Shown here: positions 1-64,000 of the stretch, piece by piece
Position numbering within the stretch: the stretch's first letter is position 1
How the letters are laid out: every line of letters begins with the position of its first letter
Source: Macrostomum lignano
Taxonomy: Eukaryota
DNA length: 64,000 nt
Assembly (NCBI GenBank): GCA_002269645.1
Contig: NIVC01000527.1
Span: forward strand, 310,001-374,000
Direction of reading: 5' to 3'
The notes under the pieces: generated by a model
Seen by the model: the letters and a program-made list of their open reading frames with translations, nothing else
Told to the model about the DNA's origin: nothing
The model's database searches: none
Position numbers and translations under genes: made by a program

Positions 1-68
1 TAGCCAACAATGGACTCCAAACTCTGAGCTTGGCTGGAAGAGGGCTCAGAGTTGTGTCAGGGCTGGGA

Positions 69-123
69 GTTGGGTGTCAGGGGTCTCAAAGTTGGGTGTC
101 AGGGGTCTCAAAGTTGGGTGTCA
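69..123. repeat. Short 22-bp tandem repeat (gggtgtcaggggtctcaaagtt), about 2.5 copies
   Basis: Direct repeats read in lines 61-121. Confidence 0.8.
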
Positions 124-350
124 GAAGATTATGTTGGTGTATTTTATTTCTATATTAGCAGCTTGAAATAATCATCTATAGTTTGTGCTTGTACTTATAA
201 GTTTTATTTTCCCTTATCAAACATATCTGCATAGTTTTATTGAAGCGGAGGAAAAATGGGTCGATTGCATAATTGTTTACAGGAATATAATTCATTTGAA
301 ACATTGCATCAATTCTTAGTTTGAATATATATTTGACTGATATTATTCAG

Positions 351-1852
351 GTAGCCAAGCACAAGACCAGTGCCTACTTCGGCGCAGCTAAAGTTAATGT
401 GGCCGAGTGCTGCAGCCTGCTGCTGCGGCTGCTGCGACGTCGCGAAGCCGCCAACCCAACCGACGGCGACGCCAATCTGCCGTTCATCAAGTTTAAGTAC
501 GGCGGCTTTGACGGACTGTTTCGGGAACACCGAGAGAGTTTTAGTCCGCTGCTGGCAGGTGTCACCTGCACCGATTTCCGAATTTTTGTCGAAACGAAAG
601 TGAGTGGCTATTCTAAGATGCTTTTCATATATCGACTACGTTACATAGATCATTTGGCTTCATTTTTCATTTATCACCAGAAATTGGGGGGGGGGCGAGA
701 GTTTAGGAAGTGGCACTTCTGAGTCGCCTGTGCACCCGAAATCTGCTACTGGTCTAGTCTATTCCCATCATACCTGAAACTGTTAAATTCAGTAAAATAA
801 CAAATATGTTTTATCTTCTTCAATTCGCCATCTTCCTTTTAAAGCACTACTGGCGGGCGAGGACCCGCAACTTGTGGCGGACCGGCTTTATCATACGCCA
901 CAGGTGGCGCGGAATTTTTACCAGGTCCACACGGACTGGTACTGGCAGGCCGGTAGCGCTGTTCTGCAGCAAATAGTGAAGGAGAGCGCCGGAAGGGTAA
1001 GCTCTGCTGAGAATTTCTTTTTGCCCTAAGCTGTCTTTTATGCTGCATGCTTCCTAATAGATAATTCCTTATTTATTTTCTAAGTCTAGTTAAACAAACG
1101 AGAATTAATGAAAGCAGAAAAATTTTCTTTGAAAAAATTAGGCCACACGTCAGCCGATTCAGTCCCGGCCATCGACGCAGCATTCGCGGCACGCCATCAC
1201 CGCCGCGTCCGAGCGCAGCGCCACCAACGCCGCCGCGTCGGAGTGCAGCGCCACCGCCCCCGCTTCAAACCGCAGCGCCGCCCGCGCGTCGAAGCGCAGC
1301 GCCACCACCGCCGCCGCGTCGGAGCGCAGCGCCACCACCGCCGCCGCGTCCGAGCGCAGCGCCACCAACGCCGCCGCGTCGGAGTGCAGCGCCACCGCCC
1401 CCGCTTCAAACCGCAGCGCAGCCCGCGCGTCGAAGCGCAGCGCCACCACCGCCGCCGCGTCGGAGCGCAGCGCCACCAACGCCGCCGCGTCCGAGCGCAG
1501 CGCCACCGCCCCCGCGTCGGAGCGCAGCGGCACCACTGCACCAAGCAATCACAACACCTGGCAGCCAAGTGTCATGGTGCTTGCCTTTTGGCCTGGCGAT
1601 GGTGAGCAGTGGTGGCCTGCAATTGTCTGCTTGCCGCCAAGAGGCAAATTAGCTACACGTGGCAACCGCGTCCATGTGCAGTTTTTGGACGAGCCCCCAA
1701 GCCGGGATTGGGTCGACAACGTGCGGCCCGCGGCAAACCATGGCATTGGCTTCTAGGCTAAAAGCCAGGACTTCATCCTTTGCATGAAGAAGCTGAAGCT
1801 GGCTTTAAAAATGTCGAGATTGGAGCGCCTCGAGCACTTTTTGAAAGTTTAA
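351..1852 (+). pseudogene. Spliced tyrosine-recombinase (Crypton-like) C-terminal half fused to an MSH6/NSD-type PWWP domain; 5' exons lie left of the window; one in-frame TAG
   Basis: Exon 351-599/603 (ttcag|GTAGCC) encodes VAKHKT...G and GVTCTDFRIFVETK. Exon 845-996 (aaag|...AGG|gtaag) encodes VADRLYHTPQVARNFY, with the H-x8-Y spacing of YR box II. Exon 1142-1852 (ttag|GCC, phase 0 matching the previous donor) encodes a repeat linker then VLAFWPGDGEQWWPAIV...VHVQFLDEPPSRDWV...GF*AKSQDFILCMKKLKLALKMSRLERLE. TAG at 1754-1756, final TAA at 1850-1852. Confidence 0.72.
1199..1530 (+). repeat. 30-bp coding tandem repeat (~AAASERSATT) forming the recombinase-PWWP linker
   Basis: gccgccgcgtcggagcgcagcgccaccacc-type units, open in the PWWP frame. 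Confidence 0.85.
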
Positions 1853-2115
1853 CTGACTAGTAACTATAACTAACTAGCTAGTAACTAGTAACTAGCACTC
1901 AAACAAGTTCGCAAAATTTTACTAATTGCATTTTCTTCAATTAAATCTCGAAATATACTCGTATTATAATTAGCTAATTTGTTTGTCAGCACAAAGAAAA
2001 AAATTACATTTTAAAACTGTAATATTCTTCTGTGTCTGTCGTGTGTTCTACACATTATCTTTGACATGATATATATAACTCTATCCTCTCTCTTTCCCCG
2101 CCTGATGTCCATTCT

Positions 2116-3119
2116 GTCCAGCCAGCCTCTCATCCATTTAAGGCCATTTTGTCCAGCCAGCCTCTCAGCCATTTAAGGTCATTTTGTCACTATTACCCTG
2201 TCACTCACTCTACTAGTCTTTCACTCTGCGAGTCTGTCACTCACTCTACTAGTCTTTCACTCTGCGAATCTGTCACTCTATTAGCCAGTCACTTACTCTA
2301 CTAGTCTTTCACTCTCCAAATCTGTCAGTTTATTAGCCTGTCACTCACTCTACTAGCCTTTAACTCTGCGAATCTATCACTCTACCAGTCGGAAGTCAGC
2401 TTAAGACATGACTTTTAGACGATTTATGTAGTCTACGCATTGCTTTATAGCGAGTAACTATGGTCTAAAATCCCTCGCCATCTAATCTTCTGAGCCTACA
2501 TATGGCCGAAATAATTTTTTACACTTTGTCTTAGTACCATTCTATTTTTTCACTACCTTCTAAGGTCATTTTGTCCAGCCAGCCTCTCAGCCATTTAAGG
2601 TCATTTTGTCCAACCAGCCTCTCAGCCATTTAAGGTCATTTTGTCCGGCCAGCCTCTCAGCCATTTAAGGTCATTTTGTCCAGCCAGCCTCTCAGCCATT
2701 TAAGGTCATTTTGTCCAGCCAGCCTCTCAGCCATTTAAGGTCATTTTGTCCGGCCAGCCTCTCAGCCATTTAAGGTCATTTTGTCCGGCCAGCCTCTCAG
2801 CCATTTAAGGTCATTTTGTCCGGCCATCCTCTCAGCCATTTAAGGTCATTTTGTCCAGCCAGCCTCTCAGCCATTTAAGGTCATTTTGTCCAGCCAGCCT
2901 CTCAGCCATTTAAGGTCATTTTGTCCGGCCAGCCTCTCAGCCATTTAAGGTCATTTTGTCCAGCCAGCCTCTCAGCCATTTAAGGTCATTTTGTCCGCCC
3001 AGCCTCTCAGCCATTTAAGGTCATTTTATCTAGCCAGCCTCTCAGCCATTTAAGGTCATTTTGTCCGGCCAGCCTCTCAGCCATTTAAGGTCATTTTATC
3101 TAGCCAGCCTCTCAGCCAT
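2116..3119. repeat. 35-bp minisatellite (ccatttaaggtcattttgtccagccagcctctcag), main array 2554-3119, plus a second ~35-45 bp repeat at 2198-2385
   Basis: About 16 near-identical units in the main array; two stray units at 2116-2190. Confidence 0.92.
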
Positions 3120-3849
3120 TTCTCCAGGCTCCACAATCAGCTGTCTCCACTCTCTACTTTCTCCACTCTCTGCTGATACTCTTCCCTATCTCCTCTCCCT
3201 CCTATCTCCTGTCTCCTATTTCCATTCATATACGCCTCTTTTAACTGCCATCGCGGTTATCATTTACACATTCCACAAATGAGAATCACCGTCTTCATTA
3301 ATCATCTGCAACTGAATCAATCGTGCCATTTCTTCTGTGTGGCCGAAACTTCCAAAGCGAGTTGTTTTTCTATCTTCTATCTTCTATTATTGATATACTG
3401 TGTGAAAACTGACAATAATTGAGCTACTGTATATCGAGGCGCCACCTTCTGTATAGGCAATCAGATAGTAGCTCGTATGATAATGCTTTTTTCCTCGATC
3501 CCGCCAATCTCCATCCAATCTCCATCTCAATCCTCCATCCCGACTCTTACAATGCAGTCGAATCAATTGTTTCCAAATTCATGTTGGATGAAGGCCTGTC
3601 TAAAGTAAGCTCTGAAAAAAACTAGCCACTCAATACCTACTCAAAAACAGCTACTCAATATTTCTTGGGAAAGTAGCATGTGGAAATATCGTATTATAAT
3701 TAGGATAGGTTTGGTAAAATGTTCCAATTAAGCATTCTTCAAAATAAACATTGTGTCATATTGTCCGCTTCAGGTCAGCTTCATTCCCCACCTAAAAAGT
3801 CGTGTCATTTTGTCCGACCGTGTCATATTGTCCAGTTCGTGTCATTCAG

Positions 3850-4659
3850 TGCTCTTTGGGGACGGCACCCACACACAAAGGCCATGAAGTCGGCCTGGAC
3901 CCAGAACATCATGTGCACAGTGTGGTTCGATGCGCGAGGCGTGCTACTCGTCGACTACCTACCGCAGGGCCAGACAATCAATGCCGACTATGTGATTAAC
4001 CAGCTCGAGCAACTGCGTGCTGCCGTTCTATCCAAGCGCCGAATCATGCGTCAGAAGCCGTTCATCCTTTGGGACAACGCGCGTCCGCATGCCGCTGCTC
4101 GTACTCGCGCCAAGGTGGAAGAGCTGGGCTTTCGTCAGCTAAGTCACCCAGCCTACAGCCCCGACCTCGCGATTGCCGACTTCCATCTCTTCGGTCCAAT
4201 GAAGTTGCCAATGCGTGGGCAAGTTTTCACGACACGTCAGGAGGTCATTGACGCTGCTAACGCATCGCTGCACCAGCTGGACTCCAGCTTCTGGAAGGCT
4301 GGGTTTGACAATCTGATCGAACGCTATCAGAAGTGTATAGCATTTAACGGTGAATATGTGGAGCGCAACAGTGCTGGGCCAGACAGAAAGAACGACACCA
4401 GTGACAGTGATAGTGATTGGTAGGGATCAATGGCAGCTGGAACTTTGGTACAGTGATTTATGGTAAAGGGACACTGATTGATTGCAACGTGTTTTAAATT
4501 GTTGCTTTTTGTTCCGCTTGACACTAATAAAACATAATAATGTGTTCCTTTACTGTTTACTGTTTATCGTTTTAGAATATTATCCAGGAATTTCCCTTGT
4601 TATCATTGCGTTGAGAAATTGGCCTACAGGAAATCTGGAAACTTTTGCAACACCCCTCG
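3850..4659 (+). mobile_element. 5'-truncated mariner (DD34D) DNA transposon with intact transposase C-terminus and right TIR
   Basis: IMCTVWFD...WDNARPH...HPAYSPDLAIADFHLFGPMK...W..GF..L.ERYQKCIAFNGEYVE. Right end aaacttttgcaacacccctcg followed by TA at 4660-4661. The first catalytic D region and the left TIR are absent. Confidence 0.92.
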
Positions 4660-4721
4660 TAATTTAGGAAATTAGAACAAATGAAACTATAACACCAATG
4701 GCCAAGGCCACTGGACATGAT

Positions 4722-5694
4722 TAGGGATTAGGCCTACAAAATCCTGGCTTTTTGCAACCCCAACCAAAGATCCTAAGATTTATCCCAGAGTTTGGCCAAT
4801 CCTGGGATTCAATCCTGGGATCAGAAAAATATAGATTTTTAAGCTTATGGGTTAAAATTTTAAGCCAAAATATGTGCTAAATGAATTTTTGTTTCTATTT
4901 TTGATTGTTATAGAGATAATGCTCTTTTTGTAGATGAAAAACAGCATTATCTTGTGACATATTTAAGCAAGTATAAAAGTGCAAAAGTACTAATTAGTAG
5001 TAAAGAAGCTAATCGGCAATCTTTTACTTTATTGCGTTTAATTATTTTTCACTTTTCTTTCTTATTTCAGCCAATTCACTGATGGCTGGAAGGCCCTCTG
5101 CACCCACCCTTTGTCCACCCTAACAACCCATCGATCCACACAAACACCATTGAGGGGTCGTGGGCCATGTCAAGGCAAAGTTCCAGGCAAGGCGATGCAT
5201 GGCACTTCTGAAGCTCTGTTTGAAACCTATCTCAATGAGTATCTCTGGCACCAGCTCTTTCCTAGAAAGGAGTTTGGCAACTTCCTGTACTGGGTGGCTC
5301 ATTATTACTGACTAATTGACTTACTTGACACTTAAAGACATTTACCTTTTATCCTCCTACTATCTTTGTTCTGAAATAATAAAAAAACAGTTAAATTAAT
5401 AAAACGCAGTAAAGTAAAAGATAGCCAGCTAATCATACATCAAAATTTATATTGAAATAAATTTCATATTTAAATCTGATGCAGGATTTAAAAAGGTGCC
5501 ACGCAATGTGAGAAACTTTAGCAGAAATTAGTGCAGCATAATAAACTAGTTATTGGCCCAATTATGTTCATATTACAACACTCTTCATAAAATTAGTAAC
5601 AAAAATGAGTCCTAAGATTTGGGACCCCAAATCCCAAGACTGGAAATCCCAGGATTTGGGCCAGGATCCTAGGATTCTGGGATTGCAATCCCTA
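4722..5694. mobile_element. hAT-like MITE (TAGGGATT...AATCCCTA) with degenerate 8-bp TSD
   Basis: Termini tagggatt (4722) and caatcccta (5694); aatcctggga-type subterminal repeats at both ends; flanks gacatgat (4714-4721) and gatatggt (5695-5702) differ by two transitions. Confidence 0.65.
5015..5426 (+). mobile_element. Merlin (IS1595-like) non-autonomous deletion derivative, 412 bp
   Basis: ~25-bp TIRs ggcaatcttttactttattgcgttt / aaacgcagtaaagtaaaagatagcc; perfect 8-bp TSD AGCTAATC (5007-5014, 5427-5434). Frameshifted transposase C-terminus FTDGWKA...HTNTIEGSW...MHGTSEALFETYLNEYLW. Confidence 0.9.
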
Positions 5695-8600
5695 GATATG
5701 GTTTAGAGAAGAGATAGATTAAGTTATAAAGTTTTAAATTGTTATTGAGCAACATAGAGCTACAGCTATTAATATTAAAGTTATGGAAATGCTTATCCCC
5801 ACAGTCCTATGCTGATAATTCTAATTTTATCCACACAGATCCATGTTGATAATTTCTAGCTTATTCCCACGGCAGCTTATTGAAATAGTTGCTACCATTC
5901 AATCAAGTCTATACACCTTGTCAATAATTCCAATTTTATTCACACAGATCCATGTCAATAAAATATAATTTTATAGCTTATCTTACCCCCATGGCAGCTT
6001 ATTTGAATATTTGAATAGAGAACCTTAAAATGAATATTCAAAAACCATCTATTTGTTTTCACTGTTTTAGGCCTACAAATCTTCCAAATAAACTACTAAA
6101 TACTGAATAGTATCAAGCACTTTGTTAAAAAAGTTTCATTATTAAAAGGGTTAACCTACTAACAAATTGCTTCTTTGTATGTGCCATGTGGCACAAAAAT
6201 TTCTTTTTAGGCCTAGTTTTCTACTTAGAATTAGATGGCAGATGCTGGATAGTAGTTTGTTATGAAAGTTGCTGGCTCATTCCAGATAAGATGGACATAT
6301 TTGGAAAATAGAAAAGTCAATATTTTTGCTTACCATTGCCTTATCAGCCATTTTTTTGCCAAATGTTTTAAGTGTGTAATATATACAATCTAAGAATATA
6401 TTAATGGTAAAATGTTGGATTAGTATGTTATCAATTGGCAAAAAGTCATTTTAGGAAAAATTCGGAATTTTTCTAAGCAAAAAACATCATTAACTTTGTG
6501 TACCTTTTAAAAACAAATAGAAAGCTTTGGGAGGCTGAAACAAACAATAGATAAAATTATAGTACTTGCATAATCAGATAAAAACATTAGCGACCATATA
6601 ATGTATTATATTTTTAATATATTGATACCTCAAAGTTACTGAATTGACAGAAAAAAATATGTTACAACCATAATGCTATGACCATAAGGCTGCCTTTTCT
6701 TTTGTATCTTTGTTGCCTTTATGAGTTTATATATTCTAATAAAAGAATATGATTTCTGAAGATGTTCTTAGTCAAATTAAAAAAATGTATTGCAAAATAT
6801 CAAAAATGAAAAATGTTATAAGACTTTGAGAAAGGCCCCTCTCGTTTTTATTCAACTATTATCATGCATTTTAAAACCGCGCTAAAAACTATGAAACACT
6901 TTTTGTTAAAATGAATATATTTTTGATAATATTTCACGCGAATTAATTTTGTTATAAATCGTTGTAAAATTTAGTATAAATACAAGCGATTCAGACAAGA
7001 GGAGAGAGCAACTTGCTTGCAGTGTACAGTTCAAGAATTGAAGGTGCTAAGAAATAATCAGTGTTCCGACTAAATATATTTGCAGTGTTTTCCGAGTTAT
7101 TCATTTGAAGTAAGAGTGAAGTAGACGAGAGTATATACAGCATATATTACTGAGAAGCAGCAGTATTGAGTAGTAAGAGAATACGAAGTAGTTCCGAAGT
7201 AATAAGTGCAAGAATAACCGGAGGCTATGACCCTCTGATCTTGGAAACACCCAGGACTAGAAAAGTACATGCAATACATATACCAGTAAGCCAATAGACC
7301 ACTCAGGCCAGAATAATAATAAACACTACCAGAACAATATTAGACACTACCGGAATAACAGGAGAACGATAACAATTGTAAGGGCTGAATAATATTCTAA
7401 GAACAATATACTCAGATAAATACTCAGATAAATACTTAGACTAAATACTAAGATATATACTCAGATTAATTCTAAGAAACATTTCTCGGATTATTCTAAG
7501 ATTGATAAACTCATAATTTATTGATAGGATAATCCTGGTGGCAGCTACCAACTTAAAAGATTAGTTTAGCCCTTTGACAACTTTGATGGCAGCTAGTAAG
7601 GCTAAACAAAAGAACAAATAAGAGCCCTGGGACAGCTTTTGGTAACAACAGTGGGATATTATTAAGAAGGAAGAAACACCCCTGTTACAGCTTTGGTGTC
7701 AGCAATTGAGATTTTCATAGAGAGCAAAAAGGCCTGTTACAACTTTTATCTTTTAGTTTCTATGTGTCAAAAATCCTGTTGTTACGACCATAAGTGCCAT
7801 TCAAGGTTTAATAGCATCTATACTAATGATGATATCTATATGAAACTATATAAATATATTCTTGACAAAATAATCCTTTATTCAAAATATTGGTTTAGTA
7901 TATTCTATTATTAGATTTCATTTTATAAGTAAAAATAGCCTGTCATGTTACGACCATAATTATATGGAATGGCCCTGCTAATTAAATTTATAAAAAGTTG
8001 ACATTGGTTTTGTCAATATTTATTGAATGCCATTGATCCACTAATTATCACGCTTAATTTGTTATTTAGGCATTAATTTTAAAGACTAGCTTAGCTGCCA
8101 GCTTCACTTACTTAGAACAACCAAACAACCCTCTAAGATCGAGGCAAACAAGACTTGCAAAATTCAAATTTCAAAATGTAATAATAACAATAATAATAAT
8201 AATAATAATGACAATATCGATTTTGGATGGAGAGTTAGCAATATGCAAAAATGACACTGTCACACTGTGGTTTCGTTAGCAATATGTAAAAATGACACTG
8301 TCACACTGTGGTTTCAATGGAAAGTCACAAACATTGAAATAACAATTAGGCCTACTTACGTTTACATAAGTTACGTTTACATTTATACGTTACAATAAAA
8401 AGACTAATATGTCTATTAGTAAAAAGACTAGTAAGCAACATTTAACGTCAGTACACAAAACTAAACACAAACAACTGCACAACCTTAGCCGTGGGGATAA
8501 GATGGAAATTATCGACACGGATCCGTGTGGATAAAATTGGAATTATCGGCACGGGACCGTTGGGATAAGCAATTCCAAAAATTATAGCCACTGCGAAAAC

Positions 8601-9049
8601 ATTCCGATATCAAACGACAAAGATTGTGTCCTAACTACTATTTCCGCTCGTTCGACGTTCACATGACTTATCTTTCCTTCACAATTTATTAGGCCTATTT
8701 TTACTGCTATCAAGTTTGCAGACAACTAGCTAGCAGTTTCGTGGATTGATTAATTTCAAATAAAGTTACCTGCTTAAACAAAACAATATTCCAAAAACTT
8801 TAAAATTCGTTTAAGAGATAATTTACTGTCATTGTTACGTAGAAAAAATTATTATTAAATTCGTTTGTTTAAAAATTTTACTTTAATTTTTTCTTAAACT
8901 TAAAATACTTATTAGGCTTGAAATACTTTTTAATTTTAACATGTACGTCTAAGTAGAAGTTCCTGTTCTTTATCTTAAATGTTTTGAATATCATAGGTAA
9001 ACGGCTGGCTGACTACCTTCTACCCCATAGAGCTTAATCACGGGCAAAA

Positions 9050-12000
9050 ATGTCAAAACTATGGAACGAGAATTTGTGGGTGCGTACAATTAATGTTTCG
9101 TTTTTATTTCTTTATAAATCAAAATCAAGATCAATGATTTAAAATTGAGGCTTCCTTTGACTTCGTTTGTCTACTAAAAATATTACAAATTCCTTTTCTG
9201 GCTTTGCTCGACAACTCTAAAGGCAAGGCTAGAAGAGCAATATTGAGTAGTTAACAAGTTACAAGAAAATAGTAATTACATGAAAAGTTACTTTTTAATT
9301 TTAGTGGTGTTAAATTTTCGCTGTTACTTTTTACCATTACTCTTCCAAGCTAATAGATGTGAATAGTTTTAATTTATCCTCTTAATTGTTCCCATTTCAG
9401 GATACATTTAATCCTCACGTTTACAACTTCAACAAATTTAACTTCGAATTCTTAAAGACTTTCACTGAGTTTTTAAAGCGCCGCTGCAAGATAGAGGAAA
9501 CCTACTGCAAAGAGCTTCGGTAAGAATAAAACACGCTTGTCTATGAGTTAAAATAACGGTTTTTACTACTTGATGTGGCGATGATGTAACATGTATTCAA
9601 CCGATATTCCACCGTTGTCACTATTTATTATTTCCTCCCGCAAACGCTGATTGCAATATATAAATTTCAGAAAGCTTTGCTGCGATTGTCGTCCAAAGGA
9701 CTACAACTCCAACTCAAAGGAATATGCTAGGTAAGTGTTTGCTCCTTGCTTTGCAGAGTTTATAGGTGCTTGCCGTTGAGAGAACAAGGTGGCGCGGATG
9801 TTCTTTTGAGTTTGTCTGAGTTTAGGGATTGAGTATGAGAATACTGGGAATTAGATTCAAGAGCGCAATCCAAGGTAACCTAACAGGTTCTAATCCCCAC
9901 TGCAAGTCTAACACGTATGTATCAATCGTCAGGTTTTCAGTCCAGGCTGCCTTTGACTCAGCTCTAGGAGAGCTGATCTCCATGGCGGATCAGCGCAACG
10001 ATCTGCTGATTCAAAAGCTACGCGACACTCGGCACCAGCTACAGAAGGAGCTGACAGAGCTGCGCGATTCGGCCGCTAAAGCAGAGCGCCGCATCGCCGA
10101 GAAGAGCCGCGACCTCGAGACTAGCCGAAAAAAGGTGACGACCGCGCGCTCCCAGTACCATCGGGCGCATGCCGATCAGGCCAAAGCGACCACTCCTGAG
10201 GCGCAGGAGCAGCGACGGCAGCAGTGCGCTGCCAAACGCACAGTCTACGAAGGTACGAACACATTTAACTTGAACTTAATACATTTGACGATCTTCCAGC
10301 AGTCTGCGCTCCATCCCCGTTGGGAGGCTACATGGGGAGAAATATTTTTTAATAACCCACCTGTAGCTTTTGACCTTGCAGAGCCACTATTGGAAATACC
10401 ATTTAAGAAAAATGGTATTTAAAGCAGAAAAGCATTTTCCCTGAAAGCCAGCTACATGTATCTAGCCTAAGGTATCAGCATCTCCTTTGAGCTTTGGCTC
10501 AAAGCATTTGAGCAGCCCCCATAAGCCACAGCATTTCAGCAATCCCCTTTTGAGTCTTGACATGTCAGAAATCCCCCCAAAACCGCAACTTATTTATACA
10601 TTTGAAGATCCTCTGTTGAAAGCGCAGATGGCTTCCGAACGCATAAATAGAAATCTAATTGTTCCAAACACTCAAAACGATTTAAGCAATCATAGATTTT
10701 TTCTCGTAGTATCATTAATCAACCAAACATTTTAAAAGCATGCACGTTTCTAGAGCAATCCCTGTCAGCCCCTTTACATAGAACCGTCGACATGCGCGCT
10801 ATTGTATGAAGAGCAAGAGATTTAGAAAAACTTTTAAGAAATAAGTGTGCGACAGCTCAACCGGAATTCATTAATGAGATCCAAACAGTGAAACAAAAAC
10901 ACTAAGTAATTTTCCTAGCTATTTTGCTACAAAATGCTCAGTGCTAGTTTATCATTATCATACTTTATCATACGCTCGTAAAACCCAACACTTGCTTCAT
11001 TCGAGTATCAGACCATTCTTATATTTCTTTATATTAGAAGCAAGGGGCTGTGTGCACCATGGCGCACTTGAAGCGACATTGTTACACAACCGGCGAGAGG
11101 CATTACTGCCCCTTCCGACGACTCCCCTGTACGCAGTCATACGCACAGGCTCACACTCACACAGGATTGTACAGCGGCCCTAACTTTATTTATCGTTAGG
11201 CATTTGCACTTCACTGTGCCTTGGGGGTTGGATGTCAAGGGCGTTAATTGCACGAGCAGAGCCAAGCCGAGATTCCAATTTAGCCCCAAATCAATGTGAC
11301 CTGGTCTGGGCCGCTGGGCTACGGCCACCCAGTATAAGCCCCTCTTATTTATCCAGACTTTTAGTGTAGCTACATTAAGTCTTTTCTAATATTTATGCTT
11401 TTTTACACAGGAGCCCTCGGTGAATTCAACGAACTGCAGCGGCAGTACTACCACTCCGATCTACTCGAGCAGCTCAACCGATTGGAGATGCTCCAGCGCA
11501 ATTTTTGCACCGTCAGCCGCAACGCCATGGTGGATTGCGCCGATGCCGAGACCGCCACCCTGGCTGAGCAGACTCGCTCCGCCACCGGCATGTCGGCCTC
11601 GGTTAATCGCATCGATGCTGAGGCGGATGCTGCGACGTTTGTTCGCATCACAGCCAGCGACGAGCCCTTGCCAAACGACATGGTCCTGGAGGAACCGGCC
11701 ACTGCAGCCGCTGGGACTCTGACCCGGCCGGTTGTAACGGTGAGAGAAACCAACATCGTCTTTAAAGACCGATTGTTACATTTAGATATCCAACAATTTT
11801 TACTTATGCGTCTCTATTTTTTACTATTGCGCAGTATCGTACAGTACTGTCAGGTGTAGCCTCCAGACCAAACCAGCTACAACATTTCGGACCTGTCGAA
11901 TACAAATGCCGAGACATCCCATCTTTAGGCTCTCTGTCGGGGAATTCCTATGGCAGTTGACTGGTCCCAGCATTACTTTGGGCTCCATTCTTAGAGCTTT

Positions 12001-14057
12001 TCAGTCGTTTCTCCTTCGTTTAGACTCAAGCAAATGGCTTCCTAAGGCAACAAGTTAAATGTTACACGAACTGTCAGAAGCTGATTCTCTCTTATAGTTT
12101 TGATAACATGATTAAAACGTCACTCAGGATCGAATCGGTAGCAAAAATTCAGCTGCTCCAAATCTAGCGTACTTCTACTTTGCTATGCTAAATTCATGGG
12201 TATCTGTTATAGTAGCTTGCCCCAATCGATCCAATACATGCATTGAACCAATGTTACGCCAGGCCTCAAAGTCGCTGCCTGCTGCAGGAGCTTCCAACGC
12301 TGCTCCGACGGGAAACCCGACCGATGCTGGCGATTCCGTTGACGGAGCTGAGAAGCTGAAGAGGAAAATGTAACGCTACACTATTGCATTTTACTGTTGC
12401 GAGTGTATAATTTTTAATAAACTTCTGCTTCCATTAGTATACATTTTTCATTAATTTCTCCACAGAACCGGCCTAAAGACTCTTTTTGAGGCTTACAAAG
12501 CAAATCCAAGTCTTGGGGACGCTTCAGTTGTGGAATCCGAGCTGCGTCAGGCCATGAGCGCGTCTGACCAGATCGGTGGTACGCTTATTAATCGACGGCA
12601 GCCCTTCCGTGACGAATTCGAAACCAATGAATTTGATGTCGACGCTGTCTACAGCACCGTTGACGAAAACGAGGAAAATCCGGTTGTAATACGGAACGGT
12701 AAATTATGCTTGGTTGTTGCTCCAGATGCCACTGTTGGCTAAGGGTAGATGCACTGCTGATATTGATACCGGATGCACTGACGTTAATCCCAAATGTACT
12801 GCTGATGTTGATATTGGATGCACTGACGTTAATCCCAAATGCATTATTGATGCTGACCCCGGATGCACTGACGTTAATCCCAAATGTACTGCTGATGTTG
12901 ATACTGGATGCACTGACGTTAATCCCAAATGCATTATTGATGCTGACCCCGGATGCACTGACGTTAATCCCAAATGTACTGCTGATGTTGATACTGGATG
13001 CACTGACGTTAATCCCAAATGCATTATTGATGCTGACCCCGGATGCACTGACGTTAATCCCAAATGTACTGCTGATGTTGATACTGGATGCACTGACGTT
13101 AATCCCAAATGCATTATTGATGCTGACCCCGGATGCACTGACGTTAATCCCAAATGTACTGCTGATGTTGATACCGGATGCACTGACGTTAATCCCAAAT
13201 GCACTATTGATGCTGATCCCGGATGCACTGACGTTAATCCCAAATGTACTGCTGATGTTGATACTGGATGCACTGACGTTAATCCCAAATGCATTATTGA
13301 TGCTGACCCCGGATGCACTGACGTTAATCCCAAATGTACTGCTGATGTTGATACCGGATGCACTGACGTTAATCCCAAATGCACTATTGATGCTGATCCC
13401 GGATGCACTGACGTTAATCCCAAATGTACTGCTGATGTTGATACTGGATGCACTGACGTTAATCCCAAATGCATTATTGATGCTGATCCCGGATGCACTG
13501 ATATTAATCCCGTACGCAATGCAGATGTTGATCCTGGGTGCACTGAGCTAGATCCCGGATTACATGGCCTGATATAGCTTTAATATAGCCAACTATATTA
13601 AAGCTGTATCAGTTCGTTATGTGATTTAATCTCAAAATACATCGTAGTTTCTAATTGACAAAAAATTGCAGACGCGAATAAAGCTGCCATACATGTAAGC
13701 TATGAAGCTCATGCTGCTATGTCACCTCCTGAGACTCCTGCGAGACCACCTCTTCCGGCGCCTGATGAGAGCCCGGCGCCTGATGAGAACCCTGCACCTG
13801 CAACAGCTGATCCAGGACGTCCTATGTCCATTGCGCCAGCAGTAGATGAGCCACCGGAGCCGGCCTATGACACAATTGTCTCGCTGCTTTACGACTTCAA
13901 AGACGACACCCAGTCCAGCGTCCTGTCAGTGACAGCTGGCGAGCAGGTCCTACTGCTCAGATTGGACGATGAATGGTCTCTAGTGTCTCGACTGGACAAG
14001 TCCGAGTCTGGCTACGTGCCAACCGCTTATATCTCTTTGGAGACGCCTTCCGAATAG
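9050..14057 (+). CDS. F-BAR + HR1 + SH3 membrane adaptor (nostrin/CIP4-TOCA-like), 8 coding exons, 527 aa
   Basis: Exons 9050-9079, 9401-9519, 9671-9730, 9933-10252, 11411-11739, 12263-12369, 12466-12698, 13672-14057, all GT-AG and phase-consistent (1584 nt). F-BAR FLKRRCKIEETYCKEL; HR1 GLKTLFEAYKANPSLGD; C-terminal SH3 (LLYDF...LSVTAGEQV...W...GYVPTAYI). Confidence 0.9.
12750..13560. repeat. 45-bp intronic minisatellite with 90-bp dimeric period
   Basis: ggatgcactgacgttaatcccaaatg(tactgctgatgttgatact / cattattgatgctgacccc) alternate, about 18 units, within intron 12699-13671. Confidence 0.93.
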
Positions 14058-14920
14058 AATGAAATCGAAATAATGGAGACTGCAGGACATCGGAGATCAA
14101 TAATGTTGTTTAATCATTGACCGTCATTAAATCTTGTTTCGAATTCACGAGCTCTGTTAAATTTTCTGTTAAAATATGATAGATTAAGAAGTAAAGAACC
14201 GGACGGGAATTTAAAGTCAGCTAGCAACGCTAGACTGCATGGGTGGCATCGGTCCTGGCAACAGTTGACCCGAAGTTATTAAGGAAGTAGCTGCACACAC
14301 CCACACAGATGTTTACGTATGCCCCGATTTTTCCTGATGGTCAGGCTCAACGTGTATTCTCCATGCCTTCATCAAATTGCGGACTTCCTTCCAAATTAAC
14401 GTGGCCAAGAATAGTGGCGAGGGTGTGTTGGAATCGAAATCTTTTTATTTATTTAGTAGATATTTGGATTACTTGATTGTTATTTCCGATAGAGTTTGCT
14501 TAGGACGCAATGTTCCTGATTAAATAACGGCACATTCACCAATACAAAAAACATATTTTTATAGATCGTACTAAGCAGAATATTAAGTTATTTTCAGCTC
14601 TTGAGCATTCTGTTTTTGGTTGTTCTTTCATGATTCGTGACGCCATTTTTAGCGACTTGTTAATATTCCAGAGCAGTGCATCCTTGTGCACCATTGTGAT
14701 ATATACATCTAACTGTCCTTTTGACACTATATACTTTAGAGTTGTGCTCTTCACATAGGCTCATAGTTTTTTAATCCTAATTATAACAGATATTTTTGCG
14801 TGTTTTATCTTTTTACATTCATTTTTAGCAGTATCGCTGATCAGCATAACGCATAAGCATAACGCAGCTCACTAAGTTTGAACGTGTGTCTTCTTTGTTG
14901 TACGAGTGACTAAACTTTTG

Positions 14921-15150
14921 TTATATACCCTCGTAGATACTCAAGCATCGATTTATTACCGAGTTCGCTTTTTTAAAAATAAAATTTGCCTCCATTTTAA
15001 AAGCTTGCTGTAATTTATCAATCAGAAAATTGTCGAAATGCATTTGTTTCATTTGGCCGAGCATTGAAGTAGGGTGGTCAGCGAAAATGGTTCTCCTACC
15101 TACAATGTCCCTATCCACGTGTCCTGTAAGGCTGGACTTTGGCCTAATTA
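14921..15150 (-). mobile_element. Possible GIY-YIG endonuclease C-terminal relic (Penelope-like)
   Basis: Minus ORF ends HFDNFLI...MEANFIFKKANSVINR, resembling the EA-x-I...NR tail of PLE endonucleases. No clean GIY-YIG motif. Confidence 0.3.
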
Positions 15151-15254
15151 CAATCTTCAAAAAGGGCCAAAATCGTAGCGGACCCAAAGACTATGCGTGA
15201 AAAGTGGCCGCAAGTTTTCGCGACCTAAATGCTGTTTACCTTAGTTATTCATGC

Positions 15255-17240
15255 CTGCTCGGTATGCATGTGGCTTCTTTTATCAGAAACAGAATACAAG
15301 TCTCAACGGGTGACAGACTGCAACACGATGGCCCCGCTGTCCATCCGATCCGACCATCGCCTGCTTTTCTGCAACCTTCGCACCCGGGACCCGCTCTACA
15401 AGCCTCCCAAGCGACCCCCACGCCGCTACTACAGGGCACTGTGAGACTCCAGTACCCGCGGCAAGTTTGTCTCGGCGTTCGCCGCCGCACTGGGAGAGTC
15501 CGCGAGCACCGGCAACTATTCTGAAATAAGCGCGGCAGTGGCGACAGCCTCTAGCAAGACGCTGCCACTGATGCAACCTGCAGTCTGTAGTCTCCCGGTC
15601 TGGGCGAATGACAAAGGAGGTTCAGGAGGCGAGGCGGACAGTCGATAGGCTGCGACGGACCAGGCGACCGACGGCCGAGGCCGAGAAAGCCCTGACAGAC
15701 GCCTACACCAGGCGGCAGCAAGCCGCTGTTGACGATGCCATCCAAAGCGTCACCTCGGCGGGGCTCGACCAACGGAATCGGCTCGTCTGGCCCACAATCA
15801 ACGCCCCGACTGGCGCAAGAAGAAAACGGCGCTGAACTTGACCGGCGATACACCAGAGGCGCGCAGAAACGAACTGCGCGACTTCTTCGCTGATATTGTC
15901 AACTCGCCGCCACCGCCTCTGCCGGAAGCGATGCTATTGCCACTCGAGACAACGCTGCCGTCGCAGGAGGATTTCAGCACTCAGCCAGTGACCAGCAACG
16001 ACGTAGTGCAGTTCGCTCGCCAGGCGCCGGGAGTTTGCGCCCCCGGACTAGACGAGGTGCCTATCGAGGCGCTGCGAGTCATGAGGGTCGACACTGAGGT
16101 GGCCTGCGTGATGAACAATGTCCTCTCTGGAGGTGCCGCGCCCGCGAGAGGATAAACGCGCACATCGTTGCGATTACGAAGAAGCTAGGCACGATACGGA
16201 AGGAGGAGCACAGGGGGATCTCGCCGCGTCCTGCGCCGCGAAGCTGTTCAACCGCGTGCTGCCAGCTCGGTTGCAGCCTGTGCTGGACCAGTTTCTGCGC
16301 CCTGAGCAGAACGGGTTCCGCCCACATCGCAGTACAGTGACGCACATCCTGGCCCTCTGCCGCCATCATCGAAGAGGCGCGCATCCATCAGTCAAGTTTC
16401 GTGGTGATCTTCATTGACTCCCTCAAGGCTTTTGACTCGTTGGTTCGCGGCGCGCTGCCTCTCGTGCTTCACGCGTACAATGTACTGAAGCAACTGATTT
16501 CCACCGTCATGGCGATGTACCAGGACACGACCACTTCGGTGATGACGCCAGATGGACTGTCGGACCATTTCAGCACGTCGTGTGCTAGCATTGGATTGGG
16601 TGCTGAGGACCGGCCTGCCCGACCCGGATGACGGTTTCCAGCTGAGAAGACGCACGAGTCGGCGGCACCCGGAGAAGCGGCTCTCCGTTCCCGGCTACGC
16701 GGACGACCTCGCGCTGCTGTCATAGACGGCTGAAGGCGCCCAGTGGCTGCTGGATGGCCCGACGGCGGCAGCATCGCGAGTCGGCCTCATGCTGAACGCG
16801 CGGAAGACGGTGGTCTTCACGGTGACCTCCAACCTGCCTGCCGAGATCAACTGCCGAGACGCTGCCGGGGAGGCAATCATGCTTACCCGTTGCCAGCGGT
16901 TCCTGTACCTCGGCGGCCTCGTGCCGGACGTTGCCGACGACCTGGTGAGACGACGAGGACTGGCCTGGGCCGCGTTTCGTTCTGTGCGCTTCATACTTAA
17001 TTCTGAGGTCCTGGATGATGAGCTCAGGGCTCGGCTGTTTCAGGCAGTCGTTGAGACTGTCCTGTTGTAAAACGCCGAGACCTGGACCCTGACGGTTGCT
17101 TTGGAGAGGCAGCTGGACGCTACACATGCGGCCATGCTGCTTGCGGCGTTCGGAGTACGCAGCGGTCCAGGCAGCGAGACCAACGCCGCGCTCTACGCAA
17201 GGGCGCGCCTGATGCGGCCTCTGACCTGCCGCGCGGGTGA
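15255..17240 (+). mobile_element. Decayed non-LTR retrotransposon (RTE-like), endonuclease C-terminus plus reverse transcriptase
   Basis: SDHRLL endonuclease motif; APGLDEVPIEAL; LRPEQNGFRPHRST; FIDSLKAFDS; GYADDLALL at ~16693-16719; LNARKT; FLYLGG; RARLFQAVVETVLL*NAETWTL. Multiple frameshifts; the GVxQG segment appears deleted. Confidence 0.9.
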
Positions 17241-18322
17241 TGACTTCGACTTCGTATGGCACATACTTGTTGCGATGAGTGAGAGATCTTTTGTTTATGT
17301 ATTCCTTTGACCAGAATAGCTATAGTCTAAAGTATATACTGAGATCGCCAAGACCAGCGAGAGTATCGAGTTAGCTACATCTAAGGCGAAATCGCCTAAT
17401 TACTCGTTGGCGCAGCCTCCACTGACTGTACGTGTAGCTAAATGTACTGTAAGACATGCAAGGTCGTTTTGATGAAAAATGGAAAATTCAGTGAGTGGTC
17501 ATTTCCTGGATGGAAAACCCACAAAGAATTGCTATTTTATGTCTGAACTAAAATCTACAATTTTTTTAGATTTCCGTCGGAAGATATCTAGGAAAAATTG
17601 CAACGAACATGTGTTATTTTTGTATACGTAACTGTACGTTTTACTGTACAGTTTATTAAATGCGAATATCCGTGTGAGCTTTGTGCCTTTACAGTATTTT
17701 TTTAATTTTTATTGCAAATTGAATTACAAACCGGAACTGCAACTAGAATATTTCGATGATGAACTCTCACAACGATCTGCACAAAATTAGATTGGCACAT
17801 TTTAAGAGCAAATAAACAAAACAAACTTAAATCCTACTTACTAGTTTTTGCATTACCTTTTAAACATCTACTAGGTGTCAACGCTAAATGATTTTTGTAT
17901 CCAAGATGAAACTATGCTTGTTACCGAAACGAGATGTCACCACAGGGCCTAGTATTGTCACCGAAGTGAATTTTGCTTGTAACTGAAGTGACTGTCACCA
18001 AAACGACTGTGTATGTAATCCTTAACCCCTGTAAGAAACATGACCTATAATTGCGGAAGCGCCTTTAGGCCGTAAAGCAAATGAATCGATTCTCCCTAGG
18101 TTATTACTCGAGATTTAAGCCATAAACTCCAATGGGGGCGATAAAAATAGTACTCAGCTCATCGCAGTAAATTGCAGACGGTAGCTCGTATGTGCAACAG
18201 TTGTTTCAACATTCGAAATTAACATATAAATTATCTAGCTTACTTATCTAGCCAGTGTCGAGCACAGACGGTGTCATTGATTAGTTATTAATAATTAGCC
18301 AAGTCCAACGTGAAGTGTTCAG

Positions 18323-21272
18323 ATGAATAATCGATCGGAAGAGCAGACTGAGACATTATTGGACAAGTGCGGCGACCTTTTGATTTCCCAGAGCCAGCAG
18401 TTGCAGCAGATGTTGCAGCAACAGCGACAGTCGTCTGAAGCCGCCTCATCTGCAGCTGGTTTATCAAGAAAGCTTTGCTCGGCTCTGCTCATTTTGGAGC
18501 TGCACAGCAACTACAGTGGCCGATTGTTCGACCTACTCAAGTCTGAGCTGCTCACAGCGCTTAACCTTGAATTAAATACGCTTAGAAATATCGACGTATC
18601 TAGCCTGGATTACCGCGAGGCAACGAGACTGCTCAAGGACTTGTGCCTGCGCAGCAAGGCCATGTCGCACGACGTCATCAAGGGCAGTCGGGATCTTTTG
18701 AAGGCATTCAAAACTGTTCAGCGATCGGACAGACGACCACGCAGCAGCAGCGCCTTGAGCCGGGTGCGGGACCTGGCCATGGCCCCGAGTAAGTGTCGTT
18801 CAAACTCCCGGTCAGGCCGTCAAACGGCTACCGCTTCAAGTCGAGACGCAACGGGTACTAGCAAAGCCGACAGGCCTATGGCTCAGAAGCCAATGATGGT
18901 CAAATCATTTGCTCTGTTTGGTTTGAAAAAGAGCCTTACAGATCGTCTACCTAAGCAGCTGCCACCACTGCCTCCTGCTACCGCCTCTACCCCAGTGCCC
19001 GCTTCTTCAAGCCTGCCTGCGGCTCGGAAGCCAAAGGCATCCAAGTCAGTCACTCTGATCAATCTGGCGAGGAGTCACTCGTACCTTTCGCCAAAGTCGT
19101 CGAAACCGTCGCTGCCACCGCCTGTCGCAGACGCCTCAGATTCCAAGGGTCCAGTGCCTCCACGGCGAAGCAGTTCCCTAAACTCCATGCCACCCGATCT
19201 GCAGCTAATTCTACAGCGACACCGTCAGCTGCATCAGCCGCAGTTTCAGTCATCGCAGCGGAGATTGGCTGAGCCAAGAATTGGTCGCGAAACTGCCTGT
19301 TTTCCTTGCTTGAAAATCGCAACTACAATGGAGCAACAACGTACAGTTGGACCGACCATCTTGCAACAGCAGCAGAGCGAAGCGCATAAGCCAGGGTCAT
19401 TAAAGGCATCCGTGAGTACTGAAGGCACAACTCAGCTGCTGCCCAGCGAGACATCCGGCTCTCCGAATTTGGTTGGCGATTCGAAACGGATTCCGGACAA
19501 AGTTGAAACCATTTCCGACACGGCCACTAAAGTGTCTGAGCTGGATGGCGCCTGGAATGGCTTCTACAGCAGCACCAGCGCCAACTTATCCGAGTTGGAC
19601 TGCACCGAATCGGCTGCGGTGCGCAATCAGATAGCGCCGAGGTGAGTGGGAGTCTTGGGCTTGAGAATTCTAGCTACATCGATTTGCACTTTAAAATAAA
19701 CAGTGTACAAAATTTGTGACTCAATAATCTCAACTCATTATTGGTGATTCACTCCCGATGCAGTGTCTGTGATTCACTCTCGACCCAGTGTCTGTGATTC
19801 ACTCCCGATGCAGTGTCTGTGATTCATCCTCGACCCAGTGTCTGTGATTCACTCTCAGTGCAGTATCTGTGATTCACTCTCGATGCAGTGTCTGTGATTC
19901 ACTCTCAATGCAGTATCTGTGATTCACTCTCGATGCAGTGTCTGTGATTCACTCCCGATGCAGTGTCTGTGATTCACTCTCAATGCAGTATCTGTGATTC
20001 ACTCTCGATGCAGTGTCTGTGATTCACTCTCAATGCAGTATCTGTGATTCACTCTCGATGCAGTGTCTGTGATTCACTCTCAAGGCAGTATCTGTGATTC
20101 ACTCTCGATGCAGTGTCTGTGATTCACTCTCAATGCAGTATCTGTGATTCACTCTCGATGCAGTGTCTGTGATTCACTCTCAATGCAGTATCTGTGATTC
20201 ACTCTCGATGCAGTGTCTGTGATTCACTCTCAATGCAGTATCTGTGATTCACTCTCGATGCAGTGTCTGTGATTCACTCTTGATGCAGTGTCTGTGATTC
20301 ACTCTCAATGCAGTGTCTGTGATTCACTCTCAATGCAGTGTCTGTGATTCACTCTCGACCCAGTGTCTGTGATTCACTCTCAATGCAGTATCTGTGATTC
20401 ACTCTCGATGCAGTATCTGTGATTCACTCTCGATGCAGTGTCTGTGATTCACTCTCAATGCAGAGTCTGTTATTCACTCTCAATGCAGTGTCTGTGATTC
20501 ACTCTCAATGCAGTGTCTGTGATTCACTCTCAATGCAGTGTCTGTGATTCACTCTCGACCCAGTGTCTGTGATTCACTCTCAATGCAGAGTCTGTGATTC
20601 ACTCTTAACCCAGTCCGCTATTCGCTCAATTCTGCTCATTTTAACTCTCAATCAAGAGTGGTCATTCACTCTCAGTCTATATTCAAGGATCGATTATCCA
20701 TCCTTTGTCCGCGATTACATGTATTCAGTGTCAGTATCAATCCAGTGTTCAGAGATTCAGTGTCAATCTACGCATAGTTTGTGTTTTTGCTAGACGACAA
20801 AAATTTCTATTAAAGTGTATTGATTATCCCGTCCTCATGTTTTAGCTTACGTGTTTCCATGTCTTGCAGAAGCAGCCCACAGCAAGACGCGACCATAGTT
20901 GATTCTACAGCTGTCCCTGCAGAATCGAAAGCCTGCATTCAAAAGCTCCACCAACTCCAGAGGCTGCCAGCCGATGATGAAGCAGCTCAGAGCCAACCAG
21001 TTCCGGTCTTGGTAAGGCGTCAAAGGCGCCGCCGGCCTAGGCGAACTCATCCGTCTCTGATCAGCGGCGGTAAGCCAGCTGCAACTACGGCAGTTGCCAG
21101 CAGACCCAGAAAGTTTTCGGAGGCGCCACCGACAACAAGGAGAAGCGGCATCGGCAGCGGCTTCAGTGGCGACGACGAGTCAAGCAGGACGCAGTCGGCG
21201 AGTCAAAAGCGTCGGCCGTGCAGCGGCAACGTCAGATACTTGGCTAGCGACGTCTTGGAGACGGATATTTAG
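18323..21272 (+). CDS. Two-exon S/P/R/Q-rich protein of unknown function, 573 aa (upstream exon possible)
   Basis: Exon 18323-19641 (440-codon ORF, donor AG|gtgagt) spliced in phase 2 to 20870-21272 (ttgcag|A...TAG). ATG directly follows a ttcag acceptor. Confidence 0.7.
19744..20610. repeat. 25-bp intronic minisatellite (gcagtgtctgtgattcactctcaat)
   Basis: About 34 tandem units in intron 19642-20869. Confidence 0.93.
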
Positions 21273-21499
21273 GCCAATCCAATAATCCGTAGAGATACTC
21301 GTATCTAGAGGGATTACTCAAAGCTAAATTTATCTATTGTACATAGGAGCGCATTGCTTTAGCGTGAAGTAATCATTTAAATAGTTAAGAACAAAAGAAC
21401 AGCTGCAGACTCAAAGCACAATAGGCCACGGTCGATAATTAGAATCGTTCCAATGGTACAAACTGTTCAGAGCGGTAAAACGACAGAAAATGGGTAGAT

Positions 21500-21693
21500 C
21501 TGGGGTTGGAAAACTTTTTTACCACAAGGGCCAGATAAAGAGGAGAGAAGAGAGGAAGGGAGAGAGAGGAGAGAGGAGAGGAGAGAGAAAAGAGAGCTTA
21601 AAAGTTGAGACACTGAACCTAAGGGGGCCGGATTGCTATTGTGAAGTTTCAAAGGACCCGGGGGCTTCGCGAGGCGGAGTTTGCCGACCCCTG
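21500..21693. mobile_element. Short hAT-type MITE (CAGGGGTCGGCAA family)
   Basis: Left end ctggggttggaaact, right end agtttgccgacccctg; 8-bp flanks gggtagat / tggtagat. Confidence 0.7.
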
Positions 21694-22064
21694 TGGTAGA
21701 TACGAGCTAAAAACAAAATGCTCAAGCACATCGATAAGAGTTTCAAGTCTAAAAATGACACTTCACCTAAAGATTCGTCGAATTTTAATAATTAGTTTTT
21801 GACACGCAGATTTTAATGTTTGCATAGATGAATTTTATTTTGTGGCTTCTGTGTACTTTCGTTATTTTTATTTCGTTCCTACAGTACGTACAGCTGTTTC
21901 TAATTCGCATCTAATTTTGCTACATAGACTTTAGAGTATTGTACAGAGTCATACCGTAACCTTGCGCAGCATTTTAATGGAAAACTAAACGCATCATTTT
22001 ACTTAGATGTAATATATGAACTAGCCAATACTGTATAGATTATCGAGGGAATCTCAGTGGTCAA

Positions 22065-23405
22065 TGTTTGAACTCGAACGCAGACACAAAAATGCACTGT
22101 GTTTGAAGACGGCTTCGTATATTTCAAGTTCGGCATGCGCAGTTAGCTAGCGAAATCGACATCAGCTTTTCGCGTGAAGACGATTGTCGATATGGACTTA
22201 GTTATTACGTGACCCGGGCTGCACGAAAACACCTGTGCAACCCTTGGGCTCTGGCGCTGAAGGGTACAACCACCAGGCCTCATCCTCTAGACTTTGTCCT
22301 CTAGACTAGATCCCATTATCTAGACAGTGGGCCACTAACGAGACGAGACTTTTGGTCTGTAACAGACGAAGGTTCTTGAACCCAGCTGTACTACGAGTAG
22401 AAATGGCCGATTAAGGGACTCTATGCGAGGCATACAAGGACAGCCTAGTCAGTGCTGGAAACGAGGACTTTTGCATAGGGGGATATTTTAGCTGGTGAGC
22501 GATTTTAGACTACAATTCCCTCCTAAGCCCCAGGATCCCAAGGATGGATAGTAGGTAACGCCATTTTGATGTCTTTTCGCCTAGATGGGTTTGGTGCGGC
22601 AGGGGGTGGTGACGGGCAGGGCTGTTCGGCGCGGTGGTCCTCGGATGGTCAAGGCGACGGCTGCAGTCACGGACGATCCGGAAGTCTCGGATTGGGGTGG
22701 GTGTTAGGGAAAGTCACAAACGATAGGAAAGGACAGTTAGCGGGGGGAGATCCTGAGGATCTTGGGGCAAACAACATATTTAGAGGCGATTGACTTTGTC
22801 ATAGAGAGAGATCGCCGCCGATTCGGGTGCTGAGTCTCCCGAGGAAGGTTCGGTCTCACGAGAAAGCAGAACAACGCAAGGAACCGAAAACCAGAGTGTG
22901 ATGTGCAGGGCAAGAAGACGTACGCCCGAAAGCAGCAGAGTGTAAAGTAAAGTTGCCTCTCAGGGCAAAAAAAACTAACTAAAATAAGTAATAAGGCGCC
23001 AAAAAAACAGGCTCCTATTTATAGCCCTGAGATCATGCGTCACGCGACCACGTGAGCGTGATGCGTGACATTGAAGGCTGTGACCTGTCCTTGACCTCCG
23101 TTACCAAGCAACAATTGATTGGACAAGAAATTGGGGTTGGGGCGCAGCGGAGAAAAATGATTTATGATGGGGGTTATCTAACAGGCGGGAAAATGCTTGG
23201 AGAGATAGGGGTCATAAAGCTGTCACATGCATGATTGATTTCGAACATAAGAAAGGAGGTGGGGTTGGTGCGCGGGGAGTGGGTGAGCGATAAACATAAG
23301 TTGTTCGAAACATTGGGATGAGTCATCAGGGGAGCACAGCACAAGAATCACATGGAGGAAGGGAGGATGCACAAAGATTAGTGGGGGTTCCAAGACGTGC
23401 CTACA
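22065..23405 (-). mobile_element. Possible solo LTR or LTR-like promoter block, minus orientation
   Basis: TG...CA with TCAA on both flanks (could be chance); minus-strand TATAAATA at 23016-23023; CACGTG and AP-1 (23319-23325) motifs upstream of it, similar in layout to the LTR at 24104. Confidence 0.3.
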
Positions 23406-24103
23406 TCAATTGGCTGTTGTTGGACTGTTCATTGCCCAGTACTCGTGGATCCACTCATCTGGTCTGCATATGCAGTGGTTTGGCTGCAATTCGTCATCTG
23501 CGGATTCGCTATAGGTTTGAGAATGGATACGCTCGTATATGAATGCTTCATAGATGGCAAATTCGACAGCACCCTTGTAATATTGAATGCCCCTAGGCCC
23601 TTAGTGGTCCCCTTAGCCATTTTTTAGTGGGTTAATAGGATTCGGACCATCGGTTCATGGACATTTCATCAACCGGCATTTCATCAACCGGCATTTCATC
23701 AACCGGCATTTCATCAACCGGCATTTCGTCAACCAGACATTACTCGGCAAATTGATTAGCTGCACCAGCAAGAGAAGTGAAACTTGTTTAAAACATACAT
23801 GTACACTCCTTGGAAGTAACTTTTCGTAGAAATGATCGGTCCTCATGCAGTGTCGGGCATCAAAGGGCATCAAGGACGGCGAGGACGGACTCGACTGCGA
23901 TAGCTGCAGGAAATGATTTCACTGTGCCCGCAACATTGGTGCGATACTTTCAGCATTCTTTAAATTGGACTGTGAGGTGCTGCCTCCAAACTTTCTGATC
24001 AGTGACATCAGAGTACCAGACATCTCGCGGCGGCATCTGCTGTTCGCAAACCCCGACCAACTGTCAGTGCTGCGAGCCGCGATTCGCTTGTTTCTCGATG
24101 ATA

Positions 24104-25013
24104 TGTAGTGACTGGCTGCTAACTGGCTATTCAGCAGCATTCACTAGCTTTCCTTAAGAGTGCTGTGATCCGCTGCACAGTATCTCAGTCCACCTGAGCT
24201 AGTGAGAGAGTTACCCTGTGCTGGGCCTAAGTGTTTACTGCCCGATGACTCATCGCCTGAGCGGGCGCGGGCAGCCACACTCAATGTCTTCCCACTCGCG
24301 CTGAGGAGGCGTAGCAGGATGACTCATCACCTGCGCGGAGTGTAAGGGCTGCCAGAGGGAGTAAACAGGATGACTCATCCGCCCAAGTTCTATTTTTAGC
24401 ACAGACTAAGCACGTGACTGTGCACGCACACTGTGCGTGGCCACTGACCTTGAGTCACGCCACTGCTGCGTGACAGGGTTGCCTTATTTGGAAGTTGGCC
24501 TTGAATCACGCGTCGTTCGCATGATTTCAATGCCCAAATAAGGAAGTTTCACGCGCTCACCGCATGAAACTCACGTGACTTTTGGGGTCCGCTCGGCTAT
24601 AAATACGGAGCATCTGCGAGCCATTTTTCTCCAGACTGTGTCGTCTCGCGGAGCATTGTGGCTAACTCGTGAAGCCTCTGCCTCCGAGCTCTCCTCTCTC
24701 ATTTCAGGTTTTACAGGTTTTCAGGTCCGAGCAGCATTCAACTAAGACGATCGACTGTCGAGACATTTTCAGATTTGGCCTTTGCTCCGAGTGTCTTCGT
24801 TAATTTTATTTCAGGTGACGGATAGACAACTCTGCCGACGCGTCGAGTCCGCACACCAAGGTGGCAGCAACCCTACCAAGTCAAGGCTAACGTTTTAGGT
24901 TCATTTTCAGGCAAATCGATAGGTAGTACTGCGGTGCTATCTAGCTTCTTCAGGAGCAGCGGGTTCTATTTTCTAGGAACATCTTCGAGAACCCGAGAAG
25001 GAGAAGTACTTCA
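24104..25013 (+). mobile_element. Solo LTR, 910 bp, 4-bp TSD (Gypsy-like)
   Basis: Starts TGTAGT, ends ACTTCA; GATA duplicated at 24100-24103 and 25014-25017; removing it restores the MULE frame FLDDTF. TATAAAT at 24598-24604. Confidence 0.85.
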
Positions 25014-26003
25014 GATACATTCGGCGTAGTGAAGTCACCATTCATCCAGCTCTACAGCATCCACGCGCATGTACAGCACAAACGCAATGCTGCTACGCGC
25101 CAGCTGTGTAGGCAATTGATGGCGGTGCCGCATCTGCCTGCGTATGAGATAGTGGAGGCTTACACCAACCTGCGGCCAACCACAACAGCGGCAAACGAAA
25201 ACTACAAATTTACCACCCTGCTGCACACCTACGTCGCCCGCGTACGTCCATGGATGTGCATGCAGCTGCGTCTAGTCACTCGTCGAGCTCTCGGCCTTCA
25301 ACCATGCAGTTCGAGAGAACTAACAACGCCGTCGAAGGCTGGCCATTTGGGCTTTGCTAAACGCGCAAGTATCCGCAACCTGAACCGCGCCTCGCGGAAC
25401 TGCTTTCTGCTTTCGACAGTGGGCCAGCAGGCAGCCGTCGTGGGTATTATGACTCTCTCGCAGCGTCACAGCAGTGAGAAATCCGCGGCAACTCTCTGAG
25501 GTGCAGCAGCGTGACCAGCACCTGCGTACAGCCTCGCAGGCCTACTCCATCGTAAGGGTTCCAGCCCATGCAGCTCCTCAACGCCTGCGCAGCGGTATAG
25601 TGGGCGCCAAACGTCGATCCATTTGAGGCCGTTTAGGCTTTATGGCTGTGACTTCCCTCGTTTTATTTTGGACATGTCATGTGAAGGCATTTTAACTGCA
25701 TTTTTTATCTTATACGAGTGTATTACTTCCCCTTTGTGGCTGTTAATGTGGGCTGTATTCTTAAATAGGAATTTTATATCGATTCACTTATTACTTTTTA
25801 AAACCAACCAACCATGGCTCAAGACACTATAGGCTGTGCTTTTTGTGCTTTTGAAATTTTATCTGTACTTCTCTATAGAAATATCAAACAAACCTGTGCT
25901 TCAAACAAAAGTAACATGACACTTGTTAACATTAAACATAATTCTGGCTTGAAACAAATGCCCGGTTGACGAAATGCCAGTTTGACGAAATGTCCGTTTA
26001 ACT

Positions 26004-26601
26004 CAGGGGTCGGCAACCTTTTTCCACTTGAGGGCCAGATGAGGTTTTCAGTTCAAGACCACGGGCCACAGGTTTTGCCCCCTCGATTACTCCGCCCCCC
26101 CCCACCTCGATTACTCCGCCCCCTCGATTACTTCGCCCCCCCTCATTGGGTCTTTACCCTCCAGAATCTGCCCCCTGGGTCTTTACCCTCCGGAATCCGC
26201 CTCTTGGGTCTTTACCCTCCAGAATCTGCCCCCTGGGTCTTTTAGTACATTACTACATTTGTACCCCCCCCCCGTTGTTAGCCCGTCGCCATCTCACTTT
26301 CCTTCGCCGTCAGTTCCCCTATTTCTATTTTATTCAAGTTTTAACTGGTGTGTTGCCTAGTCTAGACTTTGTAAACAGCCACTTATACTCAGTTCGTGTC
26401 TCATTACTTTTTGTCATTAAAGTTGGCAATTGAGGAAAGAAATTCCCCATTTTTAGTGCACAAAACTTTTGTGGATTAAACAATGCAGTTACAATAAAGG
26501 TGCGGGCCGGATTATAATAATGAAGATAAAGGAAGTTTGCGGGCCGCATAGAAAGTCTTTGCGGGGCGGATGGCCCGCGGGCCGGAGGTTGCCGACCCCT
26601 G
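26004..26601. mobile_element. hAT-type MITE, 598 bp
   Basis: TIR CAGGGGTCGGCAACC / GGTTGCCGACCCCTG; perfect 8-bp TSD GTTTAACT (25996-26003, 26602-26609); inserted in the MULE right TIR. Confidence 0.92.
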
Positions 26602-29229
26602 GTTTAACTGGACCATATACGCGAGGAAGAGTTTGAAAATTACTCCCTCAAAGGCATAGCAGTGTAGTGTAGTGTAGTTTCTGCCAAGGAAATTTGTTGA
26701 AGCCAAAAAATATGAAAAACTATAAATTCCAGACCTAAATCTTGAGTTTTGTTATACTGACTACTATTTTTTTTAAAAACTTAAATCTGATCCGTTAGCT
26801 GTGTGGTGCCGGTGTGCATTGTGCATATAGATCTTGGATCAGAAAAGAAGAGAGGCGACGGTCGACGGAGACTGGTAGGCCTATACTATGTTTATAGCCA
26901 GATAAGTCTAGACCACTCATATATTTGTTATATAAGACGTGTATCAGCTGAAACATCTAAAATAGGCCTATCAACTGGACTAACCTCAAAATCAATCCAA
27001 CTACTGTGGTCTGTGTGTAGGCCTAATTTAAATTTTTGTACAAATATCTTATTCTTAGTCTTACTTAATGCTAGTTTATAATAAAGCCATAGGACGCGCT
27101 CGTGGAGTCATGGCATCTCTGCCGTCATTGGCTGGCAATTCATGGCGTCGGCTTGCGTTGATTCGCTGGCTGCATGCTTAGGAGGTCAGAAGGATCCAGC
27201 GGAGTCCCCTCGTGGAATCCGGGTCCTGGCGTGGTCGCCAATTGTAATAAAATAAATTGCCGAAGCCAACACTTGAATTTCCAATCGAGAGGTGCTAAAT
27301 CAGAGCGGCGAACTCTTACAAAAAATTGATGATTCATATTTATATTAGTTAGTTATTAGTCATTAAAACAAGCTTCATTATAAACTGTCAGGCAAAATAA
27401 ACATAAATACACACAGTAAAAAGTACAGTAAAATATAAATAGAATACAAATACAAATAATGCACAATGTGATGTAAGTAAAAAATGTGATTACTTTTAAA
27501 ATAGATATATAAAGATACATTACACCTTAGGCCTATCTAGACTCTAGGTTATATGTATGCCAGAAAATTCTGGTGTGCAAATGACCCCTTTCAAAGTAGG
27601 CATAAAATTTTGGCATACAAATTCATGCCATTTTTTGGTGTACCAATATTGTTGATATCATGCGTAAAAATTGTAATGTAGGCCTACTAACTTAACATTT
27701 TTATGTGAAATAATAGAAAATTTGTATAGTCTAGAAAGTCAGTGATAAACCTTTTGTTTCTTTAAAATTAACAATAAATAAAATTAGTATAAATGATTGC
27801 TAAGACCATAAATTTTGCATTATTATTTCCATAGGCCCCTAGGTTTGATTTAGGTTTGTTCAAAATGAAAATATTTGTAATATTTTAAAAAGACTTTTCA
27901 TACAAAAGCCTTTCTCAGGAAACTCTACTCGTGAACTGAATGACCTTTTTAGGCAGAATTTTTGGTATACATTTTAGGGAATTTTTTTGCTTTTGGTTTA
28001 TATATAGCTGAGATAGGATTCTTGTTCTAGTGTACATTACTACATGATCTGGACCCTGGAGGTCTACTTTTTTATTTTAGATTACTATTCTCTAATTCTT
28101 TTAAATGGCTAGACAACTAGTGGCCTTAAGTTGCCTATGAGACATCATCTATGTACACAATAAGCTTCTAATATAGCAGTGCCTTAGGGTAGTTAGAAGG
28201 TCCTAGGTCAATTTGGTGACAAGACATTTTAGTAATAATAACTTTGGTAACAACTTAGGACATTTTAATTATACCAATGGTCAATTTAGTAACCAACTTT
28301 TTAGGTATTCAGTCATTTTGTCTGCCGCCTTTTTATCTACTGGCAGACAAAATGATTATTAAAAAGAAAAAGTAAAGTATAGCTACATAGGCCTAACTTG
28401 TCAAGCTATTTTTTTACAATAAGATATTGCAAGTCATGCAAAAAGTTATTGTAAGGACTAAAGTGTCTTTTGTTTGTGTAATTTTGTTTATTGCAACATT
28501 TCAAAAAAATTATGTTTAATTTAAATATTGATTAAAAAAGTTTTGTGACAATAGTAGCCAGACAGGTAGTTTGCAGTTGAATATGATCATGATTGGCTGG
28601 CTATTGTGAGCATTGTTATGATCCCTGGCACCACCCCCATCTGATAATGTATTTGCTGTCCTATTGCAAAGTTTATTCATAATAAACAAAAAGTTAGTAT
28701 ATAGGTCAAGTCAAGTGAATGTTTGGTTAGGTCTTTTGGGTAATATTTTTAAATACATATGTACTTTAAAAATGATTTTGTTATCTTAACTTTGAGTATT
28801 TTTAAGATATACAGTCTAGATGATCCTTTTAATATTGTATAAACGTGAATATTAATGTCATATTAATATTGTATTGGTAGACAAAATAACTGCATTGTAT
28901 TTTTGCAGACGAAAGAATGATAGACAAACTGGTAGCAGATGAAATGACCATCAACCACTTTTTATACTTGATTTTACTATTTTCCATAGTTAAATATTGA
29001 TATATAGCTGTTGATAAACTCTTATTAAGTTATAAAGGTCTGTATGATAGGCCTATCAATTATCATTTTTTAATATATTTTGAGACATAACACTACAATG
29101 CGCACTTGCCTTATAAGCACAAGTATTAGCTATTGGTACAGGTGGCAGAGCGGCCCTGACCCGGTCTCTCGCAGGTGGCCATAGGTCAGAGTGAAGAGAG
29201 AGAGAGCTATTGGTGCACATTGCATGGCA

Positions 29230-29600
29230 GTGGTTCTTTTTTCCTAGTCAAAAGTCTTCACTGGCTTTGCAATTTAGGGTCATATAGCATAGTATATGTT
29301 GATTGTGCTGAGTAGATCTGTAATATTCATGATCACACCTATAGTAAAAACCATAGCTATATCCTTTTGAGGAAACAACAATGACTGAACCTCCTACTGC
29401 TTCCATTTTAAAGTACCTCAAATTTCTCTAGACAATTGTGATCAGTGATTGGTTAAGGTTCTAGGTCTTCAATCAATGAATCAGCAATAGCAGCAACTTG
29501 AATTTTGGCATTGCTCTCTACCTCATCACTTTTGCTACCACCAATAGCAACTTTAACTTCAGCATCACTTTCTATATGTATCTCCTAAGTAATGCAGATC
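29230..29600 (-). pseudogene. Relic resembling a FLYWCH-type MULE transposase N-terminus
   Basis: Minus translation across a frameshift gives GGSVIVVSSKGYSYGFY...C...CKA; several stops. Confidence 0.3.
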
Positions 29601-30533
29601 ATGCAGCACTAAGAAAAAGAACTCTTCTTCATCAATTCTTTATATAATGCAGCAGAAATGAATAATGCTCCTAAAATAAAAAGCAAAAACAATTTAGCAA
29701 TTTACCCTTTTTCCACATACCCTCTTTCCCCTCTTCTTTTTCTCCCTTCTGTCCTCCCCCATCTTTTCCCCTTTTCATTTTCTCCTCTACCTTTTCCCTT
29801 TCTACCCTCTTTCTCCTCTTCTATTTTAAGAGTGAATGCATGCTAATTTGATAGAATGCAGAATATAAAGCATAAAATTACTACTCAAACACAGTTGATG
29901 GAACCAATGTTTGCAATGTCATAACTTAGTGCAGGCTGCTCATCAGTTACTGCTCTGAAATATGCTAGATAGACATCTTCAATTTCCATTAGACAATTAG
30001 TTGATAAGCTGGTATACTTTAGCTAGCTAGTTGCTTTTTAGGTGCAAAGAAGATTAAAGTTAATATTCTTGAGTGTTAAAGAGTAAATATATTGGTATAT
30101 GGTCTTGTATTCAATTGTTTCTATACAAGTATGGATATGTGCAATATATAGTACATATAATGTGATGGCATCTTAACCAATTTTTATTTTTTTTGAACTT
30201 CAACTTGAATTTGAACTTCTGGTATATCACAGAAGTTCAATTGCATAGAAAGAAATAAAGTAAGCAATTTTGATACGCCACATCCATTCAGATTACCTAG
30301 AATAACTTACTTCTATGATTCATGGGTTTAGCAGGCTGCAACCAATAATTGTAATGCAATGATCAAGTGCCAACAATAGCATAGCAATTTTCTTACATAG
30401 TATAATTATTAACCTTCATTTAATTATGTTGCTGAATAAACAAATAGGTGTTATTCATTTACTAAATATAGAAGAGCAAGTTTGTATGACTTTATATTTA
30501 TAATTATATATATATATATATATATATGGAACC

Positions 30534-30567
<34 letters not shown>

Positions 30568-32199
30568 GTAAACATGTAAACATATATAGTACCAGATTCA
30601 TATATATGAACCATGTAAACATATATAGTTTACATTATAGTTTACATAGTCCCAAGCCATGACCATAAGTTTACTTGCTTCAATATCAATGTTAAATGCT
30701 TCAATGTCAATAGAAACTATATGGCAGCTATTTATCTTGCTCAATTAACTAACTTAAACATAATCTATATTCTGTAAGACGCATAATAATAGACTTTTAT
30801 AGAAAAAGTGTGGATGTAGTCTTATATAGAAAAAACACATCCCCCAGTTTAAAATAGAAGCAACTTATAATTTTGACAAAAATCTATTTAAACTAGCTAA
30901 TAATTCTACATATAGTAAGACTTTAGAAAATGAGTAGAAAAGAACAAATTTAAAGTTGTTTAGGTCACCAAAGTCAGATATTATTCTGACAAATATGTCA
31001 AAACCAACTTTCAAGGAGTTGCACTCATTTAATTCACTTGAATGCAATCCTCTATTATAAGGTTAAGATTTCCAAGGGGTCTTTAGCTTGTATAAGAGAT
31101 ATGCTTCCCAAATCAGACAATACTTCTTGTCCGTCTTGTCTAGCAGTTAGAGCCAGCTAGCTCAAATATATAGCACCAACCATTATCCTGCTTATTGATA
31201 TTTTGTTATGTATAGTAGGCTTTCTTTATTAGTGGATAGTCAATGTTTGAAGGCAGCAGCTTCTGAGCTCCATTGTTGTGCCATTGATGCTAGTCATAGA
31301 GGTAGTCCTTGCCACCTAAAATAATATTTTTAGTTGATTAGTTAATAACTGGTAATATATTGTAGGTAACTAAATAATGTATAGTTCACTTACAGTTCTC
31401 TTTGTCAATAGCAAACAAGAAAACATCTTTACAATTTGGTCTAACAGGAGGCCTGTCAACATAGACAGATTTGTCTGATTTACATAAAATATCATAAGCC
31501 TCAACTGGAATCAGTATATAGTGACCTTTAGGAGTATAATAGTCTGACACTGAGAATGAAATTTTAACTCCTAGCATTCTTACAATTCATTTCAAGTCAA
31601 AAGAGCTACTTGACTTTTGCAAAAAAGCCTGTTTTTCAAATATTTAATCCATTTAGCATCAAGCAATTTCTTAGCCAAGATACATGTACTGGCACAGGAA
31701 AATTTCTAATTGAACAGAACAAGTTCAAAGAAAATTGGTTGAGCTGTTTTTTTTCTAATTGATCACATAGTCATCTAAAATTCTAAACAAACTTTTAGCA
31801 CTTGTAACTTTTGAACCATAACAGAACAGTTTTTGCACTTCTATGTGTTTAGTTATTTTAGAATTCATAAGCAGCTATGTGAAAAATATAAAACTAGAAG
31901 TTTGACACTTCTGGTTACATAATTCTAGTTAAATAATACATAATTAAGCTAAGGGGGGCTAAATAGGAACATTATATCATGAGCAAGATATATTATTATG
32001 AGCAAAACATTATAATGAGCATGGGTGACTAAATATAATGAGCATAATATAATGAACAAGACATTGTACTACAAAAGTAGCATATAAACAATAGAATGTA
32101 ATATTATAAGCAATGGCATGTGAGCATCATAAAATAAGCAATAACATAAAAATATTTTGCAACTTTATTTTACTCAAAATGTCAGTTTAATTGAAATTA

Positions 32200-33300
32200 G
32201 TTTATGCTAAACTCCATTGACTAGCTATCTTGTACTGGTCAATTGACTTCTATTACAGTCTAGCACATTTCATGTTGCAGCTGAAGCTGCCAGTAAGCCT
32301 AGCTGGACTGCATGATCAATTGCAGTGCATATATTACCACTTGCTTTTAGGTGACTATGCATTGTTCATGTGAAAATGAGGCTCTTAGCTCTTGGAACAC
32401 CATCTTTGGTTCACTCATCTAGGGTAAAAACCCTTTGCCATCTAATCGTAGTAGTGCAATTCACATAAAATAGATCTTCAGCTGGCCAATCAGTTGTTTG
32501 TAGCTTTCATGTTGCAAGCCTAGGATCTCTGCTAGAATGGCCTAATAGTTTTCCCCAAATGCCATCTTATTTTGTTGGGCTGGTCACTGGTTCCTATGCA
32601 CCCCTAGTGACCAGTGTGCTTTTCTGCTTGCCTTTTCAATATTGCCAGGCAAGTGTTGGAATTGTGTGGCACCAGAGTCATCTTTATGACAAACAATTTC
32701 AGAGCTGGCCACTTACTCTCTTGAATGTTTACCACCCCTCTTGGCTATTGGGTGTCCATCACCTCTTTTGAGGTATGTACCACCTCTTCTTTTGTTCTAG
32801 AAAGATGAATATAGCATTGGCAGTACCATTTTAAGCAATTGTCATATTTCACTTGCAATTTACATATAGTAACTGATAATATTTCAATTAATAACAAAAA
32901 ATAGAAACATAATAGTAGTTAAGATGTGATGAGATGGCTAAAACATGTGTTTTCCAATGTAATGTCACACAAGTTGAATTGAGCATCTAGCATTCAAAAC
33001 CAGGCTTATGCATTGTTCCTATTAACAGATAGGACTTTAAGACTTATCATAGCAAGGGTGGATTCCTTGTTTAGTATAGGCTGTTTAACTTGTATTGATG
33101 CAGGTAAAGCCACAAATGATGAAACATGTTGTTTGTCGCAGTTGGTCAAGTCAATTGTTTGGTAGTCATTTAGATGCCTCATAGGACCAGTTGTAGCAAT
33201 TTAATTAAATGAGTGAGGCAGAAGGGTGGTTCTAATTCGTGTTTGTTTTGTTTTGTTATCAAGAAGTCAGAAAAAGAGGTGCTTATCAGCTAGGTTTGCC
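32200..33300 (-). pseudogene. Heavily mutated hAT transposase relic
   Basis: Minus frames give TTGPMRHLN (BED-finger-like), MDTQ*PRGVV...LVP, then LQTTDWPA...FYVNCT...HSH...GNI...GL (first catalytic D region), in the expected order; many stops. Confidence 0.45.
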
Positions 33301-36023
33301 TGGTGGATATTTATATATATATATAGAGAGAAAATAATGTTGTTCTAGAAATATGTTTGGGATTATAATAAAGATACAATATTATACTTGTAACATGTTT
33401 TGTAACTATAATGAGCAAACACATTTAATAATAATATGGCTAATAATTAAACTATAAAGTAAATAAAGTTAAAGCATAGAAATAGTTTGTTATGGAAATT
33501 TCTAGAGAAATGTAGAAACTTCTTTGACTTAATTTGGAAATTTTACTTTAGAATATATGAAAGGAAAGGAAACTTATAGAAGTTAGGGACATTGGAATAA
33601 TGCTAACTAGCAAGATGCTACAGTTGACTGCAACTTACCCAGTCAATATTTTTGCTAGTGGAAAGGACATCTATTTCTTCTTCTACAATGCCAACATAAA
33701 TGTTATTTATTTATTAGTGTTTTAAATATTAACTTTTGTCAAAGTTTAAATATCTTTTCATTATTTATCATAGTGGCCAAGTTGAAGCAAAGATTCATCT
33801 TCAGTGGGACCTAGAAAGCAAAAAGGTAAATTATGACTCCACAATTTTTTCTATCCTATTGAAGTGCATGCTTTACTTTGATGATTCTAAACTTGTCCCA
33901 ATAGTAAATATGCCTAATGGAGCTGATTAAAAAATAGAAAATAGTACTTATATAAAACTAATTCATGATTAAATATACAATTAATCAGTCACATATTAGC
34001 TGCAAACAAAACAATAATATTAATTAGGTATAAAAATGTTTTTGAGCACTTAGGTAACATTTGCTTTATGTTTAAACAAAAAGAGATATCTAGATCTTGC
34101 CACCTTAATGACATATGGGTAGTTAGGTTCAGAATTGAAATAGTATGCTATTTAAGTAATACAAATACAAAACAAAATTTGCAGTAATACAAAATTACTG
34201 CAAAAATACCTGATAGTTTAGATACTAATTTGGACTTCATTTTCTTGTTGCCATTGAGTAATTGATCAACTATGTAATGCATCAAACAAACAACTATCAT
34301 GCTGATCTTTAGCTGTAGCAATTAATGGCTTTACAACCTGAGAGATGTCATGTGTTAATAAAACTTTCTCTTAAAACTAGTAAATGTATAACAATATAAC
34401 AATATAATAATTTACTATAACAACTAAAGACAAGCATAACTTTTGGCAATACTTATGCAGCTGCCCTAAGTAGAAGTGAGTTGCAATCATAGTGCTAAAT
34501 AGGAAATTGATCATATTTCTCCTCTGTTGAACTATTGAAGTATTCAATATTGATATTTGATGACAACATGGTTTAGATAATTTTACATGCTTTGATCACT
34601 CCAATCTCTATGCATCTACCTTTCTTCTATTTCTTCATTATTGCTAATGATCATCATTGCCTTTATCATGTTCTATACCATGACCATTTGCCTCTATTTA
34701 CTTACTGTATAGATACTTAGTTGTCACATTGCCACTTAATGGCTATTCTCATATTATCAGTGGTACCCTTGTCATGGCTGGCTTTAGTGAAGCCCCTTTG
34801 CTAGCAATAGATACCAATTTGCCATAGACTTGCTTAAGAACTTTATGTAAGGCTAATAAAAATTGTCTAAAATAGGTTATATATATATAGCAATTGGTAT
34901 TGCTCTTTGCTATAGCTTAATAAAAGAAAAGCAAATGACATGTCTTACTAGTCTATATGCTATAGGTGACACTAATACCCTAGTGACTTGTCACCTGTTT
35001 GCAATCCAAAGTAGGTTGGTTATATCTCATTTGTACTTTTTCCATATACCTTGCTAAAGTCAATAAGTACCACTAGGGGATACATACTTAGCCAAAATTT
35101 ATCATGCAAAATTTGCATTCCATAAAGCAGATAATTGCTTCTGCCATTGATTTTTTGGGTTTATGATGGCAACTTGCAAAAAAGTTAGGTAGGGGTGATC
35201 AGTTTGTCATCTAGTTGGCTTCAAGTATTTTAAATGTTTGCTTGGCATGTCCAATAGGTTGTATATTTGAGTGCAGTGCAAAGCTCCTTGTGGCACAAGC
35301 TTTGCTTGGATATGTATTGCTTTTTCAGTTTGGTTGTTTGAAGTGATATGACAATATTTTTACTTTGTTATCAAATTAGCTTGTAATTCCCTATTCATGT
35401 TTTACAATATAAGATATAAGGTATTTTTATAACAAAACCAAAACTGTTAAAAGTGGTACACATTTCTAGACTAAGTTTAGGTAACAAATGTTTTTGAAAA
35501 TAAAGCTACTATTGATTTTTTCCATTGACAGGATTTTTGAAATGTAAGACAAATATATATAACATGATATTTATGAGTGAAAAATAGAAGAAAGTTAAGA
35601 AAAGCACAATTGATTTAAGCTTGTATATTGATATATTATAGTATTCTGTTTCACACCTTTGCCATACATCTCTGTTACAATTTGTTAAAATGGAACTTGC
35701 AATATCCATCTTGCTCTAGCACAAATCAACACAAACAACATCTAGTTAGAAAAGCAAAAAATCTGATGAGATTTTTACATGTGCCCTCTTGTAAGTTAAA
35801 GGCCACATGTAATTGCTATAGACTAAAACTGGATGGTCACTTCTGTGCATTTCTTTAGTGGAAGATCATCTAGCATGGATGAAGAAATAACCCTGATCAC
35901 AATAATGTACACAATAAGAAGGAAAAAGATGCTCTCAATCAGCCCTAATATGTCTATGGCTAAACTTTTCATTTAATTGCACAAAAAGATTTTCAGCCTT
36001 GGAACACAAGATTTAAGTGTCCA

Positions 36024-36872
36024 TTGCTGAGGGTGGCATTTAAGGGTCCTTTGCTGAGGGTGGCATTTAAGGGTCCTTTGCTGAGGGTGGCATTTAAGGG
36101 TCCTTTGCTGAGGGTGGCATTTAAGGGTCCTTTGCTGAGGGTGGCATTTAAGGGTCTTTTGCTGAGGGTGGCATTTAAGGGTCCTTTGCTGAGGGTGGCA
36201 TTTAAGGATCCTTTGCTGAGGGTGGCATTTAAGGGTCCTTTGCTGAGGGTGGCATTTAAGGGTCCTTTGCTGAGGGTGGCATTTAAGGGTCTTTTGCTGA
36301 GGGTGGCATTTAAGGGTCTTTTGCTGAGGGTGGCATTTAAGGGTCCTTTGCTGAGGGGTGGCATTTAAGGGTCCTTTGCTGAGGGTGGCATTTAAGGGTC
36401 CATGCCTGATGGTGGCATTTAAGGATCCATGGCTGAGGGTGGCATTTAAGGATCCATGGCTGAGGGTGGCATTTAAGGATGCATGGCTGAGGGTGGCATT
36501 TAAGGATCCATGGCTGATGGTGGCATTTAAGGATCCATGGCTGAGGGTGGCATTTAAGGATGCATGGCTAAGGGTGGCATTTAAGGATCCATGGCTGAGG
36601 GTGGCATTTAAGGATCCATGGCTAAGGGTGGCATTTAAGGATCCATGGCTGAGGGTGGCATTTAAGGATCCATGGCTGAGGGTGGCATTTAAGGATCCAT
36701 GGCTGAGGCTGGCATTTAAGGATCCATGCCTGAGGGTGGCATTTAAGGATCCATGGCTGATGGTGGCATTTAAGGATCCATGGCTAAGGGTGGCATTTAA
36801 GGATCCATGGCTGAGGCTGGCATTTAAGGATCCATGCCTGAGGGTGGCATTTAAGGATCCATGGCTGATGGT
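36024..36872. repeat. 27-bp minisatellite just upstream of CHAF1B
   Basis: gggtggcatttaagg(gtcctttg / atccatgg)ctga, about 31 units in two variant sub-arrays. Confidence 0.93.
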
Positions 36873-36999
36873 GGAATCACACTGCCATTTAGCATCCTCA
36901 GTCTGAATTCGAAATGCCGAAATTGAAGTTGATTTTTCACTGACACGCGCTATGACAAAATTAAAATCAATATCAATGCACGCGCCAAAGCTTGCAGCA

Positions 37000-39802
37000 A
37001 TGAGGCTGATCACTCCCGAGATCTCCTGGCACGAGACTACGCCAATTTATTCGTGCGACATTCAGCAGACATTGAACACGGATTCTAACGGCGCCAACGG
37101 CTGGTACCGCCTAGCAACAGGCGGTAGGGACAATCGAGTCCAGCTGTGGAAGCTGCCCGCCGCGGGCGACGCCGTCGTAGAGTTTTTATCGTCGCTGCGT
37201 CGACACGAAAAGCCGGTCAATGTGGTCCGATTCTCGCCAGACCAGCGCCTGTTGGCCAGCGGCTCTGACGATGCCACCGTGCTGTTGTGGGCCCGGCAGG
37301 AGGTCCAGCCTGAGCTCCCCGCTCCCTCGGCAGCTGACGAGGATGACCTCGTGTGCAAGGAGACTTGGACTGTTTGGCGGGCGCTGCGAGCTCACTTGGA
37401 GGATGTGTACGATCTGGGATGGATGCCAGACTCCATGGTGAGTTTGGCTTAACTCATTGATCCATGAGATTTTGAGTACTCATCCTCAAATTTGATCCAT
37501 GAGATTTTGAGTACTCATCCTCAAATTTGATCCATGGGATTTCGAGTACTCATCCTCATATTTGATCTGTTAGATTTTGAGTACTCATCCTCATATTTGA
37601 TATGTGAGATTTTGAGTACTCATCCTCATATTTGATCTGTTAGATTTTGAGTACTCATCCTCATATTTGATATGTGAGATTTTGAGTACTCATCCTCATA
37701 TTTGATCTATTAGATTCTGAGTACTCATCCTCAAATTTGATCCGTGAGATTTAGAAGCCCCAACCCTCTATTCAATAGAATCTCACGCATTGGCTACCAG
37801 TCAAGCGAATAGATTATCAGTGATAAATGAGTGAACCTTAACACCCCCCGCAGGGCCTCGTGTCCGGCTCAGTTGACCGGTCCATTGTCCGCTGGAACCT
37901 GGCCAAAGAGCAGCAGCGCACAATTGTACGCGAGCACGCCCACTTTGTCCAGGGCATCGCCTGCGATCCCCTCGGACGATTGGTGGCCACCCAGAGCTCG
38001 GATCGGACCGTGCGAGTCTACGGTTGCAGCGCCAGGGCCGTTGTGATAGCCAAGTGCGTCAGGAACACTGAGCAGCAGCAGCAGCAGCAGCAGCAATCCA
38101 ACAATTATCGCCTATTCGCAGACGACAGCTGGAAATCATTCTTTCGCAGGCTGTCATTCTCGCCAGACGGAAAAGTCCTGGCAGCCCCGGCCGGCCTGCA
38201 TTGGAATGATAATTATTGCGTTCACCTGTTCGGCAGGGCCAAGCTGGACAAGCCGTTCGCGTCCCTGGTTACCGGCCAGTCCGCGCCCGTTGCTGTGCGT
38301 TTCTGTCAGCGCCGATTTGCGCTGGCTTATCATCCGCAACTGGAGCTGGGCAGGCGCAGAATTCAGCAGGATCTGGTTAAGCTGCCGTATAGATGGGTAA
38401 GGCTTTGGTGCGCTTTTATGAGGGCTGAGGTAGCTATGATTGATCAGCTGACACTTCACAAATCCTTTGCTAATGCTGGGATTTAAGTACTTTGGTGAGG
38501 GCGAGATATAAGGATTTAGTTAGTAAAGGATTTAGTTAGTGAAGGATTTCGTTAGGGAAGGATTTAGATAGTGAAGCATTTAGTTAGTGAGAGTGAGATT
38601 TAAGGATTTAGTTAGTGATGGTGAGATTTAAGGATTTGGTTAGTGATGGTGAGATTTAAGGATTTAGTTAGTGAATGAGAGATTTAAGGATTTAGTTAGT
38701 GAGGGTAGGATTTAAGGATTTAGTTAGTAAGGGTGAGATTTAAGGAATTGTTAGTGAGGGTGAGATTTAAGGATTTAGTTAGTGAGTGTGAGATTCAAGG
38801 ATTTAGTTAGTGAGTGTGAGATTTAAGGATTTAGTCAGTGAGGGTGAGATTTAAGGATTTAGTTAGTGAGTGTGAGATTTAAGGATTTAGTCAGTGAGGG
38901 TGAGATTTAAGGATTTAGTTAGTGAGTGTGAGATTTAAGGATTTAGTTAGTGAGTGTGAGATTTAAGGATTTAGTTAGTGAGGGTGAGATTTAAGGATTT
39001 AGATAGTTGAGTATGAGCTTCGAGAATTCGCTAGCTATCGTTGGTGAGATCTAAGCATCTCGTCGTCAAGATTCAACTCCAAGCGGGAGCTTCATCCCAA
39101 CCCAACGGGCAGGTGTTCGCCGTGGTGCTGGAATCCGGGGTGCTCCTGTGCGACACCCAGCATCCGTTCCCCATCGGGGCGCTGCGCAACCTGCACTACC
39201 AGGCACTGAACGATGCCGCCTGGTCGGCAGACGGCAGCCAGCTGGTGCTGGCTAGCACAGACGGCTACTGTTCCATTGTGCGCTTCGGCGAAGGCGAACT
39301 CGGCCAGCCGTTTGCCGAGCCCGAGAAGGAGAATCTGGACGCTCCGCAGACTCCACTGGCGCCTCCGCCGCCGCCGCCTCCAACGCCGCAGTCGTCGACA
39401 AAGCCGCCTCAGGCGCCGCCGGCCACCCCGCCAGCTGCTGCCGTCGCCGCCTCTTCCGCTGCTGCGCCCGCAGCCTCACCTGGCGACCCGCTGACACCGC
39501 GGGGTCAGAAGCGTCGGGTGCCGTTCGTGACGCTGGCGACGAGCCTGGATGCAGCGTCGGCTGGCGCTGGCGCCAATTCGGCGCCTGGAACGCCGACAAC
39601 AGCGGCGCCAATGACGACAAGTGTAGCTGCCGCCGCTGCACCATCGACAGTTGCCTCGACATCGGCCGCCGGCACTCCCGACAATGTCGACAGTCCGTTG
39701 CGCAAGAAGCGCCGCGTGTCGTTTTTCACTATCAGCTCCTGCGTCGGAAACGGCGGTGGCGGCGGTGGTGGGAGCGGCAGCGGCGCCAGCGAGGGCCAGT
39801 GA
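37000..39802 (+). CDS. CHAF1B: Chromatin assembly factor 1 subunit B (p60/Cac2), 3 exons, 556 aa
   Basis: Exons 37000-37437, 37854-38396, 39113-39802, all phase 0. MRLITPEISWH...PIYSCD start; WD40 repeats; SFFRRLSFSPDG; LPYRW|VFAV; STDGYCS; Pro/Ala-rich tail. Confidence 0.95.
37455..37750. repeat. 35-bp minisatellite in CHAF1B intron 1
   Basis: gagattttgagtactcatcctcaaatttgatccat, about 8 units. Confidence 0.9.
38510..39005. repeat. ~27-bp minisatellite in CHAF1B intron 2
   Basis: gtgagatttaaggatttagttagtgag units. Confidence 0.9.
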
Positions 39803-40423
39803 TATGCTTAGTGATTTATCCGAGTGGTCGGTATTTCTATGTATATATACATATTTGTGTATGTATGAGACTTATTAGTGAGCCAACATCTGGCTTCAGC
39901 CTGCGGGTATTAGGAGAAAACCACTTAGACTGGTTATTATGCATAGGCCATTCGCAAAATATTTTCCTGCAAAGTGCACGATCAACATTGAAGTCCATAT
40001 AATACTTGTTTTCCGCATAAATTTAGTTTACAAAACTCGAAACAAACGCTCAATTGCAAGTAGTTAAAGCATTTAAATAATCAATTTGTGTCTAATATTT
40101 ATGACCAATGCATACTCTGCAGCATTTTAAATAGTGCCCATTTGTAGTGAGCTAATCCTTTGGTTAGTATGTTTATAGTCTACACATAGTCAAGCTTTTC
40201 TTACCCCTAATTATAGTGCATCGAATTCTTTTATGTATTTATTGACTTATTACTTTTTCTGTACCCCATCTACCACACCACTGTCACGGCTGCCCAGTTG
40301 CGGGCCTATGAAATAAAATATTTCATGTCAATTTATTTTTCTATTTGCGCTACTCACTCTCCCGCTGCCCGTGGTGGCCAAGCAAAAATGCCATTTGAGT
40401 GTTATAGTGTGTGCCTACTTTCT

Positions 40424-40857
40424 GCATTCTCATGTCACTGGGGAGGCATTCTCATGTCACTGTAGCGGCATTCTCATGTCACTGGGGAGGCATTCTCATG
40501 TCACTGGGGAGGCATTCTCATGTCACTGTAGCGGCATTCTCATGTCACTGGGGAGGCATTCTCATGTCACTGTAGCGGCATTCTCATGTCACTGTAGCGG
40601 CATTCTCATGTCACTGTAGCGGCATTCTCATGTCACTGTAGCGGTATTCTCATGTCACTGTAGCGGCATTCTCATGTCACTGTAGCGGCATTCTCATGTC
40701 ACTGTAGCGGCATTCTCATGTCACTGTAGCGGCATTCTCATGTCACTGTAGCGGCATTCTCATGTCACTGTACGGCATTCTCATGTCACTGTAGCGGCAT
40801 TCTCATGTCACTGTAGCAGAATTCTCATGTCACTGTAGCAGAATTCTCATGTCACTA
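40424..40857. repeat. 22-bp minisatellite (gcattctcatgtcactgtagcg)
   Basis: About 19 tandem units between CHAF1B and the BarH gene. Confidence 0.92.
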
Positions 40858-41308
40858 GACAATTATGATTTTATTGGCCAGGAAAAGACAGCTATTAAAA
40901 AGCAACAAAGTCAAATTCAGGGCTCTAGCAGAAACAGCTGTTGCAAATCTTGAATTGGGGTTCGATTTTAAAAGCTTCAGACGGGATAAGCCGGTAGCTA
41001 GTGTGAAAGTTCGCAGCATGCTTAACCAGCTCGTACCGGATTAGCAAGCAGTTAAACAAACTTTAGAACCGTAATCGCTTTATCATGGTTTTGTGCCGTT
41101 TTTTAAGCTGGCTAAGTGTGGTAAAATAAAATTTTAAAACCGCTTTTATCGGAAATTATGGTAAACTTGACAACTGGATTCTCTGCTTTCAGATTTCTTG
41201 TATTTTATTGTCCTGCAAATAATCTGCTGAACTCTTTGATCTGATGCAGTGCTGCGTTTCTTAGTGGATTTGTGGCATTCAGAAGGTTCTATTTAACAGT
41301 CAGACTAG

Positions 41309-41505
41309 ATCTGTCACACCCATCCCTCACTCCATCTGTCACACCCATCCCTCACTCCATCTGTCACACCCATCCCTCACTCCATCTGTCACACCCATCC
41401 CTCACTCCATCTGTCACACCCATCCATCACTCCATCTGTCACACCCATCCCTCACTCCATCTGTCACACCCATCCATCACTCCATCTGTCACACCCATCC
41501 CTCAC
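41309..41505. repeat. 25-bp minisatellite (tctgtcacacccatccctcactcca)
   Basis: About 8 units. Confidence 0.9.
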
Positions 41506-41653
41506 TCTATACTATTTATCAAACTTTGGCATGGATTAGCAACTGTATGCGCGAACATGTAAATGGCGCTGGCTGGTGCTCCTTAGGTAACAGATGCACA
41601 AAGTTGTATTTATTCAGAGCAGAGTTTATTGAATGTCGCCAAGCCGATCAGCC

Positions 41654-44600
41654 TCACTTCTCTGCTGCTCCAGCTGCTGCAGTCGTGCTAGATTTGGCTT
41701 TGCTCTTGTTTCGGCTATCGTTATTGGCTGGCTTGTGTGCGTAGGCAGCTGCGCTGCAACAGCAGCAGCAGAATTCCGCAGGCTGAGGCGGCGCGGCTGC
41801 GGTGCCAGATACACGCAGGCGAGTCGAGTCCCGCAGCGCTGCCGCCTCTCGCTTCCATTTGGTGCTTGGTTGACAATGAAATCAGTTTTGGGGTGGGTTT
41901 AGGTGCAAGTACAGGGAGGTACTTCTATTGAATTGGATAGCTATGATCACAGATATAATAACTATAATCTGTGGCTATGATACACATGAATTTCCCTGTC
42001 AGGTATTACACCGAGCTATAGTCAAATGGCGCCTCTCTCAACTGAAATGGCGCTTTCCTTAACTGAAATGGCGCCTCTCTCAACTGAAATGGCGCTTTCC
42101 TTAACTGAAATGGCGCTTTCCTTAACTGAAATGGCGCCTCTCTCAACTGAAATGGCGCTTTCCTTAACTGAAATGGCGCCTCTCAACTGAAATGGCGCTT
42201 TCCTTAACTGAAATGGCGCCTCTCTCAACTGAGTTCTTTAGTTCCTTAACTTAAAAGGGCGCCCTCTAGACTGAAATGGCGCTCTCCTTAATTGAAATGG
42301 CGCCTCTCTCAACTGAAATGGCGCTTTCCCTTACTGAAATGGCGCCTCTCTCAACTGAAATGGCGCTTTCCTTAACTGAAATGGCGCCTCTCTCAACTGA
42401 AATGGCGCTTTCCTTAACTGAAATGGCGCCTCTCTCAAATGAAATGGCGCTTTCCTTAACTGAAATGGCGCCTCTCTCAACTGAAATGGCGCCTCTCTCA
42501 ACTGAAATGGCGCTTTCCTTAACTGAAATGGCGCCTCTCTCAACTGAGTTCTTTAGTTCCTTAACTTAAAAGGGCGCCCTCTAGACTGAAATGGCGCTCT
42601 CCTTAACTGAAATGGCGCCCCTCACCCAAAATGGCACCCCTCAACTGAAATGGCGCCCCTTCAACTGAAATGGCGCCCTCTCAATAGAACTGGCGCTCCC
42701 TCAACTAAAGTAGCGCCCCCTCAGCTGAAATAAAGCACCATCAAATGAAATGTCGCCCCCACTGCAAGCTTCCCATATTACTGAATCGCAAATCACATTG
42801 CGGAATATTTTATACCCTGTGGCACCCTGATCTATGGGAGAATAAGTGCAGAAATTTTTAAGGACAAGAACGCGCCGCTAAACTGAACCCCAGTCACCTC
42901 GACAGCCCGCATCTGTCGGTCACTCACCGCCGGTTCTGGTACCAGGTCTTCACCTGGACGTCGCTGAGGCGCAATCCGGCCGCTAGCCGGTTTCGGTCAG
43001 CCAGGCTCAGGTATTTCCGCTGGCTGAATGCTCGCTCGAGTCCACTTAGCTGCGCCTCGGTGAATGCGGTGCGAGCTTTGCGCTGCTTCCGTTGCCATGG
43101 CAATGCGGCCGCCACGGTGCCATTAGCTGACTTTGATTTCAGCGAAGCGGCTGGTTGATGGATGCGGCGTAGCAATGCTTTTCATGGGCTGACATGACCA
43201 TGTGAGCAATGAGCCCTATGAGCACTTGACCATCTGAGAAATGAGCCCTATGAGCACTTGACCATGTGAGTAATGAGCCCTATGAGCACTTGACCATGTG
43301 AGCAATGAGCCCTATGAGCACTTGACCACCTGAGCAATGAGCCCTATGAGCACTTGACCATGTGAGCAATGAGCCCTATGAGCACTTGACCATGTGAGCA
43401 ATGAGCCCTATGAGCACTTGACCACCTGAGCAATGAGCTCTATGAGCACTTGACCACCTGAGCAATGAGCCCTATGAGCACTTGACCATGTGAGCAATGA
43501 GCCCTATGAGCACTTGACCATGTGAGCAATGAGCCCTATGAGCACTTGACCACCTGAGCAATGAGCTCTATGAGCACTTGACCACCTGAGCAATGAGCCC
43601 TATGAGCACTTGACCATGTGAGCAATGAGCCCTATGAGCACTTGACCATGTGAGCAATGAGCCCTATGAGCACTTGACCATGTGAGCAATGAGCCCTATG
43701 AGCACTTGACCATCTGAGCAATGAGCCCTATGAGCACTTGACCACCTGAGCAATGAGCCCTATGAGCACTTGACCACCTGAGCAATGAGCCCTATGAGCA
43801 CTTGACCACCTGAGCAATGAGCCCTATGAGCACTTGACCATGTGAGCAATGAGCCCTATGAGCACTTGACCATGTGAGCAATGAGCCCTATGAGCACTTG
43901 ACCATCTGAGCAATGAGCCCTATGAGCACTTGACCATCTGAGCAATGAGCTCTATGAGCACTTGACCACCTGAGCAATGAGCCCTATGAGCACTTGACCA
44001 CCTGAGCAATGAGCCCTATGAGCACTTGACCATGTGAGCAATGAGCCCTATGAGCACTTGACCATGTGAGCAATGAGCCCTATGAGCACTTGACCATGTG
44101 AGCAATGAGCCCTATGAGCACTTGACCATGTGAGCAATGAGCCCTATGAGCACTTGACCATCTGAGCAATGAGCCCTATGAGCACTTGACCATGTGAGCA
44201 ATGAGCCCTATGAGCACTTGACCACCTGAGCAATGAGCCCTATGAGCACTTGACCACCTGAGCAATGAGCTCTATGAGCACTTGACCACCTGAGCAATGA
44301 GCCCTATGAGCACTTGACCATGTGAGCAATGAGCCCTATGAGCACTTGACCATGTGAGCAATGAGCCCTATGAGCACTTGACCATGTGAGCAATGAGCCC
44401 TATGAGCACTTGACCATCTGAGCAATGAGCCCTATGAGCACTTGACCACCTGAGCAATGAGCCCTATGAGCACTTGACCACCTGAGCAATGAGCCCTATG
44501 AGCACTTGACCACCTGAGCAATGAGCCCTATGAGCACTTGACCATGTGAGCAATGAACCCTATGAGCACTTGACCATCTGAGCAATGAGCCCTATGAGCA

Positions 44601-46400
44601 CTTGACCATGTGAGCAATGAGCCCTATGAGCACTTGACCATCTGAGCAATGAGCCCTATGAGCACTTGACCATGTGAGCAATGAGCCCTATGAGCACTTG
44701 ACCACCTGAGCAATGAGCCCTATGAGCACTTGACCACCTGAGCAATGAGCCCTATGAGCACTTGACCATGTGAGCAATGAGCCCTATGAGCACTTGACCA
44801 TCTGAGCAATGAGCCCTATGAGCACTTGACCATGTGAGCAATGAGCCCTATGAGCACTTGACCATCTGAGCAATGAGCCCTATGAGCACTTGACCATCTG
44901 AGCAATGAGCTCTATGAGCACTTGACCACCTGAGCAATGAGCTCTATGAGCACTTGACCACCTGAGCAATGAGCCCTATGAGCACTTGACCATGTGAGCA
45001 ATGAGCCCTATGAGCACTTGACCACCTGAGCAATGAGCTCTATGAGCACTTGACCACCTGAGCAATGAGCCCTATGAGCACTTGACCATGTGAGCAATGA
45101 GCCCTATGAGCACTTGACCATGTGAGCAATGAGCCCTATGAGCACTTGACCATGTGAGCAATGAGCCCTATGAGCACTTGACCATCTGAGCAATGAGCCC
45201 TATGAGCACTTGACCACCTGAGCAATGAGCCCTATGAGCACTTGACCTCCTGAGCAATGAGCCCTATGAGCACTTGACCACCTGAGCAATGAGCCCTATG
45301 AGCACTTGACCATGTGAGCAATGAGCCCTATGAGCACTTGACCATGTGAGCAATGAGCCCTATGAGCACTTGACCATCTGAGCAATGAGCCCTATGAGCA
45401 CTTGACCATCTGAGCAATGAGCTCTATGAGCACTTGACCACCTGAGCAATGAGCTCTATGAGCACTTGACCACCTGAGCAATGAGCCCTATGAGCACTTG
45501 ACCATGTGAGCAATGAGCCCTATGAGCACTTGACCACCTGAGCAATGAGCTCTATGAGCACTTGACCACCTGAGCAATGAGCCCTATGAGCACTTGACCA
45601 TGTGAGCAATGAGCCCTATGAGCACTTGACCATGTGAGCAATGAGCCCTATGAGCACTTGACCATGTGAGCAATGAGCCCTATGAGCACTTGACCATCTG
45701 AGCAATGAGCCCTATGAGCACTTGACCACCTGAGCAATGAGCCCTATGAGCACTTGACCTCCTGAGCAATGAGCCCTATGAGCACTTGACCACCTGAGCA
45801 ATGAGCCCTATGAGCACTTGACCATGTGAGCAATGAGCCCTATGAGCACTTGACCATGTGAGCAATGAGCCCTATGAGCACTTGACCATCTGAGCAATGA
45901 GCCCTATGAGCACTTGACCATGTGAGCAATGAGCCCTATGAGCACTTGACCATGTGAGCAATGAGCCCTATGAGCACTTGACCATCTGAGCAATGAGCCC
46001 TATGAGCACTTGACCACCTGAGCAATGAGCCCTATGAGCATTTGGACAATCATTCTACAAGCATATTGGGAGGGTTTGACATCCTAAGCGATTAATTCTC
46101 TTTGAGCGATAGGAAAGAGATCTGAAACTTTGATAATTCTTCTATTTGAAGCAAAATCCTTGATCTTTCCTTTGCTATTTGCTCATCCATCAGAGCTTGT
46201 AAATTGACCAATAATCAGAACCAGAGATGTAACTCACCGGTACGCCATGCTGTACTGTCGGCCTCGTCCAGCAGATCCTTGATCATGAAGCTCCGCTTTC
46301 TTTGGCCCGACTGCCGCTTCATCTGGTCACCGCTATTCGCGGCTGTCTTTTCAAGACTCTGCTGCATTTTGTCATTGACAGACTGGGACTGCAATGCCAT
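41654..46400 (-). CDS. BARHL: BarH-class (NKL) homeobox protein, 3 exons, 198 aa
   Basis: Exons 46400-46238, 43150-42928, 41864-41654, phase-consistent (597 nt). eh1-like SFMIKDLL; homeodomain [11 protein letters not shown]...KYLS...[10 protein letters not shown]|TKWKR with the Bar-type Tyr at position 49. Confidence 0.92.
42022..42750. repeat. 21-bp minisatellite in BarH intron 2
   Basis: aactgaaatggcgc(ctctctc / tttcctt) units. Confidence 0.9.
43193..46040. repeat. 32-bp minisatellite (~89 units) filling BarH intron 1
   Basis: gagcaatgagccctatgagcacttgacca(tgt/cct/tct). Confidence 0.96.
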
Positions 46401-46631
46401 TTTTCCGTCTGGTATACAAGCGGCTCAGTTTGTAGGCTATCACGATTTTGTGACAGCCAATTGCGCAGATTGTGGCTCAACAGTCGGACAAAACGCGTGC
46501 TTGCTTTACGTGTGCGGGTCCTTCTGCTTTAGTTTCCATGACTACCCTACGAGCTAGAACAAGTAGTCACTAGCGGATATAATTGTGGTATTCGGTGCAC
46601 ACTAATTATGTCCTACTTTACTTTAGTAACC

Positions 46632-49600
46632 ATGTGTCTCAGCCTACAGTATGGATGTGTCTCAGCCTACAGTATGGATGTGTCTCAGCCTACAGTATGG
46701 ATGTGTCTCAATCTGCAGTAATGATGTGTCTCAATCTCCAGTATTGATGTGTCTCAGCCTACAGTATTGATGTGTCTCAATCTACAGTAATGATGTGTCT
46801 TAATCTACAGTATTGATGTGTCTCAATCTCCAGTATTGATGTGTCTCAGCCTACAGTATGGATGTGTCTTAATCTACAGTAATGATGTGTCTCAATCTAC
46901 AGTAATGATGTGTCTCAGCCTACAGTATGGATGTGTCTTAATCTACAGTAATGATGTGTCTTAATCTACAGTATTGATGTGTCTCAATCTCCAGTATTGA
47001 TGTGTCTCAGCCTACAGTATGGATGTGTCTTAATCTGCAGTAATGATGTGTCTCAATCTGCAGTAATGATGTGTCTTAATCTGCAGTAATGATGTGTCTC
47101 AATCTGCAGTAATGATGTGTCTTAATCTACAGTATTGATGTGTCTCAATCTCCACTAATGATGTGTCTCAGCCTACAGTATGGATGTGTCTCAATCTACA
47201 GTATTGATGTGTCTCAGCCTACAGTATGGATGTGTCTCAATCTCCACTAATGATGTGTCTCAATCTCCAGTAATGATGTGTCTTAATCTGCAGTAATGAT
47301 GTGTCTCAATCTGCAGTATTGATGTGTCTCAATCTACAGTAATGATGTGTCTCAATCTCCAGTAATGATGTGTCTTAATCTACAGTAATGATGTGTCTCA
47401 ATCTACAGTATTGATGTGTCTCAATCTACAGTATTGATGTGTCTCAATCTACAGTATTGATGTGTCTCAATCTACAGTATTGATGTGTCTCAATCTGCAG
47501 TATTGATGTGTCTCAATCTGCAGTAATGATGTGTCTCAATATGCAGTAATGATGTGTCTCAATCTACAGTAATGATGTGTCTCAATCTGCAGTAATGATG
47601 TGTCTCAATCTACAGTAATGATGTGTCTCAATCTCCAGTATTGATGTGTCTCAATCTCCAGTATTGATGTGTCTCAATCTCTAGTTATGATGTGTCTCAA
47701 TCTACAGTAATGATGTATCTCAATCTACAGTATTGATGTGTCTCAATCTACAGTATTGATGTGTCTCAATCTACAGTAATGATGTGTCTCAATCTCGAGT
47801 AATGGCCGGTCCTAACCAACAGTATTGCTGCTTCTAGATTTTAAGCAATACATTTTAAGAATATTGGATGGATGCATTTCAATTTCAAGTCTGATTTGAG
47901 TACTCTACTCATCAATTGGAGAAAGTAGCGAGTAGAGAATATAACTGCCGTATCCGGTGCACATTAAAAATATTCACGGAAAGCCGCAGTTTCAATCGCT
48001 TCTGCAACCTCACGAACTCGGAAGGTCTTTACGGTTTCCAATCTGCTGAGCGATTGTCACGTGTCACTCCGTCATCGCTCCGGGGGGTTGGAGAACTCTG
48101 CAGACCATGCTTGTTGGAGCTCTATAGCTTATCACCATGGTGTAACCATGCGCCCCACCGATCCGTGATCAGAGACAGGCCGCAGCAGTACTTCTCTGAG
48201 CTGTCGGGTGATAAACTGGGCTCATTAATCAGAAGGCGCAGGGCGACTGCAAGTTTCCTGTTTGAGAGGGCCGCACCGCAGCTCACGCGATGCCTGCTCG
48301 ACCTCTTAATCTGCAAGGGAAGTGACTGGAGAGCGACCGAGCAGCCGATTGCATGACAACAAAGGTCAGATGTGTCTCCGTCATCTACCTCTACCTGGGG
48401 TGTCTCAATCTGCAGTAATGATGTGTCTCAATCTGCAGTAATGATGTGTTTCAATCTCTAGTAATGATGTGTCTCAATCTGCAATAATGATGTGTCTCAA
48501 TCTCAAGTAATGATGTGTCTCAATCTGCAGTAATGATGTGTCTCAATCTGCAGTAATGATGTCTCTCAATCTCCAGTTATGATGTGTCTCAATCTGCAGT
48601 AATGATGTGTCTCAATCTCCAGTATTCATGTGTCTCAATCTCCAGTAATGATGTGTCTCAATCTGCAGTAATGATGTGTCTCAATCTGCAGTAATGATGT
48701 GTCTCAATCTGCAGTAATGATGTGTCTCAATCTGCAATAATGATGTGTCTCAATCTCCAGTATTCATGTGTCTCAATCTCCAGTATTCATGTGTCTCAAT
48801 CTCCAGTATTCATGTGTCTCAATCTGCAGTAACGATGTGTCTCAATCTGCACTAATGATGTGTCTTAATCTACAGTAATGATGTGTCTCAATCTCCAGTA
48901 ATGATGTGTCTCAATCTGCAGTAATGATGTGTCTTAATCTACAGTAATGATGTGTCTCAATCTACAGTAATGATGTGTCTCAATCTCCAGTATTCATGTG
49001 TCTCAATCTCCAGTAATGATGTGTCTCAATCTGCAGTAATGATGTGTCTCAATCTCCAGTAATGATGTGTCTCAATCTGCAGTAATGATGTGTCTCAATC
49101 TGCAGTAATGATGTGTCTCAATCTGCAGTAATGATGTGTCTCAATCTACAGTAATGATGTGTCTCAATCTGCAGTAATGATGTGTCTCAATCTGCAGTAA
49201 TGATGTGTCTCAATCTCCAGTAATGATGTGTCTCAATCTGCAGTAATGATGTGTCTCAATCTGCAGTAATGATGTGTCTCAATCTGCAGTAATGATGTGT
49301 CTCAATCTCCAGTATTGATGTGTCTCAATCTGCAGTAATGATGTGTCTCAATCTGCAGTAATGATGTGTCTCAATCTGCAGTAATGATGTGTCTCAATCT
49401 ACAGTATTGATGTGTCTTAATCTACAGTATTGATGTGTCTCAATCTCCACTAATGATGTGTCTCAATCTCCAGTAATGATGTGTCTCAATCTACAGTATT
49501 GATGTGTCTTAATCTACAGTAATGATGTGTCTCAATCTACAGTATTGATGTGTCTTAATCTACAGTATTGATGTGTCTCAATCTGCACTAATGATGTGTC

Positions 49601-51515
49601 TTAATCTACAGTAATGATGTGTCTCAATCTCCAGTAATGATGTGTCTCAATCTGCACTAATGATGTGTCTTAATCTACAGTAATGATGTGTCTCAATCTA
49701 CAGTAATGATGTGTCTCAATCTCCAGTATTCATGTGTCTCAATCTCCAGTAATGATGTGTCTCAATCTGCAGTAATGATGTGTCTCAATATGCAGTAATG
49801 ATGTGTCTCAATCTGCAGTAATGATGTGTCTTAATCTACAGTAATGATGTGTCTCAATCTCCACTAATGATGTGTCTCAATCTCCAGTAATGATGTGTCT
49901 CAATCTACAGTATTGATGTGTCTTAATCTACAGTAATGATGTGTCTCAATCTACAGTAATGATGTGTCTCAATCTCCAGTAATGATGTGTCTCAATCTCC
50001 AGTAATGATGTGTCTCAATCTGCAGTAATGATGTGTCTCAATCTGCAGTAATGATGTGTCTCAATCTGCAGTAATGATGTGTCTCAATCTACAGTAATGA
50101 TGTGTCTCAATCTGCAGTAATGATGTGTCTCAATCTGCAGTAATGATGTGTCTCAATCTCCAGTAATGATGTGTCTCAATCTGCAGTAATGATGTGTCTC
50201 AATCTACAGTAATGATGTGTCTCAATCTCCAGTAATGATGTGTCTCAATCTGCAGTAATGATGTGTCTCAATCTCCAGTAATGATGTGTCTCAATCTGCA
50301 GTAATGATGTGTCTCAATCTGCAGTAATGATGTGTCTCAATCTGCAGTAATGATGTGTCTCAATCTCCAGTAATGATGTGTCTCAATCTGCAGTAATGAT
50401 GTGTCTCAATCTGCAGTAATGATGTGTCTCAATCTGCAGTAATGATGTGTCTCAATCTCCAGTATTGATGTGTCTCAATCTGCAGTAATGATGTGTCTCA
50501 ATCTGCAGTAATGATGTGTCTCAATCTGCAGTAATGATGTGTCTCAATCTACAGTATTGATGTGTCTTAATCTACAGTAATGATGTGTCTCAATCTCCAC
50601 TAATGATGTGTCTCAATCTCCAGTAATGATGTGTCTCAATCTACAGTATTGATGTGTCTTAATCTACAGTAATGATGTGTCTCAATCTACAGTATTGATG
50701 TGTCTTAATCTACAGTATTGATGTGTCTCAATCTGCACTAATGATGTGTCTCAATCTCCAGTAATGATGTGTCTCAATCTGCACTAATGATGTGTCTTAA
50801 TCTACAGTAATGATGTGTCTCAATCTACAGTAATGATGTGTCTCAATCTCCAGTATTCATGTGTCTCAATCTCCAGTAATGATGTGTCTCAATCTGCAGT
50901 AATGATGTGTCTCAATATGCAGTAATGATGTGTCTCAATCTGCAGTAATGATGTGTCTTAATCTACAGTAATGATGTGTCTCAATCTCCACTAATGATGT
51001 GTCTCAATCTCCAGTAATGATGTGTCTCAATCTACAGTATTGATGTGTCTCAATCTACAGTAATGATGTGTCTCAATCTCCAGTAATGATGTGTCTCAAT
51101 CTCCAGTAATGATGTGTCTCAATCTGCAGTAATGATGTGTCTCAATCTGCAGTAATGATGTGTCTCAATCTGCAGTAATGATGTGTCTCAATCTGCAGTA
51201 ATGATGTGTCTCAATCTACAGTAATGATGTGTCTCAATCTGCAGTAATGATGTGTCTCAATCTGCAGTAATGATGTGTCTCAATCTCCAGTAATGATGTG
51301 TCTCAATCTGCAGTAATGATGTGTCTCAATCTGCAGTAATGATGTGTCTCAATCTGCAGTAATGATGTGTCTCAATCTACAGTAATGATGTGTCTCAATC
51401 TGCAGTAATGATGTGTCTCAATCTACAGTAATGATGTGTCTCAATCTGCAGTAATGATGTGTCTCAATCTGCAGTAATGATGTGTCTCAATCTCCAGTAA
51501 TGATGTGTCTCAATC
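46632..51515. repeat. 23-bp satellite (gatgtgtctcaatctgcagtaat) in two blocks, 46632-47800 and 48400-51515
   Basis: Well over 150 tandem units, interrupted by about 590 bp of unique sequence. Confidence 0.95.
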
Positions 51516-52638
51516 TGGAGTCTAATGTGTCCTAGTCTTTAGAAATTGTGTCACAATCGAGTCGATGTGTCAATTGCTCTTCTGAAAGTCGAAACAGACT
51601 GAAGATAAAGTCGCAAGCATAACAGCATTTGGCACCATTTTATCAGCGATTTTTCTGCCTTAGTAAAACATTCTTTAGAAACCTTTTAAGAGGCCCAGCT
51701 TCTTTTAAAGAAAGCAGACAGGTGCAAAATCGTATGGTCTGTCAGTTATTTTTTATTAGCTGAGGCCTTCCCCGTGACTGAGGGGTCCCTAGGATAGCAG
51801 CAGACCTTTGCGTTGCCTGAATTCTGTTCCTTTTGCTGGCGCTTCAAGCTCTATTGGCCTCACCTTTAAAGGTGCATTCCGTCTGTTCCGCAAAAGCGAT
51901 AGCTACGAATATAACAATCGACAATCTACATTTCATTCTCTCTTAGCCAATTATTAGGTAAATAATTAGATTCAGAAAAATACAGACACTTTTGCCTATT
52001 TCCAGCCACTTGTAACTACATGTAACCTTCAATTGACCTCTTGAGCTGAAATATATAGTTTAGCTGCGCGTCTCTGCGTTAAAAACTAGCCAATTCAGCG
52101 CTTTGATTTGGGCATTCAAAAATTTATGTAATCTTGTGGAAGGTCAAAACTGTATGACAGAGACAGACAAACTGCTGTAACGGTTACAGCGAATCAAGCT
52201 GCAGTTGATTTTTTAAGCCTCTTCGACCGCTGATTGGCTGAAGGACCAGCAGGGTGGGGGAGGGTGGGGTACTGGCTAATAGCTGCTTAAAAAGTAGCGG
52301 AGCTCCGATCTGGAAAGTGCACTAAATCTGTTTTCCAGCACAGCGGCATCGATTTTCCGAATTCTCAAAACAGCAACCTTTTTTTCTGCGCCAGCTGGCA
52401 AGCGTTGTGAGTTTCACTTGAATTTGGTTCTGGCCTCTCTACTCTCTGTGTACTCCGTGGGGCTCTGTGATCGTTGCTGGGACTCAAAGTGGATTTTCTA
52501 ATGCGTGTCTTATGCATGCGGCTGAGCTCACTTGCGACTCCGAGTGGAAGTTCAACCACCGAGTCTGCTTATCTATCGAGTGCTCTTCACCTGAACATCG
52601 CTTCCCCTGATCACGACCGAGTGCTCCGTTCCGCCTGC

Positions 52639-53717
52639 GACTGACTGACTGACTGACTGACTGACTGACTGACTGACTGACTGACTGACTGACTGACTGA
52701 CTGACTGACTGACTGACTGACTGACTGACTGACTGACTGACTGACTGACTGACTGACTGACTGACTGACTGACTGACTGACTGACTGACTGACTGACTGA
52801 CTGACTGACTGACTGACTGACTGACTGACTGACTGACTGACTGACTGACTGACTGACTGACTGACTGACTGACTGACTGACTGACTGACTGACTGACTGA
52901 CTGACTGACTGACTGACTGACTGACTGACTGACTGACTGACTGACTGACTGACTGACTGACTGACTGACTGACTGACTGACTGACTGACTGACTGACTGA
53001 CTGACTGACTGACTGACTGACTGACTGACTGACTGACTGACTGACTGACTGACTGACTGACTGACTGACTGACTGACTGACTGACTGACTGACTGACTGA
53101 CTGACTGACTGACTGACTGACTGACTGACTGGCTGGCTGACTGACTGACTGACTGACTGACTGACTGACTGACTGACTGACTGACTGACTGACTGACTGA
53201 CTGACTGACTGACTGACTGACTGACTGACTGACTGACTGACTGACTGACTGACTGACTGACTGACTGACTGACTGACTGACTGACTGACTGACTGACTGA
53301 CTGACTGACTGACTGACTGGCTGGCTGACTGACTGACTGACTGACTCACTGACTCACTGACTGACTGACTGACTGACTGACTGACTGACTGACTGACTGA
53401 CTGACTGACTGACTGACTGACTGACTGACTGACTGACTGACTGACTGACTGACTGACTGACTGACTGACTGACTGACTGACTGACTGACTGACTGACTGA
53501 CTGACTGACTGACTGACTGACTGACTGACTGACTGACTGACTGACTGACTGACTGACTGACTGACTGACTGACTGACTGACTGACTGACTGACTGACTGA
53601 CTGACTGACTGACTGACTGACTGACTGACTGACTGACTGACTGACTGACTGACTGACTGACTGACTGACTGACTGACTGACTGACTGACTGACTGACTGA
53701 CTGACTGACTGACTGAC
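52639..53717. repeat. (GACT)n microsatellite, about 1.08 kb
   Basis: Near-perfect tetranucleotide run with a few GGCT and CACT variants. Confidence 0.98.
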
Positions 53718-54396
53718 TAAGACACAAGGCAAGATGTAAAGAAATCAATAATTCCAACTGATTGAGCCTTCGCTAACAAAAGTACAGACACCAACACCCA
53801 ATACCTGGAACAAGCTATTGAAGGGAAAAATCAAACAGCGGTGATTGAAGCCGAGATGAAAGAGCTGCACATCCAAATGTGATGCAGCACAGTTGGCCGC
53901 ACAAACAGCTGCTTTGAGAGCCTTGAGGCGCACTTAGCGGCGGCTAGCGGCAGGCGGACAGACAGGCAGGCAGGCAGCCACAGAAGGCAGATGCCCCAGG
54001 GACTCAGTGGAAGGCAATTGTAGCGAGGCCACTTGGCCCAATTCCGCGGCCATGTGAGCTGTTTTTATTGTCCGTCTCTTAATTCCTAGAGCCGCGGCTA
54101 CGCATGATGAGGACCTGCTCTCGTGTTGCTATGGGGAATCGCGCTACATGAGAGAGCGCGGAACACAGAATGATGAACTGCCCGAACTGTACTGCTCAGA
54201 GAAGGAACTGAGCGGCCTTGGCTGAGGCAGGAATAGTTGCAATCAAGTCCGCTGTAGCCAGCTGAAATTGAATTCCAGCTGGCCAACTGGGGCCTCTCGG
54301 CATCCACGGTTTATTAATGCGAAACTTGCCAAATCCCTGCCAGCTTACTGAGTGCAAGTGTAGGTCTCTGTGGGTTCTATGGCTCTACACCAGGCT

Positions 54397-54553
<157 letters not shown>

Positions 54554-55379
54554 CAACAGTGGACCCTAAAGTTACATTATGTAGCCGAGTTCCCATTCAG
54601 AATGGAAACCTGAAGCCGAAATTTCACTGAAGTCCAGCATCATTAAAAGCACCGAGGAAGCTTCATCGACCAGTGCACGAAAGCAGCAGCCACCCAGTTG
54701 AGTTGTCGGACACTTTGCTAAGATAGCAGCTACAACAGGAGTAGCCGAGCTTTTGTAAATGTTTACTTGTTAATCCGTTAATAAGGGTACTTGTGCATAG
54801 ATACCATTAATATTATGAGTAGTACTATACATACACATATGTAAATACAGTGCATGTGTATCACATAGGCATATGGTACGTCTGAGAAGCAGGTGCAGGT
54901 ACGAGTAGATAAACTTAAAATGCTGCAACTGAAATGCGCCGGGGTTACAAGCGGAGCGGACAGTCTAACTGAGTGACACAATTTTGCAACAGAAATAATA
55001 ACCGAGAATTTAACTAAACGTCTGACAGAGTTGAGTACGCTGCTCAGAAATGAATGATTTTTCCTGGTCGGAGTCGGTAGTGTTTGAAAATATGCTCACT
55101 TGCTGCTGCGGTTGCTAAGGGTAAGGAATGAAATGAATGGCCTAGGACTTTCAAAGCAAACGGACTTGAGCTGCCTCTCTCTCTCTCTCTCTCTCTCTCG
55201 CTCGGTTTCTCCTATGTAAATAATAAGTGCACGGCTGTCGCACTGCGGCCGACTAAAGACCCCCCCTCCCCCGACCACTCATCCCAGATCCAGTCGCATT
55301 TCCCGAGACCGCGGTTTCTTGATATTGAGTTGATTCCAGATGAAGTCGGTCGGGGGTCGGGGGGGGGGGCTCTGGGTGC

Positions 55380-56330
55380 TCAGCAGCATTGGCAACGGTT
55401 CAGCCAGCCCGTCAGCGCCTCTTTGACCTTCGCACCGACCCCGGACTTTCGCCCGTCGTCGCCCTTCGCCTTGCCGACTCCGCTGTCTTCGACGTCGCCG
55501 TCTCCGCAGCCGCTGGACGAGTCGGGACTCGGGCCGGCCGGCAGCTCGCCAGCTGGGCCCGGCCGCGGACCTCCAAGCGGCCGGCTGTGCCTCTCCGTGA
55601 GCTCCTTGGCCACCTCCAGCATCATGGCGTCGACCTCGACGTTCTCGTCGTCGGCCAAGACGCTGAGGCAGAAGATTGGCGCAGCTGAGGCGGCCAGCTG
55701 CCTTGCGGCGGACAGGGTGGCGGTGTGCTGCCCGAGGTCGGTCTTGTTGCCCACCAGCACCAGCATCGGGCGCGGCGGGCCGCAGGTCTCGGCCAGTGCG
55801 CACCATCTGCCCAGCTCGTGGGTGCAGTCGCGCGACGCGTCAAAGACGATGAACAACGCGTGCAGGAAGCGCAGCTGCCTGTCCAGGCCGGTTTCCAGGG
55901 TGGCCCGGCCTGGCGTGTCCCAGCACTGGAAGGTCACGTGATGCCGACCGATGGCTACGGCTTTGGATCGCGGAGCGGCCGACAAAGTCTCTGTGTAGCC
56001 GTCGCTGAACTGACTGTGGGTGAAGCGGCAGATCAGTTTGGTCTTGCCGACCCGGCTCGGACCGGCGAACGCCACAGTGAAGTGCCAGTTCCGGCCCTCC
56101 TGCGGTGGCGGTAGAGGCTGCAGCGGCAGCGGCTGCTGAGTGATGCTGGCGCTGCCGGCCGAGTGCAACTGAAACTCTTGAACTGGTGGCTCTCCTGCTG
56201 GATCTGCCAACGGTTCTTCAACTGGTGTTTCCTCATCTGACGCAGCTTCGGTTTGTTGCTGTTGCTGGTCTGGCTGCTCGTCTGGCTGCTGTGGCATGAC
56301 AAGTTCTTCCACTGTATCCGGCTCAGGCAT
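55380..56330 (-). CDS. Intronless atypical Rab-like small GTPase with acidic N-terminal extension, 316 aa
   Basis: G1 GPSRVGKT, G3 WDTPGR, G4 GNKTD, degenerate G5 (CLSVL); C-terminal CQCC prenylation-type motif. Confidence 0.85.
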   Translation of the reverse strand: MPEPDTVEELVMPQQPDEQPDQQQQQTEAASDEETPVEEPLADPAGEPPVQEFQLHSAGSASITQQPLPLQPLPPPQEGRNWHFTVAFAGPSRVGKTKLICRFTHSQFSDGYTETLSAAPRSKAVAIGRHHVTFQCWDTPGRATLETGLDRQLRFLHALFIVFDASRDCTHELGRWCALAETCGPPRPMLVLVGNKTDLGQHTATLSAARQLAASAAPIFCLSVLADDENVEVDAMMLEVAKELTERHSRPLGGPRPGPAGELPAGPSPDSSSGCGDGDVEDSGVGKAKGDDGRKSGVGAKVKEALTGWLNRCQCC

Positions 56331-57371
56331 AGCTCTTCTTCTACACTTCTAGAAGGCAACAGACAGCCCTAGCCAGAGAGCAACCTTTTAGCTTATTGAA
56401 TAATAATGGGTTCCTATAGCAAGTACTCGAGCTGAGTATTTGAGACCTGATGGGGAATAAACAAGCTGGTCAAGCAGAGCATTCAGCTGTCTATGGGCAT
56501 GAGCTCCCATGCCTCCTCGTCTTGGAAATCCTCCACTTGGGGATTAGCGACAGTCATGTTTTAAGTCTTGAGTTGGGGTGCCCAGTTTCCGCGGTGCAGG
56601 AACCATCGATTAGATCGAAATTGAGCCCCGAGACTTAACGCACTTTTCCCGCTTTGCTATTGGAAAGAAGCCTCCCGTAATTATTGCTCGCCGCGGCCAT
56701 TATCAACTCGTCTTACAGCCTGCAACTAGAGACTCTGGCGGAAAACTATGCTCATAATTATCCTGCTTCTCGTCTCTCTCAATCATGTGCCTCTCTAGTT
56801 GTATAAAATATTCTTCTCTGACTGGGAGGCCTGGGGCAGCTGGATAGTGAGATGAAGACAGGCCTTTTTGAATTTTGGCTCAGGCCATCCCTCGGATGCG
56901 TGACGGGGCGCCTGTGTTTGCTCCGCCAGCAATGGCAAACACGAAAACTTCTTCAAGGCCAGCCTTCACACTCTTGAGCTGCCTGCCATGAAATCCTCTC
57001 TACCATGAAAAGAGCTCACTGAACAGGTGACTGCCAATTCACCAATATGCCCTTTGTTGCAATAGCTGTGCGGAGCGTCAGAGAATTGCACTGTAGGCTA
57101 AGGAGCATCTCTGCTGTATTCAAGGAAAGGTCGCTCACGAGGTTTGTACAGACAGCAGCCCGGTGCACTTTTACGCACTTGGGCCCTGGGCTTTTTCACG
57201 CATTTATTAAGTCAGAGATTTTCTGAAAAGTTAAACTTATAAAAGCGAAGTCCTTGCTGGTCTACTCACTCCACGATTCTCAAGTATTTTGTATGTATAA
57301 TTTAGAAGTCCTTAACGGCTAATGATGGCAAGTTCTGTATGCAATTATTTGAATTGATTGCACCTGCCCCA

Positions 57372-57645
57372 ATAGGCGAGATGTGCAACCGACAGCTCAG
57401 CCGCAGCTATTGCGCGGCGCATCTGAAGGCTGCGTACGGCTGTTCAGTCCAAGGACTGGGGGGTCGCCACACACACCCTCAATTACCCCAGCTAATGCTG
57501 GCACCCATTTTACAGCTGGGTGAACTGAAGCAATGCAGAGTTAAGTGTCTTGCTCAAGGATATAAATTTGTTCCAGTGGGTCGGGAATCGAACCCCCGAC
57601 CTTTCAGTCGTGAGTCCTATGCTCTAACCACTAGGCTACAACCCC
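57372..57645 (-). mobile_element. tRNA-derived SINE with CORE/V-like central domain
   Basis: Minus strand: A box TAGCCTAGTGG, B box GGTTCGATTCC, then ccttgagcaagacacttaac...cagctgtaaaatggg (57559-57504), resembling the CORE consensus. Confidence 0.8.
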
Positions 57646-57878
57646 TTGTAGGCAATCTGTATGCAAAGACTACTAAAATACTATGGACATGTAGAGCAAA
57701 ACTTATAGACCGACAAGCTTTCAACTTTTATTATCATGGACTTCTAAAAATAGCGCCTGGACTAAACTTCCCATTTTGGCGGTGGTGCTTCCAGTCCAGG
57801 TACTTATAGCTTTAGAAGTCCACGCTAATGGACAATCCAACCCCGTAATCAGCTCTCCAGTTCGACCCGCCAAAACCG

Positions 57879-60800
57879 ATGGCCGACACCTGCTGCGGCG
57901 GCCAGTTGGACGCCGGCAACGCCTCGCTGTCAGTCTGCGAGCTGCCGAGCCAGAGCGGCGCGAACATCTGGCCGACCCTCAGCCTCTTCCTCGTTGGCGC
58001 CGCCGGCAACCTGCTCGCCCTGCTGGTGCTGCTGCGGCGTCGCCGGCCGGCGAAATCGGGCCGAGCCAGCCTGTTCTACTCACTGCTCACCGCCCTGATT
58101 GCCGCCGACCTGCTGGCCCAGCTGCTCACCTCAAGTGCACCGCTGGCCGTGTACGCTCAGGGCAGCTACAACTCCAGCTCCCGTCGGCTGCGCCTCGTCT
58201 GGACTGGCGGCGATCTGGCCTGCCAGGCTCACGCGGTTGTCATGACAACCGTGTCTCTAGGCGAGCCCCTTCTAGTACTTTGCATGTCGATTGAACGGCT
58301 ATTGTGCCTGGCTAATAGGCGCAGATGTCACGTGACCAGGTGGTTGCTAGGCCTGCTCTGCGCGGCCCTGCTGACGGCCTGCCTGCCCCTCGCCGGGCTG
58401 GGCTCCTACCGGCTGCAGTATCCGGCCACCTGGTGCTTCGTCGACTCGCGTTCCGGACGTCCGGCCGACCGGGCCTTCGCCGCGGGCCTGGGCCTGTGGA
58501 ACGTGGCCGTCATTGTGCTCATCGTGGCCAGCAACCTGTGGGTCATCTGGCGGCTGCTGTCCGTCCGGCGGGTCCGCAAGGCGATGGCCAGGGGCAACGA
58601 TAGGCTGTCGTTTCGCGGGGCGGCGCGGCCGAAGTACATGCGGGCCATGGAGGTGCAGCTGCTGGTCATCCTCGTGGCCATCACGGCATCCTTCGCCCTC
58701 TGCTGGTCTCCGCTGATGGTGAGGGCTCTGATCTGCGTCCATAGGTTGCATTGTGTATGTTAAACACTCTCTTTGATCCCAATATTCCCAAAGATACTCC
58801 TCTAGGTTTTCCTCTCAAAATTCCCTGAAATTTCCTTGAAATCTCAGAAAACTGATTGAGATTCCGCTGAAATACCAATTCGTTGAGATTTTCCGTGATT
58901 CCCTTTAAGTATGTCTCTGAAATTCTCCCTGGACTTTTATCAATATTCTCCCGAGATTTTCTCTGAAATTCCCCCAGATATTCTCTCTGGAATTCCCTCT
59001 GAGATTCTCCCAGGAATTCTTCCGGGGATTTTCCCTGAAGTTCCCTCCGAGATTCTCCCTGGCGTTCCCTCCGAGATTCCCCTGAAATTCCCTCCGATAT
59101 TCTCCATGGAATTCCCCCAGAGCTTCTCCTTGAAATTCCCTCCTTGAAATTCCCTCTGAGATTCTCCCTCAAATCCCTTCAAGATTCTCCCTGGAATCCC
59201 TCCGAGATTCTCACTGGAATCCCTCCGAGATTCTCCCTGGATTCCCGACGAGATTCTCCCTGGAATCCCTCCGAGATTCTCCCTGGAATCCCTTCAAGAT
59301 TCTCCCTGGATTCCCGACGAGATTCACACTGGAATCCCTCCGAGATTCTCCCTGGAATCTCTCCGAGATTCTCCCTGGAATCCCTTCAAGATTCTCCCTG
59401 GAATCCCTCCGAACTTCTCCCTGGAATCCCTTCAAGATTCTCCCTGGAATCCCTCCGAGATTCTCCCTGGAATCCCTTCAAGATTCTCCCTGGAATCCCT
59501 CCGAGATTCTCCCTGGAATCCCTTCAAGATTCTCCCTGAAATCCCTCCGAGATTCTCCCTGGAATCCCTCCGAGATTCTCCCTGGAATCCCTTCAAGATT
59601 CTCCCTGGAATCCCTCCGAACTTCTCCCTGGAATCCCTTCAAGATTCTCCCTGGAATCCCTCCGAGATTCTCACTGGAATCCCTCCGAGATTCTCCCTGG
59701 ATTCCCGACGAGATTCTCCCTGGAATCCCTCCGAGATTCTCCCTGGAATCCCTTCAAGATTCTCCCTGGATTCCCGACGAGATTCTCCCTGGAATCCCTC
59801 CGAGATTCTCCCTGGATTCCCGACGAGATTCTCCCTGGAATCCCTCCGAGATTCTCCCTGGAATCCCTCCGAGATGCTCCCAGAGCAAAAGTTTCCCAGT
59901 TGATGTGGTCCTGGTCCTGTTCCTTGGCAAAACTATCAAGCAGTTTCGCATCAAAGAACCCACTTTAGCCGGTACAGGATTTCAAACTCTTCTTATTTGC
60001 CGAACACAGGATGGAAGAGCAAACAGTAGCAAGAGCCTTTCAAAGCAATAAACCCGGGTTAAAAAATATTTTTGCTTCTGATTTACAGCTGGCGGCCCGA
60101 AAATGCGGCTTCTGCTCCAATTCTGTTCCAGTTGCTGCTTTTCCCTGCTCTCAAGCTCGTTCGGGGCAAAGTTGACAAATTGTAAATTTCTTTCTGCAGC
60201 GCACCGCCAGACGGTCTGAGCACAGTTTATTGGCTTTGCAATGCAAACACCAGATTCAAATGCTGAGGGGATGCTGCGCTGCCGCCCGCTTCAACCAATT
60301 CTGCAGCTCAACTGGGTTTGTCCTTGAATCGACCTTCGAAGCATTCTCATGCCGTCTTCATCATCTGTCACAGCTTCTTTCGCACCTGTCTCCTATCTGT
60401 CTTCTTCTTCCTCTCACAGCTGTCTTCCTCTCACAGCTGTCTACCTCTCACAGCTGTCTCCCTCTCCCACCTGTCTCCTATCTGTCTTCTTCTTCCTCTC
60501 ACAGCTGTCTACCTCTCACAGTTGTCTCCCTCTCACAGCTGTCTCCCTCTCACAGCTGTCTCCCTCTCACAGTTGTCTCCCTCTCACAGTTGTCTCCCTC
60601 TCACAGTTGTCTCCCTCTCACAGTTGTCTCCCTCTCACAGCTGTCTCCCTCTCACAGCTGTCTCCCTCTCACAGCTGTCTCCCTCTCACAGCTGTCTTCC
60701 TCTCACAGCTGTCTACCTCTCACAGCTGTCTCCCTCTCCCACCTGTCTCCTATCTGTCTTCTTCTTCCTCTCACAGCTGTCTCCCTCTCACAGTTGTCTC

Positions 60801-63800
60801 CCTCTCACAGCTGTCTCCCTCTCACAGCTGTCTCCCTCTCACAGCTGTCTCCCTCTCACAGCTGTCTTCCTCTCACAGCTGTCTACCTCTCACAGCTGTC
60901 TCTTTCTCCCACCTGTCTCCTATCTGTCTTCTTCTTCCTCTCCCACCTGTCTCCTATCTGTCTTCTTCTTCCTCTCACAGTTGTCTCCCTCTCACAGCTG
61001 TCTCCCTCTCACAGCTGTGTCCCTCTTCCACCTGTCTCCCTCTCTCACCTGTCTCCCTCTCACAGCTGTCTCCCTCTCACACCTGTCTCCCTCTCCCACC
61101 TGTCTCCCTCTCCCACCTGTCTCCCTCTCCCACCTGTCTCCCTCTCCCACCTGTCTCCCTCTCCCACCTGTCTCCCTCTCCCACCTGTCTCCCTCTCCCA
61201 CCTGTCTCCCTCTCCCACCTGTCTCCCTCTCCCACCTGTCTCCCTCTCACAGCTGTCTCCCTCTCCCACCTGTCTCCCTTTCACAGCTGTCTCCCTCTCC
61301 CACCTGTCTCCCTTTCACAGCTGTCTCCCTCTCCCACCTGTCTCCCTCTCCCACCTGTCTCCCTCTCCCACCTGTCTCCCTTTCACAGCTGTCTCCCTCT
61401 CCCACCTGTCTCCCTCTCCCACCTGTCTCCCTCTCACACCTGTCTCCCTCTCCCACCTGTCTCCCTCTCCCACCTGTCTCCCTCTCCCACCTGTCTCCCT
61501 CTCCCACCTGTCTCCCTCTCCCACCTGTCTCCCTCTCCCACCTGTCTCCCTCTCCCACCTGTCTCCCTCTCACAGCTGTCTCCCTCTCCCACCTGTCTCC
61601 CTTTCACAGCTGTCTCCCTCTCCCACCTGTCTCCCTTTCACAGCTGTCTCCCTCTCCCACCTGTCTCCCTCTCCCACCTGTCTCCCTCTCCCACCTGTCT
61701 CCCTCTCCCACCTGTCTCCCTCTCCCACCTGTCTCCCTCTCCCACCTGTCTCCCTCTCACAGCTGTCTCCCTCTCCCACCTGTCTCCCTCTCCCACCTGT
61801 CTCCCTCTCCCACCTGTCTCCCTTTCACAGCTGTCTCCCTCTCCCACCTGTCTCCCTCTCCCACCTGTCTCCCTCTCCCACCTGTCTCCCTCTCCCACCT
61901 GTCTTCGTCTCACAGCTGTCTCCCTCTTTCCCTCTCATTCTCCCACCCACCTAGTTCTAGCCTTTTCTATCTCAAATTTACTGCTTTCTCAGACTACTTT
62001 AACCCAAAAGTGCACAAATATGAGCTACAAAACCGTAAAGAATATAAGATTCATTCCCTAATGTCCTTCCTAGCTATTCTCCATATTCAATGGGTCTCCC
62101 ATGCAGAGCGGAGTATCAATCTAATCAGCCACTTACTTCACACTTCACTTCCCAACCGAGGTTTAAAGAAAAATTTTCAACCCGTCAGTCAGCGCAGCCA
62201 AAATCTTTAATTATTTGTTTGAATTTTATAGTAAGTCAGCACGTATAATTCGATTCAAAAATTTTGAGCCAACAGTATTTATTGCGTTGTATTGTACTTT
62301 GTTCTTCTGGGTCGCTAAAAATATCTACCGCACGAATATTACTCATAGTAAGCGAAGGGTCTTTATGGTATTTTATACTTAAACGACCGATGGTGTTTGT
62401 ACCTACCAGGTTAAAATGAGCCTTAGAAGCTCTTTGCTAGTGAAAATTAAAGTTTATTAAGTACTCCAATTCCTATAAGTTCCTGTGCTTTTAAAAAGCG
62501 AGTTTTTTACTCTGCTTGGCTACTGGAAGTAGCTGTCTCGGAAGATACAAGTATTAATGTATGAAATATAAAATATTTAAAGTGTGATATGTAATTCTCT
62601 GATTCAGGTAATATAGGTGTTGCAGCGATAAATCACTGAATAAATGAGTAATGCATTGAATGAATTCCTGATTGCACGCTAACCGCGCCCAACTCTGCTT
62701 TACTTGCAGTGCTATCGTTCATTCTGCCGATTATGCATCATATTTCATGATATTCATCATATATTTTGCCTAATTTATTCATTTTTACAACCTAATGTGG
62801 CTGATAAATATCTAGTATCAACAATTACTACTTATAGCTTTCTAATAATTTACAGCTGTCTCCCTCTTCCATCTATCTCCTTCTCTCCCTCTCCCACCTG
62901 TCTCCATGTCTCCCTCTCCCACCTGTCTCCATGTCTCCCTCTCCCACCTGTCTCCATGTCTCCCTCTTCCATCTATCTCCCTCTCCCACCTGTCTCCATG
63001 TCTCCCTCTCCCACCTGTCTCCATGTCTCCCTCTTCCATCTATCTCCTTCTCTCCTTCTCCCACCTGTCTCCATGTCTCCCTCTCCCACCTGTCTCCATG
63101 TCTCCCTCTCCCACCTGTCTCCATGTCTCCCTCTCCCACCTGTCTCCATGTCTCCCTCTCCCACCTGTCTCCATGTCTCCCTCTCCCACCTGTCTCCATG
63201 TCTCCCTCTCCCACCTGTCTCCATGTCTCCCTCTCCCACCTGTCTCCATGTCTCCCTCTTCCATCTATCTCCTTCTCTCCTTCTCCCACCTGTCTCCATG
63301 TCTCCCTCTCCCACCTGTCTCCATGTCTCCCTCTTCCATCTATCTCCTTCTCTCCTTCTCCCACCTGTCTCCATGTCCCCCTCTCCCACCTGTCTCTATG
63401 TCTCCCTCTCCCACCTGTCTCCATGTCTCCCTCTCCCACCTGTCTCCATGTCTCCCTCTCCCACCTGTCTCCATGTCTCCCTCTTCCATCTATCTCCTTT
63501 TCTCCTTCTCCCACCTGTCTCCATGTCTCCCTCTCCCACCTGTCTCCATGTCTCCCTCTCCCACCTGTCTCCATGTCTCCCTCTCCCACCTGTCTCCATG
63601 TCTTCCTCTCCCACCTGTCTCCATCTCTCCCTCTCCCACCCGTCTCCCTGTCTCCCCATCTCCGTCTCCCACATGTCTCCCTTTCTTCGCTCTTTACGAC
63701 TAAATTCGCGATAGTTTCGCACCGTTTCAATTAGCTAAATTAAAGAAAATGAAACCTTGAATTTCTTCGTAGATCCGCCTTGTGCTCAACTCGCTGCTGC

Positions 63801-64000
63801 AGTCGCGCTTTGACTGCGCACGCGACCTCTCCGCCGTCCACCTGGCAAGCATCAACCAGATCCTGGATCCCTGGCTGTACATCCTGCTGCGCAAGTCCAA
63901 CTTCCTGCGCGCCTGGCGCATTGTCCGCCGGTTTAACTGGTGCGGCCGGTCGACCGGGGCGGCGGATCGCGGCGGCGATAACGGCGTCGCCAGGCGGCGA
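57879..64000 (+). CDS. Prostanoid-receptor-family class A GPCR; exon 1 57879-58718, exon 2 from 63773, continues past the window
   Basis: GNLLAL (TM1), MSIER (TM3), QYPATWCF (ECL2 prostanoid signature), phase-0 intron after CWSPLM in TM6, exon 2 IRLV...DLSAVHLASINQILDPWLYILLRK (TM7). Confidence 0.92.
58800..59880. repeat. ~23-bp minisatellite in the GPCR intron (gagattctccctggaatccctcc)
   Basis: Degenerate at the 5' end, homogeneous toward the 3' end. Confidence 0.9.
60395..61930. repeat. 17-bp pyrimidine-rich minisatellite (ctgtctccctctc(ccac/acag))
   Basis: Tandem units; source of the spurious 570-630 aa ORFs. Confidence 0.93.
62856..63640. repeat. ~25-bp pyrimidine-rich minisatellite (ctgtctccatgtctccctctcccac)
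   Basis: Related to the 17-bp unit at 60395-61930. Confidence 0.92.

What the first reader, a model, noticed from the sequence alone, without database searches (positions are those of the whole stretch)
351..1852. Tyrosine recombinase fused to an MSH6-type PWWP domain: candidate chromatin-guided integrase system
Seen: three GC-rich exons, missed as a unit by the ORF track, encode VxxHKT...G, TxTDFR (box-II HxxR with His replaced), LYH-x8-Y, a repeat linker, and a domain that aligns by eye to the human MSH6 PWWP as I recall it (VHVQFLDEPPSRDWV vs VHVQFFDDSPTRGWV; the C-terminal helix ALKMSRLERLE vs ALNKDKIKRLE ungapped). Known: YRs use R-K-H-R-H/W-Y catalysis; MSH6, NSD and LEDGF PWWPs read H3K36me2/3, and LEDGF steers lentiviral integration to gene bodies. 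Inference: a Crypton-like or larger YR element that carries its own chromatin reader for target selection, or a domesticated recombinase. I know of no described family with this architecture but cannot exclude one. One aromatic-cage position looks substituted (EQWWP vs YPWWP).
Basis: partly seen in the sequence, partly recalled or inferred. Interest (0 to 1): 0.88.

Follow-up and report, generated by a model that had tools for sequence, protein, structure and literature searches.

The report
Broken flatworm PWWP gene, recombinase unproven
The end of an unannotated flatworm gene, probably a decaying copy, really does encode an MSH6-like PWWP chromatin-binding domain, but that domain is cut by a stop codon and nothing beyond chance supports the upstream "tyrosine recombinase", so this is an ordinary orphan gene remnant rather than a chromatin-guided integrase.

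Summary
The window is Macrostomum lignano (Mlig_3_7 contig NIVC01000527.1, from base 310001).

Confirmed:
- Three GC-rich blocks with AG/GT borders and coding-type codon-position GC.
- A 30-bp x 12 tandem-repeat "linker".
- A PWWP-like stretch whose best solved relatives are MSH6 (E 3.8e-6), then NSD3 and NSD2. Pfam PWWP scores 24.3 bits, just under its 25.6 cut-off.

- The PWWP frame is interrupted once by an in-frame stop.
- The strongest donor of block 1 puts block 2 out of frame.

The tyrosine-recombinase reading has no support:
- No hit in Pfam, NCBIfam, PHROGs or PDB.
- No relative among 1.84 billion representative proteins.
- An unfiltered HMM of 82 real recombinases scores it -3.6 bits, and 74% of shuffles do as well.
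- The motif spacing recurs in 12% of shuffles.

Structure prediction was uninformative; it also failed on the PWWP control. The first catalytic Arg would lie outside the window, which I could not reach. No second copy or terminal repeats were seen.

Most likely this is the 3' end of a lineage-specific gene or pseudogene with a C-terminal PWWP. A very divergent recombinase fusion cannot be excluded (about 0.1). Interest is low.

The parts
351..1852 (+). 3' part of an unannotated multi-exon gene or pseudogene. It has three GC-rich coding blocks (351-c.600, c.845-996, 1142-1852) separated by AT-rich GT-AG spacers, and its 5' exons lie outside the window. Breaks counted: one in-frame stop codon (in the PWWP-coding stretch) and one possible frame mismatch at a block junction.
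   Evidence: Sequence and translations; codon-position GC; no protein with these exons in the databases; contiguous ORFs here are not on record as called genes.
1200..1536 (+). Tandem repeat of 30 bp x 12 with a 141-bp higher-order unit.
   Evidence: TRF and the repeat finder family D3. GC is 78%, and at least two of the three + frames stay open across it, so its openness says little about whether it is coding.
1574..1849 (+). MSH6/NSD-type PWWP domain homology: a beta-barrel with a QWWP motif and a C-terminal helix region. The reading frame is interrupted once.
   Evidence: PDB phmmer: MSH6 2gfu E 3.8e-6, 6oqm 6.7e-6, NSD3 4.7e-5, NSD2 about 0.02. Pfam PF00855 E 4.4e-5, 24.3 bits, profile positions 9-84 of 93. 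The similarity to MSH6 is present on both sides of the stop: 30.1 bits for the whole stretch against 27.7 bits for the part before it.
2561..3121 (.). Neighbour: 35-bp satellite x 16, with related copies at 2109-2188. It is not part of the gene.
3719..4423 (+). Neighbour: ORF holding the C-terminal part of a mariner-type transposase, from a separate element that is unrelated to the finding.
   Evidence: Pfam Transposase_1 E 4.5e-13 and DDE_3 E 4.7e-5. It is not on record as a called gene.

Best explanation
This is the 3' end of a lineage-restricted, unannotated Macrostomum lignano gene, most likely a decaying copy (pseudogene). Its last coding block carries a minisatellite-derived low-complexity linker and a C-terminal PWWP domain of the MSH6/NSD type. 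Shown: the exon-like blocks, the repeat, the PWWP homology, one in-frame stop in the PWWP stretch, and the absence of any detectable relative of the two upstream blocks. Inferred: if intact, the product would use the PWWP barrel as a chromatin or DNA-binding module. The known PWWP mechanism is a basic surface on nucleosomal DNA plus an aromatic cage for methyl-lysine. Here one of the three cage aromatics is Glu, so methyl-lysine reading would probably be weakened and DNA binding would dominate. In this copy the complete domain cannot be translated. The 135 residues encoded upstream are an orphan sequence of unknown fold, and their resemblance to a tyrosine-recombinase catalytic domain is within chance.
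For: Organism and position: the Ras ORF of the window is found at NIVC01000527.1:365380-366330, which places window base 1 at record base 310001. NIVC00000000 / GCA_002269645 is M. lignano Mlig_3_7. Coding character: AG/GT borders and codon-position GC like the neighbouring genes. PWWP. Breakage: one in-frame stop in the PWWP stretch, and the frame mismatch with the strongest donor. Similarity to MSH6 and NSD3 continues past the stop, as expected if the interruption is recent. Orphan status: 0 hits for block 1 among 1.84 billion representatives; 0 in the word-indexed searches; 0 in viral and metagenome contig scans. The M. lignano proteome is in that collection, so neither this gene nor a close paralogue is annotated there. 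No second copy in 64 kb. Recombinase reading at chance.
Against: The 5' exons are outside the window and could not be fetched, so the full domain architecture is unknown. A single stop and a splice-site ambiguity could be assembly errors, strain polymorphisms or alternative splicing in a long-read assembly of a polyploid genome (rival 2). No expression data were available. The spacings K..R..H..Y are close to those of XerD. My local test barely detects Cre (0.7 bits), so a very divergent eukaryotic recombinase would be missed.
Confidence: 0.5

Rival explanations
1. This is a highly divergent tyrosine recombinase, either a Crypton-like element or a domesticated DUF3504-like recombinase remnant, fused to a PWWP reader. 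If active it would tether recombination to PWWP-bound chromatin. If domesticated it would act as a DNA or chromatin-binding protein.
For: The candidate residues have spacings like XerD. K to xxxR is about 70 residues, R to H is 25, H to Y is 9, and G to H is 12 (XerD landmarks H244/R247/H270/Y279; candidate). Eukaryotic recombinases are known to be extremely divergent, and DUF3504 genes lose catalytic residues (PMC3212892). My local control barely sees Cre.
Against: No match in Pfam (which holds Phage_integrase and DUF3504), NCBIfam, PHROGs or PDB, even at E up to 10. The unfiltered HMM scores -3.6 bits and 74% of shuffles do as well; hhalign gives 0.9% probability over 11 columns. The spacing pattern occurs in 11.6% of shuffles. 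No relatives exist anywhere, and a transposon family would normally leave paralogues. No terminal or inverted repeats frame the locus and there is no second copy in the window.
Confidence: 0.1
2. This is an intact, functional host gene. The stop and the frame ambiguity would then be assembly errors, allele or homeologue-specific polymorphisms, or normal use of the weaker donor. Alternatively the protein naturally ends after the PWWP barrel.
For: The splice borders are clean and the codon-position GC is coding-like. An in-frame GT-AG model exists. PWWP similarity persists on both sides of the stop. The genome is neopolyploid and a second contig carries the same region's Ras gene (PMC10733133 listed), so another copy may be intact.
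Against: The stop requires a base substitution, which is the rarer error type in long-read assemblies (my own knowledge). No annotated protein or any database protein contains these exons, although the species' proteins are in the collection. The recent 95-98% identical tandem expansion inside the block suggests relaxed constraint.
Confidence: 0.2
3. These are two separate units rather than a fusion. Blocks 1-2 end one gene. The PWWP block would be its own transcript, possibly SL trans-spliced, translated from the first ATG after its acceptor. That ATG sits at the start of the PWWP barrel (1574) and is in its frame.
For: No ATG lies between the acceptor at 1140-1141 and 1574. The in-frame openness of the 78% GC repeat is weak evidence of coding, because at least two + frames are open across it. 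The linker's codon-position GC is not coding-like: 0.58, 0.83, 0.92.
Against: The donor after block 2 and the acceptor of block 3 are phase-compatible with the PWWP frame. No promoter or transcript evidence was available. A 5' leader of about 430 nt of GC-rich repeat would be unusual.
Confidence: 0.15

Closest known systems
MSH6 PWWP domain (PDB 2GFU, 6OQM)
   Same: It is the best solved relative (E 3.8e-6, 30.1 bits). Shared features are the xWWP motif, the RVHVQF-x-D-x-P-x-R-x-WV strand region and a similar C-terminal helix.
   Different: In MSH6 the domain is N-terminal to a MutS mismatch-repair core. Here it is at the C-terminus, and no MutS-like ORF of 150 aa or more was seen in the window. 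The Tyr before the motif is Glu, several loop residues are missing relative to MSH6, and the frame is interrupted once.
NSD3 / NSD2 PWWP1 (e.g. PDB 6G24, 5VC8)
   Same: These are the second-best relatives (E 4.7e-5 and about 0.02). Both the barrel and the C-terminal helix (ALKM..ER.E) align.
   Different: There are no SET, PHD or other NSD domains. The similarity is weaker than to MSH6.
Crypton tyrosine recombinases and their domesticated DUF3504 derivatives (KCTD1, KIAA1958, ZMYM2-4, QRICH1, WOC; Kojima & Jurka 2011, PMC3212892)
   Same: The concept matches: an animal gene with introns that encodes a recombinase-like domain lacking part of the R-H-R-Y tetrad, fused to other domains. The candidate spacings are compatible.
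   Different: There is no match to Pfam DUF3504 or Phage_integrase. No PWWP fusion is described in that paper (0 occurrences of PWWP). No paper in the library links a tyrosine recombinase to a PWWP fusion.
Chromatin-tethered integration (LEDGF/PSIP1 PWWP with lentiviral integrase; chromodomain integrases of chromoviruses)
   Same: The PSIP1 PWWP role is described in PMC3119473.
   Different: Those systems use DDE integrases, and for LEDGF a separate host protein. Here no integrase or recombinase could be demonstrated.

Membership tests
Tyrosine recombinase (Pfam Phage_integrase PF00589 / Crypton YR / DUF3504 PF12012) | Significant sequence-profile match to the catalytic domain | tested here: not met
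   0 families in Pfam for each block and for the GT-AG spliced 135 aa at E up to 10. 0 in NCBIfam and PHROGs. No recombinase in PDB. Local unfiltered HMM of 82 recombinases scores -3.6 bits and 74% of shuffles do as well; hhalign probability 0.9%.
Tyrosine recombinase (Pfam Phage_integrase PF00589 / Crypton YR / DUF3504 PF12012) | Catalytic residues R-K-H-R-H/W-Y in register | tested here: inconclusive
The first Arg would be encoded outside the window and is not testable. Candidates for K, the second R, H and Y exist with XerD-like spacing, and the box II His is absent.
Tyrosine recombinase (Pfam Phage_integrase PF00589 / Crypton YR / DUF3504 PF12012) | Recombinase catalytic fold | tested here: inconclusive
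   AF2 single-sequence model of block 1 has pLDDT 58, and the best Foldseek PDB hit has E 1.2 with no recombinase. The same procedure also failed to find PWWP structures for the PWWP stretch, so the negative result carries no weight.
Crypton-like mobile element | Multiple copies, and defined termini or short repeats around the recombinase gene | tested here: inconclusive
   No second copy in the 64 kb and no repeats framing the locus. No related protein exists anywhere, including the same species' proteome. However, the 5' side is outside the window and the rest of the genome could not be searched.
PWWP domain (Pfam PF00855, Royal family) | Sequence-profile match | tested here: met
   PDB phmmer: MSH6 E 3.8e-6, NSD3 4.7e-5. 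Pfam E 4.4e-5, but 24.3 bits is just under the gathering score of 25.6.
PWWP domain (Pfam PF00855, Royal family) | xWWP motif and three-residue aromatic cage | tested here: inconclusive
   The QWWP motif is present. By alignment to MSH6 and the cage rule of PMC3119473 (an aromatic three residues before the motif's last aromatic, that aromatic itself, and one in beta3), cage position 1 is Glu and position 2 is Trp, which is kept. Position 3 is Phe if the first of MSH6's two Phe is the cage residue; that assignment is from my own knowledge. So two of three positions are kept.
PWWP domain (Pfam PF00855, Royal family) | Uninterrupted coding sequence for barrel plus C-terminal helices | tested here: not met
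   There is one in-frame stop codon inside the PWWP-coding stretch.
MSH6 orthologue | PWWP followed by MutS domains I-V | tested here: not met
   The reading frame ends right after the PWWP and is followed by AT-rich DNA and satellites. No MutS domain was found among the window's ORFs that were scanned.

The most novel reading that the evidence does not exclude
Blocks 1-2 are the C-terminal half of an extremely divergent, flatworm-specific tyrosine recombinase, from a Crypton-like element or its domesticated descendant, that acquired an MSH6/NSD-type PWWP domain. This would be a recombinase with a built-in chromatin reader, seen here as a recently broken copy.
Probability: 0.08. Interest if true: 0.75.

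Novelty: new member of a known kind. Interest (0 to 1): 0.2.

Why it matters
A tyrosine recombinase carrying its own H3K36me-type reader would be a new way for a mobile element or a domesticated recombinase to choose chromatin targets. It would be comparable to LEDGF-guided lentiviral integration or to chromodomain integrases. The evidence here does not reach that. What is demonstrable is an orphan flatworm gene remnant with a broken MSH6-like PWWP domain, which is of modest interest for PWWP domain shuffling in Platyhelminthes and for annotation of the repeat-rich M. lignano genome. The case also shows that loose catalytic-residue spacing read by eye (12% of shuffles) is not evidence for a recombinase.

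Tried and rejected
- **Homologue searches.** The word-indexed search with block 1 and with the PWWP stretch (stop marked X) found nothing.
- **A wasted search.** I spent the third search on a neighbouring exon, hoping to walk upstream through an annotated protein. I set too strict an E-value and got nothing.
- **Exhaustive search.** phmmer with block 1 gave 0 hits.
- **Reaching the upstream exons or the homeologous copy.** I looked up contiguous ORFs of the window as called genes.
- **Viral and metagenome contig scans.** Block 1 and the PWWP gave no relatives.
- **Single-sequence AF2 plus Foldseek.** I ran this for block 1 and for the PWWP. Both models were poor and neither found its expected fold, so the results are uninformative.
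- **MSH6 fragment or recent MSH6 duplicate.** Rejected. There is no MutS part, the frame ends after the PWWP, and no database protein shares enough words with it.
- **Retrocopy.** Rejected because GT-AG spacers are present.
- **Minus-strand or other-frame coding.** Rejected. Only the stated frames are open through the blocks up to the one stop, with splice borders on the + strand.
- **Rfam.** No RNA family anywhere in the window.

Full report
**Where the window comes from.** A 316-aa Ras-type ORF of the window (55380-56330, minus strand) is on record at NIVC01000527.1:365380-366330 of assembly GCA_002269645.1. This places window base 1 at record base 310001. An identical copy lies on a second contig, NIVC01002896.1. 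Papers holding the accession NIVC00000000 / GCA_002269645 identify it as the Mlig_3_7 assembly of the neopolyploid flatworm Macrostomum lignano. The window also carries animal genes: a CAF1B/HIR1-type beta-propeller, a 7tm_1 receptor and an SH3 exon. It is very rich in 17-46 bp minisatellites.

**What is in the sequence.** Three GC-rich blocks on the + strand (351-c.600, c.845-996, 1142-1852) are bordered by AG and GT dinucleotides and separated by spacers of 30-39% GC. Blocks 1, 2 and the PWWP part show the coding pattern of GC by codon position (0.60/0.45/0.65, 0.73/0.41/0.69 and 0.56/0.42/0.64). The Ras and GPCR ORFs of the same window show the same pattern. An acceptor directly precedes base 351, so further 5' exons must lie outside the window.

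Block 3 starts with a 30-bp x 12 tandem repeat at 1200-1536, with a 141-bp higher-order unit at 95% identity. In the PWWP frame it reads as Ala/Ser/Arg/Thr-rich decapeptides.

- The PWWP-coding stretch is interrupted once by an in-frame stop codon.
- The consensus-like donor of block 1 would put block 2 out of frame. A continuous GT-AG model exists only with a weaker GT close by.

In total there is one certain break (a stop) and one possible break (a frame mismatch at a junction).

**The PWWP domain is real.**
- With the stop marked as X, phmmer against all PDB sequences gives the MSH6 PWWP as best match (2gfu E 3.8e-6, 30.1 bits; 6oqm E 6.7e-6). NSD3 (4.7e-5) and NSD2 (about 0.02) follow.
- Pfam PWWP matches profile positions 9-84 of 93 with E 4.4e-5. 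At 24.3 bits this is just below the gathering score of 25.6.
- The part before the stop alone scores 27.7 bits against MSH6. NSD3 also aligns to the C-terminal helix. The similarity therefore continues across the interruption, which suggests the interruption is recent.
- Structural work on human PWWP domains describes the cage as three aromatics: one three residues before the last aromatic of the motif, that aromatic, and one in beta3 (for example Y18/W21/F44 in HDGF2; PMC3119473).
- By that rule, and from the alignment, the first cage position here is Glu, the second is Trp (kept), and the beta3 Phe is kept if the first Phe of MSH6's pair is the cage residue. That last assignment is from my own knowledge.

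**The tyrosine-recombinase reading is not supported.**
- Database profiles. Pfam (which contains Phage_integrase and DUF3504), NCBIfam and PHROGs return no family at E up to 10. This holds for block 1, for block 2 and for the GT-AG spliced 135 residues. PDB sequences give only chance-level hits to unrelated enzymes.
- Homologues. The word-indexed search of 5.8 billion proteins finds nothing. An exhaustive phmmer of block 1 against 1.84 billion representatives finds no protein at E up to 0.001. Viral and metagenome contig scans are empty.
- Unfiltered local test. To remove HMMER's speed filters, I fetched XerD, lambda Int and Cre from annotated records and 80 diverse XerD relatives from IMG/VR. 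From these I built an HMM and scored the candidate with all filters off. It scores -3.6 bits, and 74% of 2000 shuffles score at least as well. hhalign gives 0.9% probability over 11 columns.
- Sensitivity of that test. A Xer-only model recognises the C-terminus of lambda Int (24.2 bits, 96% hhalign probability) but barely recognises Cre (0.7 bits, 4.7%). The test is therefore blind to very divergent recombinases.
- Spacing pattern. The pattern K-x(55-85)-R-x(18-32)-[HW]-x(7-10)-Y occurs in 11.6% of shuffles of the same 135 residues.
- Block-wise PSSMs. However, 6.7% of shuffles and 87 of 43,950 six-frame windows of this same 64 kb reach that score. The HxxR and Lys-hairpin blocks select other, non-significant sites.
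- Structure. Block 1 alone gave a model with pLDDT 58 and no significant Foldseek hit. The same procedure applied to the uninterrupted part of the PWWP also failed to find PWWP structures. The structural negative therefore has no weight either way.

**Mobile-element hallmarks.** None was seen. There is no second copy of any block in the window. No direct or inverted repeats frame the locus. There is no paralogue among database proteins, although the species' proteins are in the collection. The nearby mariner-type transposase ORF (3719-4423) and the 35-bp satellite (2561-3121) are unrelated neighbours.

**Is it even a fusion?**
- For a fusion: the donor after block 2 and the acceptor of block 3 are phase-compatible with the PWWP frame.
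- Against: the connecting 78% GC repeat is open in at least two + frames and has a non-coding-like codon-position profile.
- Against: the first ATG after the acceptor of block 3 is the Met at the start of the PWWP barrel, in frame. A separate, possibly trans-spliced, PWWP-only transcript therefore cannot be excluded.

**Conclusion.** The most likely reading (about 0.5) is the 3' end of a lineage-specific, unannotated flatworm gene with a C-terminal MSH6/NSD-type PWWP, present here as a broken and probably decaying copy. The upstream 135 residues are an orphan sequence.

The alternatives are:
- an intact gene whose defects are assembly or allele artefacts (0.2);
- two separate transcription units (0.15);
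- a very divergent recombinase-PWWP fusion (0.1 or less).

The literature held here describes Crypton-derived DUF3504 genes that have lost catalytic residues (PMC3212892). It describes no recombinase-PWWP fusion. The fusion would be new if real, but the present evidence does not support it.

One early notebook entry recorded an ORF end before I applied that rule, and it is not repeated here.

Noticed in passing
window 12749-13546, 19744-20605, 36011-36874, 38495-39007, 40424-40856, 42024-42731, 43195-46044, 46625-51521, 58951-59881, 60406-61927, 62857-63656: Roughly a quarter of the window is tandem minisatellite with 17-46 bp units. The largest arrays are 32 bp x 89 and 23 bp x 212. Several sit inside introns of genes and create long false ORFs in several frames.
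   Followed up: partly
window 52639-53718: A (GACT) x 270 microsatellite produces a 394-aa ORF on the minus strand. The ORF gives spurious Pfam hits (Gp5_C, DUF445, GerPC), which are an artefact and not a phage gene.
   Followed up: yes
window 36952-37449, 37860-38483, 39041-39799 (+): Three exons of a CAF1B/HIR1-type WD40 beta-propeller gene cover profile positions 1-143, 146-321 and 316-383. The introns are filled with 27-35 bp minisatellites.
   Followed up: partly
window 55380-56330 (-); L001, L002: A single-exon Ras/Roc-type GTPase ORF of 316 aa has an identical copy on a second contig (NIVC01002896.1). This fits the duplicated subgenomes of M. lignano, and it gave the window's genomic address.
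   Followed up: yes
window 5778-5873 and 8488-8583: 96-nt inverted repeats, 84% complementary, flank 2.6 kb of AT-rich DNA. Related 38-46 nt copies lie at 5815-5961 and 8497-8554. This is a candidate non-autonomous DNA transposon.
   Followed up: no
window 3719-4423 (+): An ORF holds the C-terminal part of a mariner-type transposase (Transposase_1, DDE_3). No N-terminal part is seen in frame, so it is probably a truncated copy. Breaks were not counted.
   Followed up: partly
window 15000-17300: A GC-rich block (56-62% GC) has overlapping ORFs on both strands and a weak reverse-transcriptase match (RVT_1 E 6.8e-4 at 16118-16417). It is probably a decayed non-LTR retrotransposon fragment.
   Followed up: partly
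window 9829-10422, 11395-11859, 13719-14057 (+): Coiled-coil ORFs followed by an SH3 exon (SH3_1 E 2.1e-5) lie on the same strand. They are probably exons of one gene interrupted by the 45/90-bp minisatellite at 12749-13546.
   Followed up: no
window 1142-1574: No ATG occurs between the acceptor of block 3 and the Met that opens the PWWP barrel. The block could therefore also serve as a PWWP-only, possibly trans-spliced, unit.
   Followed up: partly
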